Below are positions 1 to 64,000 of a stretch of 64,000 nt of DNA, one piece after another. Within the stretch, counting starts at the first letter, position 1; each line of letters opens with the position of its first letter. The notes under the pieces are model-generated. The model saw nothing but the letters and a program-made list of their open reading frames with translations. It searched no databases and was not told the DNA's origin. Position numbers and translations under genes: made by a program. Origin of the DNA: Trichoplax sp. H2 (Eukaryota). The stretch is taken from NCBI GenBank assembly GCA_003344405.1, contig NOWV01000181.1:74001-138000 (forward strand). The letters run 5' to 3'.

Positions 1-3000
1 CGTTATTGATTATCAATCAGTTTATAGCTAGTTCTTGTTAGTTTACAATTCAATTACCCTACTCATACCATTGATGCAAGCTCAAAATACTATAAGGATC
101 ACTGATGATTATTCCTAGTATTAGATGCTACACTTAAATTACTGCTGAATAGTAAATTTTTACACGCTAATATTAAGTAGAAGTTTTCACCTACCGATAA
201 GAGCAAGACATGCTAATGTAGAGCGCTGCCACATTGTTTATACGAATAAATTTATTTGCATTTTGTATAGAAATTGACCAATATTAAGAGCGAATAAAAT
301 AGATATATGTAATTGTAATCTTCTAATTTCTGAGAGAGGTTAAATGATAAATTTGTACTCCCCTAATATTACGTCTGCCATTAGAGTGTCTAATAAAATA
401 ATACAATAAGTTGATAAAACGTCTATTGCTGTACTATCTGCCATATACTATTTGTAGTTACTAAAAGGTTAAAAGACATCTACGATGATTGCTTGAAAAT
501 ACCCGTTTGGTTTTAAGCCTATTTTATAAGCCATGCTCATATATAGCACTAAATTATCAACTCACTGTCAAAATAATTGGTAATGTATGCGCATAAGCTT
601 GTATTTATGTTCTATTTTCATATATATATATATATATTTATCTTTTGCTTTATCGTATGATGCAATACCAGCTGACAATAAGGACATGCACCAAGTTCCT
701 CATAATCTGATATCAATATCTATTTGGTAATTACAACACGTAGAAAAACCAACGGCTAAAGATTGAAGTCAGGTAGTTTGATAAGGTATCATTCATTTTC
801 AGGTACTGCTTTTTAATTTGTTTATCTAAATAAGAATTTTATTGCTTTAATGTTTCTTGTACCACTAATGATGAAAGCTATAAAGTTTAAAGGCAGGAAC
901 TACAAGATTACGTTATTTCTGCTGAATTGTCTATCCTCTACAAATCAAACAAATAAAGACCATCATGTAAGAAACTTTACTAAAGTATGAGTCAGTGATT
1001 GATAGATTCCACTTCATGATAGTAATTGCAAGAAAATCTACCAATTTTATGAAGACAAGCAAAGTATTGAAATAATTAGCAGGAGTGCGAGATTAATTTG
1101 AATATTTTCCACCTCCGTCCCGGTGCAGCATGATTTTCTTGTAGCACTCAGTCATGATAAATAGGTAATGGTTGATAAACTGTTAACAAACCATTAAAAC
1201 AATCTGTAGGTAGGATAGATTAGTGGATGCATCTTTAAAAATTTAAACTCTCTAACGCCATCAACTTACCATTTAAGTGTTGATTAGTGCAGCAGCAAGT
1301 AACTTAATTATTAGAATTGTAACCCCCGTAAAACCACCAGCTTCGCTAGATATTTTTCAAAGATTTACAATTTCTTAAAAACGACTATGCAACGTTTTCA
1401 TTGCCCATTGACTCCCATCGCCACGAGTTTCACTGACTTCATTGATGATTGCAATCTGAGGTAGAATAAAATAGTCGACGTATCATATCATGAAACTGAG
1501 CTACAGTAAAATGCCATGAACTAAACAATATTATCTGGGTTATTGAATAACCTCTACCCTCATTTTTATAGCCCTTTATCGATGGCGCATGAAACAACGT
1601 CCAGGAGAGATACCTATCAATCTAGAGAGAACATAAAATATTAAAAATAATGGCTAACACGAATTAATATGCCAATAGATACTCGAGGATATTAGATCCT
1701 CTAGAATCAGTAAATTCGACTGAAAGAGTAGCTTTTAATATATTTGTAGTAATATTCTGACTTCATACTGGTACGTATCCATATCACATAATTTTCAGCT
1801 TTAAGTTGAAGTACAGTGTATCGCTTCCTTGCTCTCTTTAGTTACCTCTTGTTCGAATTAAATTTTCATTTAGTGCAAGCCCCAATGTGCCATGCAGTTG
1901 ATATTTGATACGCAGCAACTTAATTAAAGAAATTAAAACAATGTTTGAATTGAAGCCAATGTTCATTAATTACTTATTCGCTTAACTAAATAGATATCAG
2001 CTATGGTACCCACTATATCGTATCGTTTCTACGCCTGAATTTTTTATTCATTTCATTTCTTTAAAGTTGATAGCCTATAACCAACACACCATGTGGATCA
2101 TTGAATTGAATTTAGACTAGATCATGACCTATAAAGTTACACGGGTTAATTTGTCAACTTTGGCTTAATTAATGTTTACGCATAATATAATTAAAAAGAG
2201 AAATTTATTTGGAGAAAAACTAAAACTACTACAAAAAAAATAAATATTATGGGCCTACTGTCAGGATTGTCATCTCTAAAATCTAGCTGCAGTACCGGTA
2301 CGACTCTAAGTCCTGACTACATCCACATCATTAGCGAATTGCAGTAAACCAACAATCTCTCTAAGACAATAATTGGCCCAAACTTTATTGAAATGTCAGC
2401 CAATTTAGAGTACAGTGATAATAACATTAGTTATCAGCATATAGATAATATTATACAACTATGCAGTTATCCATTAAAAAATATGCTAACCGTCATAGAT
2501 AAATTGATATCAACTAGATAATTTAGCTTTCACGAGCACGGACTTCTAGGTATCTAGTAGTCTATGTCACGAGTCAATTATCAATATAAATAACATAACT
2601 TAGTTCTGGATCGTAGATTATTAGTCATCTTTGATATGAAGTGAGGCAGCAGAATTTATTACATTCATCTAAAGGCATCCATAGTAGCTCAGAGCCATAG
2701 AATATCTTATAGATTTATTAGAGTCCTGATGATCATACACACAGTAAGGTATTAAGTCACTACAGATATTTGGATAAGAATAGTATCGCAACTCATGTAT
2801 TAGGATATGGTTACTTTATTGTACTTTAACTGCCAAATATGATGTCTAAGTTAATACTGTGACTATTACCACACTGGATGACAGATTAATCGCTGTAAGA
2901 TATTATTAGTTACTACCAATAAATTGTAAAATTAGGTAAAATGTAAATATGCGTATACTGATTATAGCCGCAAATGCTACGAAAAGTATGCAGGTACAAG

Positions 3001-3603
3001 CAGTCAACTTCGGAATATCCTGGTACTTTCTTTTAGAAGTCTTTCTACTTATTGTATTAGGCTAGAGTAGATGTGTGCAGATTATCTTTGTATTAGCAAT
3101 CTAATAAAGTTCTAATTCCCTACAACTTTTTAAATCCCCTAATCGATTTTATCGAAATAAATTGCGTCATAGCCAATAAGTTCTCGGATAACTACCTATA
3201 TATTACGATTTCTATGCAAAAGTTACTCTATAACAGATATACGACTATACAGTAGAGAATTTCGTTAACGGTTTACTTTAATTTACGCATGTATTTTTCT
3301 CGATATGACATAAGGAAAATGAACATGTTTCGCAAGACATAACGATATGTATGTTGGGTAGTTAAGCTAGATAGTTCCGTTAATTGTTTAAAATAATGCT
3401 ATTACTGGATTCGTAAATTGGATTCAATTTGAATTAATACTAAAGAATAAAATTTTAGATAGTTATCAGTTAGCAAGTGAATTTGAGAATTCTATCTCTG
3501 TAACACCTGTATTTGTAATCTACTTAATTAGCTACATAGGATACTAAATAAATGTTTTCGTAGTATATACTTCCCATTCAGATATTTTACGTATATCATT
3601 TAG

Positions 3604-3885
3604 CTGTCTGACCTTACTTGAAAAAATATTACCTAGGAAATTAGAACAGTTTGAAAAGAATTAACTCCAATGCTACGCTATGACTGGACGCCGGTTAAGA
3701 AATTTGAAAGAGAAAATCCGTTCAACGTAGGCGATCAATGCTTTGAAATGCTCGATACACGCAGCAAAAATAACAAATCTGCGCTTATAATAGAAATTCT
3801 AACGGATAAACTAATTGATTGCGGTCTTCGTTCTGTTGCAGAGAAGTTATATTCAGCAGTATATAGCGATCCAAACAAAAGCTAA
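3604..3885 (+). pseudogene. Disrupted terminal Death-domain exon, copy 1
   Basis: After acceptor tttag (ends 3603): EIRTV*KELTPMLRYDWTPVKKFERENPFNVGDQCFEMLD...EILTDKLIDCGLRSVAEKLY*. This fits a Death-domain pattern. The conserved Trp position is TGA, and there is a further stop and frameshift upstream. Confidence 0.75.
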
Positions 3886-4986
3886 TGTAACTTATTAAGG
3901 GTTAATAACTGCGTATAAAAGTAGCTGCTTTGATCAGATTTAGTATCGATGAAATAATGTTATTTACTATAAACATGTACATGCACAAAATTTATTGCAA
4001 TATAGATTATATTATACTGTAGATTGTAGAATAGATCAATTTAATAACCGTAACTAATAATAGTGATAAGCATTTGACTTTAAATTGTCTTTATAAGATA
4101 GTTAGTGGTAATAGGATTAATTTCCGTAATTAGTGCTTATAAAAATGAAGCCTCAAGCTATTCTAGATTGCATTTTGCTTTAAATTGCTGAAATAAAGTG
4201 CGGGCCTTTGACTAGAGAACTTATTCAAGTCTCAATTATATTCCTGATTTTAGGCGATAGCAAGCAAAATTACCTAACTTTTCATCAGATGTGGTATGGT
4301 ACTACTAATTGTCCACCCGTCTATTGCTATTACTTCATTATTAAGATTTGAATTAAAAAGCTAAAGAAACGGGAATTAAAAAAACTTATTAACTCAAATT
4401 TGCTTATTTAAAATCTTGATTAATCAATAATCAATAATTTAGCTACTTTTTCTTAGTATAAATTTCAAGAACTTATACACGGGTGCAAGATCAGTACATT
4501 ATTTAAAACGTTGATGATTACTCCTTAAATTAGATTAAGACACTAAATTACTGCCTAGTAGTACATATGACAGCTGAATTCAAGTAGAAATTTCTTAACT
4601 GTTGCTAGAAGAAAGATATCTTAGCAGAGAACATTATAGCATTCTTCTGTTAGAACTGATTCATTTGCATTTTTATCGGAAGTAGCAAATGATAAGAGCA
4701 GATAAAGTAGAATTGTCTTTTTATTTTAAACTATACTAATTTATACAGATTAGCATACCCGATTAGACAATTAATTAAATTTATTAGAATAATCGCGTCA
4801 TATTCTTCTCTCGTTATATAAGTACTTACTTATTATTCAGCGTTATTTACTGCAACACTTTAACATTAGGCTGTACTAAATTAATCTACAGGCTAGCGAA
4901 GCAAAATAATCTATTTAAATCGTGACTATAATGATTAATCTGGTGGCCGAGCCGTTAAGAAGTTGAAATAATAGAATACTAGTAAA

Positions 4987-5951
4987 ATGGCCTAATTTGA
5001 AATATTGCAAACTACTACAGAGATAGTCTATCGTGGTAAACTGGTAGGACTGGCTGGTATTCAGATTAATGAGAAAAAGTTATTCGTGCAATACAGTTGA
5101 AGCTTCAAGCTCATGGTCAATTTACAATCCAAGAAGTAGGAGAAAATGTTTTTGTTTTTAATTTTTAACACCTCATGTTATAATCCTTCCATATACTGTA
5201 AGTAGTCAAAAGAATCTCTTTCTAGCTAGTACAATTTATTACGCACACTGACTTCGAGGAAAAGTTAATTTCTCCATTTGATCCTGAATATTGGAAATTC
5301 AAGTGATCTTAACGAGACAAATTCCAATCGATGGACCCAAAGCCGATAAGTTAAAGTGTCCTATCAAACTTTGTATCGAATATAAATAGGATTCGTAAAC
5401 AGATGTTGTGATATCCGATAATTATAGCATGAGTGCCAGCAATGTAATTCAAGATAATATTGTTGAACTATGAACACTAATACTAATACTTTCGGTTGTA
5501 TTTGTTATTCAATTAAAATGCGGAAATAAAATAACGAATTATTTTATGAAACAATAGAATTACTTCTACTAAAAAGGTTCCAACGTTGGAAACCCATGGA
5601 TAAGAGGATGCAGTATCATAAATATATATGTTATGGCCAATATCAGTAACAATATCTCTCTTAAACTATATAATAGTATCATATACTGATATGAATAATT
5701 TAAAGTTATGATGCTCAATTAACTCTTTAGTCCTACATGGCGGCAATTGTCATTAGAGCGTTCGGTATTTTATTGTCTATTGGATCATCCATATTTTAAG
5801 CGGTGCACACGTAGCAGTCGTCATATTACCAACAAACTAGGTAGCTTTTAATAATCCTGTTGGACAGTTAAATGTGTCCTGCGTAGGTTCGTGATATCAA
5901 AGATAAGCGAGAGCAGTCTCAAAATTTTTCACTTAATTCAAGATTAATTTG
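4987..5951 (+). pseudogene. Possible decayed ZU5/UPA-like coding exons upstream of Death-domain copy 2
   Basis: Stop- and frameshift-broken reading segments: IVYRGKLVGLAGIQI (ZU5 start-like), LTRQIPIDGPKADKLKCPIKLCIEY (ZU5 core-like), VFYCLLDHPYFKR (UPA-like). The region ends at a good donor ttg/gtgagt. Pattern recognition only. Confidence 0.35.
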
Positions 5952-8571
5952 GTGAGTAGATATAATTAGCAGTGTATGTACTTGGATTAATATACGATAT
6001 GATCAGAAGAAATATAGCAAGATTAGGTTAAATTAAAGCAACGTTAGAACGAAAACGAAATTTCTGTCTTACGCTAATCAATTTTTGCAGCTGTTAAATC
6101 AACGACCTAACAAGAAACCTTTTATTCGTAAAAATTATTATTCTTGTATAATTCATTAATCACATATTAGGTATTATTAAGTGTTATGGTACAATTGTAT
6201 TTGTACTTATTCTGAAAACTAAAATACTATAGCATAAGAACTATCTTGCAATTAGAGAAACACCCATCCGGCAATTTTCAAGATCGTTAGAGTTTTAAGA
6301 ACCCGCATACGTCACAATATCGATGTAATTTACTAGAACCGTAGAATAGTTAAATATATTCCAAAATAAAATACCCAGATTACTTTCTTTCTATTTCAAT
6401 CTTTACAAATGAGAATGATTATTTACGTACGATGTCAGAAAATTTTGTTTTGTATAACTTAAAATTTTACGATAGGTAATAGTTATTACAAGTTTTCTTG
6501 AGGATGTATAAGCATACAGTGCTTTATTTGCTTATTATACTTATTGTCTGATAATTCGAATTTAAAAATGCTATAGCTGGTTATAAAATGATAGGATATT
6601 TTCATAAAATAGTATATACTTCAAGGTGCGGTAATGTAATATTTAGAATCTGTTAAAATTGCTACGCTTGTAATACTTAATATCCTATTTTATTTTGCTA
6701 TGTAACATTATATACTCTCATTACGGACTACTTCCTGACTAGTTTTACTAGTCTAACGTAAAACAATTACTTTGAGTTGCCTCTACAGATTACTACCCTA
6801 ATCTATCGAAATATCTAGTAAGAATATAGTACTGCAACTATAACGCTTAAAAAGTACCCTTCTAAAAGGCTCACAACCAGTAGATAGACTATACTATAAT
6901 CTACAAAATATTGACTATTTTTAGCCAAAATAACAATAATCAGGTTATCGATATTCTACTATCTTTACAGATAAAAAATACTTGATTATCTATACTACGG
7001 TAGACCACTTACATTTTATTATGGTATAACAGTAGATACCTTAGTAATTTAGCGTCATATGTCTTGCCATCAACACTCAAAGTAAGCTATCTTTAAAGCA
7101 TCTCTGCAAGTTTTCTTAATAGAATATTATTCATAAATAATATTGCTAACAATTTTTAGGAAATTTCTGAAATGTGTAATAGTGTCCTTATCACGATACC
7201 CGTACTACTGTGAGTAGAATAATGCTGCGATGTAGGTTATCATTTAATATAGAATTGTACAGCATATTCATTTTTGGATAAGAGTAAACGAATTAGTCAG
7301 ACACCTAATAATATTTATAAGAAAGCTCAAAGGACAGATTATCTTCATATCATAGTTTACCTCAAGTTACATTCGTACGCTAACAATTTGTAAAATAGCG
7401 CACTAAATTATACTAATTTATATCTAAAATAATAAGGCTAATTTAGTTTATTAGTGTAACATTGCATGTAAATAGATACTCTGTAGCTGCTCGCGAATCT
7501 AGTTAGAAGCTATAAATAAGGGGGGGGGGGAGGAAATGTTTTAATACAAAGTGTTCTAATTTTCATCTTAGTAAAGATTGGCAGTTGTGCTTAGTCGCCG
7601 TTGAAAGCAGTCTCTGTGTTATACTTGGGGTTGTAATAACAAAATAGTTTAAAAATCATCAATATAGAAATTACTTTTGCCCTTTCAGTAGAAAGTAAAT
7701 GATGCCAATGATGATAAATTTCAACACATTAGATATTTATATTTTAAAATAATGATAAAATTTAGAATATTAACCCTTACGTGACATTAGGTTAGTTGTC
7801 TTTCTGTTATTCTTAACTGACTTTCATTTAAATCTTTACTACTAACTAAAATCATTCTTTTAGTGATTTCTAAACAAGTAAGACTTATCATTTATTTCAG
7901 ATGGAGAATACAGGTATTTAAAAGTTTATTAATTAATTTAAAGGCATGCAGATCAATAATTATCACATTTACTTTATAAATAATTTTTGATAATATATTT
8001 CAAGAGGTTAGAGTTAACCTATCATTTTAAATCTATGATGCAGCATTAGTTGCAACTGTCAAGACATCATGATTACTGCAAGTCGCTAACTGTAACTTAT
8101 TCCATTGTGTACAGACTACCACATACATCATAAAAAGCAAGGAGAGCCTAAATTTTTAAAGCAAGGTTTGATTTCAGGCAGAATTACTTAAAAATTTAGC
8201 AAAATATTTGTGCTTCTCTCGCTTAATGCATACTGACGTTACGATAAAGACTAAAATATTGTTTATATAAAGGAATTAAGTAGAAATAAACTGTTATCAG
8301 TGTAGTAACGAAATACGTTCTATTGCAACCAGTGTCATTCAAAAAACCTGATATGATGTACTGGATTCGTAAATTAGATTCAATTTGAACGCATATTAGG
8401 ATGTAAAATTTTTAGTAGTCTTGGTTTAACATTTGAATTTTAAGAATTTTACCTCTGTCGCGCATTTATAATGTTATTTGCAATCTGCATAATGCAGTAC
8501 ATAATGATGCCAACAGTAAAAGTTGTCGTAGTGTGAACTTCCTATTCAGATTATTTAAATGTATTATTTAG

Positions 8572-8846
8572 ATGCCAGACCTTATTTGAAAAATACTACA
8601 GAAGAAATTGGAACAAATTGGAAATAATTAGCTACGAAGCTGGGCTATGACTGGACCGCGGTCCAGAAATTTGAAAAAAATAATCCGTTCAGCGTTGACG
8701 ATCAATGCTTTGCAATGCTCGATAAACGCTACAAAGATGGCAAATCTCAAGTTACAGTAGAAATTCTAAAGGAAAAACTTGTTGAATGCGGTCTTCGTTC
8801 AGTTGCAGAGAAGCTTTATTCAGAAGTAAATAAAACTAGTAACTAG
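8572..8846 (+). pseudogene. Terminal Death-domain exon, copy 2, with one in-frame stop
   Basis: After acceptor tttag (ends 8571): ARPYLKNTTEEIGTNWK*LATKLGYDWTAVQKFEKNNPFSVDDQCFAMLDKRYKDGKSQVTVEILKEKLVECGLRSVAEKLYSEVNKTSN*. This is a typical Death-domain signature (IGxxWKxLAxxLG; L..CG.R.VAE). TAA at 8625-8627. Confidence 0.85.
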
Positions 8847-11596
8847 AATTTAATTTGTAAACTAGCTCTTATATTTTGCTATGAATTTGGTTTTCGCTTG
8901 GTTATGTTGCACCCTGTCTCTTGTTAATTAATAATTTGGGTCTTTATTTGACTTTGCTAGTAATAAATATAATTTACCTCGTAGAAAGTTAGAGTGGATT
9001 TCAGTGTTATAGCTCTCATAATAAATGAACGTATGCATGAAAATGCTATCACCATCAGAAACTAGTTGTGATTCCTTCAATTCGATAAAGAAATCAATTT
9101 GGATTATTAACATAAATATGAGAATTACAAAATCGTGAAGTATTTATAGTATATTGCATGGACTATTGGTATAGTTAAGCCTAAAATAGGCTGCAACTTT
9201 GCGTAATACAATTATAGCTGGATGTGGTACATCTGGAGTTAGGGTAAGGATAGACTTCACCTATTTATCTTTTCGTGTGCAATGTTTAATAATATGTCGT
9301 TGATCGGGACTGTAAGCTAAACATTTGACTGTTAGAACAACATTATGATTCAAGGTCAGAAAGTGAACTAATAATGCTTTCATTCATCTATCTAGCAAAT
9401 CTATCTCGTAGCATGCTACTATTATAATTAAAGATGTATTTCTAATGTGTTTGCTACTGTACTGAACTAATTCTACTTCTCAATCTTAACCATAAAATAC
9501 TTTCGCTCTTATATTTGGTAACATTAATTACCAATATTCGAAATGATGCATAGACTTCGATAAAATTGATAGCAGAATAAACCGTAATTCAATACGAGAA
9601 ATGCTTATTACTGTAATTACTTATAGTCTGAATGAAGTATTGGTGCGAGTTAATGAACTCCCAAACTTTATGTAGCCATAATCTTTCGTAAAAAACGCAT
9701 GGAGTCTTACAGATGTCAATGAAAGGCGAATTCTAAGTCTTTCTCAGACATTTTTTTAAATAAAAATTTTTAAACGCCATAGTTTAGATATTACGATACA
9801 AGTTATTTGAGTTCTAAAATGTTTCAATTGCTATTTTTACTTAAAGAGATGTTTAAAAATGACATACTAGAAACGCTGAAGACAACAATAACGACCATTA
9901 ATATCATAACTACTTATTCCATATAACTATATCTTACATGATAGCCACCAAATCCAATTCGATCCACAATAATTATCCTAAGAGATAGATAAACCGCGTA
10001 ATTGTTCACGATCTAACATTTAAAAAGTTCCTTGCCTTATAATTGGAAAATCCTGAACATTTTGAATATTACCTCAATAAATAATTGGATACATAAATCC
10101 TCTACTAATTAGTTTCAATTACCTTAAATTTAGCCGAGAAATACATAACTATTTCGCAATATCACAAGGCATTGCAGATTTTGGTAAAAGGATTATCGGG
10201 GTTCGTACTGGCTGCGACTAATTTTAGTAATTTATCGGCTTTGCTAAGATAAAATATAAAATAGCAACGTAAGCTTAGATAATTAATAAATTTATTCATA
10301 ATATTTACAATCTATTAAAAGCAACATTTGCTCGCACGTTCATATTACTATATTAAGTAAACCCTTTTAGTATTTAACTTCGTTGCTTAACATCAGCTCA
10401 CATTCTTGCGTTATTAAGCATGCTAAAAGTTAAGCGTAATTATTTCCAGAAATCACTCTGCAATGGCTATCTTCAGACAGCAAAATAGAGCGAAATAGGT
10501 GTCAATAGACTATTAGCAAACTAACCTTTCTGCAATTTATAGAAGGAATTAATCTACTGACAAAGAAAGAGAGATCTGCTACTAATAAGATATAAATTAT
10601 ACAGTGATATATCTCGATAACGTAGAGAATGGAAACTAAGGATCACGTCAGACGAGATTGCATTGGAATATTCACGCTCTGATAAATCAAGTACATCAAG
10701 TCTAGAAAAGAGTACTGTGAAATTATATTATCCGTCTAACAGATTTACTAAATACTTTAGTAAATGATGATTGGATACTTATCGGTACCAAGTAATTGTT
10801 ATACTTTATTCACATTGTATCAATTGAAGTATATCTGCATAATTAGAAATATAACGTACTTTTATTGAAATAGAAGAATAAATCATCTATTGTAGTTACA
10901 ATTAATTACATTATTATTATTATCATCCATGGACTTCTACCTGTTATTAATTAGTGAGCAAAAAGAATAGTTACAGTTTCCAATCGTGATATATAATACC
11001 GTTCTCAAAACACGTGATGTGAAAGAATCCAACTGTTGCACTGATAAGTATATTTACGGCCTAAAGTTGATAGTTTATCTAGTAGAAAAGATTCCGATAA
11101 TAACAAGTCTAGACCATTGTAATAGACCTACTGCTACTTCGTTAGGTTGGTAGTTTAACGATCTTCCGGTCGTAGACAAACTTCGATTCTTAAATAGCGT
11201 AGAAACGCCTAACTTTAAAGAATAGTTAACAAACCTTAAGTTACTAGCACATTTGGGCATAGTCTAGAAGCTGTCAGTCCCAGCTCTCAGAACGTGGTAT
11301 AAGAGTGAATACTATACCGGTACTTTACTGTTTCATTATCAGCTACGGCCACTAACATAAAATATTTTGCGCAAACCATTACAACCATAAAATGATCATT
11401 GGTCTTCGAAATCATAGAAAAACGAATAATAACGTTACACAATCCAAGGTAGTCAAGTAAGACGAAGAGTAACAGAGTATACTCGCACTGCTCTTTGAGG
11501 CTCTTTTATTGTTAGAATTAGAGATAGAAGAAATGGTGAAGATTTAAAACATGGAAAGATAATTTCATTGTTTCATTTAGTGAAAAGTCGTTGGAT

Positions 11597-12616
11597 ATGG
11601 CAAGTACAAATAAAATTGATAGCCTTACGCCTTGTGATAGCCAATCTAAGGAGAAAAAATCCATCATGGAGGACCTTAGAAACTTAATTACGACTGGTGG
11701 AAATGAACAGCAACAAAACAACTACGAACAGGCTTTAATAACCTATAACGAAGCTTTAGATCGAATTAATTTCGTAACGATGGTCGAAGACAAGGACGAG
11801 AATGAATATTATCATGGTCTTTATTTAGAAATCTATCGAGAAATGGTTAAAATTTACAAGAAACTACTTCGTTATGAAGATATCCTGTGGATTTATCAAA
11901 AAATGTTAAAAGTGCAAATTGAAGTATCCGGAGAAAAAAGTCAAGATGTAGCTAAAATCTATGAAAAGATTGCGTATGGTTATGATAGTCTCAATCAAAC
12001 CCATAAAGCTATTGCCATGTTTGAGAAACATCTACATATTAAATTAGAATTATATGGCGAAAATAGCCATGAAGCTGCTGATGCTTATTTTGATGTTGGA
12101 TTAGAGTATGAGCGCCAATCACATCATTATAAAAGTTTGTCTATGCTTAAAAAATCATTACGGATTAAAATAAACCTTCTTGGAGGGGAGCACTACGATC
12201 TTGCCAGTATCTATAGTATGATTGGCGATATATATACTGATCAAGATAAATTTAAGGAAGCAATCGCCATGTACGAAGTCTGTTTAACTCTTGAAGTACG
12301 TCAATATGGAGATAACCATCTTTGTATTTCAAATCGTTATAACTCTATTGCATGGGCTTATCAATGCCAAGACCGATACAATGATGCATTGGGCTTGTAT
12401 CAGAAATCATTAAATATAGTTGTTGAATTATTTGACGAAAATGATGATCATATCCTCGAAATCCAAGAGCAAATTGCTTTAATCTCTAAAGAACAACATC
12501 AGCAAAAAAATTCTAAATTGATACCACAAGATAATCTTCAGAGCAATGAAGATGCCGCAACAGTAAATGAAATTATAATCAAGGAAGGTGATCAATCAGT
12601 AGGTAATGCTCATTAG
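11597..12616 (+). CDS. Intronless TPR protein (~339 aa) with 42-aa kinesin-light-chain/NPHP3-type repeats
   Basis: Open frame from ATG 11597. About 5-6 repeats of the form G..H.D.A..Y..IG..Y..Q.++.EA+.MY.K.L.I. Confidence 0.9.
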   Translation: MASTNKIDSLTPCDSQSKEKKSIMEDLRNLITTGGNEQQQNNYEQALITYNEALDRINFVTMVEDKDENEYYHGLYLEIYREMVKIYKKLLRYEDILWIYQKMLKVQIEVSGEKSQDVAKIYEKIAYGYDSLNQTHKAIAMFEKHLHIKLELYGENSHEAADAYFDVGLEYERQSHHYKSLSMLKKSLRIKINLLGGEHYDLASIYSMIGDIYTDQDKFKEAIAMYEVCLTLEVRQYGDNHLCISNRYNSIAWAYQCQDRYNDALGLYQKSLNIVVELFDENDDHILEIQEQIALISKEQHQQKNSKLIPQDNLQSNEDAATVNEIIIKEGDQSVGNAH

Positions 12617-13496
12617 CCAAAAAAAATATTCATCTAGTCTTATCTTATCGATTTTATTTATACCAATTCTTAGCCGATTTAGAATTTATAAATATATATT
12701 CCTTACTATAGTTACCTGTTCTTGAAATTTCGTTATTGGTTTCGGTTCTATCTCACTTTAATTGCGGTTATCACGATATCAGAGGCGATTCTTAATGTAA
12801 ATTTAATCCAATTGAGATTAGGTATATAAATCAGTTCTGATAAAGCACCGATGATAATTATGAATTTAACATAACGCTAATTAATCATAGTTACAAAATC
12901 TATTCACTAGCTCTATTAATGGCTACGATATTTCTTGAATGAAGCACTTGAAATTGTCGTATTACAGTCAAATCAATCATTTTGACTATAAAATCATACA
13001 CATTAAACAAGAAAAAATTAGCCAATCATAAAATTGCTACATAATGTTTGGTAAGCTTTAAATTGCAGTATAATCAGCTTAATTTAAATTAGTTTTCGTT
13101 TACTACTGTCTCGCTTATGATTGGAGTAATTCCAGCTATCATGCGCTGTAATCTAATGTGAAGTCAACTTCTTATTCTAAATGGGTAGTTTCTACAGTAC
13201 AGTAGTTAATACGGTTGAAATTTCACTTGCCAGATAGCGAATGGGGCGCTGCTCATGCTTACAAAGTTTGAGAAGTTTGATTTTTAAATGAAATTGATAT
13301 CGTCAAATTTTCTGAATCATCAGCACTAATTAAACTAGTAGAATTTCAATTCTATCATTTACTTGTATTTCTACAGCCATTAGCTTGTGTATATGATAGT
13401 GAAATAAAAATTGACTAAGTGCTAGTAAAGAGATACGCGTATTCTGTATATAAAATTATCGCTGAAATACTAACAACTAAACCAAATTTGATGTAG

Positions 13497-16400
13497 TTTA
13501 TAATTTGGAAAAAGAAGAAAGTACAAATGATGGTCGTTATGAAAGCCCAGTGGCTAAAAATGTACCTTTTAATTCTTTTAAAGCTAAAATTAATCCAGCC
13601 GAAAAGCAAGCCGGTAAGATATTTCATGTCTCTAGTTTGGATCTACCAGTGTTCCAAGGTAATACTGACCGAATTATCAATATAGTTTGCAGTGCCATGA
13701 TGTAGGTTATTACATTATTATTTTTCCTAGTATTAGAGAAAATTTGCATAACCTATATTCATATTCCTAATAGGGAAAAATATTCTTACAAGATCGAGTC
13801 ATTTATTACCTGAAGATGATCATAGTATGAATGACAACCGATTACAAAAGGCGACTAGCTTACAGGATAACGTACCAAATCCTAATAAGCAACCAAATAA
13901 ATTAAAGAAAGTTAATATTATCAATTCAAGGATTTATATTGTTGACGAGTTACAGGAAAAAATATCGAAAGGAGGCCTGAATCGCTCCGAAGAGAATGAG
14001 AGCAACTCTAGCTTACCAACTAGTAAATCGGATTCCGAAATTAGCACTAAAATTTTAATACCCGAAAGTAATTATGACACTCCAGGGCAAAATAAGTCTA
14101 TTAGCGTAATAGATCCCAAGTACGATAATTCAGTATTTGATAGCATTGTTAAAACTGAATTCAAAGACTTGGAGAAATCTGAAACTAAGCTGTTTTTACC
14201 TGAGAACAGACCCTATCCGCCGATCAGACAGCCTCGCCGTAAGATGAACAGTCATCCAGCAAGTACTAATTTAACTACTAATACAATAAACCTATCTAGT
14301 CACAGCGATGATAGGCATTCAATAGCTGTAAATTTCAGTGAAGAAAGGAGTCAATCATGCATTGAAGAACTACAAAATGATAGTAATCAGTCTATGAAAA
14401 AATCATCAAGCTGTCCAAACACAAGTATGAATAAGAGTCCTACTAGTCAGAAGAAATCCAAATTTAAACCAGACGATTTTTGGCTTAGTAGAAACCTCGC
14501 TACATCGAATGAAGATAGCGTAGCAAAGTCTAGGAATAATACTATGAATAAGTCTCCAACGGAGAATAAATTTAATAATAGATTAAATCTAGAGCAGCAA
14601 AATAATTATCAAAATGTCAACACATACAATCAATCAAATCTTAAACCTAGCCAAATTCGTGGAAAGGCCTCACAGCAGAGTGACCCTGAAAGTTCTTCTC
14701 ATGATAACATTCAGCAATTAAATGGGAAAAACACATTGTCTAATAGCCAAAGTAATCGATCTCCCAGTAAAACATGGCAAGCTAGCAAGAGTAATCAGAT
14801 CATCGAAACTACAAGCAAAAATGACTGGAGCCATCCATTACAAAAGGAAATTACTAATCCATCATCTACTAAGAAGAAAGTCGTTAGTACTCAGTCTAAG
14901 CTAGATAACCGATCTTTAATAAGCAACCCATCGAACGAAGAGAAGTCCGTTTCGATTGAATTACCTGTTCTAGACTACACTAAGTATTCTCAGGAAATCA
15001 AATCCAAGCGGAATAATAGCTCTGGACGCCAACATGATAGCAATACTTTGATGAAGCACAAATTCCAAGCATCTTCAACAAATAATGACACGTTTGATAA
15101 GAATAGACATCAGCAGAAAAATAATGTGAAATTTAGAAAGGGTTCGACATCAAGCAGTACTGAATTTCCAGATGAAGGTATTATTTGGCAGAAAAATACG
15201 AACAAGATTTCGTCAGAAAAGAAAGCGCAATGTGCTAGTCCTGAATCTCCTAATGAAGTTCAATCCAAACATAAAATAAAGCTAACGTCAGGCATTAAAT
15301 CTAATGAAACAGACTTTAAAGTTCAAGTAGAAAGCAACCAACAGCAACAAGATTATAAATCATTCAATTCTGTAAATAGGTGTAAATCAAATAGCTCATC
15401 ATTTCAGAACGATGGCGGACCAATTCCTAAAAGTAATACAGGAATCTTGTCTACCGACTTAAAGCAAAAAGATAGTGCTAAACCAACCTCAGCGAACCAC
15501 TCGAAATTAATTAATTCTAGAATAGGAAATGATGGTAAACCTATAATTAAAAGTAAACCTAAATTGGGTCCTGGCGCCAATTCAGTAATGCGAAATAAAG
15601 GTAGCAGTTTATTTCCTAAAGATTCTTTCAAATCAACTCATACTGAGCCTAGCCAAAGCAACGAGAGGCCAACTGAAAATAATTCCAAATCTTCAGTGAA
15701 TAATGATGGTCATGATTCATGGCCCCGAAATACGTACCTATCCAGATCAAGGAGTTCTGATGTTGTCCACCTAGATAAATATTCGTCTGATGATATAATC
15801 AAGCTTACTTCTAGTTCTCCCCAGCAGAAACTAAATTTTTATATAAGCGAATCAGAAGCGAACCTTTCCGTGACGGGAGATGTTTGTAAATTGGATGATA
15901 AATCGGAGACTTCACCACAGGACGACGTTAATATCGTAATAAATCAAAGTAAAAATCGCAGAATGCATCATACTATTCAGATTACGAAAAAATACTCAAA
16001 GCAAGAACAACTTGATCAAGTGAGTAAGGTAAATTCAGATGTACCTAAAGGAATTAAAATACAAGATAATTTTTGCGACCCTTCGACTCTGGTATCAACC
16101 GTTGCAGCGAATAAAAGTCGCGACCAAAACCGTAAAGAACTTACGCGTATGCCAGAAAATCAGCTAAGAGAAAGACAAAATATGGGAAACGAAATTCCAG
16201 CCCATCAATTCAAGCAAGTGAATTTACAAGAAAATAAGAATGCACAACAATCCAAGGCTCAATTTGGCAGCAATCAGGACCATTCTCAGCAAAATCAACT
16301 ACCAAATCAATTCAATGATAAAGAATCTTTAGGCTGGCAAAATACGAACCATAACTATACTCCTGAATACCGGTCTGTTGAAATGCAACAGTTTGACATA

Positions 16401-19400
16401 CAGCATGCTCAAAATTCTAAAACGATGTCTCATAAAGCCTCTATTACTGGCAAGAAAGGAAGTGCATATTCTAATTCCCAAGTTCGCTCATTCAGTGCTA
16501 AAAATAATTACCATGGACAAAATAACAATAATGGGGATCAAGCCGAATTTCTAGTTAGTAGGCAATTAAATCAATCGAAATTAGAAGGTCAGTATAACTA
16601 TTATAAAATGATAGTAGCATTTCCTACAAAATACAACAGCAATATACTGATTGTAATGATCATGTTCTAGACACTAAGGATAAGCCCGTAATTAAAAAGA
16701 GCATCAGTGTCCAGAATGAGCATAGCGGAAAATCAGGTAATAATTCATCTAAAGCTCAACAAGATGTTACTGGGCAAGAAAAGAATATTAATAATGACAT
16801 CAATCGTTCGCGTAATATTTTGATAACTGACACAGATACACAAATAGTAGCATATAGGCCAGAATTACCACAAAAAATGCAAGTAATAGCATCATCTCCA
16901 GGTAAGTCTTTAGGTAATCAAGAGTGAGATACGTCGTAACTTAAAATCATTGCCAATTTCATTTCAGTAATCTATCCATACATTTATCTCTATCGAAGTA
17001 GGAGATTCGGCTGTTTCAGCCCAAATAGTGTAATTTCTATAATTAATCTAATTTATTTATGTACTTTTCTCTTTGTAGTGTTATGTTTTCATATCAGATT
17101 TACACGGACTATTTAGCAAAACTTATAAACTAATCTTATCACTTCTATAGAATTGATTTAACTGTACAATCTGAAGATTTTAAGTATACGGTAGCTAATT
17201 ATAACTATTGCTAAAATATCTCACATGTTAATATTTCATTAGATCACGATGAGTATCCTGAGCTATCGGCTACATTCGAATCAGTACCTAATAAAGTCTT
17301 CTATTTCGAAAGCAGTAAAATTTCTGGCCTACGAATTACATTTCCAGCTCAGGAAAGATCTAATAAAATCCGAACTCGCATGGTTATTCATTATGCTGAT
17401 CCTCCATATTCCAATGAATTAAAGGATCAGTCGATCATTCAGTTATCTTCAATCATTAAATTAGATAGCTATGATGCCAATCGTGGTTATAAACCTTCCA
17501 TACTCTTACGATTACCAATTCCTTTGGCAACAAGAATTCTTGAAATATATAAAATTGACTCTGTGCAAGCATTACCGGTGAAGGTTTTATATCGTATTAG
17601 CGAGTATTTTCCTACGTGGGAAAAGCTAAATATAGACTACCAGTATTGCTTTGAGAATCAAGGTGGTCACTGCATAACAATTCCAATTTATCGTACTGGA
17701 TATTACGTTCTTGGATACCAATATCAATCAGATAGTTTCAATTCAAACTCATATCATAGTCTATATTATGTCTTTCCAAGTCTACAACAAGAAGTTAACG
17801 TCTTAGCAGTTCTTTCTGCTATTCAATCACAGTCTGATCATGTTCATTTAAAATTTTTTGTGATCCGTAAGGGAGAAAACTCACAAAGTATAATTGACAA
17901 AATAGCACCACCCTACCGGGAGACTTTATTACAACATACTGGACTTGAGTATGCCATTCTAAGCAATGGCAGATATAAAATGAATTTCTTACCAAAAGAT
18001 ATTACCTGCGAAGATAGATTTCAAGATAAAAACATAACCGTAAATTGGAGCCTTCGCCATTATATTTGTATCGATATTCAATGTCAGGTTATTAATCGTG
18101 ACAAATTGAATAATTTGTGTGTAATAAAGTTAGAAAGATTGGATGAGAGTCATGACATTCTGGAATGTTATCTAACTATGGTTAGTAAAATGAAGGCTTT
18201 CCTGTAATCTTAAAGATACATTTACACAGATTTTACTTGTCGCAAATCTTGAGCTGATTCCAATCTTCCCTCAATGCAATTTTAATGAGCTCTGCCACCT
18301 TTCTTTTTCAGCCTAAGCTTTCAGATCATCGCTCTAAAAAGTTGTCTAGAACTAGACGAAAACGACTACAACAGTCAATACTAGTACAAAGTAAGTACCA
18401 GTACCTTAATTAGTAATTATTGGATAGGTAATCTGTATCAGGTAGTGCAATAGCCGAAAAAGGCGTGGTATGTTGATGCTATAAGTCATATATAGTCATA
18501 TTCTAGTAGAATTAAGAGTAAATTAAACTGTCAGTTGAATACGATGACTGACTACCGTACTCTTTCTTGATTTCAGATTTCTTAGATAATTCAGTAAAGC
18601 TTATCAAAACTGTAAAATTTATTGTAAACTGCTGCATTAATCGAAATACAAAGATATCTTAATATCTTCGGTGAAGATATTAAACTACTGCTTTATTTAT
18701 TTATGCTACTTGTAGAAATCGCTGAAAATTTAACAGACACTTCTGAAGATGAATTTGGTGAGTGTATCATTTTAAGTCAGATCTTAAATCTAAAGCTACG
18801 TAATTTAAATCTTATTGAAACATCGCTTCTGAAATATCAATTATACTGGTGACCTGACACTACTCTTAAAAATTTATGATAAAACACTTCTCAAGATTAA
18901 ATCATTGCTTATATTAGCGATAATTATTCTATCTTTAATAGCTAAATACTCGAATATAATATGTTAGAGAAACTCATGATATCCGTGATATAATAAGGGG
19001 AAAAATAGAATAATTATAGTAGCGACTTGACACCGCTCTTCAAAATTTACTAAATAATTCTCAATATTAAATTACTGTTTATTTATAGCGTTAAATTTTC
19101 TAACATTAAAATAATTGTTCGAATACATAATTTTTAAAAAGATATCGTATCATAGCAAGGGAAAATTGAAGCTACTATAGTGGCGAATTAGCGTCACTCT
19201 TCCAGACTTGCTTTAATAGTTCTAACGATTAAATTATCTTTACAGATGAAGATAATTATTTCTATCTTCGATAAAACATTCTCAAATGCACAATTTAAAA
19301 GAAGCATTATATTAAAATAAGTGCCTATAAGGACTATATTGCAAAACATGTGGTACAAGATTTATCATACATTAAAAGACATTCTATTGCGTCTACCAGA

Positions 19401-19982
19401 TCACTTTTACTTTAGGACAAGTGACAATAAATATAATCGATATTAAGATAAAATTTTTATTCTAGCAGTAAATTAAAAGCAGATTTGGATATTAGCCAGA
19501 TCTTTTAAACTGACTCCTGATTTAGCTGTAATATAATAAACCATATCATGGTTATAATTTATCCATGTTAATTTGAAGTTAAAAATTTATTGGCTTCGAA
19601 TTCAATTCATATCGAAAATGTAATTGTATATAATGTCTATTTTTCTCTGCTCTTAATAGCTCATAGGAAATTAGAAATGAGCTTGGACATCATTCGAGTC
19701 ATAAATAAGCATTTGAAAATTATTTTGGAATCCATTCCATTGCTTGAATTAATATATGATCTAAGAATAGATCGTGTACTTAGCGATGATAATGTCGTCT
19801 ATTTGAAAGAAATTCGAGGCCAGAAAGAGAGAAATTATGCCTTTATTTTACTTTTGCAGCAACGGCAAGATCGCGATTTTTACAAATTTTGCAAATTATT
19901 GCAAGAACATCAGGTTAAATCCCTTAATAAACTAGGCATGCTATTAGAAGCAGAAGCCCGAAACAGAGACACTATCGATTAA
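13497..19982 (+). CDS. Multi-exon ~1500-aa protein: long S/N/Q/K-rich disordered region, ZU5/UPA-like module, C-terminal CARD
   Basis: Phase-consistent GT-AG exons 13497-13613, 13774-16587, 16671-16901, 17243-18180, 18312-18390, 18716-18757, 19660-19982. Exon 4 has ZU5-like SGLRITFP...LSSIIKLD...ILLRLPIP...WEKL. The last exon is CARD-like (IINKHLKIILESI..L..DL...VLSDDNV.YL.....KERN..FILLLQQR..RDFYKFCKLLQE). The start codon is not identified and probably lies upstream. Confidence 0.75.
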
Positions 19983-20530
19983 ACCCTCTCAAACTGTACA
20001 AATGGAATGCTTTAACAAAAAAATATAATCAGCTGCCTTTGTAAGTAAAAGCGTATTGCTCAATTCAAAAAATTGTAATAATTTTAAAGTAAATGATCCT
20101 TCCTGGTGCAACAGTATCTGTTGGAGTTCTATGATATCATAAACTTTAACAAATTGATTTTATGCTACAATTACTCATCCAAAGAATGATACTGCGATAT
20201 AATAACATTTAACCGTTTTATAAGAATTCGCTGATTTAAATAGAGGATAAAAAGGGCAACGTTGTGTAACTACAAATCAAAACGTGAATTGTATTTTTAT
20301 AGCAAATCACTATATCTATGTGCATGTTGATAGCGACTATCGGTTGCTGATATCAGAAATGGCTTAATGTAAGTAAATTGTATTTAATTGTGTTATGTTA
20401 GCACTTTATTATTAATTAATAGGCATATAAATATTAGCCAAGTGCCAAGATTGATAAATTATACTTAACTATTTTTGTAAAGATATACGAAATGATAGCT
20501 TGCTTTTATGCTCTGTGAATCTTCAATTAA

Positions 20531-20890
20531 GATTTAGAAAAGATTCTTCCCCATGGTATATAATTTGCAACCAACAACAATTTCAAATTTCTATTAAAAT
20601 TAAAATCATTTACTGCAGAATGATATAAAATAACTTAGTTTGAGCAGGTAAAGATCGAACAGGAAGTAGTTGATAAGTACTAATTTCGAATCGGATTAAA
20701 TGTCTGCATCTTAGCTTAGTTAATATTTATTTCAATTTTTGTTATAGTTTAAATACAGAAAATTGCAGACACTCTTTTAGAAGCATACTTCGATATCTGG
20801 CCAAAAGTTTACGATAAATTAACTAGGAAAATATTGGATCAAAACATATTTTCTAGTATTTCTAGCTTAAAGCTCAAGAAGCGATAATTT
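20531..20890 (+). pseudogene. Possible decayed two-exon CARD remnant
   Basis: Broken frames MVYNLQPTTISNF (ending at donor gagcag/gtaaag) and, after acceptor ttatag, KIADTLLEA / ILR / PKVYDKL resemble CARD helices. Many stops and frameshifts. Confidence 0.3.
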
Positions 20891-21519
20891 AATCCATAGA
20901 GTCTATAGCTCACAATCTAATCAAATTAAACCTTTGAGGTATGGAATATTTGCACGATTGCATATTTCCTGTTCCTTTACAAATGCAAAAGCAAATCAAT
21001 AGATTAATCATGGCAGAATCCACATTTCTGCATCATGCAGCCTTTATGTACAGTTTTCCTGTAGACTGCTATAAAAAGTGATAGCAGTACTTACTGCGCG
21101 ATGATTATTAGTTATCGTCGGTAGTATGAGTAAAGAAAGATATTGAAAGTTAGCTTATAGTGCAATCTGACAGTAAAGGAAATATGAATGTTATTATCCA
21201 CTGAAAGATTTGCTTGAACAGCAGCTGTAAGATAAGCGATCACTTGATAGGAGAATACTGTAAGCATATATGCATTTATTGCATGTATGATTGACAAACG
21301 TAATTAAACAAGCAAATTATGCGCGAATATTAGCCTAACTGGATGACAAAGTAAAGGAAATATTCTATTAAAATAAAAAATTTTACCATTCATCTCTAGT
21401 TAGTGGATAATGATCTATTCAGCTCAAAAAGGTGAGTGATCGAAGATAAGACTTAATACGCCAGGATTAAGCTGCTTATCATTCATTCTAACTAATCCTG
21501 CTTCCAGTCAACGCTATAC

Positions 21520-22050
21520 TATACAGAAAAGTAAATTCAGTTTATGACAATGTACCATATAGACTGCTATTGCCTACTCAAGTCTATGCAAATATAGTCT
21601 AAGTCAGTGAGAGTTATTATTGATGTATGGTAAAGCAAAATAGTGTATCAATTGCTTAATCTTTTTTAACTGCATACCAGAAAGGAAGCTGTTGTGGCCT
21701 GAAATTAATTTTAATTTAATGACATTTCAAGTAGACTATAAGAGGGTATGAAACAGATCTAAGCTTTTGGGAGGGATAGTATCAGTTGACTAAATATGAG
21801 TTAATTGAGAAAAAATTTAGCTTTGCTGAAGTTCAGCTAAAGAATCCAAGTGTTGCATTGTAGAATTTGCAGAATGACATAAATAGCCTTACTTACAATA
21901 TATCGGCTATATATTAGCTACTCAAGTCTACGCAAATATAGACCAAGTATTGAAGAGTTTTCATTAAGGTGCGTCAAAGCAAGATTTCGTACTAAAAACC
22001 TAACCTTTTCCAACTGCATACAGAAAAGGAGGCTGTTGTAGACTTGCATT
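21520..22050. repeat. Diverged direct tandem duplication, period ~344 bp
   Basis: ctactcaagtctatgcaaatatagtctaagt (~21574) vs ctactcaagtctacgcaaatatagaccaagt (~21918). aactgcatac(c)agaaa(a)gga.gctgttgt occurs in both copies. Confidence 0.75.
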
Positions 22051-23575
22051 GATTTTCACCTACTGTTTACTTTTAGTCACCTGGCATTATCAAATATCAA
22101 TCGAAGACTTTAATTCATTTAACCGAACAACCGAGATCTTATAGAAGACAAGATTATCTCGTTAAAGCCATGGGATTGCATTATCATAACAATTAATTGA
22201 AGTAATCATGACTATATGAGCAAGTATCGTACGTTGATGATAAGTATAAGGAAAAAGCTTTTCTATTATGTCCATGGACGATACTTAATAATATTTGTAT
22301 AGGCCTAATGTGATTGCTTCATGGCTAATTATAATTATGAGACGAGGGAAAGGAATTGTGGTCATTAAGGTTCACTGTTAGAAAGGAAATCAATTGTGAT
22401 TCAAAATGACGATAATCAATAACTGCTAATACTGACAAGCCGCTTCATTCCAATTTTTCAAACAACATCTGAACTCTATTTGTGCAGTTGCGAGTATCTA
22501 GTCGATAAACTTGAGTCCAGTTTTTCCGACTTGAACTCAGTAACAAATTTGAAGGTGAGTAAATAATAATTAATTTCATTACAGATTGAATCAAGGTCGA
22601 TTCTTCTTTACTGAACTCATTAACTAAGCATGGTAGTTATTGGCTATATGCAAGAGCTTTATGATCAATATAGAAAATGCACTATTACGTCAATGACTAA
22701 AATTTTAACTCAGTAATTGACTAAATTTTCTAATCGTATATACCATACGGTATGTCTGTCATCAAGTTCGAATTAGTAAGTTACGTCTGAGTGACATGCA
22801 TTAAATTCAATCTAATATGCTAGAAATTGGGTAAGTTAGTGGTTGTTTGAGCATTCTTTACCCTGTAGTCTATAATTTTAAAAGTGAATTTTTTGGTCTT
22901 CCATTATTAGTATTCATGCTTCATATTTTACTTAATTGCCTGCACTGCAATCACACTAATACTCATAATTATGTTCAGAAGCAGTAATGTGTTAATTTTT
23001 ATGATTAATAAAGTATCAGGAAGAACTGATCAATTCTTATCAGAAGAATTATAATTTGCACGATAGGTAGAAGATGTAAAGTTTCACCTTAGCTTAACAA
23101 TTAGATTATTCTAACAACTTTGAAATATTTCCAATTTCTACCGTATCATATCTTCAACAGTTACTTTATTAGCAAGGTGAATATTTACCGGTATGGTAAC
23201 CTGCAGTGTTTTCTACAATTACCAACTATAAGACGTTAATGACAAATAATAAAGTTGTCAAATCAGGCAGCTAGCCGTCAGCCTTATATTCACCTTCTGT
23301 TCTGTCTCATGGAAGGTTGTCGAGTGGCACATTCTATTTCCTTCACAGTCATCCATCCTAGATTAATTCTTTATAGCTAACGGCAACAGGCTAATCAAGC
23401 TATTTCAGTGGAAGTTATAATACATACCTTGACACATTTAACTAAGTGAGATTTTATTAGATATGTAAGAGATATTTTATTACACGCAAAACTTGACTTT
23501 ATTTTACTTTGTTTTGCTAACTTTAAATCTTATTGCATTATTTCTTCAAAGACTTCAATACTCCAGTAATTGCAA

Positions 23576-25906
23576 ATGGATATAATTGGTAAGTGAAATT
23601 AAATTACACTAAAATGAATCAGTAAATTTCCATCATAATAAGCGATAGTTGAGTAACAAATTTATAAATTAAAATAAATTAAACCTGCTATCATAAATCT
23701 TATATGGTCTATACTATGTAATCATTACTGGTGTAGATGTGTTTATTAGTTTTAACAGCACAAAGTATGATCAAGCAGAGTGTATAAAAGAGATTTTAGA
23801 AAATAGATTTCCAAACTTAAAAATAAGAATGCACGAAAATCAAGTGCTTTCCGGAGATAATTTGACCCTAGAAAAGGATTATAACATCTGTTCCGCCAAG
23901 GTACTTTTAACAATGATTGATTAGAAAACTTGCATTAATGATAAAGGTCTGTTAAGATTTCCAATTAACCCTAAAAAGATAACCAAACAGAAGAAAACAT
24001 AGGTTGATCAGGCTATCTTTTATCATTCTTATCCATATTTCTATAGCAGTGATATTGAATAACGAATAATGGTTCGAGGTATCGGTGATTCATAAGACTA
24101 TTTTCTATACTTGATGCTTGTAGATATTCATATGTTGTTTAAGTCAAGATTATGCAGACTCAGTATGCTGCTGTAAGGAACTGGAGCGGGCATTTGAACT
24201 GGCTAAGCCGATTATACCAGTTTTATTGGAAAATTTCGATATCGAAAACGGACTAACCAATAATCTGACAAGGCAAAACTTATTCCCATATATCTGTGGC
24301 AGAAGATCTTTCAACCTAATTTATAATCAAGGTTTCAATAGCTATTCCCTATCTGAAAATATGCTGCATCTTCTAGATTCATTAAAATCATGGGTAAGAA
24401 TTACGTAATTTACTAGCCCAATATCAGGTTAAAAGTTCTTGAAAATTAATTTAGGATATATATCATATAAATAATAATAGAAATGGATATACCATGATTT
24501 ATGATATATTCAATATGAGTTTATTCATATAATATTCAATGTCGTGAGTTTATTCGCATTACCTAGAAGAAATGTTTAAGAAGGCCAAGTTTATAATCTA
24601 GGTTGTAGGAAGTAATGACAGAATTTCAGCCATGAACCAACATTCAAGCGCTTCTATCCACGACTCGGGCAATGGTAAATATTGTTTGTGTAAATGAATG
24701 AAAAGATATTTTTCCAAAGTAAAAATATTTCGATTTATTGTAGGATTAATAAGCGTAGGAATGAGCTTATAGTTTGTGCGATCTGGAATGATACAAAAAT
24801 TTAACTTAATTATTTGATGGATAACTTTTGTTACTAGTAAATCACATCCAATAAAGTGATTGACGCCTATGTTATGATCGATGATATGAATACGTAAAAA
24901 TATAATTATTTCAGCTTTTCATGAGCAAAGTAAATCTTCTAGGATTATTACTAAAAGCAAATACCGTAGATATAATTGTAAACAATTTCATTAAATTGAT
25001 ACAGCTTCACAAGAGATCACAGCATTCTAGCATAAACGTACTTTTGGCTCTTAGTATATCAACAATGACATTTATATATTTATGTTTTTGCTGTTTAAAT
25101 ATAATGAACTCAAATGCGTCATCTCAAATACAAACTTAGCAACATTTGTTTATTTTCTAATTTCACTTGATCAGACAGTCTGATAGTTTCTTATATATTA
25201 TTTATCCTCAGCTAAAATAGAAAATTTTAGCTACGGTTTCTGACCAGCAAAATAAGTGCTTATAAAAAATATTTTTGAAATTGTTGTGATTTATCAAATT
25301 TATGAGCTTTAGCTAGTAACTTATTACTAGGTGCGATTTCATAATTTTAATATCATTTGTATTAGCTGCAACAGTGGAAGTACAGCAAAGCTGCGAGATG
25401 GATCCAAGGGCTGATCAAGGTTTGACGAACATACTTTTCTGCAATGACTACGCTGCATGCAGATTAGGCGTAATGTTTTTATATTAATCGCAAATAAGCT
25501 AATGAAAATCTAGATAAGATATAAACTGTTAAAGCAATTATATACCATGACAACGTATAATAATGTTCGTTATAAAATAGTAGAATTACATCAGTTCATC
25601 AAAATAATGCAGAATTATGCAAGCGATAGAATTTCATGATTTAGGTGGATTGGATACTTTTTAATAAATGCGTTTGTCATATATGCTAATGCTATGTGGC
25701 GAGGGTTATTTGAAGTTATTTTTAGCTAAAACCAGTTTAATTATAGTACAATCCTTTTCAAGGCGTCTTTAAATAAAATTCGTTTAATATCATTGATATT
25801 CATATAATTTCAAAAATTCTTTTTTATGTATTTAGCCGCCAACCCGGTCTCCAAGTTATGGTCCAGCCTACTAGACAAAATTAGTCAATTTTTGCCGGGA
25901 TATTAG
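23576..25906 (+). CDS. Small stand-alone TIR-domain (TIR_2-like) protein, spliced
   Basis: Phase-consistent exons 23576-23588, 23737-23900, 24124-24393, 24602-24674 give MDIIDVFISFNSTKYDQAECIKEILENRFPNLKIRMHENQVLSGDNL...AKIFICCLSQDYADSVCCCKELERAFELAKPIIPVLLE. Probable further exons start at 24915 and 25366, and a final exon 25836-25906 reads ANPVSKLWSSLLDKISQFLPGY*. The 3' exons are less certain. Confidence 0.85.
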
Positions 25907-27607
25907 GTTGAACCTAACTCAAGAAAATCGGCCTTGCAATATGTATCAAACTTTAGCAACAGCTTAGCTTGTAATACTTGATTTTAATCACTGGTCACTT
26001 GATGCTTATTAATTCACAATTAGCAGTACTTGCCAGTACACTAAAAAACTATTATTACAATTTGTTACCCTGCTTTAGTCGCAATTTGATAAAATATCGC
26101 AAACAAGATCTGATAGTTTTATCTATCATATTTACAGTAATGATCATATATTCACCTTCAATGACTAGAAGATTATGTACAACGCATCCATTTTGATCAT
26201 ATTCTATACAATAAAATGGAAATTCCCAATAGTTTTATTCTTCAAAAATTAAAGCTATTCAAGTATTTTACCGATTGTAACAACTATGCTGATACCCTTT
26301 TGACTATTGAAGATTTAATTTATTTCTATGTGAACATCTTTCATAAAGTACCAGTATCAACGAAATAAATCACCCCAAGCAAGATGTTTTAATAAATATG
26401 GATCAATAGTTTACATACATATATTTCTAAACTTGTTGATGATAGATAGAAGCGAGTAAAAATTGCTATAAAATCTAGACAAACTATTAGGATAATCATC
26501 AAGCATAAGTAATGAGTTACTCTATGCAATAGAACGCTAATCGAACAGTCAAAAGCTTCAAATATTATTTTAAGAAACTTTAAGTGTAACTATATTTGGG
26601 CTGTGTAGTAAAATTGCACGAAATAGAAGTAAAAGAAATCCAATCCCATTACCAGCAGAATTATAGAGGTATTATCTTGAAGCGAAGTTGGTATAACGAT
26701 GTCATGCTGCGGTAGTGTTTGAAATGTTCAATTTGATTAGATAAAAGTACGAAAATGTTAATTCCGAAAATGTGATTGTAAATAAATACAAGACCCTCAT
26801 TGAAAAACTATAATATCATTGCTAGTAAATTTTCCATCTAAATGAATGGTAATTAACTAATGCACTAAAATGATGGTATACTCTTAATGCAAGAAAATTG
26901 AATTACCTTGGTGGTACTGATATGGTTACATAGCGTTATATTTCTACAACAGCTTTGATTCGCGATTTTAGCTGTCTAAAAATTGATATATCGCGCGTTA
27001 AATTATTCATTGTTGCCATGCTACTACGCTTATGGCTAATGATGAGAAAATTTTATACTTTCTAAATTAGCTGTTGCCATGCTGCATACAATAAACGGCA
27101 TCCATTAAACATTATAGTTTATGTGCAACACATGCATATATGCACACTTCTTAGCGTAGGGTAGCAGCAAGTATCACTTGTAATGCCATTAAGATGTTAT
27201 GTAACAAGCTAGTAACTACCGTAGAACAAATCCTATCACTGCTGCACTAATAGTCTAACTGACTATGACCTGAAACTGTTAATTAAAAATGTTTAAATAG
27301 TTTAGTGCTAATACTTTTCAAAGTTACCTCTTTTTGCGAAATACTGGTGGTGAATATAATACACATTAGTGCATAGTAGTGATTATAGTATTTATCACCA
27401 AGAAACAATTTAGAGTGCAGCTTCCCTCAACGAGGTCTTAAATTTCAACTATATAATTATATAAAATACACTAATCTAATGATTTTTAATTTTACGCAAA
27501 TTTTATTTTCATTCTAAGTTTTGCGCAAGTTTTGACTACGCCGTTATTATTTCATTATAAGAATCGTATTGAATCTTTGATTTGAAATTTTTCATTTTCT
27601 AAATAAG

Positions 27608-30077
27608 ATTCGAATGAGGGCAGACCCTAACTCAGGATACGCTTCGTACTTAAAGTGTACACAGGTAAGGTATCCTGTAGTGTAGAAACAGGCCTTGGTT
27701 CGAGAGTCGTGAAGGATTTAACTCGGGACTTGAAGGAGAGAAATTTTCATTTTTACATGGATAACTTCTTCACGAGTACCGAGTTATTTCTGGAGCGACC
27801 ATCTAAGGGGGTATATTGCTGCGGAACTGCCAGGCAAAACCGTAAAGGTTGGCCTCGAGAATTGCGTGGTAATAGAATCGTGAAGAAGCGAGGTGATAGT
27901 AAAAGTTTACAGTGCGGTACACTAGCAGCCTCAATTTGGTATGATAATAAACAAGTTCGTTCCTTGTTTATTACATGCACGAATCCATAAGCGTCAACGA
28001 TAAAACTTAAACGCAAATCTGGTGATTCAATTGAGGTCGCTAGTCCATCAGTTGTACCTCATTATGTAAAGTTTATGGGAGGTGTGGGATAGGACTGATC
28101 AACTCAGAGCTGCCTATCCTACCAGGAGAAAGTCCAGAAAGTGATGGAAGTACCTTTTCTGGTTTTTATTAGATCAATCGATTGTAAATACATTCGTCTG
28201 CTTGTTGCAATCTGCTGATCACTGAAGGACAACGAGATCAGGGAAACACCGAAGGCGAGGACCGAAGCAGTTTCGAACGAAACTAGTGAAGCTACTAATT
28301 TCGACTTTCCTAGGGAGTCGAAAGCGTCTTTTTGATTCAAATAGGTTTGAAGACAATGATATACACTTGGTAGTGCCATCGAAGAAACCTCGTAGATGTC
28401 ATTGCGGCGCGAAGAAGTTCAAATAAAGAAAGCAAACAAAATTGGAATGCGACTCGTGCAAGGTAAACTAGGATGAACTCTTCAACGTAACATAACATAT
28501 ATATAAGCGATTAATAAATCGTCATCTATTTATCTCTTCATCAAATTAGATTGGCTTGTGTGCTGAATGCTTCAAGCCATACCATGAAGAACTGAAGAGG
28601 ATGCGAATGACTTTAGCTAAAGGCTGTAGCCACTGGGATAGTACTAGTTTAATTTAATTTGTGTTAATTGATAATGCCCAGCTACCAAGCTCCTGTTATT
28701 GCGTTGCTTAGGTTTTAGGTTATATAAATTTTAGCTGGTACTGTTTTTAGTTATAAATTGTGTATATTCAAGTTTCGTTATTGTTTTGAAATTTCTGGCG
28801 ACAGCCACTGTGCTTCTGTAGTAATTAACGATGAATGTAGCTTATATAGTTTCCCTAGATAATGCTATTTAAAAATTTACGCTCGCATTGCCTTTTGTGT
28901 TAGTAGCTAATATGCTCCTGATAGAAATTATATACGATTGCCTTTGAGCCAGCTTCAGCTGCTTCCTCATTCCTTGTTATAATTCAGATGTAATAAATTT
29001 AAATCTTTACGTATTTCTAACTTGCAGTATGATTGTGATATTTGGGGGATATGCTTAAAAGCGCTGCAGAATAACATAAGCTTAGCTTTATTGATACGAA
29101 ACTAACTATGCATCGTTTCAAACCTAATCAATCTCTAGGTTTAAACATTATCAATAGATCAGTTTATTACATTGCAAGTATTATAACATGAAGCTCTTGG
29201 TCTCTACATGAGTGACAAGTACAGCAAAGTGAAGGAATGAGACTAAGTAAACCTGAACAAAAGTTTTGTGTCCATTACGATTTTTTAAATAATATTGAAG
29301 ATTTCAATAAGCTAAAATGATCTTAACATTTCTTCTATTACTTCGCTTTATGCTCGTTGTAGCTTAAAATGTTTCCTGAATCAAGAGTAACATATTTTCT
29401 TGAATCATAGGCTTGTATTTTAATTTTTGATTCGATAGTTACTAACCCTGCATAAATATTAGCTTTGTTCGTTCGATAGATTGTTTATTTAAAACTAGTT
29501 AGTGTAACCTCCCAGGGAATTGTTTTTCTATACGAGAAGACCTAACGTGTTGCTCACGTATATCTATGTAGTTTCTAAACTTCTTGAAATAATTGTTAGT
29601 GAGGATCCTGAAAGGATCCCTACTCTCGCAAGTACACTACTTGTAAACTTTTCTATAAGTTCTATAGGGTAGTCCATAGCAATTCCTACTAACGTATAAT
29701 AATATTGCTAATTTATTCAACAATAAGGGCGATATGTTACCGTCGCCAGTGCATTATCAAACATAACTTATAGTCAAAACTTAATTATGATTTCTTCCAA
29801 TTTGAACTTTTAATACTTATTGGTTAAGGTACCCAAAAAAATTTACGACTGTGCTCTCCTCTACGAATGGAACTTTATTGCTGAACTAATTTCCAACTAA
29901 AAACGATTACATCAAATGAAATTTTACAGAAATAGTATAGATACCTTACCAATAGCTCTCTACTTTTTGAATGGCGTAATCTTCACCGAGCAAATGGCTT
30001 ATAAGGACATTGTTTAAACGTAAGAGATATATGATAAAGTCAATCCATTAGAGCGGCTGCACGAAATAAAGGGTTAA
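27608..30077 (+). mobile_element. 5'-truncated, inactivated piggyBac-superfamily DNA transposon with right terminus
   Basis: Transposase motifs ADPNSGY, KVYTGK, MDNFFTS, GTARQNRKG, WYDNKQV, FMGGV/DRTDQL, RRKSRK*WKYLFWFLLD and a Cys-rich tail (coding remnant 27608-28657, several stops and frameshifts). Terminus ...gcacgaaataaaGGG at 30073 followed by TTAA at 30074-30077. No matching left TIR seen. Confidence 0.9.
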
Positions 30078-32253
30078 TTACTAAATATTCATTCTAAACT
30101 TTTATAGGAAAATGAATACGATAATTAAGAACTGATACCTCTATTTACATACGTTACTTTACGTAGGCTACTAGAAAGCTGAATTATTTGAAACTTGCAT
30201 TTTCTAAACTTAAAAAGCTGCCGTGTAAATTGATTCGATGTTTGCCTGTAGGATGATCAAATGGAGTATCAATACGAGAACGAGCTCATTTATAAGTTTT
30301 ATTTGAATTAAACTTGTCGACTAGACTGGTCGAATTTGCTTTACGATGCACAATTCTATCATTGAAACCAGCAAATCTACCGATAAATAATCCCTAGTTT
30401 ACACTCAAGGACATAAATTTGTGGTAGTCAGCTTGAAATGCCCCCAATATATAAATTTATTAATCGATATTTAGTTGCTTTATCAAAGGAAAATATGTTA
30501 TTTTAGTAGAAACCTTCTCGCGACATGAATTAAATACCGCTAATCCAATGATGAAGAAGAAGGTATTAATGCATAGAAGTTATTTAGTGTGACCGTGCGC
30601 CAGCAAAACACTGGAAAGATATATAAAGGGTCACGGCCCAAACACATAGAGAGTTTTTTACAGTTGATCTAGTTAGTGATCTGAGCTGATAAATAATAAA
30701 GTAACTCTAAACGCTATCGAATAGTCTCTCACTGAGATTAAGAAAGTTAGTCTTAGTCTGTACTATTCATCAAGAGTTAGTTTGAAGAATAGTCGGTGAC
30801 AGTAAGTAGGTTAGTAGTTGCTAGCCTTGATAGTACAAGTGTCGCAGAGGAGATTTGTGACACATGGTTACATTAGCCAAGAAAGCAGTAAACGCCTGGC
30901 TAGAATATTGGAACAAGAAGCGAAAACTTTTGTGAATCTGGGTAGGTATCAAGATATTTTCACAAGTACAGTAAGTGTAAATTTACAAGATTAGGGGCTA
31001 CATGAAGAAATTAGGAAATATGTTGGAGATAAATATTACAAATTCCGCTAATTTGCCTCCCTGAAAGTATTTTAAAATTAAAAAGAAATAAAGTACGTCA
31101 ATAGTCATGCTAAATTCACTATTATTTTACTATAGACCACAAAAGATGGGTAAATAGATAATAAAATGAGAAAATTGGATCAAGATAGCAGGAATACTTT
31201 GAGTAGCCCTTTTATGGCCGCAAAATATATATACTGCCCTGATTTTTGCTTTAGTTAAGAACTATGGGTTTGACATATTTATACTTCATAATCTTAACGT
31301 AAAGTATACTTAACTAGATGTAACCGATCTCTAAATATCAATAGAGCTTGAAGGCAAATTTATATGCTCATATGCTTGTAGTAAATTATAATTTCCTATC
31401 TTTCCATTGCAACGAATTTTTAATCGAAAATTTGTAGCATTACTCACGCAGGAATATTTTACATAAAATATTTTAGTTTTAACTAATATCGAAACATCAT
31501 AACTACATTTGATAGAGTAAATTTTATATAAACATTTTAATTAAAAAGTGATCTAAAGATTAGAATACTGCCGAAATCAGCACGTTACTTGGAATTTACG
31601 CTATTGAAGGTACTGGAGGTTTTTCAATTAATTATTTATTATAAAATGGAACTGTTGCTAATATATAATCAAAGAAAATTCCACAAGAGTTGTTAGAGAT
31701 CATTAAAAAGAACTGATTAGTTATCCGACGAAGAATTTTATCATCCATTGCAAAATGAAAGTTGCGCTTTAGGTTGCAACTAAACTATAAAAAATTATTA
31801 GAACATTTTTTTAATTCATATTATTTCTTGTATAGAGCTAAACTTTATAAGAATAAAGTGGCATCTAGCAGATTTATTCAAAATTGATGTACTATTTTGA
31901 TTATTAACGTAAAGTAACACTATAATTATTTTATCCGCTCCATTAGTGATATGTCGGATTTTTGCCTAGCTTTTTATCTTGATTGATACGAATATACTTC
32001 TTCATCGATGGAGTTATATATTCTAAAATATTTCATTGGAAGTGATGCCAATCGGTAATCCTGCAGTGTGCCGTCTTAAAATATCTGCCATCTATAAATA
32101 CTTTATTGAGCATGCAGAATACGTCATTTTGTCGTTACCTAATTCAGCAAGAGTATTTTTAATACATATTACTATCAACTTTTGCTGAAATCATTACAAC
32201 TTAGTATATAAGCGATTGCATAGCAGCTATCAATATTTTGGTAATTTAGTAAA

Positions 32254-32303
32254 TTAGTTGGACAGTTAGTTAGTAGGTTAGTTAGTTAGTTGGTTAGTTA
32301 GTT
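32254..32303. repeat. Imperfect (TTAG)n microsatellite
   Basis: ttagttggacagttagttagtaggttagttagttagttggttagttagttg. Confidence 0.8.
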
Positions 32304-32720
32304 GAATAATCAATTGGTTGCTTGTTCATAAAGTGAGAGGACACTTTTGTAAGGATTTCAGAAATTAAGATTTGTAAGCTTGAAACTAGCTGATGAAGTA
32401 TTTTTTAGAGAATTGATCGGCGAACTATAGCTGAGGAAGTAATTTATCGACACAGTAGAAAATTTTAAAGTAAGAAGAATGAGATTTTTTCGATTTTGTT
32501 GTCACGAAACAGCTTTGCAACAAGATAACGTAATGTATGATTTATAAGTCAGTTCCTTGAACCACGTATCAAGCAACGATATCACCACTGTCATGAATAC
32601 TTTACTCAACTAGCAAACTATACAAAGACTTAGACGCCTCATATTTTACGTTAAACACTTAGTTTAAGAATTAACTTTATTACCCGATTTACTGCAATTA
32701 TACACTCTTCCTCAAGAGTT

Positions 32721-32740
32721 NNNNNNNNNNNNNNNNNNNN
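32721..32740. other. Assembly gap (20 N)
   Basis: Run of n characters. Confidence 1.
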
Positions 32741-33269
32741 AAGCAAGATGTTTTAATAAATATGGATCAATAGTTTACATACATATATTTCTAAACTTGT
32801 TGATGATAGATAGAAGCGAGTAAAAATTGCTATAAAATCTAGACAAACTATTAGGATAATCATCAAGCATAAGTAATGAGTTACTCTATGCAATAGAACG
32901 CTAATCGAACAGTCAAAAGCTTCAAATATTATTTTAAGAAACTTTAAGTGTAACTATATTTGGGCTGTGTAGTAAAATTGCACGAAATAGAAGTAATAGA
33001 AATCCAATCCCATTACCAGCAGAATTATAGAGGTATTATCTTGAAGCGAAGTTGGTATAACGATGTCATGCTGATAACGTAATGTATGATTTATAAGTCA
33101 GTTCCTTGAACCACGTATCAAGCAACGATATCACCACTATCATGAATACTTTACTCAACTAGCAAACTATACAAAGACTTAGACGCCTCGTATTTTACGT
33201 TAAACACTTAGTTTAAGAATTAACTTTATTACCCGATTTACTGCAATTATACACTCTTCCTCAAGAGTT
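32741..33269 (+). repeat. Near-identical copy of 26377-26709 fused directly to a copy of 32525-32720 (probable alternative haplotype)
   Basis: 32741-33073 matches 26377-26709 (one difference seen: agtaaaag vs agtaatag). 33074-33269 matches 32525-32720 (two differences seen). Confidence 0.92.
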
Positions 33270-34835
33270 TATGAATCTTAGTTTGTACGATTAACTTTGG
33301 AATAATTCACTGAATTAGATATTAATTTTAGCTACTGCTCCCTAATACAGACAACAGTATTTACGAATAAAGACATCTGATGACTAACTATTAATTTCAT
33401 TTTATGTTTATAACATTATTACATTAATATTTGCATACTAACAGATCCAATTTGTAGTGGTAAGTATATTTTATACGTATAAAATAGTTTACTACTACAT
33501 CACCCAGACAGACTGTCAGAATTGTTGCTGAAACTACAAATTCAATTGGTTGTATCCCTGTTACGATGAAATTTTCTAAATTTCATCATTCATTAGATTT
33601 TACACTTTTTATTTCGTCAAAATTCATCCAAAATTTGGTTAGTAAAAGTCATTTTTAATTTCCTATAGCATTTCGCATTGCATTAGTATATAACTTACTT
33701 GAGCCTGTGTTGAAATAGCAGTTTTTAAATATTTTAAAGTTTTAAAAACTTTGGCATATTATTCTGATCTTTAGCTCCTAATAGCAAGGTTAAGCTGATT
33801 TGGATGGAAATAAGTCGGAATTTACTAAGTTATATTAATAAATAATACATATTTCTCTTATGGATGTACTGTTTGTTGAATTAAATATTCACTCCACGTC
33901 CTATTAATTCAGTCAGAGTTTAAGAAATTATTTTACTAACCACAAGCACAACATTACTTACAGTTAAAGTAGAGAAATAAATTGCTTTGCTACAGCTATA
34001 AATGCATCAAAAAGACAATTCTAATTGAAAGCAAGATAGAAGGGTGATTTATCAGGTCGATGAGAGAAAAATGCAGTTACTTTTATTCTCTTCTTCTATC
34101 ACAATTTCGGTCCTCATAGGCACGAATTCCCCATACAGTTGTTGATCAGCAATAAACCTTCAAGTGTCCGTTATGAGACGATGGATTGATGAAATATAAA
34201 TCTGACTTTGGACAATTTTCTAAATAATAACTGGTACGGTGGAAGGCTTATTTTAGGTTTAATCAAATGAATAAACTAATTATTTGTACGTAACATATTC
34301 ATGAATTAAATAATTCAGGATTTTATAATTCCTGAAATTATTACAATTAATTAAATTAGCCTCTTATACTGTGAGGTTTATGATACGTTGAAAGAATACA
34401 ATTTTTAAAGGGTAATTTATGATTTTAGTCACAGTCAAATAAATACCAAATTATAAAATTGGCATGAAATAGTATTGAGTTATCCTAATAAAACTAACAA
34501 CTAATCACACAACTTTACATAAATACTTCCTTAGGATTCCCTTTCAATTTGAATAATCTACTGTAGCAATCTTATTTTAACCAGATATCGTTTTATCAGT
34601 ATAGCTAATGTATACTATATTATAGAAACTCACTACAACTATTATGGTGATATAGTTAGAAAGTGTTCAATATACAAAGTCAAAAAAAATATAGATAAGC
34701 AACACTAATAGATTATCTTCGAATAATATCAATACTGTTTACATCATATACATTTACTAGATAATAGCTACTTGATATCCAATATGAGGTACAGGTATTC
34801 AAACTTTTATGCGTGCACAGGTAAGGTAGTGTTAT

Positions 34836-35190
34836 AAAACAGCTTTGCAACAAGATGACGTAATGCACGATCAATCAGTCGATTCCCTGAACCACGTATC
34901 AGGGAGCAGTATCTACTCTTTCAAGAACTCTTTTTTATACTAGTAGACTATAAAAAGACTTCTACGCCTCGTATCTTACGTTAAACACTACTCATAAGAA
35001 CTCACTTTATTATGCGATTTATCGCATTTATCGACTCTTTTACAATAGCAAAGACATCCTAGTTAGTAATATTAACGTTGAAAACTGATAATGAATCAAA
35101 GGCTAATTTTATCTACTGCTACCTAATGAAGACAATGGTATTTACGAACATAGACATCGAATGACTAATACAAAATTGTCAGATTACAAT
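34836..35190. repeat. Diverged paralog of 32507-32720 / 33074-33390
   Basis: aaacagctttgcaacaagat.acgtaatg...cc.tgaaccacgtatca...acgcctcgtat.ttacgttaaacact...ctactgct.cctaat..agacaa..gtatttacgaa shared. Confidence 0.8.
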
Positions 35191-37953
35191 ATGTCCGATC
35201 CTGGAACATTTCTGTGATAATCTACAATCTATCATAAGTAAATTATAATTACAGTGATTTGAATTGTAAGAAGATTATTCTCGATTCTCTAATTAAACAA
35301 TTAATTTTAGTAGGCTGTATAATCACCATAAAAGCAAGTGCTACATTTAAATGTCTTATATCTAAATTAGAACTCTTCATATAAATTTAAATCAACAAAA
35401 TTATCCTAACATAGATGTTTGTACTATAATCTCGATTTTACAGTGTATAACATTACTACATGTTACAGTGTTATATACTGTAACAGGTAGTAATTTATTA
35501 AGATCGCACTTAGCTCTATGCATCGATAAATCTTCTGGTTACTTATTAATTAATCGATTTGTAAGGTATCATACCTAGTATCGATTAATTAATTACACAT
35601 TGTATTTGGTATGAAATATATTATCACCAACTTTAATCCGATATAAATCATAAAATTATTCATAAGTATATATCAAAGATTTGAATGAAAATTTTGACCT
35701 AGATTAACTTTTCTTAATCATTCCTGTCACAGGCTTACCACTTTTTCACAATTAAATTCATATTACAAAATACAGTTACAATTAAAAAGTAAATAAAATA
35801 GAGTTGGTTAACACCATAGAGAATTACTATTATAAATTTAGAGAATTTCACGAGAAAATAGTTGAGTCTTGACTGAAAAATTAGTTAGATATACTGTACA
35901 ATTTACAATGATAAGCAATTACTAAGTAGTTTCTCAATAAAGAGAATCATAAACTAGTAAATATAGCATAAAGAATCTCTATAGCTAAATCGTCATGAAT
36001 GTTTTCCAATTATAAATGAACTTTAATTATAATTATTAGAATATACTGATAGCAAACGCATAAGGAGAAATATCTAAATAATTAGAAATAATGGGTGTAA
36101 AATTTGTACTAAGCAGACATTAGCTATGAAGCATGTAATCAAGAATTGACGGATGCTATAGTGCTTCATAAGCTATACGATTATACTAACTTTTACTTAA
36201 ATCTCCGGAAGTAAAGTTACCCCAATAAAATAGTTTTCCCTATAAATTACATCGATCAATTAAATAATTATAAATCTATCAGGAGCAACAACAATTAAAT
36301 TACGGTAATAAACTATTACAATATATGTAGAGAGCATAACACCTGAAGATTTTGTTTAAGCTATGAAAAAATATTAAGCGAAGCAGTACAAACTTCACTC
36401 AAAACTATTATTATCTATGACAATGTTCGATACATAAATTATCGAACATTTATTTTGTTTCGATAATTTGACAAGCTTAATAATAAGATATCTGCTAAAG
36501 TTAGAATGAAACTTTGTACAACAGAGAGCTTATTTCATCAACACAATATTCTACGGAAATCATAACAAATACTTTCATCTGTCCGTCTTATTTCTTATTC
36601 CGATCTGTGTCGTAAGAATGCAAATAGTATCTAGGACATTGACATAATATTTATAATTACAAAGCTATATGGTATAGTAAACAGTTGAGAGTTTTATATT
36701 GGGAGGGTTTATGGCTTTTTAGCTATTGTCAGCAGTTTAATTTAATCCATTACCAAATGAGATAGTCAATTATAATGTCACACATAGCATAATAGGTCAA
36801 TTATAATTGTGCCTGTAGGCAAATTGAGTACGCATTATAGATCAATTGACAAAACGATTTGGTCATAGTCATCTAAAAAAGAATTTATTGTTATTCTGAT
36901 ATACTTATATTTCAGTAGCTGTGAAGCGTTTCTGTATCATTATGATGCAACATGTTTCTCACATTCTTTAGTTATATTATATTATGCCAAAAATAAAATA
37001 GGAAACCGATTAGAAATGGTTATCGAAGAGGCCATAGATAAGATCTATTAATTTGAATGAAATAAGTTCTTTTTAAATCTGCTATACTATGCAGCGCTCA
37101 TGCTGTGGTTTGTAATCCAATACTAGCTTTTATATTACTCAGCTAAGAATGAAGAAACATTTTACTGCCCTATTTGTATAAGTAATTTGACCTTAATTTA
37201 TTGCAATCAACCATGTCGTACTGAGCATAAAAGATATTGGCAGGAAATACTTTAGATTGCCGTTTCTAAAAGCATTATACGCGAAAATTTCTGTTCGAGA
37301 CACTTGTTGATATGACTACGTAATAACAGTTTACCCGGTAACTGCAAAATATTTTGATAATTAGGCCATGGTGTATATACATAATCTCTCATGACCTCTC
37401 CAGCCCAAAAGGGCGCTAAAGAGAACGATCTAGATCACCATAGTAACAGATGTAGGCATTTCTATTGCATTTTATTTTTTACGATCATTTTATTCTTATA
37501 AAATCAAACTGGTAGTAGACTTTTCTTTGGTAGCAATTTGAAATAGTACCGGAATCGTGCCATATTTGTTATGGATTTTACGATAGCTGATGATTGTTGA
37601 TAATAAAAGAGCGAATCAAGAAATTAATTGGTTCAGAATATTGACAGTCATGCTTTTATCACCATTTCTTAATCACCAATTGTGATTTAAGCTTTTTTTG
37701 ATCGATTAAGTCACATGGTTAATGACGCAAAGCACTGCCTAAGTAAATAATTCCGATGTTAATTCAAAGTCGTACTGACAACGATATTCTCCTACTTAAT
37801 TAAGAATTTAAGTTTGAAATCATAGCAGTTCGTAAACTTCTCATGTATCTGTAAAAACTAAGAGTAACATTCGAAAATTAAAAGGATATCCAACTCACAG
37901 GTTTTAAAAAAGTTCATCAACTTCATCAATCAAAAAGTAAGAAGCAACTTACG

Positions 37954-40599
37954 ATGGGTTCTGGTAGCAGTCTACAATCTAGAACGGTAGACTATAACGC
38001 AACGGCAAGAGCAATGATAGCAAAGGGTAAACGACTTCTAGATAAAGGATTATATCAAGAATCGCTTCAAGAATATCAAGATGCTTTGCAAGAGATGGAT
38101 ACCATTAATTCTACAAATCCTAATAGATCAAGTAACAAATTGGATAACCCCATGCTAGATATTTATCATGGCATGGCGATAGCTCATGAGAAACAAAGCG
38201 AATGGAGAGATGCAGAATCAGTGTATTATAAAATGATTCTATTGCAAGTCCAATTAACCGGAGAGAAGACCGTTCAAGTTGCTGATTTATATCGCCAAAT
38301 GGGAAAATTATATTCAAAATTAAGCCAATTCAAAAAAGCTTTAATCATGCTTGAAAAATCCCTTCAAATTCGATTAGAATTATTTGGGATTGAAAATTTA
38401 AAAGTAACGGAAGCTTACGATGACCTCGCGTTGTATTATTGCCGAATGAATCGATTTCATGATGCCCAAAACAATTATGAAAAATCATATAATATCCGTT
38501 TAAGGGAATTAGGCCAAAATGATATCGAAATCGTCAAATCATATAATAATATAGCAGATGTTCATATGCAGCAATGCCATTATAATGAGGCTTTGTCCTT
38601 CTATCAAAAATCGCTCAATCTTTGTAGACGAATTTATGGCGATAAACATCGTGATGTCGCTCAATCCTATCAACACATAGGTGATGTTGCTGTTAAACAG
38701 TTGCGATATGAAGAAGCGGCGGTCATTTATCAGACATGTTTAAATATGACTTTGGATTTATTTGGCAAAAAGCATGAAGATATTGCTCTTATATATATTA
38801 AAATGGCTGATATGAATATTCAGCAATCGGAATATCACGAAGCCATGAGTTTGTGTAAGAAAGTGCAAAAAATGTATCAGCAAATGGATGAAAAAGAAAA
38901 TCCAAATTCTACAGCACTAACGTTAAAAATAGCTAAAGTCTATCATTTACAGAGAAAATATGATTCTGCTTTAGGATTACTGCGGAGTCTATTGACAAAA
39001 TTAACTCAGGTATACGGGGATAGGCACGTTGATATCGCTGCTACTATGGAAGCTATATCAGAAGCGGTTTATGAACTTTTTGAATATGAAACAGCACAAG
39101 ACACTTTTGCTAAGACTTTACGTATGCGGTTAGCATTAACTGGCGAAAATAATGTCGATGTTGCGAGGATATATTTTCGCTTAGGTGATATTAACTATGC
39201 CCGAGGTAATATTCCTGAGAGTATCAAATCTTATCTTCGATCTCTAAAAATTCGTTTAATCGTCTTCGGAGATAGCCATCCATCTGTTGCTGAAGCCGGA
39301 GATAGTATCGCGTTTATTTACATGATTTTTCGTAAGCATCATGAAGCTTTGGATTTATTCGAAAAATCGCTCAAGATCCGCTTACATGTGAATGGCGGAA
39401 TGAGTCCTAATACGGCTGCATCTTATAAAAATGTTGCTGTTATTTACTCCAAAGTTGGAAGACTGGAAGATGCCCTAGAAATGCTTCAAAAATCTCTTGA
39501 TATTCGCTTGCATCTAACTGATGGCAAAAATAAAGATGTTGCTGTGTTATACGAAGAAATTGCAACAATCCATGCATTACAATCTAAATATGAAGAAGCA
39601 ATTACCGCGCTAGAGACATCATTAGAGATTCTAATACCCTTAGTGACGGAGGAACACCGGGATGTTGCCAATATTTATCTTCGTATCGGGGAAATATATA
39701 AAGCCCAAAAATTGTATAACAGGGCAGAGTTTTACTATCATAAGTCATTAACAAAGTTAATAGCAGCTATCGGGGATAGCAACTTAGAGGTATCTGGTCG
39801 TTATGAGGAATTAGCTTACGTACAATACTTGAACGAGGATTATGATCAAGCAGAAGTTTTATATGCGAAAGCTTTGGACATTCGTTATACTGATCTGCGC
39901 CAAATAGACGAAAAAGTTGCAGAGTTGTTCCAGATACTGGGAACTATATACATGAAATTAGAAAATTATAACGACGCTCTAATGGTTTTAAATAAAGCTG
40001 TCGATGTTAGGACTCAGCTATCAGCTGATCGCAACAGTGATTCTTTTGCCAATTTGTATCAAAATCTAGCTGCAGTTCATACTAGACAATCAATGCAATA
40101 TAATGCACAGCCTCTATTACTTAAAGCTTTAGCAATTCGAATTAAATTACACGGAGATAACAGCATTAATGTTGCTAATACATATGAGGCTATGGCTCAT
40201 GATTATCAGCAACGCCAGCGATATCAAGAAGCTCTTACCATGTATCAGAAGGCCTTAAAAATTGCAGATGATCAATTAGGACCTACTCATATATTTGTTG
40301 CTCAATTATATGATTTCATCGGAGATGCCTACAAAGACTTGCATGATAACAAAAATGCAAGAACCATGTATCAGAAATCATTACAAATTCAGGCTGATGT
40401 ATTGAAATTAGAGAATCAAGACGTTTTAGACTTGTACAGTAAGTTAACTGATCTCATTCAGCAACAAGGAGATTCTGAAGACGCTGCTTTACTGTTAAAG
40501 CAGGCTAAACTTTTGCACCAGAAATTACCAACCTTAACTACAAATAATATTTCACTTAGTAAATTAAAATACATTTTCTGGGAAGGCAATCGGTCATAA
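37954..40599 (+). CDS. Intronless 881-aa TPR solenoid protein (about 19 repeats of 42 aa) with an N-myristoylation-type start
   Basis: Long ORF with repeats such as YGDKHRDVAQSYQHIGDV..KQ.RYEEA...YQ.CL. N-terminus MGSGSS. The N-terminal helices are homologous to the 11597-12616 protein. Confidence 0.93.
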   Translation: MGSGSSLQSRTVDYNATARAMIAKGKRLLDKGLYQESLQEYQDALQEMDTINSTNPNRSSNKLDNPMLDIYHGMAIAHEKQSEWRDAESVYYKMILLQVQLTGEKTVQVADLYRQMGKLYSKLSQFKKALIMLEKSLQIRLELFGIENLKVTEAYDDLALYYCRMNRFHDAQNNYEKSYNIRLRELGQNDIEIVKSYNNIADVHMQQCHYNEALSFYQKSLNLCRRIYGDKHRDVAQSYQHIGDVAVKQLRYEEAAVIYQTCLNMTLDLFGKKHEDIALIYIKMADMNIQQSEYHEAMSLCKKVQKMYQQMDEKENPNSTALTLKIAKVYHLQRKYDSALGLLRSLLTKLTQVYGDRHVDIAATMEAISEAVYELFEYETAQDTFAKTLRMRLALTGENNVDVARIYFRLGDINYARGNIPESIKSYLRSLKIRLIVFGDSHPSVAEAGDSIAFIYMIFRKHHEALDLFEKSLKIRLHVNGGMSPNTAASYKNVAVIYSKVGRLEDALEMLQKSLDIRLHLTDGKNKDVAVLYEEIATIHALQSKYEEAITALETSLEILIPLVTEEHRDVANIYLRIGEIYKAQKLYNRAEFYYHKSLTKLIAAIGDSNLEVSGRYEELAYVQYLNEDYDQAEVLYAKALDIRYTDLRQIDEKVAELFQILGTIYMKLENYNDALMVLNKAVDVRTQLSADRNSDSFANLYQNLAAVHTRQSMQYNAQPLLLKALAIRIKLHGDNSINVANTYEAMAHDYQQRQRYQEALTMYQKALKIADDQLGPTHIFVAQLYDFIGDAYKDLHDNKNARTMYQKSLQIQADVLKLENQDVLDLYSKLTDLIQQQGDSEDAALLLKQAKLLHQKLPTLTTNNISLSKLKYIFWEGNRS

Positions 40600-41989
40600 C
40601 TTAAGCCATTAATTAAATCTTTACAGGTTACTTGTGCATTATTTGTGGCTTATCTTTGGATTTGAAGTGATAATTATATAATTGATCTAATTTCGTCTTT
40701 AAATACATAAATAGACATGAGAGCTTTGATTTTCCTGTGATTTTAAAAATATTCATTACTAGCCAAGTAGCCTTAATATCAGGATAGTCAGAAACTAATT
40801 TAGTAGCATCACATTGATGAAACATCGCATTGGAATTAAATGTTTGGTGTAAACGAATGATAAATCATAATATCAATTTTCGAACAGATTGGCCACATTT
40901 TATAGGGATTAAAATTGTATAACGGGAAATACTTAGCTACAATTTTTATCATATGGTGAACACCTTTAATCACTATTGAAATTGTAGAAGGAAGACTACG
41001 AAACTGCAAGTTCGAAAAATTTTTGTTTAATTGAAATGCCAACTGGACATCTAAGTGAAACATTACAAAAATATATAGTAAATGTATATGATTTTGTATT
41101 ATTTTTGTCAGGACAGATTGAATTTGAATCAACTGCTCGAAAAGTCCAAGACTTTTTACTATAGTTTATAATTCTCTAGAAATTAGTTACTAAGCCAAAG
41201 CACTAGAATTTATTACCTATATCTGTTATAGAAGTAATTTAGAACGCGATGGATATCTGATTGGCTCTACAGGAGTTAAACATAAATTGTGTGTGATCTC
41301 TAACTGTATATATATACTGCAACATTCGCGTTAAATATAAACTTTACTACTTTTTTGCGGTAATATTTAAATTTACCCAAATAGTATTTTAACAGGATTA
41401 AAAAATTTGTCTTGTTATCACGGTCAAGACTTTGTCATGAAATGTCTATATGCTGTCAATTATATCTCGAAGTTAATACTGTGTACGCTGTGCAGCCATT
41501 ACTAACCAGTATACTTTCGTTGATGAATAATTATTATCCTGCAGAAGTAATTTATTAACTTTGACGACGTCTAAGAAAAGTCTCCTTAGAGGCATTACCC
41601 ATAAATTTTGATCATTTGATTAGACAGCTTATCCAAGCCTGCCTATTTTATCTTTACCTTAAGTTATGCTATAAATTAAGCGCAAGAGGTTCATAAAATA
41701 CATACTGTTTTGTCGTTAGTTTAGACTATAACTCATTCGTTTTAATAAAGTCTTTCATATAATTCAAGCTGTTAGTAGTTTTGTAAGATGTAGAAAACAT
41801 TTAGCAATGACTTTAAGCGATTCAAAACTTTTATCTCAAAGATTCAGACAAGCAAAGTTTGATCAATCAATCGGTGAAGCGATTTAGTAAGTGTAAAGTA
41901 GAATTATAACTATAATTTTTTATTAGTGCAGGGCTAAATTCGTAGCTATAACACCCGCCTACTACGGTAGATGAAAAGTATGGCATCCA

Positions 41990-42680
41990 GCTTCAGATAT
42001 TTATATCCCTCCTCTTGTAAAATAATTGATAGACTCTTTTACTTGGAGTGGAGCTTTTGATAGACATGTTATGTATTCAATTATTATGCAGTGTCTGTTT
42101 GACTGTAAAAGAATAATTTATAGTTTTGATTTTACTGTTCGTTAGTTATTAGAGTTTCATATAGCAGTAAGTTATTAAACGTTCAATATTGCCTTATTAT
42201 AGCAATAAATCTTATTAAAATGTACATATGATCTGAATCATGATGGTTCTACTCCTTCATACTTTCTAAATTTTTTAAGAACAGATTCGAATCGTTGTTG
42301 TTCTCGAACTTTAGCAATCTATCGCATTGAAATTTTTTATAAAGATTTATATCCCTGCTCCTGTAAAACAATTGATAGACTCTTTTACTTAGAATAGAAT
42401 TCTTGTAGAAACATTATGCAACCACTTTAATTAACTATCCCTATTAGATTATAAGAGAGTAATTCATAGATTGAATTTCCCTGTACAGTAGTGTTCATTA
42501 CGGCTTGCGGTCAATCTGTATGTAACTATGGATATTCATACTCGTAGTAAAGTTTCATTTAACAGTACCAAATTTTTATTAGAATGCCGTATGATCTGAA
42601 TTGTAGTAATACTACACCTTTATACTTTCTAATTATTTTAAGAACAAATTCAAATCCTTGATGTCATCAAACTTTAAATA
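41990..42680. repeat. Diverged direct tandem duplication, period ~350 bp
   Basis: atttatatccct.ctc.tgtaaaa.aattgatagactcttttactt at ~41999 and ~42345. tatgatctgaat and catactttctaa/tatactttctaa occur in both copies. Confidence 0.8.
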
Positions 42681-42819
42681 GAATTACGAATAAATAAGTG
42701 GCTAAATACTATTTATTCCAAAATGGATCATATCACAGTATACGAATACTTATGTTCCAGAAGTTTTAACGATCTACCAAAAGAGCTAAATAATACTAAA
42801 TAGAGAGCTTTATAAAGAT

Positions 42820-45800
42820 TCACTTCAATTTATTCGCTGTTAGAAATAACGTTGCATTGGGCGTTAGTCCAGATTCATATAACGTTGCATCCATATCCGT
42901 ATATAGCTTCTTGGGAAAGGAAGAACGAATCTCAAACGGTGGTTCCGAAGACGACCTTTATTACAAAAGGTAAATTTAATTTCTTCTAGCCTTCAAATTT
43001 GATAGATGATACAGCTGTATTTTTACACTTTACCTTTGGTTACTTATATATTTATATAGATCCTGAATCGTATCATTAAATTTTAATTTAACGATATATA
43101 CCTGTATTGTGAAATTAAATAGGTAAAGGTTAACAGCCTTCAGATACATATCCCTTAATCTAGTGTTCGCAAACACCAGAATGCCCTACATTATACAAAG
43201 TAACGTAGTTATTAATGATTACTTGGCTATTGTCTTCATTCTTAATTCGCAACGTTGTAATATCATGTGGAGTTGCAGGCCTCTCAGACTCATCAGCGTG
43301 TCTAATGATAGAAAACATCACGAAACCAACGGGAATTTGGTAAATTAAATCGATTAAAAACTTTTAAATGAATGGGTAGTTTCATAGTATGCTTAAAATT
43401 ATATTTATTTACAATTCGGTTGCCTATTAAGCAGATACGATTCGTAAACTAAAAGTATATGCGTAGATATAGCTATCAATATGGAACAAGCCTTTATCAT
43501 AAAATACTGCATTAATTAAATTATGTGATTTTATTACTATATTCTTAATTTAGCCGTCTGATCTTACTTTACTTTCATGTCTTTCACTTGTTTAGTTTCT
43601 ACGATCACAACTTTACTTTTCGTAGAATCGCTTGTCTGATAAATTTTAGTTTAAATTTAAAATTTTTAGTAGCCTCTCAATAATACATAAGAAGAGGTGC
43701 AGTGCTAATAATGGAACTGTGAGTCTTAGCAAAATCTTTGTCAAATCTCGTACAATAGTTTATATATATATTGATTTGATATGTAAATAGTTTACCTGAA
43801 TATTTTCCTTAATATCTGATCGAATATTAACAATTTTTCCATCGCGTATGACAGATTCAGGCAACTTCGATAAAAATTTATCTACAGTAACTGGTTTTCC
43901 TAATCAAGATATTTTCAAGAACTTTGTCTCAATTCAACCCTTGGCTATACATATCTAAGCTATTAAATGAAATACCAGCTAATTTGCTAGTGACTTTAAC
44001 TTTATTCCGCCGCGACACCATGTTGCCCGGTGGATTCGACTTTCCGCCCAAAATATTTCCAAGACCAGGAAAATTATCTAATCGCTGATTTCGATATTCT
44101 GTTTCACGATGATCGTAAATCTATAATCGATAAGAGGATAGAATTCTCAGCAAATGTCTTAATGAAGCATAATCAAGTGGGCTTGAAATTCAGTTCTAAA
44201 GATTTTAATATTTCATTCTGTTTAGGGATAACCTGGAATGGTACGCCGTCTGGATGTCTAGATTGTAATTCTGACGGAAAATAACCATCACAAATATCGC
44301 GAATAAATTGCTGTATAAGCAATACGAGAATACGCGTACAGAAATGTATTTCAAATCAGTATTTTTAACATAAAGGTTCAAAGTTTAATCTATAAAACTT
44401 CTGTTATGAAATCAGACGCTATTAATTACGTAGATGGTTAGGTAATCGCCTTTATAGGCATACTGATAAAGGCAACATTTGCTAGTAAACCAGTTTTACC
44501 TGTGCATAGGGTTCATCATAATACCTAAATGGACCTTCGTATAAAGCGAAACCATTGCTATAAATCGAGATAGGAATTGCGTCTGGAATCTGAAATGGTA
44601 AGTATTTAAGTACATCAGTTACCAGAGTTTACACATCTAGAAACCAGAGACGAAGGTCATATCCTTTTTAGATATAAATGTTGAATATTAACTCGTTTAT
44701 AAACCTGAAAAACAGCTCTTCCTGTTGTCTTGACAATCTTAGGATTATCCGCATTTGCCAATAAATTTAGTTCCTACAAGCAGTTAATGACAAATGTTAG
44801 AGGATTAACTAATACAGAAACCAACACAATCGAATAGTGGCCTTATAGCGTGCATTTTTCTCAGATAAACAGGCATTCGGGCAACTATTTTGTGCTTATT
44901 GGTGGTAGCAAACATTAACATGTGAGAATAAAATTTCTGTCTAACATTTCTAAAAAAAGTCATGCTTTGTTTGATACTGTATGAAAACCTTGTAGAAAGA
45001 TTTTGATAATCACAAATTTCTCTACGTAGTACAATATTAACTTACCTTAATATTTTCAATCACAAGATTAAAATCAATTGCCGTTGCTGTTGCAAGTGAT
45101 TGTTCTGATAAATATTAGAATGTAAATTAGATCAATTTCGATCATTCCTATTGCATGCAATAAGCTTATTGATAATGACTGATTGATTTTGGGAGAATGA
45201 TCAAACCTGGTTGCCACATAGTCGTCGATGCAGTATTTTGTTTCTCAGAATTATCTTGTGTACTACTGTCTTCGTCGTCTTCGCTTTCGTCATCTCCTAT
45301 CCACACGAGGCCATAATCATTCAAAAATCGCTGCGTAATTTAGAGACAGATACAGAGTAAGAATTTTAGATGAACTTGTATGGTGTATTATAAAGTTAAT
45401 ACAAATTTGAGATTGTTAGATTTAAGCAATATCCATTCAAAGGCGTGAGAAAATCTTAACCTCCATTTCATGGACTTGTCTTTGTAATGTAACGCATTTT
45501 GCTTTTAGTTCTCTGTAAGATTCTTCGTCATCATTTCTAGCTAAAAGAGATGAATTTGAAAATATGAAATAATGAAAGCAGAAATGATTTGTGCCTACTC
45601 TTTTACGGGATATTTGTATATAATAGCTAATTTATTATAGAAGATCAAACGAAAGTACATATATACTGATCAGTTTTCTAAGTATTTTAAGAACAAGTCA
45701 TATGCAATGCGAATAGAGTTACGTAAGTATTGTAGTCCTATGAGATATCTTAATGATCGACATATTATTCATCTAAAGTCGAAAATTTTGATCAGTCTTT

Positions 45801-47238
45801 CGAAATTACAAGTTTATTATATAATAAAATAAGTATTATAACATCAGTGGCGAGGAGTCAAGTGAGCGTATATAAGTTTAGGCCATGATTGGAAATTAAT
45901 TAGAAATTTTATCACTGATGTACACTGAACCCCTACAATATCTTGTCATTAAGGTATGAGATATCGAATTTTCTGCAATACAACTATTTAAAACTACAAC
46001 ATTGCGTTATAAGATGGAATAAAGAATAGATTTTCTGCATGGCTGAAGTTAATCCATTCATGACTGTGGTATAGCTTCAGGTTTATATTTGCACAAATAA
46101 CATTTTTGCTTGCGAATTTATAGTATCTCATCATATCTGGTAGTCTTACAAAGCAATAGATAGAATTTGTCTTACCATTCTTTAACTTTAGCTGCTTGAC
46201 TTGGAACTCTAGGTGCCTAATTCTTTTATCCTAGATTGATTCAATATCACACAGATTTAAGACTGTTGTATTTCATAAGCAGAATATTACTAGCAATAAG
46301 TAGCATAATGTTAAATAGGACCTTTTCAGCTCCATCTTGATTCGCTAATGCCAATTGCTTCTCAGTTGTGGTTAATCGCTTAAGCATAACTGACATAAGA
46401 TCAGCGTCTGCTTCACTATCGCCTGAAATAATAGGCAGTTTAGCTAAGATCATAATTCAAAATAGAATTCGGTAGCTATTACAGTTCAAGCCTGAGTGTT
46501 GTTCAAGAGGGAACTAACGTAACGGGAAATTATTCTGCTTACCTCTAGGTGACTTTCTTGAGCTTCGATCGTGCTGAATGTCATTAACTATTTCCTTCTG
46601 TAAGTAATCACTAAATTTCTTATTCATTTCTTGAGCATATAGTTCCTCATCTAATTTCATTTTATAGCAAATTCAATTACACTTAAAACTATCTCGCCAA
46701 TTAGGTTTACAGTTGTGATGAAGTCATCACTAGAATAAATCAAATGAAGATATTGAAGCCGCTACCTGTTCTTTGAACTTGAGTATTTCGGAATGGAGCG
46801 ATTCTCTTTTTCCTATTTGATGTAATGATTGAATCATAAAGTAAATTATCGACTAATATGATGCAGAAGACTAGGCATCAACGTGTAAAGGAATACGATC
46901 CTGAGTATAGCTTTCTGAGTTGTCTATTAATTTAACACGAAATAATACCGCAAATCTCTGTGAATTACATATCGATAGTATAAATAGAAGTCATCGTCTA
47001 TCGCTGCGGAAAGTAGATTACATCATTAAATTATAGGCAAGTCATAACATTCATTCTCCGTGTCTGCCTTTATGACTATAATTTGTGTTTATACCATCCT
47101 CTACCATTCTAAAACTTACGTTATCTGTTCTTCATTGTCTTCCTGCTTTGGAAGGGAGTATAGATTGCCTTCTTTCTGATTTGATGGCACTAAAGGCACC
47201 CTTTTGGTTTTTTTCAAACTCTGTATCGGTCCACTCAT
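42820..47238 (-). CDS. UBXN11: UBX domain-containing protein 11 (SOC/socius) ortholog, multi-exon
   Basis: Minus-strand exons translate to MSGPIQSLKKTKRVPL; DADLMSVMLKRL; KCVTLQRQVHEME/RFLNDYGLVWIG; IPISIYSNGFALYEGPFRYYDEP/QFIRDICDGYFPSELQSRHPDGVPFQV (SEP domain); FEIRSSFPKKLY..MDATLYESGLTPNATLFL (UBX end). These match my recollection of vertebrate UBXN11. Confidence 0.92.
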
Positions 47239-47283
47239 ATTAATATCCAATAATGATATTTAGTTACGCACAATTTATTTTCA

Positions 47284-47297
47284 ACTGTAATGGTAAC
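47284..47297 (-). promoter_or_regulatory. X-box-like (RFX) half-site upstream of UBXN11
   Basis: Minus strand GTTACC AT TACAGT, ~46-59 bp upstream of the ATG. One perfect half-site only. Confidence 0.4.
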
Positions 47298-48576
47298 TTT
47301 AAATAATTCCTTATGATTTCTTTTTGTAGCTTCAACTATATAAGGCTTCTTAAACTAATCAGATCAACCTAATCGATTGAATAGTGACGGTTTAAAATTC
47401 ACATTTAACTCTGATTTCATGGATCACTTAGTACCAAGAACTTTATTAATAGATTAACTTTAACGTAGTCATTGTATAACATCGATGTCGTTATTTATAA
47501 CTATAAAATGCGTTGATTACAGCAGTTAATGCTGTACTATCAATACTAGAACAGCATAGGTGTTGTGATTAGCTTAAAGTCTTGTAGCATACTAAATAAT
47601 AATAGTTTATGTACTGTATCGGTCATGTTAACGCCTTGTGTAATACGGTAATCATATTAATTATTAGCAGATGCAAACACTGCATAGTTATCGTTATAAG
47701 ATTCGAAACAAATCCATATTTGTTCAAGTACAGTAATTTTTCAGAAATATAGTGAATTTATATGGAATGACAGCGAAGAAACTGGCTGTAGGTTGGTCAT
47801 TAATAGCCAATAACGGTCTAAGACTGCTGATGTCTCGGCGACAAGAGTCAACTTTAAATAAAGTAAATATGATTCATAGATTGTCAAATCTTGTATGGAA
47901 TAGATGCAATAACTACGTTATTGTTTAAAATGTAGAAATTATTCTCCTTTGTATTCGCTCGAGAATAATGAACTTGTTAAGTGCTCCCCTCGTAATGATA
48001 CAGTTCGTATAGTTAATTAACTCTAGCTATTTTATCAACTACAGCTAGATTGGAAATAGAATAGCCTGCTGAAGTTGTAATAACTTTACAATCTATAACT
48101 TAGAGTAAGAGGAATTTATGGCTCTCAAATCCTCATAAACACCTTAAATCAAATGGAATGCAACTTAATGTTAGCTGTTTTCTGTAGAGACGCCCGATTA
48201 TTGTTGTTAAAGACAGTTGTGACTACGTGTACACAAGCTGGTCGTGCCATACATTGAAGTAGTCGTTTCGTTCCCATTTCAGAAATCTAATGGAAAGAGA
48301 ACATGTGGAGCATTGTTTATCAGCCAATAATTCTAATTAATTATGAAATGGCAAATTCTGCAAGGATTTACACTTACCATAACACGTTACACTTCAGAAA
48401 TAAAAGTGCTTACGTCATACTGACCGAATGTATTTCAGAATGAAATTATTATATCGGTAGGATAAGGGATAATCTATAAGGATGTTCCGCTATAATTAGT
48501 ACTACGAGAAATATGAATCAATTAAAAGCACAAATGTAGCGTGCTGCTCAGATGATTATAACTGATTCAACTCCTA

Positions 48577-49100
48577 TGTAGGAGCTACTGATGAAATGCA
48601 TTAAAAAATCCTACAAGCAGCGACAAGTAGGCCTGATCGATGCTGTACTTATGCAGACTTTATACTAGATCTCCCAAAATGTACTTATAGCTCTACAACG
48701 ATACAACATAAAGCAAATTAGGACAACGTTAAAGAAGACAAATAGAGTAAGTATAATAACTTCATTAGCCCATGAATGCATAAGAAATAGCAAAGCCAAA
48801 GTCTAACTGAACGGATATATTTTTGAACGACATATTTTATGCATAATATGAGGAATTGCTGATTATGGAATGTTATAAAGAAATCGTGCAAACTGCGACA
48901 AGTAGGTCTGATCGATACAGCACTAATCTAGAGCCATAGTTAGAGCCCTAAAGATACGCTTATAACTCTACAGCGATGCAATATCGAATAAATTAGGATA
49001 ATGATTAAGAAGACGGATAGTGTAACTATAGTAACTTCATGACCGGTGCATGCGTAAAAATAAGAGTGATACTTAACTAATACTAACCGAAAGTATTGTC
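48577..49100. repeat. Diverged direct tandem duplication, period ~275 bp, in the UBXN11-CCDC81 intergenic region
   Basis: gcgacaagtagg[c/t]ctgatcgat at ~48620 and ~48895. ctctaca.cgat.caa.at and ta.taacttcat occur in both copies. Confidence 0.75.
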
Positions 49101-49219
49101 GATCACCAGAATAGTTTCTATAAGGTACGGAATAGGGTATAAGTAGTTTGTGTTTAATAGACGGCATTTATACTGTATCCCATTTGACACGCAAGCGTAG
49201 TTTCGTCATTATTGATGCC

Positions 49220-49233
49220 GTATCCATAGCAAC
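49220..49233 (+). promoter_or_regulatory. RFX X-box upstream of CCDC81
   Basis: GTATCC AT AGCAAC fits the X-box consensus GTHNYY-AT-RRNAAC, ~175 bp before the ATG. A second imperfect palindrome attgctgtatggcaat lies at 49247-49262. Confidence 0.65.
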
Positions 49234-49406
49234 TTAATCAAGCTAAATTGCTGTATGGCAATAGTTGACATTAAAAAGATTTCAAGCTATAACATAAGTC
49301 AGCGTCACGGAATTGAAATCGGACATGAAATTTTAGCTAGTAATATCCGATTATTCTTTAATTTAAAAGGTTATTTCGTTGTATCATCATCTTCCTCATT
49401 GCCAAG

Positions 49407-52400
49407 ATGAATGGATTAATTGATGAAGCAAAAAAGAATCGTTTCTCAACCATTCCTGATCTTTCCACCAATGGTAAGTATAAGATCATAAAATGTGATG
49501 ATGCTATGGTCGATTGCTTTAACACCAGAGAAAAACTGATCATAATAATCATAAGCAAGTTTCAAATTGATACGGTGATCTATTGATAAGCTATACCCTG
49601 TACATTTGAACTTTAAGATTTGATAATTTGTTCTCTTTCATTTTATCAGATGTCCTTGATATTTGGGACAATATTTCGAGATTTGTCGAACAGCAAATGC
49701 TGTTGCAAAAGGTGTGCTACTCTATATCACTGCATTTATTGACAAAGGATTAGTAACTTTCAAAACTTGCTACATTAGCGGAAATAAATGTAAAAGGCTA
49801 TTTGAATGTCATATTGACAGCATATTTATATTGATTAGGGTGTTTCCATACCTGGCTTGGGGACATTTACTTTCTCTCAAAAGAAACTCGATATGGGTGG
49901 CAATAAATATATTCTATTCCAACGTCCTATATTTACGATATCCGAAAAATTCGCCCAAAGCCACGGCATAGCCTTTACTAAAACTTATACCCCAGGTAAG
50001 CTATAACATAGATATATGTACAATATCAAGATGATGTAAAGTGATTCAAATATGGCATGTACAAGAACTCGCAGTAGCATTTCTAAAAATTGATAGAAAT
50101 TAATTTAACTGCAATAAAGTCTATCAAGTAATCATAACAACCTAAACGGAGTGATTAGAGAACGATTGTACGATGATAATCAGGCGCCATTATCAATCAA
50201 CAATACACTTTAGTGATTTTGTGTTGCAAGTGATAGGGTGGAAAATATCGACGAAGTTAATGCTTTTCCCTGCTGTTGTACAAATTTTAATTAAATTAGT
50301 TCATTGCAGTGAATATATAATTCTTGTAGATCGATCATTATTTTTCTTTTAATCATCGGTAACTTTTCGATTAACTATTTATTGGGTATTGTTGTATTAA
50401 CATTTCCACAGTATAGCAGAAAAAGCACTCATTTCTATTTCTATTTACATATACATATATAAAATTTAAACGAGAAAATGTTGTACCGTAATTAAAATGA
50501 GTTAAGCTGCTAGTAAACTTTAATTTTCTTTAAACGAAATTGACAGCTTACTGCAAGCTTTGCGCCAATAAGTAATATTTAATGGAAAGTAAATTGTGAT
50601 TATGCCAATGGGGTCTAACGGTAGTTGCAGTTAAGTTAGATTCAACTAGTCTTTCCAATGGTAGGTACATGTTACTTCATAGCAAGGATGTTTCTGATCG
50701 GTTTTTACCTATTATAAAAAATAGGTGAGATCCCGGTCATATCTTTAAATCTATCGTATTTATCCAATGAGAGTCCATTTAACCGTGATACTATCGAGGC
50801 TTGCGTAAAAGAGGTCCTTATGGCTCTGTCAAAGTCGGTTCGAGCAAATCGTAACATAGAGTTTACATTTACGGGCGTCGGTAGACTATGCATTCGTAGC
50901 AAAAAGGTCAAAATGAAGTTTTTCAAAGAGTTTATTAATTGTATGGACGGCTCTGGTCATCTGGCTCAAGCCTTGAGCAATGTAAGATATTTATAATAAA
51001 ATAAGTTCAAAACATGTGACTGGTTCATGCTAATAACTAATCAACGTTATCCACAAAACAGAGACCTTTTACCGCTGATTCAGTCATTTCACCCACTAAA
51101 CGCCCTGGAACTGGGAATACAGTTATTTTACCCAGGTACTACTCAGAACATAAACAAATCATTGGGATATAAATGGATATTTCATCAATTATGATACAAG
51201 CTGAAGTTAACCGTTTATTTCTTATTTCATTTGCTGTAAATTAGATTGAATACACCCGTAGATAAAGATGCCTTAGCTCCAGAAACTAGCCGACTAACTC
51301 CAATTTCCAGGCGTTCAGTTACTTCTTTAGGCCATGTAAGTGATGGTCGAAAAAGTATGCCAATTATCCAAGAAGACATGGAGGAATTTAAATTAAACGG
51401 TATTGGAGAGAGTACTTTAGGATGAGCCCTTCATTTTCTAGTTGATATCGTTTTTATCTGACAGCTTAATAACTTTAACTAGATGAGGAAAATTTAAAGC
51501 ACGATAATAAATCAAACGTTTTGAGGGAAAGCGAGATACACGGAAATTCTGATCAAAAATTGTCGTTTAAAAACAGTCCAGAAGAAATGATTGAAAATCA
51601 ATTATCACCTATTAAACGTGATACGCTTCTAACTCCGAATAATTCCAGAGCCCCTTCACGCCAGCAGTCATTATCGCCTAGAGAGCAGTTGAGTCCATCA
51701 AGACGCACTAGTAATGCAAGCAGGTTATCTGTAGAAAAACCTTCCGGAAGTCGTCCTCCTTCAACAGCTAGAACTCATGTTGATAATCAGAAACCATCTG
51801 AGGATTCAACTGGCAAGCTACAAACCGAGTTTGGAGAAAAGAATGCTGTTGCCGCAGGTAAGGTTTTGCTATGCCCCCATCATGGTCAAGCTGGACAAGA
51901 ATTATGTTATTTGTGTCACCAGCGGGAAGCAAAGAATGTTCAAATATCTTATGCTAAAGAGAAAGCTCAAATGGATAGAGATTATGATACAATCTTACAA
52001 AAATATCAACAACAACAAGATGCAGAACGTATTACTAAAGAATTGGTAAGCACTATTATGCTTTCGGCATAGTTTATTTCATAAAGAGCCCTCAATATCG
52101 ATTAGTTCACTGTACTATTTTTAGTCAATTAGTCATTTTCTTTTACCTTGTCGGCAAATTAGAAGATTCTATTTCACACTTAAGTTTCGATTGAGGCAGA
52201 CTTTAGTTTTCTTGATTGCTTTCCTGGTACATTGTGTATTATAGGCAAAAGACAAAGCCTATCGAGACTATATTAAGCAATTATCCGAATACAATTTGAA
52301 GGCAGCCGATGTGAAAAAAGTAAGGGTATAAGAAATTTAAAACGTTGCTAATTTAACTATCATTTTAAGGCAATTACAGTAGAACAAAAATTAAAGAATT

Positions 52401-54001
52401 TACCCTCTCCAAATAGAAAGCACTAAAGGAAAATGCCAGTGGTACTCCGGTAAGCCATTCCCCTAAATAAATCGTTAAATAAGTTCTTTACCTAAGTATT
52501 AGATTTATGAGATGATTTATAGAGTCTACTTCCTTTCCAAACAATTAGAAAATGATTTTGAATCGAGCAGTTACCCCGTTACCCTACGAGAAGCAAAAGC
52601 AGTATCATTCCATGCTAGATCAACAGGTGCCATAGTGTTGAAACAAAAACAAATTTGTTTACGAACATTAAAGTTAGTTTTTACCGTCCTGCTTTGCTAA
52701 TAGGTACAAGAAAAGCGTGAAAAAGGTAAAATATTAATGAAGGAGAAGGAATTTTTGGAAAAGCTGGAGCAGGCTCAACTGGCAGAAGAGTAAGATCTAC
52801 AGTTGCAGAAAGTTTACTGTTCTATGTTTATAGCCCAATGATCAGATCTAAATTTCTAATAACTGATTGTCATTAACGAATTTCGAGGAGAACGCTAATC
52901 ACTATGTTACGTTACTTTTCAATCCATATCAGCATAAAGCGAGAAGAAGAACACAAAGCAACTCAGCGCAAACAAAATTTAGAAAATTACGCAACTTGTT
53001 TGAAAACGCAGGTTACTAGCCATTTCATCCTAATTTAAAGTTGTGTAATTCCTTCCATAAATAATCTTAATAAAAATCCTTAGTATTTAAGTCCATTTTT
53101 TTATTAGCATAAAGATACCATAATATCTTCTCAATTTCTTTATCCATTGCTACTTGTATGATAATGTTTCGATTAAGTAACGTAAATTAACTTATCAAGG
53201 AAATTTGTACTATTAGAATCACAGCTAATAATACAAGACAGGTTGTATATTGTAATCTAAATTAACCAAATTTAGATAGTTTGAACTTTGTGACTAGTTT
53301 AAATGCATTCGTAAATCATAAACATTGTTATTTTCATCTAACGATATATTTTATCTGTGTAGATTCATGTTAGTAGTCACAGTAAAATACTTACGGGCAC
53401 ACAATTTAAAGTAATGCATTATTTTCTTGTTAGATGGCGAATAAGAACCCGGAGCTACCTGCAAATTATCCAAATTCGCTAACACCAGTGTTTGGAACAG
53501 ATGCAGAACGTTTAAATCTTGCTGCAAAAAGGCGAAGGCGCGCTCATGAAATTTACAAGGAGCAATTAGCTTCAATTGAACAAGCTAAAAGGGATAAGAT
53601 ATTGCAAAAATTGCAAAGAGAGAAGGAAGAAATGGACTCTATTCAGAAAGCTAAAGCTGAGTTAGTTACTTAATGCCACTAATGATACCCATAACTTTTC
53701 GATTTTACACAAATTATTCACAATTTTTTTATCTGGTAGTTTAAAAGAGGAGCTAGTTCACCGCTATATCCATTCGACTGAAGCTCGCGACAGACTCGAG
53801 AAAGAATGGCAACAGCAAGCTGCACATAAGAAAATAAACGATCGAGAAGCAACTCGAATTCCTAGCCCAGATGAATTACTACTAACACAATGTGATAAAT
53901 ACACACGATGTTTACAATGTCAACGAAAGCCGACCAATAATGGTAAATCCAATTTCTTCAAGGACACGGTTTTCATGTCGGGTACTCGATACATAGTATA
54001 G
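49407..54001 (+). CDS. CCDC81: Coiled-coil domain-containing protein 81 ortholog (N-terminal HU-CCDC81 domains), multi-exon
   Basis: Exons 49407-49473, 49650-49711, 49839-49995, 50725-50981 and later give DVLDIWDNISRFVEQQMLLQKGVSIPGLGTFTFSQKKLDMGGNKYILFQRPIF...GEIPVISLN...FNRDTIEACVKEVL...EFTFTGVGRL..KVKMKFFKEF..MDGSG. Also CPHHGQAGQELCYLCHQRE and C-terminal QCDKYTRCLQCQRKPTNNGKSNF...GTRYIV*. Confidence 0.93.
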
Positions 54002-54024
54002 AAATATAGAATAAATTTAATTGA

Positions 54025-57000
54025 ATTAAATCACATTTGAATGGTTATGATTGGTTGGATCAGAAAGAAGAAATTTTAAATTGCATTAGAATGAGAAAAA
54101 CCTGAATTTTGTATTTGTTATTGCAATCTTATTTATTATTCATTTATATTTTTAGAATAAAAACTTGTATACAGTACTTGTTATAACAAGCGCCAGTTTG
54201 ATATTATTTCCATTCAACAAAATTCATTTTCATAATAGGTGCATAGCTATAGAAAGAGGCTAGACTGTAAGGGCAATATTAAAACCTATCTGTACCGATG
54301 ATATTCTATTTTTTTAAGGATTTGATGAATTTTTGTAATGGACAATTTAATAAACCTTTGATACTGTGTTAGAAAAGAGTTTTGGTAGATAAATAAAAGA
54401 AGTATCGATACAGAATTGATAGAAAGGTGTAGAGAGTAAGTAAGAGCTTTAGAAAAATGTAAATTTTATTGTCGTTATTATTTAATTCAATGTTCTAACT
54501 TTAACCTGCAATGTCAGAAAATATAAAACATAACAAGAATGACTGCAGATAAATACTTCATGATCATATTTAGATGGTGTATGATTTTATGAAATGGCTG
54601 TTTTCGAATAATTCCTATATAATGCAAGGTTTTGTACTGTATAGTCAATGCTCTTAATTTTAGATTGTCCGCTATCACGAATAACTAATAAATATAAACA
54701 GATAGTCCTAATCAATAAACCTGATTATGTAATTTAAAATTTAACATTACGTCTCTTCAGAACAGTTACTCTTGATAAAATTGCCACAGAGCAACTTTCG
54801 TGATCGATCCCAAATTCGTCTATCTACTCTATTTGATCTCTGGTTAAACTCCGAGGATCCTTGACAAAAGCTAACTTATTCTAGTACTACTGTTACAAGC
54901 GTATTGATAGAAATTTAGGTTAAGGATTTTATTTATTTATGGCTAGTTAGTATACGCCAGTACCAGCGTATTATAAGTTACTCTCAGTGTAACTGAGGAT
55001 TACGTAAGTAATAATTAAAATTTTATATAATTTCCCCATATTGAACACGGCTGCCTTAATAGTAGCCTCTTACAGTATAGTTATATGATAGTATGCCTTA
55101 TATATGGGGCTATTACAGTCTAGAGCACCAAATTAAAAATAATTGTCGCTAATGAATATTAATTAGCAATGACGTATTGTTGTCCAGTCATCAAACACCA
55201 CGAGATCCCCCTTTATTCTATACAAACCATACTGTAAAATTTAAAAAAATACCAATAGATATATAATAATCCAACCCAAGGGCGTTATTAATAGTATTTA
55301 TTAATTACTATTTGGGGAAAATGTCTACTGCATAACAGTCCTCAATAATCATAATATTTTTAATTACCCAGTTAAGATTTACTATCAGCCAACAAAGACA
55401 GTAACAACAGCAACCGAGCCAGTTAAAATATGCTACTTTCTATAAAAAAGTCAAATTAATTATGGATAAAATAAATCAAAATTCAAAAGTTTTCTTTATC
55501 ATTGTTATAGAAATATTGAATAAAACTGACTTGTAGTAAGACATGTTATCTTACTATAAATGATCTATGTTATTGAGTACAGGAATAAATAGATCAGAAT
55601 ATCAAATAGCATTATGTTAATGCGCTATTAAAAAGACATAAAATTAGTCACTATTATTACAAATCAATTGAACATCAATATTATCGTGATAATATAGCCT
55701 AATGTATTTTAATATAAATTAAAAGTCAAGTCAATAAAATTGGTAGGCTGTCAATAAAGCTTGGATATATCCGTGAAATCTTTTGATGCATTTGGTCATT
55801 CCACATCACGCAACCCTTAACTATGAATCGGAAATGGAGTTTTCCTTTTTTGAAAGTTTGATTTTAGATTATAATTAGAGCAACAAACTTCATTTCTAGT
55901 CTAAAAGCATAGCCCAGACTAGGTGTAAAATATTCAATACTCGCAAGCCTAACTACGGGAAGGAATATAAAAACTCTACGCCTTGAATTTTCAAATGATC
56001 TTAAATGATTATTATATCTAGGCTATCCATGATCAATCACCTTGCTGATTTTTAAAATTCAAGTCAATAGAATCCCGATATTTTCGGCGATATTCTTAAC
56101 ATTGAGGAACTAAATATGGTGTGGCACTATGGTACTTGGCAGTCACATTAGGTATATTTAATCATATTGGATAAATTAAGCGATAAAATAATGATATAAT
56201 GATAGCCAATTTATTTGCAAAATGACCATAAAAATTCTCATTGGTCTTCTTGGATAATATGGATATAAAGGTTGGTCAAGTTATGAAATTCTTTGACCTG
56301 CGTGATAATTTACGGCCTTATAACAAATGAAATTAAGAAAATAAATCAAAGCGCAAATTCATCTGTGTTAATTCTACAAAGATCTAGCCTTGCTATATTG
56401 TCAAAGCCGGTATATTTATCGTAGCTGAGTGTTCAATAATATTTGGCAGATTACAGTAGAACTGGGCAGATTTACAGAAATTAATATAGTTGAGTTTACT
56501 TCAAATTCATGTCAATGATGATTCACGGTAGAATCATAGTTAATCAGTTTATTAGATTAGATTCTTAATTGGTAATCGTTACAAGTTGCCAGCTAGACTG
56601 GATGTTGTACTTAACAAAACCTAGGCATTATCTAACCAACCAGCAGTTTCTACGGTTGATTTACGAGTATTTGCAGATTCTAATACATTCTCAAGTAACC
56701 CTACTATTAAAATTGAAATTTCCATTTCTAAATTCACTTTTATACTCCAGACTTAGTTTTCCAGCACTTGTGCAGCTCATAAATACATCTAACCCAATCG
56801 GCAGTGTAGAAATATCCAAAGTTTTATGCTTACTGTATTAATTTTCAATTTACTAGTATAATTTAGGGCGTTGCGTTAGTGAGGAATCTGTAATATGCAA
56901 ATATTGTAAATTTGCTGTAATATGGTAGCATGTGCTATATGTTACAAATTTGCGATATGTAGTATAAAAGTATGTGATTACTAGAAATAAAAGAGAGTTT

Positions 57001-58215
57001 TTTCGTGGTCAAACAAAAATTGTACTCGTTAATCTTGGTCTTACTCCAGCAATAGAAGAGCCTCGTGCCTAGTCCGCCCATATAAACTAGCAGATAACAT
57101 AGTACAGTACATTAGTATTTCAGTTGTATAGAAATACAGAATAAAATTGAACTGAGTTAAATCCTATTCTGAGTAGATGTGATTAAATTAAATCACATTT
57201 GAATGGGTATGACTGGTTTATCCAGAAAGAAGAAATTTCAAATTTTATCGTAATGAAAAAATTTGAATTGGATATTAATTATTGCAATTTTATTTATCGC
57301 TCATTTATATTTTTAGAATGAAAATTTGGATACAGTACTCTACTTTTAATAACAAACGCTAATTTGATCTTGTCCACAATCAACAAAATTGGCTTTTATA
57401 ATCAAATAGAGTTATTTTAGAAAAATGCTACACAAGTAAAGCAACATAAAATCCTATCTGCACCGATTATTTTTTTATAGCTTTGCAGAATTAATGGACA
57501 CTTTAATATGCCTTTGGTACTGTATTACAAAGAGTGTTGGTAGGGAAAGTATGGTATCGATACAGAGTTCACTTAAGGTAAATACAGAGTAAATAAGAAT
57601 TAAAAAAAACATAGCTTTTGTTGTAATTATTCACTTCAATGTTCTAACTTTAATTTACAATGCAAGAAAATATAATAACCTAACAATAATGACTGCAGAT
57701 GAAATACTTTATAATCAATCATATTTAGATGGATTATGATTAAATGAAATGATTATTTACGAAATATTCCGATATAGAGCAAGGTTTTGTACTGTAAGGT
57801 CAACGCTCTTAATATCGGATTATCAATCATCATAACTCATAGTAGTAAATTGATGGTCCAGGATTAATAAACATGGTTATTCAATTTAAAATTTGACGTA
57901 ATATCTTTTCAACAGTAACTCTTACTAAAGTCAGCTCTCGAGTTGAAATATTCTACTTTCTATAATTAAACCAATTCAGATTAATGCCGATAAAATAATT
58001 TAAATTAGATGCTTTCGATTATCTTTTTTGATATATTGGATAAAAACTGACTTGCTATAAGATATATTATCTTACTAGAAGACCATCAATGTTATTAATA
58101 AGGTATAAATAGAGAAGGTATTTCCAGTAATATTCTGTTAATGCACTATTAAAAAGGCACGAAATCAATCTTTGTTATTATAAATCAATTCAGTATCAAT
58201 ATTATCATGATAATG
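54025..58215. repeat. Diverged ~1-kb segmental duplication (54025-54775 plus 55420-55695 vs 57187-58215); partial third copy ~60075-60180
   Basis: attaaatcacatttgaatgg.tatga.tggtt..atc?cagaaagaagaaattt, ttcaatgttctaactttaa, aatgactgcagat and aaaactgacttg..taaga shared. Copy 1 has ~640 bp extra (~54780-55420). Confidence 0.85.
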
Positions 58216-58534
58216 TGATTGATCTGAATAGGAATATATAAAGTATTATTCCTGCTATTCTTGCCAGAAGTCTATTGTTTTCTTCGACAGTAAATGCTAA
58301 TGACCCATTACGTCGAACAAGATGATAATAGACGCCAATTTGTGCTTAGCTCCGTAATCTCCATATGCCAACTTATCCATTTCTTGTTGATTGTATCAGC
58401 AATAAAAAATCGATAGGTAAATGCTAGAGATTTCATTAAAACAACACTTCAAAGCGATAAATCACAATAACCATTAGAATCTAAGTATAGAGAAATTTAC
58501 GAATTTATGGTACTAATGCTTTAGTTTGGCCATA

Positions 58535-59371
58535 ATGTCACAAGATTCTAACTTTGAAATTGTAACAGCTACTATCAATCAAATGAAATGGATCATTTCT
58601 ATGGCTAAAGATGAAGGATGGAATCCCGGAGAAGATGATTTTGTATTTCAGTTAGCGGATCCCACTGGTTATTTTATTGGGCTATTAAATGGAGAACCAA
58701 TTTGTTGTATATCTGCGACAAAATACAACATTCAAGCAGAAATGGGGTACTATGTTGTTAAAAAAGAACACCGTGGTTTAGGCTATGGTAGGGCTATCAT
58801 GCAACATAGCTTGAAATACTTGAAAGGCTATAATATTTTAATTTATGCCTTACAACATAAAATTGGTACGTATGAAACTATAGGGTTTAAAAAACATGAG
58901 GCGATGATACGATATGCAGGAATTATAGCGAAAAAAGAGGTTATTAGTGATAATATTTATTCAGCTAGAGACATTCCTCTGGACAAAATTGTAGAATATG
59001 ATGCACGTTATTTCGCAGAAGAAAGGAAAAAGTTCTTAAGTGCGTGGTTAATGATTGGAACAGCAAACAGTTTCGTATATAAAATAGGAGATAACATTCG
59101 AGGTTTGGGGGCAATACGAAAAGCTCAAGATGGCTATCGTATAGGACCTCTATATGCGGAAACACCGGATATCGCAATAACTTTATTTCATCGTCTTTGT
59201 CAAGACTACGAAAACTGTAAAATCACCGTTGAATGTCCTGCATCCAACGCCGATGCCAAAGAATTGGTGAAGAAGTTCAAGCTGGACAAAGTCTTTCAAG
59301 GTTCAACTATGTATTCGGGAGAGCTGCCTAAAGTTAATTTAAATCACATTTATGGCGTTATAACTCATTAA
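58535..59371 (+). CDS. Intronless two-domain GNAT N-acetyltransferase (GNAT plus YitH-like C-terminal GNAT)
   Basis: ORF of ~278 aa from ATG 58535 with EGWNPG..D....DP.GYFIGLLNGE.I.CISA, acetyl-CoA motif V..EHRGLGYG, and C-terminal YD..YF...R..FL..W ... G.G.IR....GYRIGPLYA. Confidence 0.92.
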   Translation: MSQDSNFEIVTATINQMKWIISMAKDEGWNPGEDDFVFQLADPTGYFIGLLNGEPICCISATKYNIQAEMGYYVVKKEHRGLGYGRAIMQHSLKYLKGYNILIYALQHKIGTYETIGFKKHEAMIRYAGIIAKKEVISDNIYSARDIPLDKIVEYDARYFAEERKKFLSAWLMIGTANSFVYKIGDNIRGLGAIRKAQDGYRIGPLYAETPDIAITLFHRLCQDYENCKITVECPASNADAKELVKKFKLDKVFQGSTMYSGELPKVNLNHIYGVITH

Positions 59372-60199
59372 AGTCTACTAGTGTCGCTTATTTTGTTTGC
59401 AAAAATGTAAAAATATTTCTAGTTATAGCTTTCTATGCCTTCTTAATTCTAGTTAACACTGTACCCAATGGATGTAATACTTCATCTACATGATAAATAA
59501 AGGTTTCAGAATCTTTTTCGATTAGATTTGATTTCATGATATAAGTGTTTTCAAATGGTTCCAACCAGTAACGATATTGACTATGTGAATATAGTCAATA
59601 CTGTTGCTATCGGATTGTGAAGCTATTTTGGATAATTTTATTACCGATAATATCTATCAGTGGGTGATTGATGATTCAGTAAATACGATTGTTTCATTCA
59701 AATTTGTTTTACACCTTCATTTTTGATATAAGGACTGAAAACTTACTTTTCAATGTATCAATTCAAATCACGGAGACTAGTCACACGTTTTTTTCTAACA
59801 ACTAGATCGTGCGTAAGTATTCTTGCTATTTTTTAATGCTCATCGTCTTCCATTTTAGTGTCTATACTAAAATTCAACTGAATTGGAGCTACGTATTACT
59901 TGAGTGCAATGCAATATTTCTGTCGTTCTTAACCATTATATCTGTAGTGAGGCTGTTAGGCAAACTGTTGTTGTCAATTTGTTAAGTAGAATAACTCAGA
60001 TATAGCTTAAAAACGATACTAAAATCTAAGGCTGTTGACTATAATAGGCATATATAAGTAATGTTGGTGATAAATCAAGTAGGACTTGCTATGAGATATT
60101 GTATCTTACTACAGGACGAGTCATGTGATTAAGTATAGGAAAATACAGATCAGATATATCAAGTAATATTATGTTAATGAGTTATCCAACAGAAACTCT

Positions 60200-60340
60200 G
60201 GATTGCTCTAAGAATTGAATCCTGGAGTAGACGATATTATAGTTTAGCTACCAGATTCTACAGGCTATTTTATTGGGCTATTAAAATAGAGAACCAGTTT
60301 ATTGTATATTTTGAAAAATTACAGTTTTCAAGCAAAATGG
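60200..60340 (+). pseudogene. Decayed fragment of the GNAT acetyltransferase gene
   Basis: gaatcctggagtagacgat...acaggctattttattgggctattaaaatagagaacca...ttcaagcaaaatgg aligns with 58621-58745 of the intact gene. Contains stops and indels. Confidence 0.85.
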
Positions 60341-61889
60341 AAGGATGCATATTCCACGTAACGAAATACATTTAAAGAAAATTCACAGTTAGATTCACTT
60401 GCTACATACGCTTCTTTGATATAATAAAGGCATATCATAAATTTTGTGAAAATTGCATATTAACGGCTAGAACTGCGATTACAATACTGAACAGAGAGTG
60501 TACATTGATCAGTAATAAAACACAATTTAGTATCAATATAATATCCTTGTAACACAACCTGTTCTACAAACTGTAATTAAAGTGTAGTTCACACAAGTAA
60601 TTTTAGAATAGCAGATTTTATTACTGGTTCTCTATCGATTGAAATACTGTGTAGATAATAGTACAACAAGCTCAGACAGACAAGGAAAACTTTCTACAAC
60701 AGCAGATCTTAGAAAAGAAGGACTAAGAACAACAATGACAGAAAAGTGTAGCTGCTTGTATATGTTATCTAACTTGTTTATAACATGATAATTGCGAAAA
60801 ACATTAATTCAACACTTACAGAACTTAGTATAAGAATAAAATTATATGATTATGTTCTACGAAGCTGAAATCAACATACTTGCATTATCACAAACATTAC
60901 TTATATATATACCTATTATTGTTAACAACCCTAGATTTTGGTATTATTTTATGTCTAATTCACTTCTACGTAACATGTTGACAACAATAGCTTGTCTAAC
61001 AGCTTCTCTGCAATCCTGTGCTAGTTTTAGCCATTAATGCGAGCAAAACTGAATAATAAATTATTGTAAATGTCATCGGCAAGATGGTAGATAATGAGCT
61101 AATCTAAATTAACAAGGACCTTACGCCAAACTTCTTTTACAAGTCCATTAGTTCTCCAGCGATATGTATCAAACTACAAGATCTTTCAAGTTAACCAAAT
61201 ACTTTAAATATACGCTTATATGAAATCATGAATCAAATTCAATTACATCGGTTTCATTTAAACAGCGGCAATCGGTAGTATACGTATTGATAAAGTAACG
61301 TGTTGCCGCCGATGATAGCAACGGATTTAGCATTTTGTTGAGTAGGGAGAATGTTACCATGCGGCTGAGCATAGACTAGTCGGGGCAACTTGAAGAAGGC
61401 TGAACGTGTATGATCGATGCTTTTCAAAATAAGAAAACAAGTTACTCTAGTTTCTTGCAAACTTTATTACATCAATCTCACAATGTAATAAGATACATGT
61501 GGAATTATTCTCGTACATTATTGCACTCTTAATCTTAGCTACAGTATATCTGTAACATAAGTCGACAAGGCGATATTAATAACGCTAGTCGTCGTATACT
61601 GTTTCTTAAGATAAGTGGTACAATAATATACATGATAGACGTAGAATAGAGCTACAATGCGAAAAATCAAGCCATAAAATACCGCAACAAAACAAGTGAA
61701 ATTTTGTAGAATCTATCCATTTTTGAGGAATTAATTGGTATTGATGGCGTCAGACAAATTTTATTTCAGTGTAATAGCCTAGTTAGGTAATATTGCACGA
61801 GATACAATTTTGGATGCATGGAGCTGTGGAAAAGTTATTTTGAGTTATGACCTTCAATGGCCGAATAACACGTAGCGTTTTATAGTACT

Positions 61890-63112
61890 GATTTCAAATT
61901 TTTAAAATCAGTAAAGCGATCCATCATTTGTAGCCTAGATATATCATAACCCCATTGTTGATTTTGAAAGTCCATAATAGCACCTATTCATCTCTAGTAT
62001 AATCGCATAGTCATCTAAAATCGCACGAGATGTCTAATCTCGGCATTACTGTGGAATAGGCAGCTTGAGCTAGTACCAGCAATCAGCGATCGAATGAAAG
62101 AGTTGGATGACATTGACTCGAACATTCAAAATTAGCAAAGCGTTTCATCATTTATGGCCTAGAGGTGTTATAATCCCTTTGCTGATTTTGAAAGCTCAAT
62201 TCTATAATAGCACGTATTGATCTCTAGTGTAATTGCATAGTCATGTAATACCATATGAGCACCTATTAATTTGTAGCATAATCTCATAGTGATGTAGTAT
62301 CCTACGAAATAAAATACTGTCTAATCTTGGCATTCCTTAGGAATAGGCAGCTTGAGCTAGTACCAGCAATCAATGATCGATTGAATGAGTTGGATGATAT
62401 TGACTCTAACTTTCAAAATCAGCAAAGTCATTCATCATTTATAACTTAAAGATGTTCTAACCCCTTTGCTGATTTTGAAAGCTCAATTGCATAATAGCTG
62501 GTATTGGTCTCGAGTGTAATCGCATAGTCATGTCCTGTAATAGTATAGGAGATAAAATACTGTCTAATCTGTGCATTACTGTGGAATGGTTAGCTTGAGC
62601 TAGTACCAGCATTCAGCGATCAACTGAAAGAGTTGGATGATATATATTGACTCTAACGTTGAAAATCAGTAATTTATATATTATATATCAGTATATAAGG
62701 CATTACCAGCAATCAGCGATCATCTGAAAGAGTTGGATGATATTGACTGTAACTTTTAAAATCAGCATAGCCCACAGATGTTTTAACCCCTTTTACTGAT
62801 TTTGGAAGCTCAATTGCTTAATAGCTCGTATTGATCTAGATCTAGTGTAATCGCATAGTTTTATACTACCATCAGAGATAAAATACTGTCTAATCTCGGC
62901 GTTACTGTGGCATAGGCAGCTTAAGCTAGTACCAGCATTGAACAATCAACTGAAAGAGTTGGATGATGTTGATTCTAGCGTTCAAAATCAGTAATTTCTA
63001 TATTATATCTGCGTATATATATATATAGATATATATCATATAGAGAGAGATATAAATAGATATGTATATTACATATAATATATTATTATTATATATGAGT
63101 ATATACATATAC

Positions 63113-63144
<32 letters not shown>

Positions 63145-63693
63145 GGATAAATATTTATTATAGAACCGAACCGTTAGCAAGTCTAGTTGTAGGCATTTTG
63201 CCGATTTTGAAAGTTGCATTGCGCCAGAGGCTGCAGTCATCTCGAGTGTAATCGTCGAGCCATGAAGTACTGTATAAGATAGAATACTGTCCCATGAATA
63301 GCAAGCTGTCCAAAAGACGAGCGTTGCTTAGGTCAATCAGAAATTTCCATATTATATCTTAGCATATATATATAGATATATATCTATATAAATCGATATA
63401 TATATCATGTTAGCAAGTCTAGTTGTAGGCATTTTGCTGATTTTGAAAGTTGGATGACACCAGAGGCTGCAGTCATCTCCAGTGTAATCGTCGAGCCATG
63501 CAGAACTGTATGAGATAGAATACTGTCCCATGAATAGCAAGCTGTCCAAAAGACGAGCGTTGCTTAGGTCAATCAGAAATTTCTATATTATATCTTAGCA
63601 TATCTATAGAGATATATATCTATATAAATCGATATATATCATATAGAGAGAGATGTAAATAGATATGTATATATATTATATATGAGTATATAC

Positions 63694-63728
<35 letters not shown>

Positions 63729-64000
63729 AAGAGAGGATAAATTTCTATTATAGAACCGAACCGTTAGCAAGTCTAGTTGTAGGCACTTTGCTGATTTTGA
63801 AAATTGGATGGCACCAGAGGCTGCAGTCATCTCCAGTGTAATCGTCGAGCCATGCAGTACTGTATGAGATAGAATACTGTCCCATGAATAGCAAGCTGTC
63901 CAAAAGACGAGCGTTGCTTAGGTCAATCAGAAATTTCCATATTATATCTTAGCATATATATAGAGATATATATCTATATCAATCGATATATATCATATAG
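61890..64000. repeat. Composite satellite: ~4 type-A units (~240-330 bp, with internal inverted repeat) followed by 3 near-identical type-B units interspersed with (AT)n/(AG)n
   Basis: ctagtaccagca recurs at ~62070, 62357, 62600, 62926. gttagcaagtctagttgtaggca recurs at ~63173, 63408, 63763. Both types share tgctgattttgaaa...tct..agtgtaatcg...gata.aatactgtc. Confidence 0.9.

What the first reader, a model, noticed from the sequence alone, without database searches (positions are those of the whole stretch)
13497..19982. Unusual architecture: ~1050-aa disordered region, then ZU5/UPA-like module, then CARD
Seen: seven phase-compatible exons join four separate ORF-track entries into one ~1500-aa protein. 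Known: ZU5-UPA proteins normally end in a Death domain (PIDD1, UNC5, DTHD1), whereas ZU5-UPA (FIIND) plus CARD behind a disordered N-terminus is the design of the inflammasome sensor CARD8. Inference: this may be a CARD8-like or PIDD-like sensor, convergent or ancestral, in an early-branching animal. I could not see a clear autoproteolysis motif (SF/S or HFS). The equivalent position appears to read YRTGYY.
Basis: partly seen in the sequence, partly recalled or inferred. Interest (0 to 1): 0.72.

Follow-up and report, generated by a model that had tools for sequence, protein, structure and literature searches.

The report
Placozoan TPR–ZU5/UPA–CARD protein without self-cleavage site
This is a real, expressed Trichoplax gene whose protein joins a TPR region, a long disordered stretch, a ZU5-UPA fold and a probable CARD, resembling the human inflammasome sensor CARD8 in layout but lacking the self-cleavage motif that CARD8 needs to work.

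Summary
The window is Trichoplax sp. H2. The seven exons at 13497-19982 are exons 3-9 of the annotated gene TrispH2_009717 (1876 aa; exact exons).

They add about 360 aa of N-terminal TPR and are joined by one spliced contig.

The single-exon middle domain has no Pfam hit. Its AlphaFold model (pLDDT 84.6) matches ankyrin, UNC5b, NLRP1 and CARD8 ZU5-UPA structures.

It belongs to a small family in which every named member is placozoan. Of 12 paralogs, 8 keep HFS at the ZU5/UPA junction, and 4 of 14 scanned relatives carry Death domains. This protein reads RTG there, with no Phe and no Ser, in register with the HFS of a PIDD-like protein.

The C-terminal exon is probably a CARD. Four weak lines agree.

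The best reading is a non-self-cleaving ZU5-UPA-CARD scaffold or adaptor, in which a CARD stands where paralogs carry a Death domain. It shares CARD8's layout, not its mechanism. It is a new variant of a known kind, of moderate interest.

The parts
11392..11456 (+). Annotated exon 1 (aa 1-22). The 5' end is uncertain.
   Evidence: Part of the exon set that reproduces P0002. No contig shows the 11456/11581 splice. The X4 and X5 contigs start at 11472 and 11473, inside the annotated intron. The start codon may therefore be the in-frame ATG near 11597 in exon 2 (position worked out by me).
11581..12602 (+). Exon 2: N-terminal TPR region (about aa 22-363)
   Evidence: Pfam TPR_12 at E 4.4e-31, plus TPR_10 and others. 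X4 contig 5 joins it to exon 3 across an 894-nt GT..AG intron.
13497..13613 (+). It is internal and has no in-frame ATG. An alternative donor at 13658 adds 15 aa in frame.
   Evidence: X4 uses donor 13613. X5 uses donor 13658, with only 27 nt on the shorter side of the joint.
13774..16587 (+). Exon 4: the bulk of the 1054-aa low-complexity, probably disordered region (S 15%, N 12%, K 10%, Q 8%)
   Evidence: No credible Pfam hit at E<=1. Composition. Covered by spliced contigs in X4 and X5.
16671..16901 (+). Exon 5: end of the disordered region
   Evidence: Junction 16587/16671 is seen in X4, X5 and X14. Junction 16901/17243 is seen in X4 and X5.
17243..18180 (+). Exon 6: the complete ZU5-UPA module on one exon (ZU5 about residues 1-160 and UPA about 164-312 of P0001)
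   Evidence: AlphaFold model: pLDDT 84.6, pTM 0.79. Foldseek: 4d8o at 5.9e-10, 3g5b at 3.1e-7, 7crw_A at 4.5e-5. VIA-align: 3f59_D Z 10.7 with rmsd 3.2 over 132 residues; 7crv_D Z 9.5 with rmsd 3.7 over 128 residues.
17692..17700 (+). Codons for R-T-G, at the column where paralogs have H-F-S (the ZU5 autoproteolysis triad)
   Evidence: Alignment A1. hhalign register with the second HFS of P0019. No variant was reported at these bases in the X4 and X5 contigs covering them.
18312..18390 (+). Exon 7: linker with a polybasic stretch (RSKKLSRTRRKR)
   Evidence: Junctions are seen in X4 and X5.
18716..18757 (+). Exon 8: short acidic linker
19660..19982 (+). Exon 9: probable CARD (six predicted helices) and the stop codon
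   Evidence: Pfam CARD at E 0.015, 15.8 bits against a cut-off of 23.9, covering profile positions 3-81 of 85. ESM Atlas: 29 of 30 hits fall in clusters where CARD is the family shown, best score 0.93. AlphaFold single-sequence model: pLDDT 63, six helices. The best structural matches are CARDs.

Best explanation
One expressed Trichoplax sp. H2 gene (TrispH2_009717) encodes, in order:
- a TPR region (about 360 aa)
- a disordered region (1054 aa)
- a ZU5-UPA module (313 aa)
- a 40-aa charged linker
- a CARD-like death-fold domain (107 aa)

The ZU5-UPA module is a divergent member of a paralog family in which every named member is placozoan. Most members keep the HFS self-cleavage triad, and several end in a Death domain, as PIDD does. 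In this member the triad reads RTG, so the protein should stay a single chain.

I infer that it works as a non-cleaving scaffold or adaptor. The TPR and disordered parts would bind partners or inputs. The ZU5-UPA would act as a structural module that positions or masks the death-fold domain, as in the UNC5b and ankyrin ZU5-UPA-DD supramodules. The CARD would recruit another CARD protein. The CARD-caspases and Apaf-1-like NLRs that Kamm et al. 2019 report in this species are candidate partners.

Shown: the gene structure, its expression, the ZU5-UPA fold, family membership and loss of HFS. Inferred: CARD identity (probable), lack of cleavage, masking of the CARD, and the partners.
For: Gene and splicing.

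Fold: all 7 Foldseek matches with E<=0.001 are ZU5-UPA proteins, namely ankyrin-B/G, UNC5b and rat NLRP1. VIA-align separates a ZU5 half and a UPA half at low rmsd.

Family: phmmer against 1.84 billion representatives gave 18 proteins at E<=0.001, counting the protein itself. Of the 10 looked up, 6 clusters carry Trichoplax names and 4 carry no name. Among the 14 relatives scanned, Death domains occur in 4 and ZU5 above Pfam's cut-off in 2.

Motif: of the 12 paralogs covering the column, 8 read HFS, 2 HFC, 1 HLC and 1 ELA. This protein reads RTG. hhalign of the family profile against a PIDD-like LRR-ZU5-ZU5 protein gave probability 98.3% and E 2e-14, with its HFS aligned to RTG.

Fold kept: this protein shares the family's nearly invariant fold positions (D52, P54, Y55, L67, S68, P91, C143, Q181, N241, G242, Y244).

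CARD. In an unbiased scan of 48,161 chains, nearly all of the top 26 entries are CARDs, and the first Death domain is at rank 27.
Against: Each line of CARD evidence is weak on its own. Pfam is below its cut-off. The model has pLDDT 63. Foldseek E-values are about 1. VIA Z-scores of 5-7.6 lie in the range that helical bundles reach by chance. phmmer against PDB found nothing.

Neither the window's ZU5-UPA exon nor the whole protein matches Pfam ZU5, UPA or FIIND. The family profile found no ZU5 protein in PDB by sequence.

The ZU5-UPA has the longest terminal branch in the family tree, 1.91 against a median of 0.45. Differences among RNA contigs are 15 nonsynonymous to 9 synonymous. Constraint may therefore be relaxed.

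Only one contig, from one study, links the TPR exon to the rest. No ortholog from another placozoan could be retrieved. No experiment shows absence of cleavage. A non-canonical cleavage, or cleavage by another protease, is not excluded.
Confidence: 0.6

Rival explanations
1. It is a CARD8/NLRP1-like sensor. The ZU5-UPA self-cleaves, the N-terminal TPR and disordered part is degraded on a danger signal, and the freed UPA-CARD fragment oligomerises and activates a CARD-caspase.
For: The layout after the TPR is the same: a long disordered region, ZU5-UPA, a short linker and a CARD. The NLRP1 and CARD8 FIIND structures are among the fold matches: 7crw_A at 4.5e-5, 7jn7_B with probability 0.97, 7crv_D with Z 9.5. 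Most paralogs keep HFS, so the family is probably autoproteolytic in origin.
Against: The triad reads RTG, with neither the buried Phe nor the nucleophilic Ser. Passages of PMC3210808 say that mutating either residue abolishes CARD8 and NLRP1 cleavage. No other HFS, HFC or SFS lies at the junction. The nearby 'DSFNS' sits in a low-confidence insert after the last ZU5 strand, not at the motif column.
Confidence: 0.1
2. The C-terminal domain is a diverged Death domain. The protein would then be simply another ZU5-UPA-DD (PIDD/UNC5-type) paralog with an added TPR.
For: Four scanned relatives carry clear Death domains, three of them C-terminal to the ZU5-UPA. The CARD call is below Pfam's cut-off. 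Death domains appear in the structural list from rank 27.
Against: Pfam lists CARD, and no Death, DED or PYD family, at E<=1. 29 of 30 ESM Atlas hits fall in clusters where CARD is the family shown. The top structural matches by both aligners are CARDs of Apaf-1, ASC, NOD1, caspase-1, CED-3/4 and NLRC4.
Confidence: 0.15
3. The gene model is a fusion artefact. The TPR gene and the disordered-ZU5-UPA-CARD gene would be separate, or the locus would be a decaying paralog without function.
For: Only one contig in one run spans 12602/13497. The intron is 894 nt, and the TPR open frame runs on only 4 codons to a stop after the donor. The branch is long and 15 of 24 coding differences are nonsynonymous.
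Against: The junction is canonical GT..AG and in frame. Exon 3 has no ATG of its own. An X5 contig ends exactly at the 12602 donor. A frame of 1876 codons stays open in DNA of about 31% G+C. It is spliced correctly at the seven junctions of exons 2-9 in RNA contigs. A paralog (P0007) also combines TPR with ZU5-UPA.
Confidence: 0.1

Closest known systems
CARD8 (human) and the FIIND-CARD end of NLRP1
   Same: The order is the same: a disordered region, ZU5-UPA, a short linker and a C-terminal CARD. The fold matches rat NLRP1 FIIND (7crw_A, 7crv_D) and CARD8 (7jn7_B).
   Different: The SF/S or HFS cleavage motif is absent, replaced by RTG. An N-terminal TPR region is present. There is no sequence-level match to Pfam FIIND. 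The nearest sequence relatives are placozoan Death-domain paralogs, not vertebrate FIIND proteins.
PIDD1-type proteins (LRR, two ZU5, UPA, Death domain; two HFS sites)
   Same: The family profile aligns to the second ZU5 and the start of the UPA of a PIDD-like protein (P0019) at probability 98.3%, with the HFS column in register. Paralogs of this gene are ZU5-UPA-Death with HFS.
   Different: This protein has TPR instead of LRR, one ZU5 instead of two, CARD instead of Death, and no HFS.
UNC5b and ankyrin ZU5-UPA-DD supramodules
   Same: These are the best structural matches: 4d8o with Z 12.5 over 248 residues, and 3g5b at E 3.1e-7. The ZU5 is a non-cleaving structural domain; passages of PMC3210808 note a Leu in UNC5b at the position of the essential Phe of CARD8. 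This is the model for the mechanism I propose.
   Different: Those proteins are membrane-associated or cytoskeletal and end in a Death domain. Here there is no membrane or spectrin-binding context, and the end domain is CARD-like.
Placozoan paralogs such as TRIADDRAFT_54879, 52843 and 62553 (ZU5-UPA-Death) and 'Nephrocystin-3' RDD40932 / TRIADDRAFT_54880 (TPR-ZU5-UPA)
   Same: True sequence relatives, with 27-35% identity over the whole 312-aa module at E from 1e-10 to 6e-66. One of them also has an N-terminal TPR region.
   Different: Among the 14 relatives scanned, none shows a CARD at Pfam E<=0.1 and none has a long disordered insert. Ten of the 12 covering the motif column keep HFS or HFC.

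Membership tests
ZU5 domain (Pfam PF00791) | Sequence match to the ZU5 profile | tested here: not met
   The window's exon has no Pfam hit at E<=1, and the full protein has none at E<=0.1. Relatives do match: P0003 at 26 bits against a cut-off of 21, and P0019 at 1.6e-12.
ZU5 domain (Pfam PF00791) | ZU5 beta-sandwich fold, and homology by profile | tested here: met
   Model residues 1-159 match ankyrin ZU5 (3f59_D) with Z 10.7 and rmsd 3.2 over 132 residues. hhalign of the family against the ZU5 of P0019 gave probability 98.3% and E 2e-14.
UPA domain / ZU5-UPA tandem | A UPA beta fold directly after the ZU5 | tested here: met
   Model residues 164-312 match the UPA of rat NLRP1 FIIND (7crv_D) with Z 9.5 and rmsd 3.7 over 128 residues. 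The whole model matches 4d8o with Z 12.5 over 248 residues. All 7 Foldseek matches at E<=0.001 are ZU5-UPA proteins.
Autoproteolytic ZU5 (PIDD, NLRP1, CARD8) | HFS or SF/S at the end of the ZU5, with a buried Phe and a nucleophilic Ser | tested here: not met
   RTG occupies the column where 8 of 12 paralogs read HFS, in register with the HFS of P0019. The requirement is taken from passages of PMC3210808.
Autoproteolytic ZU5 (PIDD, NLRP1, CARD8) | Observed self-cleavage of the protein | not testable with these tools
   This needs a blot of the expressed protein.
CARD (Pfam PF00619) | Profile match above the gathering score | tested here: not met
   15.8 bits against a cut-off of 23.9, at E 0.015, although nearly the full profile length is covered (positions 3-81 of 85).
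CARD (Pfam PF00619) | Six-helix death fold closest to CARDs | tested here: inconclusive
   The model has six helices at pLDDT 63. The top Foldseek hits are Apaf-1 CARDs, but at E about 1. In the wide VIA search nearly all of the top 26 are CARDs, with Z only 5-7.6. ESM Atlas gives clusters with CARD as the family shown at 0.93.
CARD8 / NLRP1 'functional degradation' sensors | A non-covalent N-terminal/C-terminal complex after cleavage, and release of UPA-CARD | not testable with these tools
   It depends on cleavage, whose motif is absent.
PIDD1 | LRR, two ZU5 domains and a C-terminal Death domain | tested here: not met
   Pfam shows TPR and no LRR, one ZU5-UPA, and no Death domain at E<=1 on the last exon.

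The most novel reading that the evidence does not exclude
Placozoans assembled their own FIIND-CARD-like danger sensor, independently of vertebrates. The TPR and the 1054-aa disordered region would serve as a bait or 'tripwire'. Activation would release or expose the UPA-CARD by a route other than ZU5 self-cleavage, for example cleavage by a host or microbial protease in the disordered region or at the polybasic linker, or conformational opening of a closed ZU5-UPA-CARD supramodule. The released part would then assemble with a Trichoplax CARD-caspase or Apaf-1-like protein. That would be an inflammasome-like or PIDDosome-like platform in an animal without nerves or classical immune cells.
Probability: 0.15. 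Interest if true: 0.75.

Novelty: new variant of a known kind. Interest (0 to 1): 0.5.

Why it matters
In the papers I could search, FIIND (ZU5-UPA) joined to a CARD is described for vertebrate proteins: CARD8, NLRP1 and Xenopus FIIND-IAPs. Aravind's group mentions FIIND and ZU5-UPA fusions to TRADD-N without naming placozoans in the passages seen.

This gene shows that a placozoan-named family of PIDD-like, HFS-bearing ZU5-UPA-Death proteins exists. It also shows that one member has a CARD in place of the Death domain while having lost the cleavage triad.

That gives a natural, non-cleaving ZU5-UPA-CARD for comparison. With it one can ask what the ZU5-UPA module does apart from self-cleavage, and how death-fold signalling platforms were built by domain shuffling early in animal evolution.

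Tried and rejected
- The whole genome was not available, so no search for orthologs or further paralogs at the DNA level was possible.
- The search for homologous proteins with the middle domain gave only the protein itself at 'longer' lengths and nothing at 'near' lengths. It missed paralogs that full HMMER found, so these blanks say little.
- The search for homologous proteins with the CARD exon found nothing. The CARD therefore had to be folded without an alignment.
- phmmer of the CARD exon against PDB found nothing at E<=10.
- hmmsearch of the family profile A2 against PDB gave only chance-level hits, E>=0.64, to the parathyroid hormone receptor and others.
- Complex prediction of ZU5-UPA with the CARD gave 'no answer' (scores 0.25 and 0.07 against a mark of 0.34; controls not run). 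It counts neither for nor against docking.
- The search of earlier findings returned nothing for this genome.
- In Kamm et al. 2019 (PMC6321704) the main-text passages do not mention ZU5 or PIDD. The six supplementary files held as text do not contain 009717. ZU5 appears once, for TrispH2_009842 (IRF, ZU5, DD).
- Literature searches for 'Trichoplax + ZU5 + death domain' (2 papers), 'FIIND + Trichoplax' (1 paper, on IAPs) and 'FIIND + ZU5 + UPA + invertebrate' (2 papers) showed no description of this gene or architecture in the listings and passages I read. A broader search on ZU5, CARD and death-fold returned 64 papers, of which I saw only the listing of 15.
- Considered and rejected: 'DSFNS', 17 residues after RTG, as a substitute SF/S. 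It is in an insert absent from the paralogs and has low model confidence.
Full report
**Identity of the locus**

The window is AT-rich eukaryotic DNA, about 31% G+C. The 312-aa product of the single exon 17245-18180 is 100% identical to part of one database protein, the hypothetical protein TrispH2_009717 of Trichoplax sp. H2 (P0002, 1876 aa).

Mapping P0002 back to the window, with GT..AG ends required, gives nine exons: 11392-11456, 11581-12602, 13497-13613, 13774-16587, 16671-16901, 17243-18180, 18312-18390, 18716-18757 and 19660-19982.

**Expression and junctions**

Fifteen listed runs hold the stretch or a part of it. I laid four of them. The records are assembled contigs, so they show presence and joints, not expression levels.

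- Spliced contigs in X4 and X5, which come from different studies, skip 16588-16670, 16902-17242, 18181-18311, 18391-18715 and 18758-19659. All five gaps have GT..AG ends.
- The metatranscriptomic RNA run X14 also skips 16588-16670.
- The refutation condition 'transcripts do not link the CARD exon to the upstream exons' is therefore not met.
- One X4 contig (2790 nt) runs 11472-12598, 13493-13612 and 13773-15315. It joins the upstream TPR exon to exon 3 and exon 4.
- Exon 3 has no in-frame ATG, so it needs an upstream exon.
- X5 uses an alternative donor at 13658, which adds 45 nt in frame. Only 27 nt lie on the shorter side of that joint.
- Against the model: only one contig supports the TPR link. 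No contig shows the annotated exon 1/2 splice. An X14 contig (16917-17373) runs unspliced through intron 5.

**The parts of the protein**

*N-terminus.* Pfam finds TPR_12 (E 4.4e-31) and related TPR families in exon 2.

*Residues 363-1416.* This stretch gives no credible Pfam hit. It is 73.5% S/N/Q/K/E/P/D/G/T/R and 21% hydrophobic, against 36-42% hydrophobic in the folded parts. That fits a disordered region, but no disorder predictor was run.

*Middle exon.* It has no Pfam hit at E<=1. The family profile finds no ZU5 protein in PDB by sequence.

Full HMMER against 1.84 billion representatives found 18 proteins at E<=0.001, counting the protein itself, and 11 at E<=1e-10. Of the 10 looked up, 6 clusters carry T. 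adhaerens or T. sp. H2 names and 4 are unnamed.

I scanned 15 proteins with Pfam: P0002 and 14 relatives. I left out P0014, P0016 and P0017, whose matches were many short stretches. The relatives show these domains:

| Domain | Proteins |
|---|---|
| Death, C-terminal to the module | P0004, P0006, P0010 |
| Death, N-terminal | P0005 |
| TPR before the module | P0007 |
| ZU5 above Pfam's cut-off | P0003 (26 bits against 21), P0019 (1.6e-12) |

P0019 is an LRR protein with two HFS motifs, that is, PIDD-like.

**Fold of the middle domain**

With the 14-row alignment A1, AlphaFold gave pLDDT 84.6 and pTM 0.79.

- Foldseek against PDB gave 7 matches at E<=0.001, and all are ZU5-UPA proteins: ankyrin-B ZU5-ZU5-UPA-DD (4d8o, 5.9e-10), the ankyrin-spectrin complexes, UNC5b (3g5b, 3.1e-7) and rat NLRP1 (7crw_A, 4.5e-5). 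CARD8 (7jn7_B) follows at 9.9e-3 with probability 0.97.
- Whole-model TM-scores are low (0.28-0.38) and rmsd values are 13-16 Å. I attribute this to a different angle between the two halves, because VIA-align resolves each half cleanly.
- Residues 1-159 match ankyrin ZU5 (3f59_D) with Z 10.7 and rmsd 3.2 Å over 132 residues.
- Residues 164-312 match the UPA of rat NLRP1 FIIND (7crv_D) with Z 9.5 and rmsd 3.7 Å over 128 residues.
- 4d8o overall gives Z 12.5 over 248 residues.
- GAIN-domain hits (CD97, BAI3; Z 8.5-9.2) also appear for the ZU5 half.

The second refutation condition, 'not a ZU5/UPA beta fold', is not met either.

**The cleavage motif**

In alignment A1, the column set where this protein reads I-Y-R-T-G-Y-Y reads as follows in the 12 paralogs that cover it:

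| Triad | Number of paralogs |
|---|---|
| HFS | 8 |
| HFC | 2 |
| HLC | 1 |
| ELA | 1 |

- hhalign of the family profile A2 against P0019 gave probability 98.3% and E 2e-14. It puts the second HFS of P0019 on the family's 'hf' columns and on the window's RTG.
- In the model, RTG (residues 150-152) lies in the loop before the last ZU5 strand (152-159). This agrees with the description in D'Osualdo et al. 2011 of the motif on a loop just before a long strand at the end of the ZU5 (passages).
- RTG has neither residue, so canonical self-cleavage is not expected. This is an inference, not a measurement.
- RTG is not an assembly error. The X4 and X5 contigs cover 17692-17700 and no difference was reported there; the nearest difference, 17688 T>C, is synonymous.
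- The protein keeps the family's nearly invariant positions, so the fold is maintained.

In a maximum-likelihood tree of 12 rows, this protein has the longest terminal branch (1.91; median 0.45). I dropped P0015 and P0018 because fewer than 200 of their residues were aligned. The next longest branch is P0008 (1.3), the ELA member. The placement of the window's protein is not resolved (support 74/82). Two cases are too few to claim a rule.

**The C-terminal domain**

Four weak lines of evidence agree on a CARD.

1. Pfam gives CARD at E 0.015 and 15.8 bits, below the cut-off of 23.9, over profile positions 3-81 of 85. No Death, DED or PYD family is listed at E<=1.
2. In the ESM Atlas feature search, 29 of 30 hits fall in clusters where CARD is the family shown. 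The best scores 0.93 with 202 of 256 shared features, in a cluster whose commonest phylum is Placozoa.
3. The single-sequence AlphaFold model has six helices at pLDDT 63.3. Its best Foldseek hits are Apaf-1 CARD and designs built on it, with TM 0.5-0.6 but E about 1.
4. An unbiased VIA-align scan of 48,161 chains lists almost only CARDs in the top 26 rows: ASC, NOD1, caspase-1, CED-3/4, Apaf-1/caspase-9, Dark/Dronc, MAVS/RIG-I, NLRC4, CARD9, NLRC5 and BCL10. The first Death domain is at rank 27. The Z-scores are only 5-7.6, a range the tool warns can arise by chance for helical bundles.

I rate 'CARD rather than Death' at about 0.8.

**Mechanism**

Shown: one transcript, the domain order TPR, disordered region, ZU5-UPA, linker and CARD-like domain, the ZU5-UPA fold, and loss of HFS.

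Inferred: the protein remains one chain. The ZU5-UPA then acts as a structural module, as in UNC5b and ankyrin, which are the best structural matches. The CARD recruits a CARD partner.

Passages of Kamm et al. 2019 report for this species two neighbouring caspase genes with an N-terminal CARD, and many Apaf-1-like NB-ARC genes with CARD or death-like domains. These are candidate partners.

A test of ZU5-UPA docking to the CARD gave no verdict and is not used.

The CARD8-type mechanism, release of UPA-CARD after degradation of the N-terminal fragment, requires prior cleavage. It is therefore unlikely unless another protease does the cutting. The polybasic linker and the long disordered region are places where that could happen, but nothing tested here supports it.

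**Constraint**

Differences between the window and the RNA contigs number 24 in coding positions, 9 synonymous and 15 nonsynonymous. The runs mix strains, and perhaps a second organism label, and the counts are small. This suggests at most weak to moderate constraint. On the other side stand an open frame of 1876 codons in AT-rich DNA and correct splicing.

**Novelty**

The gene is annotated only as 'hypothetical protein'. It is absent from the main-text passages and the six held supplements of the placozoan immunity survey.

My searches found no description of a placozoan ZU5-UPA-CARD in the listings and passages I read. I did not read whole papers, and subscription journals are not covered.

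It is best filed as a new variant of a known kind: a ZU5-UPA death-fold protein with a CARD in place of the Death domain, an N-terminal TPR region, a very long disordered insert, and a degenerate cleavage site.

Noticed in passing
window 18312-18390 (aa 1730-1756 of P0002): The linker between the UPA and the CARD carries a polybasic run (RSKKLSRTRRKR), followed by an acidic exon. It could be a nuclear localisation signal or a dibasic protease site. This was not tested.
   Followed up: no
window 11392-11600: The annotated first exon and its splice (11456/11581) are not seen in the contigs laid. The X4 and X5 contigs both begin at 11472 or 11473, inside the annotated intron, and an X4 contig runs unspliced over 11179-11494. 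The true start may be the ATG near 11597 (position worked out by me).
   Followed up: partly
window 13614-13658: An alternative 5' splice site in run X5 adds 15 codons in frame to exon 3. The shorter side of the joint is only 27 nt.
   Followed up: partly
window 37882-40596 (+): A 905-aa open frame is made almost wholly of TPR_12-type repeats (E 1.2e-108, 14 stretches). It is a second TPR gene of the nephrocystin-3 / kinesin-light-chain type, about 18 kb downstream.
   Followed up: no
window 27631-27987 (+): A 119-aa open frame matches the DDE_Tnp_1_7 transposase family (E 2.4e-18, profile positions 185-277 of 349). It is probably a fragment of a transposon.
   Followed up: no
window 58517-59368 (+): A 284-aa open frame carries GNAT acetyltransferase domains (Acetyltransf_18 at 4.6e-29, Acetyltransf_1 at 3.4e-11).
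   Followed up: no
window 32721-32740: A run of 20 N marks an assembly gap.
   Followed up: no
P0003 (TRIADDRAFT_52770), P0019 (unnamed), and TrispH2_009842 in a supplement of PMC6321704: Other architectures occur in or near the family. P0003 has two tandem ZU5-UPA modules, both with HFS. P0019 is an unnamed PIDD-like LRR-ZU5-ZU5 protein with two HFS motifs. The survey's table lists a Trichoplax IRF2-like gene with 'IRF, ZU5, DD' domains.
   Followed up: partly
window 19983-20500 and beyond: The X4 and X5 contigs run at least 520 nt past the stop codon and over the end of the stretch laid. This may be a long 3' UTR or an overlap with a neighbouring transcript.
   Followed up: no

Follow-up and report, generated by a model that had tools for sequence, protein, structure and literature searches.

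We analysed a window of 64,000 nucleotides of Trichoplax sp. H2 DNA, and all positions given here are counted within it. The window encodes two proteins that are identical in sequence to the Trichoplax sp. H2 proteins TrispH2_009717 and TrispH2_009718. The second locus is a real small Trichoplax gene that encodes a TIR domain alone. It is listed as TrispH2_009718 or TRIADDRAFT_61590, and its T. adhaerens ortholog (B3SBE8) has the UniRef name "TIR domain-containing protein". We found no literature on TRIADDRAFT_61590, TrispH2_009718, B3SBE8 or XP_002117531. An initial annotation of this DNA, made by reading the letters, had proposed a gene of six exons. The features of the region are as follows.

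11472..20617, + strand: upstream neighbour TrispH2_009717, a separate gene for a protein of 1876 aa, stop at 19980-19982
23576..23588, + strand: proposed exon 1, 13 nt, consisting of the ATG and 10 nt (M-D-I-I and the first base of Asp), donor G/GTAAGT
23737..23900, + strand: exon 2, acceptor ...tgtag/AT, encoding D-V-F-I-S-F-N..., donor AAG/GTAC
24124..24393, + strand: exon 3, acceptor ...ttgtag/AT, encoding IFICCLSQDYADSVCCCKELERA..., donor TGG/GTAAGA
24394..24408, + strand: alternative end in which the exon 3 donor is unused, frame V-R-I-T with stop at 24406-24408, as in the Trichoplax sp. H2 public model
24602..24674, + strand: speculative exon 4, 73 nt, open, AG/GT borders, +1 frame shift
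25366..25419, + strand: exon 5, with the same borders as in the T. adhaerens public model
25836..25906, + strand: exon 6, stop at 25904-25906 in the six-exon frame or at 25872-25874 in the T. adhaerens-type frame
27631..27990, + strand: PiggyBac-type transposase remnant outside the gene (Pfam DDE_Tnp_1_7, E 2.4e-18, profile positions 185-277 of 349)

Exon structure and domain content of the TIR gene

Direct reading of the sequence found box 1 (DVFISF), the TIR exons and the Glu codon where the initial annotation had placed them. The coding sequence for DVFISF spans the exon 1/2 junction and positions 23737-23753, with the box-1 Ser codon at 23748-23750. In addition to box 1, exon 2 contains helix A, strand B, the BB-loop (...VLSGDN...) and helix B. 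Exon 3 carries strands C (IFICCLS) and D (PIIPVLL), helix C, in which the catalytic-type Glu (codon GAA, 24178-24180) lies, and the remainder of the TIR domain. When joined, exons 1-3 give an open frame of 149 residues with a complete TIR_2-type domain. The exon 3 product is 100% identical to residues 25-114 of RDD38350.1, and in a search of 1.84 billion representatives the only proteins that contained exon 3 were the public models of 118 and 144 aa. These two models have in common the donor at 23900/23901 and the exon 2-to-3 junction, but exon 1 is absent from both, and both begin at an internal Met (23829) without box 1. Surveys that use the public proteins would misjudge this TIR because both lack the first strand and the Ser. 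The corrected gene model is a practical gain, if a modest one.

Three incompatible models describe the 3' end: the six-exon model, a T. adhaerens-type model and the Trichoplax sp. H2 public model. The frame of the six-exon model is open, encodes 214 aa up to the stop at 25904-25906 and has canonical GT/AG borders at all six exons. Its exon 4 is missing from both public models and has no Pfam match. Because 26 stop-free AG...GT candidates of length 3n+1 lie in that intron, exon 4 among them, it cannot be singled out. The T. adhaerens model skips exon 4 and therefore reads exon 5 in a different frame. Two residue differences from that model, A/V and T/I, map to sites 25394 and 25843, the nucleotide at 25394 being deduced from the residues. 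Each site is at codon position 3 in the six-exon frame and at position 2 in the frame without exon 4. As part of the overall explanation given below, and with the same reserve, we propose that the true product starts at 23576 in the 13-nt exon 1, continues through the TIR domain and ends in a short tail of uncertain structure.

The initial annotation had described a stand-alone TIR protein with no DD, LRR, SAM or transmembrane segment, and each part of this description held. Exon 3 was the only one of four exon translations with any Pfam match, namely TIR_2, and all three gene models reached a maximum Kyte-Doolittle mean over 19 residues of 0.98. The neighbour upstream is a spliced gene with its own stop at 19980-19982, and nothing else domain-like was found downstream. 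The 114 ORFs of at least 30 aa on the + strand between 20029 and 37682 contained no further signalling domain and no SAM, ARM, LRR or Ig. Only exon 3 (TIR_2) and the PiggyBac-type remnant were above noise in this set, and two ORFs gave weak matches far under the cut-off (zf-C6H2, CoiA_N, YmgL). A separate repeat scan of 20000-30000 found a single 154-nt pair at 21568/21912 and none within the TIR gene.

Three familiar TIR architectures were considered and rejected. The absence of any ARM or SAM match in the exon translations or the 114 flanking ORFs speaks against a SARM1 ortholog. A MyD88 or Death-TIR adaptor does not fit either, as the one exon that resembles a death fold (19659-19979) is part of 009717. 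A TLR or IL-1R-type receptor is likewise rejected, with the hydropathy maximum of 0.98 indicating no transmembrane segment and with no LRR or Ig match.

The TIR domain, its active-site residues and its relatives

A search with Pfam TIR_2 (PF13676), which the initial annotation had suggested, gave 38.0 bits (E 2.7e-9) and 36.1 bits for the two public models. Both scores are above the gathering cut-off of 28 bits and were obtained with part of exon 2 and exon 3. Exon 3 alone scored 26.8 bits (E 8e-6), just below this cut-off. With an HMM built only from homologues, exons 1-3 reached 85.6 bits compared with 74.8 bits from the public start. Box 1 adds about 11 bits in this comparison, suggesting that exon 1 restores a complete TIR_2 domain. 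Box 1 (FISF...) aligned with D[VI]F[IL]SY of the homologues, with its Ser on the S of DVFISY/DVFLSF, and a start codon for this arrangement needs the proposed exon 1 splice. The BB-loop Gly is present. The loop after box 1 has a 7-residue insertion relative to the nearest homologues and lacks their Trp.

The AlphaFold2 prediction for the 144-aa public model, which is truncated, has a mean pLDDT of 52.2 and an order of helices and strands consistent with the part of a TIR domain from helix B to helix E. Foldseek searches with this truncated model gave nothing below E 0.2. The weak top rows (E of at least 0.2) were a nucleoside deoxyribosyltransferase/DNPH1, Cat1 and two plant TIRs. At E <= 0.01 no PADLOC family matched either the 144-aa model or exon 2, and a full-length homologue (P0018) weakly matched the PADLOC models PDC-S66, Aga_TIR and ThsB.

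The NADase-type Glu noted in the initial annotation is kept according to alignment. Its column pairs with E86 of Roq1, which is the catalytic Glu of that protein, and, in the chain of TIR-1, with the Glu of HKE. The position of E86 was counted on the printed profile-to-PDB alignment. The catalytic Glu of TIR-1 is E788, a number that was not mapped onto the aligned chain. The Glu is nearly invariant in a family alignment of 10 rows, being found in at least 90% of them. The Trichoplax protein also has the box-1 Ser found next to the Glu in catalytic TIRs, a residue reported to be required for NADase activity (S567 in SARM1, S26 in SNC1). In SARM1 and SNC1 the Glu and this Ser face the pocket, and the Glu of TLR2 is reported to point outward.

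A Trp four residues before the Glu has a functional role in catalytic TIRs. This Trp was present in all three of the different proteins among five alignments, the NADase chains Cat1 (W-C-W-D-E), TIR-1 (W-V-H-K-E) and Roq1 (W-C-L-E-E). By contrast, the Trichoplax protein has Cys at this position (C-C-C-K-E), and the nearest homologues have M, N or Y.

More than 70% of all TIRs have the Glu. TLR2, IL-1R9 and IL-1R10 are reported to possess it and yet to show no detectable activity (Hurieva et al. 2026, bioRxiv 10.64898/2026.04.20.719644). For these reasons the Glu says little about activity, and a catalytic-type Glu alone does not single out TrispH2_009718. At the level of sequence, NADase-type residues are kept in this protein, but this is likewise the case in most TIR domains.

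A family profile searched against the PDB matched Cat1 with E 1.1e-11, the C. elegans 'NAD(+) hydrolase tir-1' with 3.6e-9 and Roq1 with 7.6e-9. L6 and AbTIR also came before any TLR, the first of which was at 1.1e-4, and human SARM1 TIR and MyD88 followed at 3.2e-3 and 0.038. Exon 3 alone matched only Cat1 (PDB 9mud) among PDB sequences, with E 0.85. Cat1, a bacterial CRISPR-associated TIR protein and the best solved match, shares the motif S..C..ELE.A. Unlike the Trichoplax protein it is 263 aa long with a further domain and has the Trp at -4, and the two are alike only as members of the TIR_2 family. SARM1 and C. elegans TIR-1, the latter being the second-best solved relative, have the box-1 Ser and the catalytic Glu in common with the Trichoplax TIR, which lacks the SARM1-type insertion that precedes the Glu (...NCedwvHKE).

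Outside Trichoplax there were no relatives above about 46% identity among 27 matches with E <= 1e-3, and only the protein's own cluster was below 1e-10. One of 13 candidates passed a further relative search. The nearest named relatives are lophotrochozoan proteins with a Death domain and tandem TIR_2 domains that are 40-46% identical over the strand C-helix C-strand D core and share with the Trichoplax TIR the signature FICC[IV][ST]..Y..S..C.KE. They include CAD5126228.1 and CAD5114025.1 of Dimorphilus gyrociliatus, for both of which Pfam confirmed a Death domain and two TIR_2 domains, and proteins of Tubulanus, Mizuhopecten, Mytilus, Mercenaria and Ylistrum. In contrast to the TIR-only Trichoplax protein, these relatives are multi-domain proteins of 500-1600 aa, and the similarity fades beyond about 40 residues.

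Possible functions of a TIR-only protein

Our preferred explanation, which we hold tentatively, is that this is a separate TIR-only gene whose product cleaves NAD+ on clustering. The gene is a small one whose product would be cytosolic, and enzymatic activity of TrispH2_009718 is plausible as judged from its sequence. In this scheme the protein would be inactive as a monomer, like other non-TLR animal TIRs with the Glu, and would cleave NAD+ when clustered with itself or with another TIR protein. The most likely outcome would be a signal in the form of released cADPR or ADPR, and not a drain on cellular NAD+. A 2026 preprint reports that most non-TLR animal TIRs keep the Glu and that those tested, TIR-only proteins included, show Glu-dependent cADPR production, usually with no NAD+ depletion (Hurieva et al. 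2026). The TIR-only cADPR makers described there resemble the Trichoplax protein in being outside the TLR/IL-1R clades, in having no other domain and in carrying the helix-C Glu. The words Trichoplax and placozoa do not occur in the main text of that preprint. Given its results, which include TIR-only proteins, an enzymatic function is no longer an unusual idea. If active, TrispH2_009718 would give one of the simplest animals a TIR enzyme of very small size, in agreement with a recent claim that TIR domains across animals had NAD+-processing as their ancestral function.

A credible but more doubtful alternative is that the protein is a non-enzymatic adaptor or regulator. It would dock on other Trichoplax TIRs, such as the TIR-CARD 'MyD88-like' proteins, and bridge or dampen their assembly, with the Glu having a structural role. 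Kamm et al. (2019, PMC6321704) report 16 TIR-domain proteins in Trichoplax sp. H2, some of them TIR-only, describe TIR+CARD proteins in this genome, and state that they found no canonical TLRs, cGAS or STING in Trichoplax. TrispH2_009718 is probably among the 16, since it has a precomputed PF13676 match. The authors propose that in Trichoplax sp. H2 the proteins of the TIR-only and ecTIR-DC types may act as alternative adaptors. This proposal was made with an N-terminally truncated model, and the paper mentions neither NADase nor SARM. An adaptor role is also consistent with a Glu that is the default state of TIR domains, with the missing Trp at -4 and the divergent loop after box 1, and with the scaffolding-type Death-domain and TIR_2 architectures of the nearest relatives (annelids, a nemertean and bivalves). 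However, the protein retains both the Glu and the box-1 Ser, and the family profile places NAD(+) hydrolase, plant and bacterial TIR chains above the TIRs of TLRs and MyD88. In addition, many animal non-TLR TIRs that had been assumed to be adaptors made cADPR on testing, as reported by Hurieva et al. (2026).

RNA contigs and the boundary with the upstream gene

Contigs of four low-share sequencing runs (X17-X20) were compared with the window. X17 and X18 hold spliced RNA, as their contigs carry GT..AG joints. X19 and X20 had no intron-type joints, apart from one odd X20 record, and also covered intergenic pieces. Among the contigs listed, the only RNA-type contig over the 5' part of the TIR gene was an X17 contig of 519 nt (23549-24067). 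It starts 27 nt upstream of the ATG and crosses intron 1, exon 2 and 167 nt of intron 2 without any splicing. Unspliced RNA of this kind cannot encode box 1 together with the start codon. No contig among those listed supported exon 1 or exons 4-6 or joined the TIR exons. The listed X17 and X18 contigs do not cover exons 3 and 4, and such blanks are evidence neither way.

These data bear on the possibility that the gene is a decaying or barely used lineage-specific copy in which the TIR exons are open and there is no productive mRNA. We regard this as unlikely. It would account for the unspliced contig being the sole RNA-type cover of the gene start among those listed, for public annotations that differ at both ends and for the lack of an ortholog outside Trichoplax in our searches. 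The two deduced T. adhaerens differences in the 125 nt of exons 5-6 also amount to a rate close to that of intergenic DNA, for which the roughly 640 nt at 21998-22634 served as yardstick, with some 9 substitutions and 2 indels. Both differences are, however, at third codon positions in the six-exon frame, and the six proposed exons are all open with canonical GT/AG borders. The residues shared by the two Trichoplax public models in the TIR are identical at 114 of 114 positions. The listed variants are intronic or synonymous: the two in the X17 contig (23595, 23657) are both in intron 1, and 24153 T>C in X19, the only exonic one listed for another run, is synonymous by codon count. Missing spliced contigs prove nothing, as contigs drop rare forms.

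The upstream gene encodes TPR_12 repeats, found by Pfam, followed by a long exon of low complexity and a 312-aa region with no assigned family, and its C-terminal exon is CARD-like (19659-19979; Pfam CARD E 0.0078, below the cut-off). Contigs of X17 and X18 give its first four exons as 11472-12598, 13493-13612, 13773-16585 and 16669-16899 and its last four as 17241-18179, 18311-18390, 18716-18756 and 19659-20562/20617, all with GT..AG joints. The public 009717 protein is 100% identical and has the same stop at 19980-19982.

The CARD-like last exon is 3.6 kb upstream on the same strand and TIR+CARD proteins are described in this genome (Kamm et al. 2019), but it is most improbable that a longer multi-domain receptor ends in the TIR exons, whether by read-through from the TPR...CARD-like gene or through downstream exons, given that the stop at 19980-19982 lies inside an exon that continues in contigs of two runs for about 580-635 nt past the stop with no other joint, that no contig among those listed links 009717 to the TIR gene, that the loose ends of X17 contigs at 20222 and 25238 have no match anywhere in the window with up to 3 mismatches, that public annotation keeps 009717 and 009718 apart, that 20029-37682 has no other domain-bearing ORF except the transposase remnant, and that exon 3 is known only in the 118- and 144-aa models among the 1.84 billion representatives. 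The listed RNA contigs, the annotation and the ORF scan all keep the TIR exons separate, in line with the initial annotation.

A further reading would join the two neighbouring genes into one placozoan immune module. In such a module 009717 would serve as sensor or scaffold and 009718 as the clustered TIR that makes a cADPR-type signal. We consider this very unlikely. If true, it would be an animal sensor-plus-TIR arrangement like those of bacterial defence operons.

Exon structure and identity of the TIR gene

The small plus-strand gene under study (TrispH2_009718; TRIADDRAFT_61590 in T. adhaerens) begins with three exons. Inspection of the sequence confirmed the coordinates and motifs assigned to them in the initial annotation, including box 1 and the conserved Glu.

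23576-23588, plus strand: exon 1, an ATG and 10 nt, with donor G/GTAAGT
23737-23900, plus strand: exon 2, canonical borders
24124-24393, plus strand: exon 3, canonical borders

When joined, these exons encode 149 residues with no stop, comprising DVFISF as box 1, a Gly-containing BB-loop, the IFICCLS strand, and a helix C containing SVCCCKELERA, the Glu of which is encoded by GAA at 24178-24180. By itself, exon 3 matched Pfam TIR_2 with an E-value of 8e-6 and 26.8 bits, slightly below the 28-bit cut-off, and exon 2 by itself had no Pfam match. The initial annotation had proposed a search against this family, and the two public models scored 38.0 and 36.1 bits, above the cut-off. Using exon 3 as the query in an exhaustive HMMER search of 1.84 billion representatives, we obtained 27 matches at E <= 1e-3 and just one below 1e-10, a cluster with two members, both from Trichoplax.

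RDD38350.1: hypothetical protein TrispH2_009718, Trichoplax sp. H2, 118 aa, 100% identity over exon 3
XP_002117531.1 / UniRef B3SBE8: "TIR domain-containing protein", T. adhaerens, 144 aa

The protein of the upstream neighbor is 100% identical to TrispH2_009717. These identities mark the window as placozoan, and the gene already carries a public annotation as a TIR protein; our literature search found no paper naming it. No close ortholog beyond Trichoplax was found among the representatives searched. The closest named relatives, proteins of one annelid with a Death domain and tandem TIR_2 domains and big uncharacterized proteins of a nemertean and bivalves, are 40-46% identical over ~38 residues.

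Translation in both public models begins at an internal Met (23829), which leaves their proteins without box 1 or helix A. The open frame 5' of this Met can be aligned with these two elements in the nearest homologues. Against an HMM built from nine homologues, with the TIR gene itself left out, the product of exons 1-3 scored 85.6 bits (HMM positions 6-140) versus 74.8 bits (positions 40-142) for the product from the public start. Small full-length homologues likewise start 6-8 residues ahead of box 1. Because of this alignment, the higher score, and the homologue start positions, the predicted 13-nt exon 1 is favored and would correct the 5' end of the public models, a useful by-product of the analysis.

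Three models exist for the 3' end.

Stop 24406-24408, plus strand: H2 public model, exon 3 donor ignored
25366-25419 and 25836 onward, plus strand: exons joined to exon 3 in the T. adhaerens public model, stop 25872-25874
24602-24674, plus strand: extra 73-nt exon 4 of the initial annotation, followed by the same last two exons, stop 25904-25906, 214 aa

The extra exon, one of 26 AG...GT candidates able to restore the frame of the initial annotation, shifts the reading of the last two exons relative to the T. adhaerens model. This model differs from the window by two residues, A/V and T/I, which point to nucleotide changes at sites 25394 and 25843. Each falls at codon position 3 in the initially annotated frame and position 2 in the other, a pattern that weakly favors the former (two sites, ~1 in 9 by chance).

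Possible enzymatic or adaptor function

We searched a profile of the TIR protein and its nearest homologues against solved structures. The 12 best solved matches were chains of Cat1, C. elegans tir-1, Roq1, L6, AT1G72930, PdTIR-type proteins, and AbTIR. E-values were 1.1e-11 for Cat1, 3.6e-9 for C. elegans "NAD(+) hydrolase tir-1", and 7.6e-9 for Roq1; lower in the ranking were the first TLR (1.1e-4), the human SARM1 TIR (3.2e-3), and MyD88 (0.038). The Glu column aligned with Roq1 at residue 86 (by counting along the alignment) and with the HKE Glu of the TIR-1 chain. Published work names E86 as the catalytic residue of Roq1; for TIR-1 the number it gives is E788. Two further features count toward an enzyme: the Glu hardly varies within the family, being shared by at least 90% of rows in a 10-row alignment, and the box-1 Ser, reported to lie 2.6-2.7 Å from the Glu and to be required for activity, is present. 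According to a recent preprint, non-TLR animal TIRs mostly keep the Glu, and those tested, TIR-only proteins included, showed Glu-dependent cADPR synthesis, mostly without NAD+ depletion; its main text names no placozoan (Hurieva et al. 2026, bioRxiv 10.64898/2026.04.20.719644).

The NADase-type assignment of the initial annotation is plausible, with the Glu in the catalytic column, but depends on residues common to most TIRs. We tentatively regard the protein as a self-association-dependent, NAD+-cleaving, and probably cADPR-forming TIR, a reading from sequence that we hold at somewhat under even chances. It is a real if rather doubtful possibility that the protein is instead a non-catalytic adaptor. 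TLR2, IL-1R9, and IL-1R10 are reported to have the Glu and no activity. Cat1, TIR-1, and Roq1 have a Trp four residues before the Glu, whereas the Trichoplax protein has a Cys, and its post-box-1 loop contains an insertion of 7 residues not seen in the nearest homologues. Kamm et al. 2019 (PMC6321704) count 16 TIR proteins in Trichoplax sp. H2, some TIR-only, and view them as possible adaptors. The truncated public model folded with a pLDDT of 52, and Foldseek with that truncated model gave no significant match.

Transcription, variation, and separation from the upstream gene

11472-20617, plus strand: upstream gene TrispH2_009717, 1876 aa, exon structure from spliced contigs of two sequencing runs
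27631-27990, plus strand: PiggyBac-type transposase fragment (DDE_Tnp_1_7, profile 185-277 of 349)

Contigs of sequencing runs X17 and X18 contain seven GT..AG joints within the upstream gene, so these runs derive from spliced RNA, though not recorded as such. Their sole contig over the 5' part of the TIR gene (X17, 519 nt, 23549-24067) begins 27 nt 5' of the ATG and shows that the locus is transcribed. It is itself unspliced across intron 1 and exon 2 into intron 2, and the proposed splicing is predicted. The listed variants in the sequencing runs are intronic (23595 and 23657) or, by codon count, synonymous in a Tyr codon (24153 T>C), and the two public models are identical at 114 of 114 shared TIR residues; these small numbers are compatible with purifying selection. 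We consider it unlikely that the gene is a poorly processed relic.

Other X17 contigs depart from the window at 25238 (contig 24924-25238, in the intron between exons 4 and 5 of the initial annotation) and likewise at 20222 in the 3' UTR of the upstream gene, running on for at least 255 letters absent from the whole 64-kb window. These could reflect a repeat, a structural difference, or chimeric contigs. One record from run X20 touches 18867-18884 and 23108-23126; 12 other letters separate the two stretches, and the record is loose at either end. With only ~18 letters fitting per side, the likeliest explanation is a low-complexity match arising by chance, not a 4.2-kb deletion.

It is very improbable that the TIR exons belong to a longer protein, since the upstream frame stops at 19980-19982 inside its own last exon (19659-20562/20617), where the public protein also ends, and no contig connects the two, the loose ends found not matching TIR exons. 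True Pfam matches among the 114 plus-strand ORFs of at least 30 aa between 20029 and 37682 were limited to exon 3 and the PiggyBac-type remnant, and no transmembrane segment was found in the protein (19-residue hydropathy maximum 0.98). The upstream stop, contigs, ORF scan, and hydropathy thus bear out the initial description of a stand-alone product, here a separate, soluble, single-domain protein.

Neighboring features

The upstream gene opens with TPR_12 repeats at the N terminus, continues with a 972-codon exon of low complexity, rich in Ser, Asn, and Gln, and a 312-aa region (17242-18177) that matched nothing in Pfam, and closes with an exon resembling CARD (E 0.0078, sub-threshold, but near full-length at profile 3-81 of 85). 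We know of no earlier description of this TPR and CARD combination. The PiggyBac-type fragment, which lies 1.7 kb 3' of the TIR gene, appears to be a truncated relic.

37882-40599, plus strand: single 905-codon ORF, TPR_12 in 14 stretches, E 1.2e-108
50718-54001, plus strand: CCDC81-type gene (HU-CCDC81_euk_2, E 4e-28), an ordinary neighbor
58517-59371, plus strand: single-exon GNAT acetyltransferase (Acetyltransf_18, Acetyltransf_1), an ordinary neighbor
62998-63327 and 63639-63917, minus strand: two near-identical open frames, ~90-109 codons, ATLVFWTACYSWDSILS..., ~640 nt apart

The 905-codon ORF consists of TPR_12 repeats nearly throughout, with no NB-ARC or death-fold seen inside it; an internal Met followed by G-S-G-S-S is a possible N-myristoylation start. 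Each of the paired minus-strand frames extends into a TA/TC microsatellite, and the pair has the appearance of a repeat element duplicated locally.
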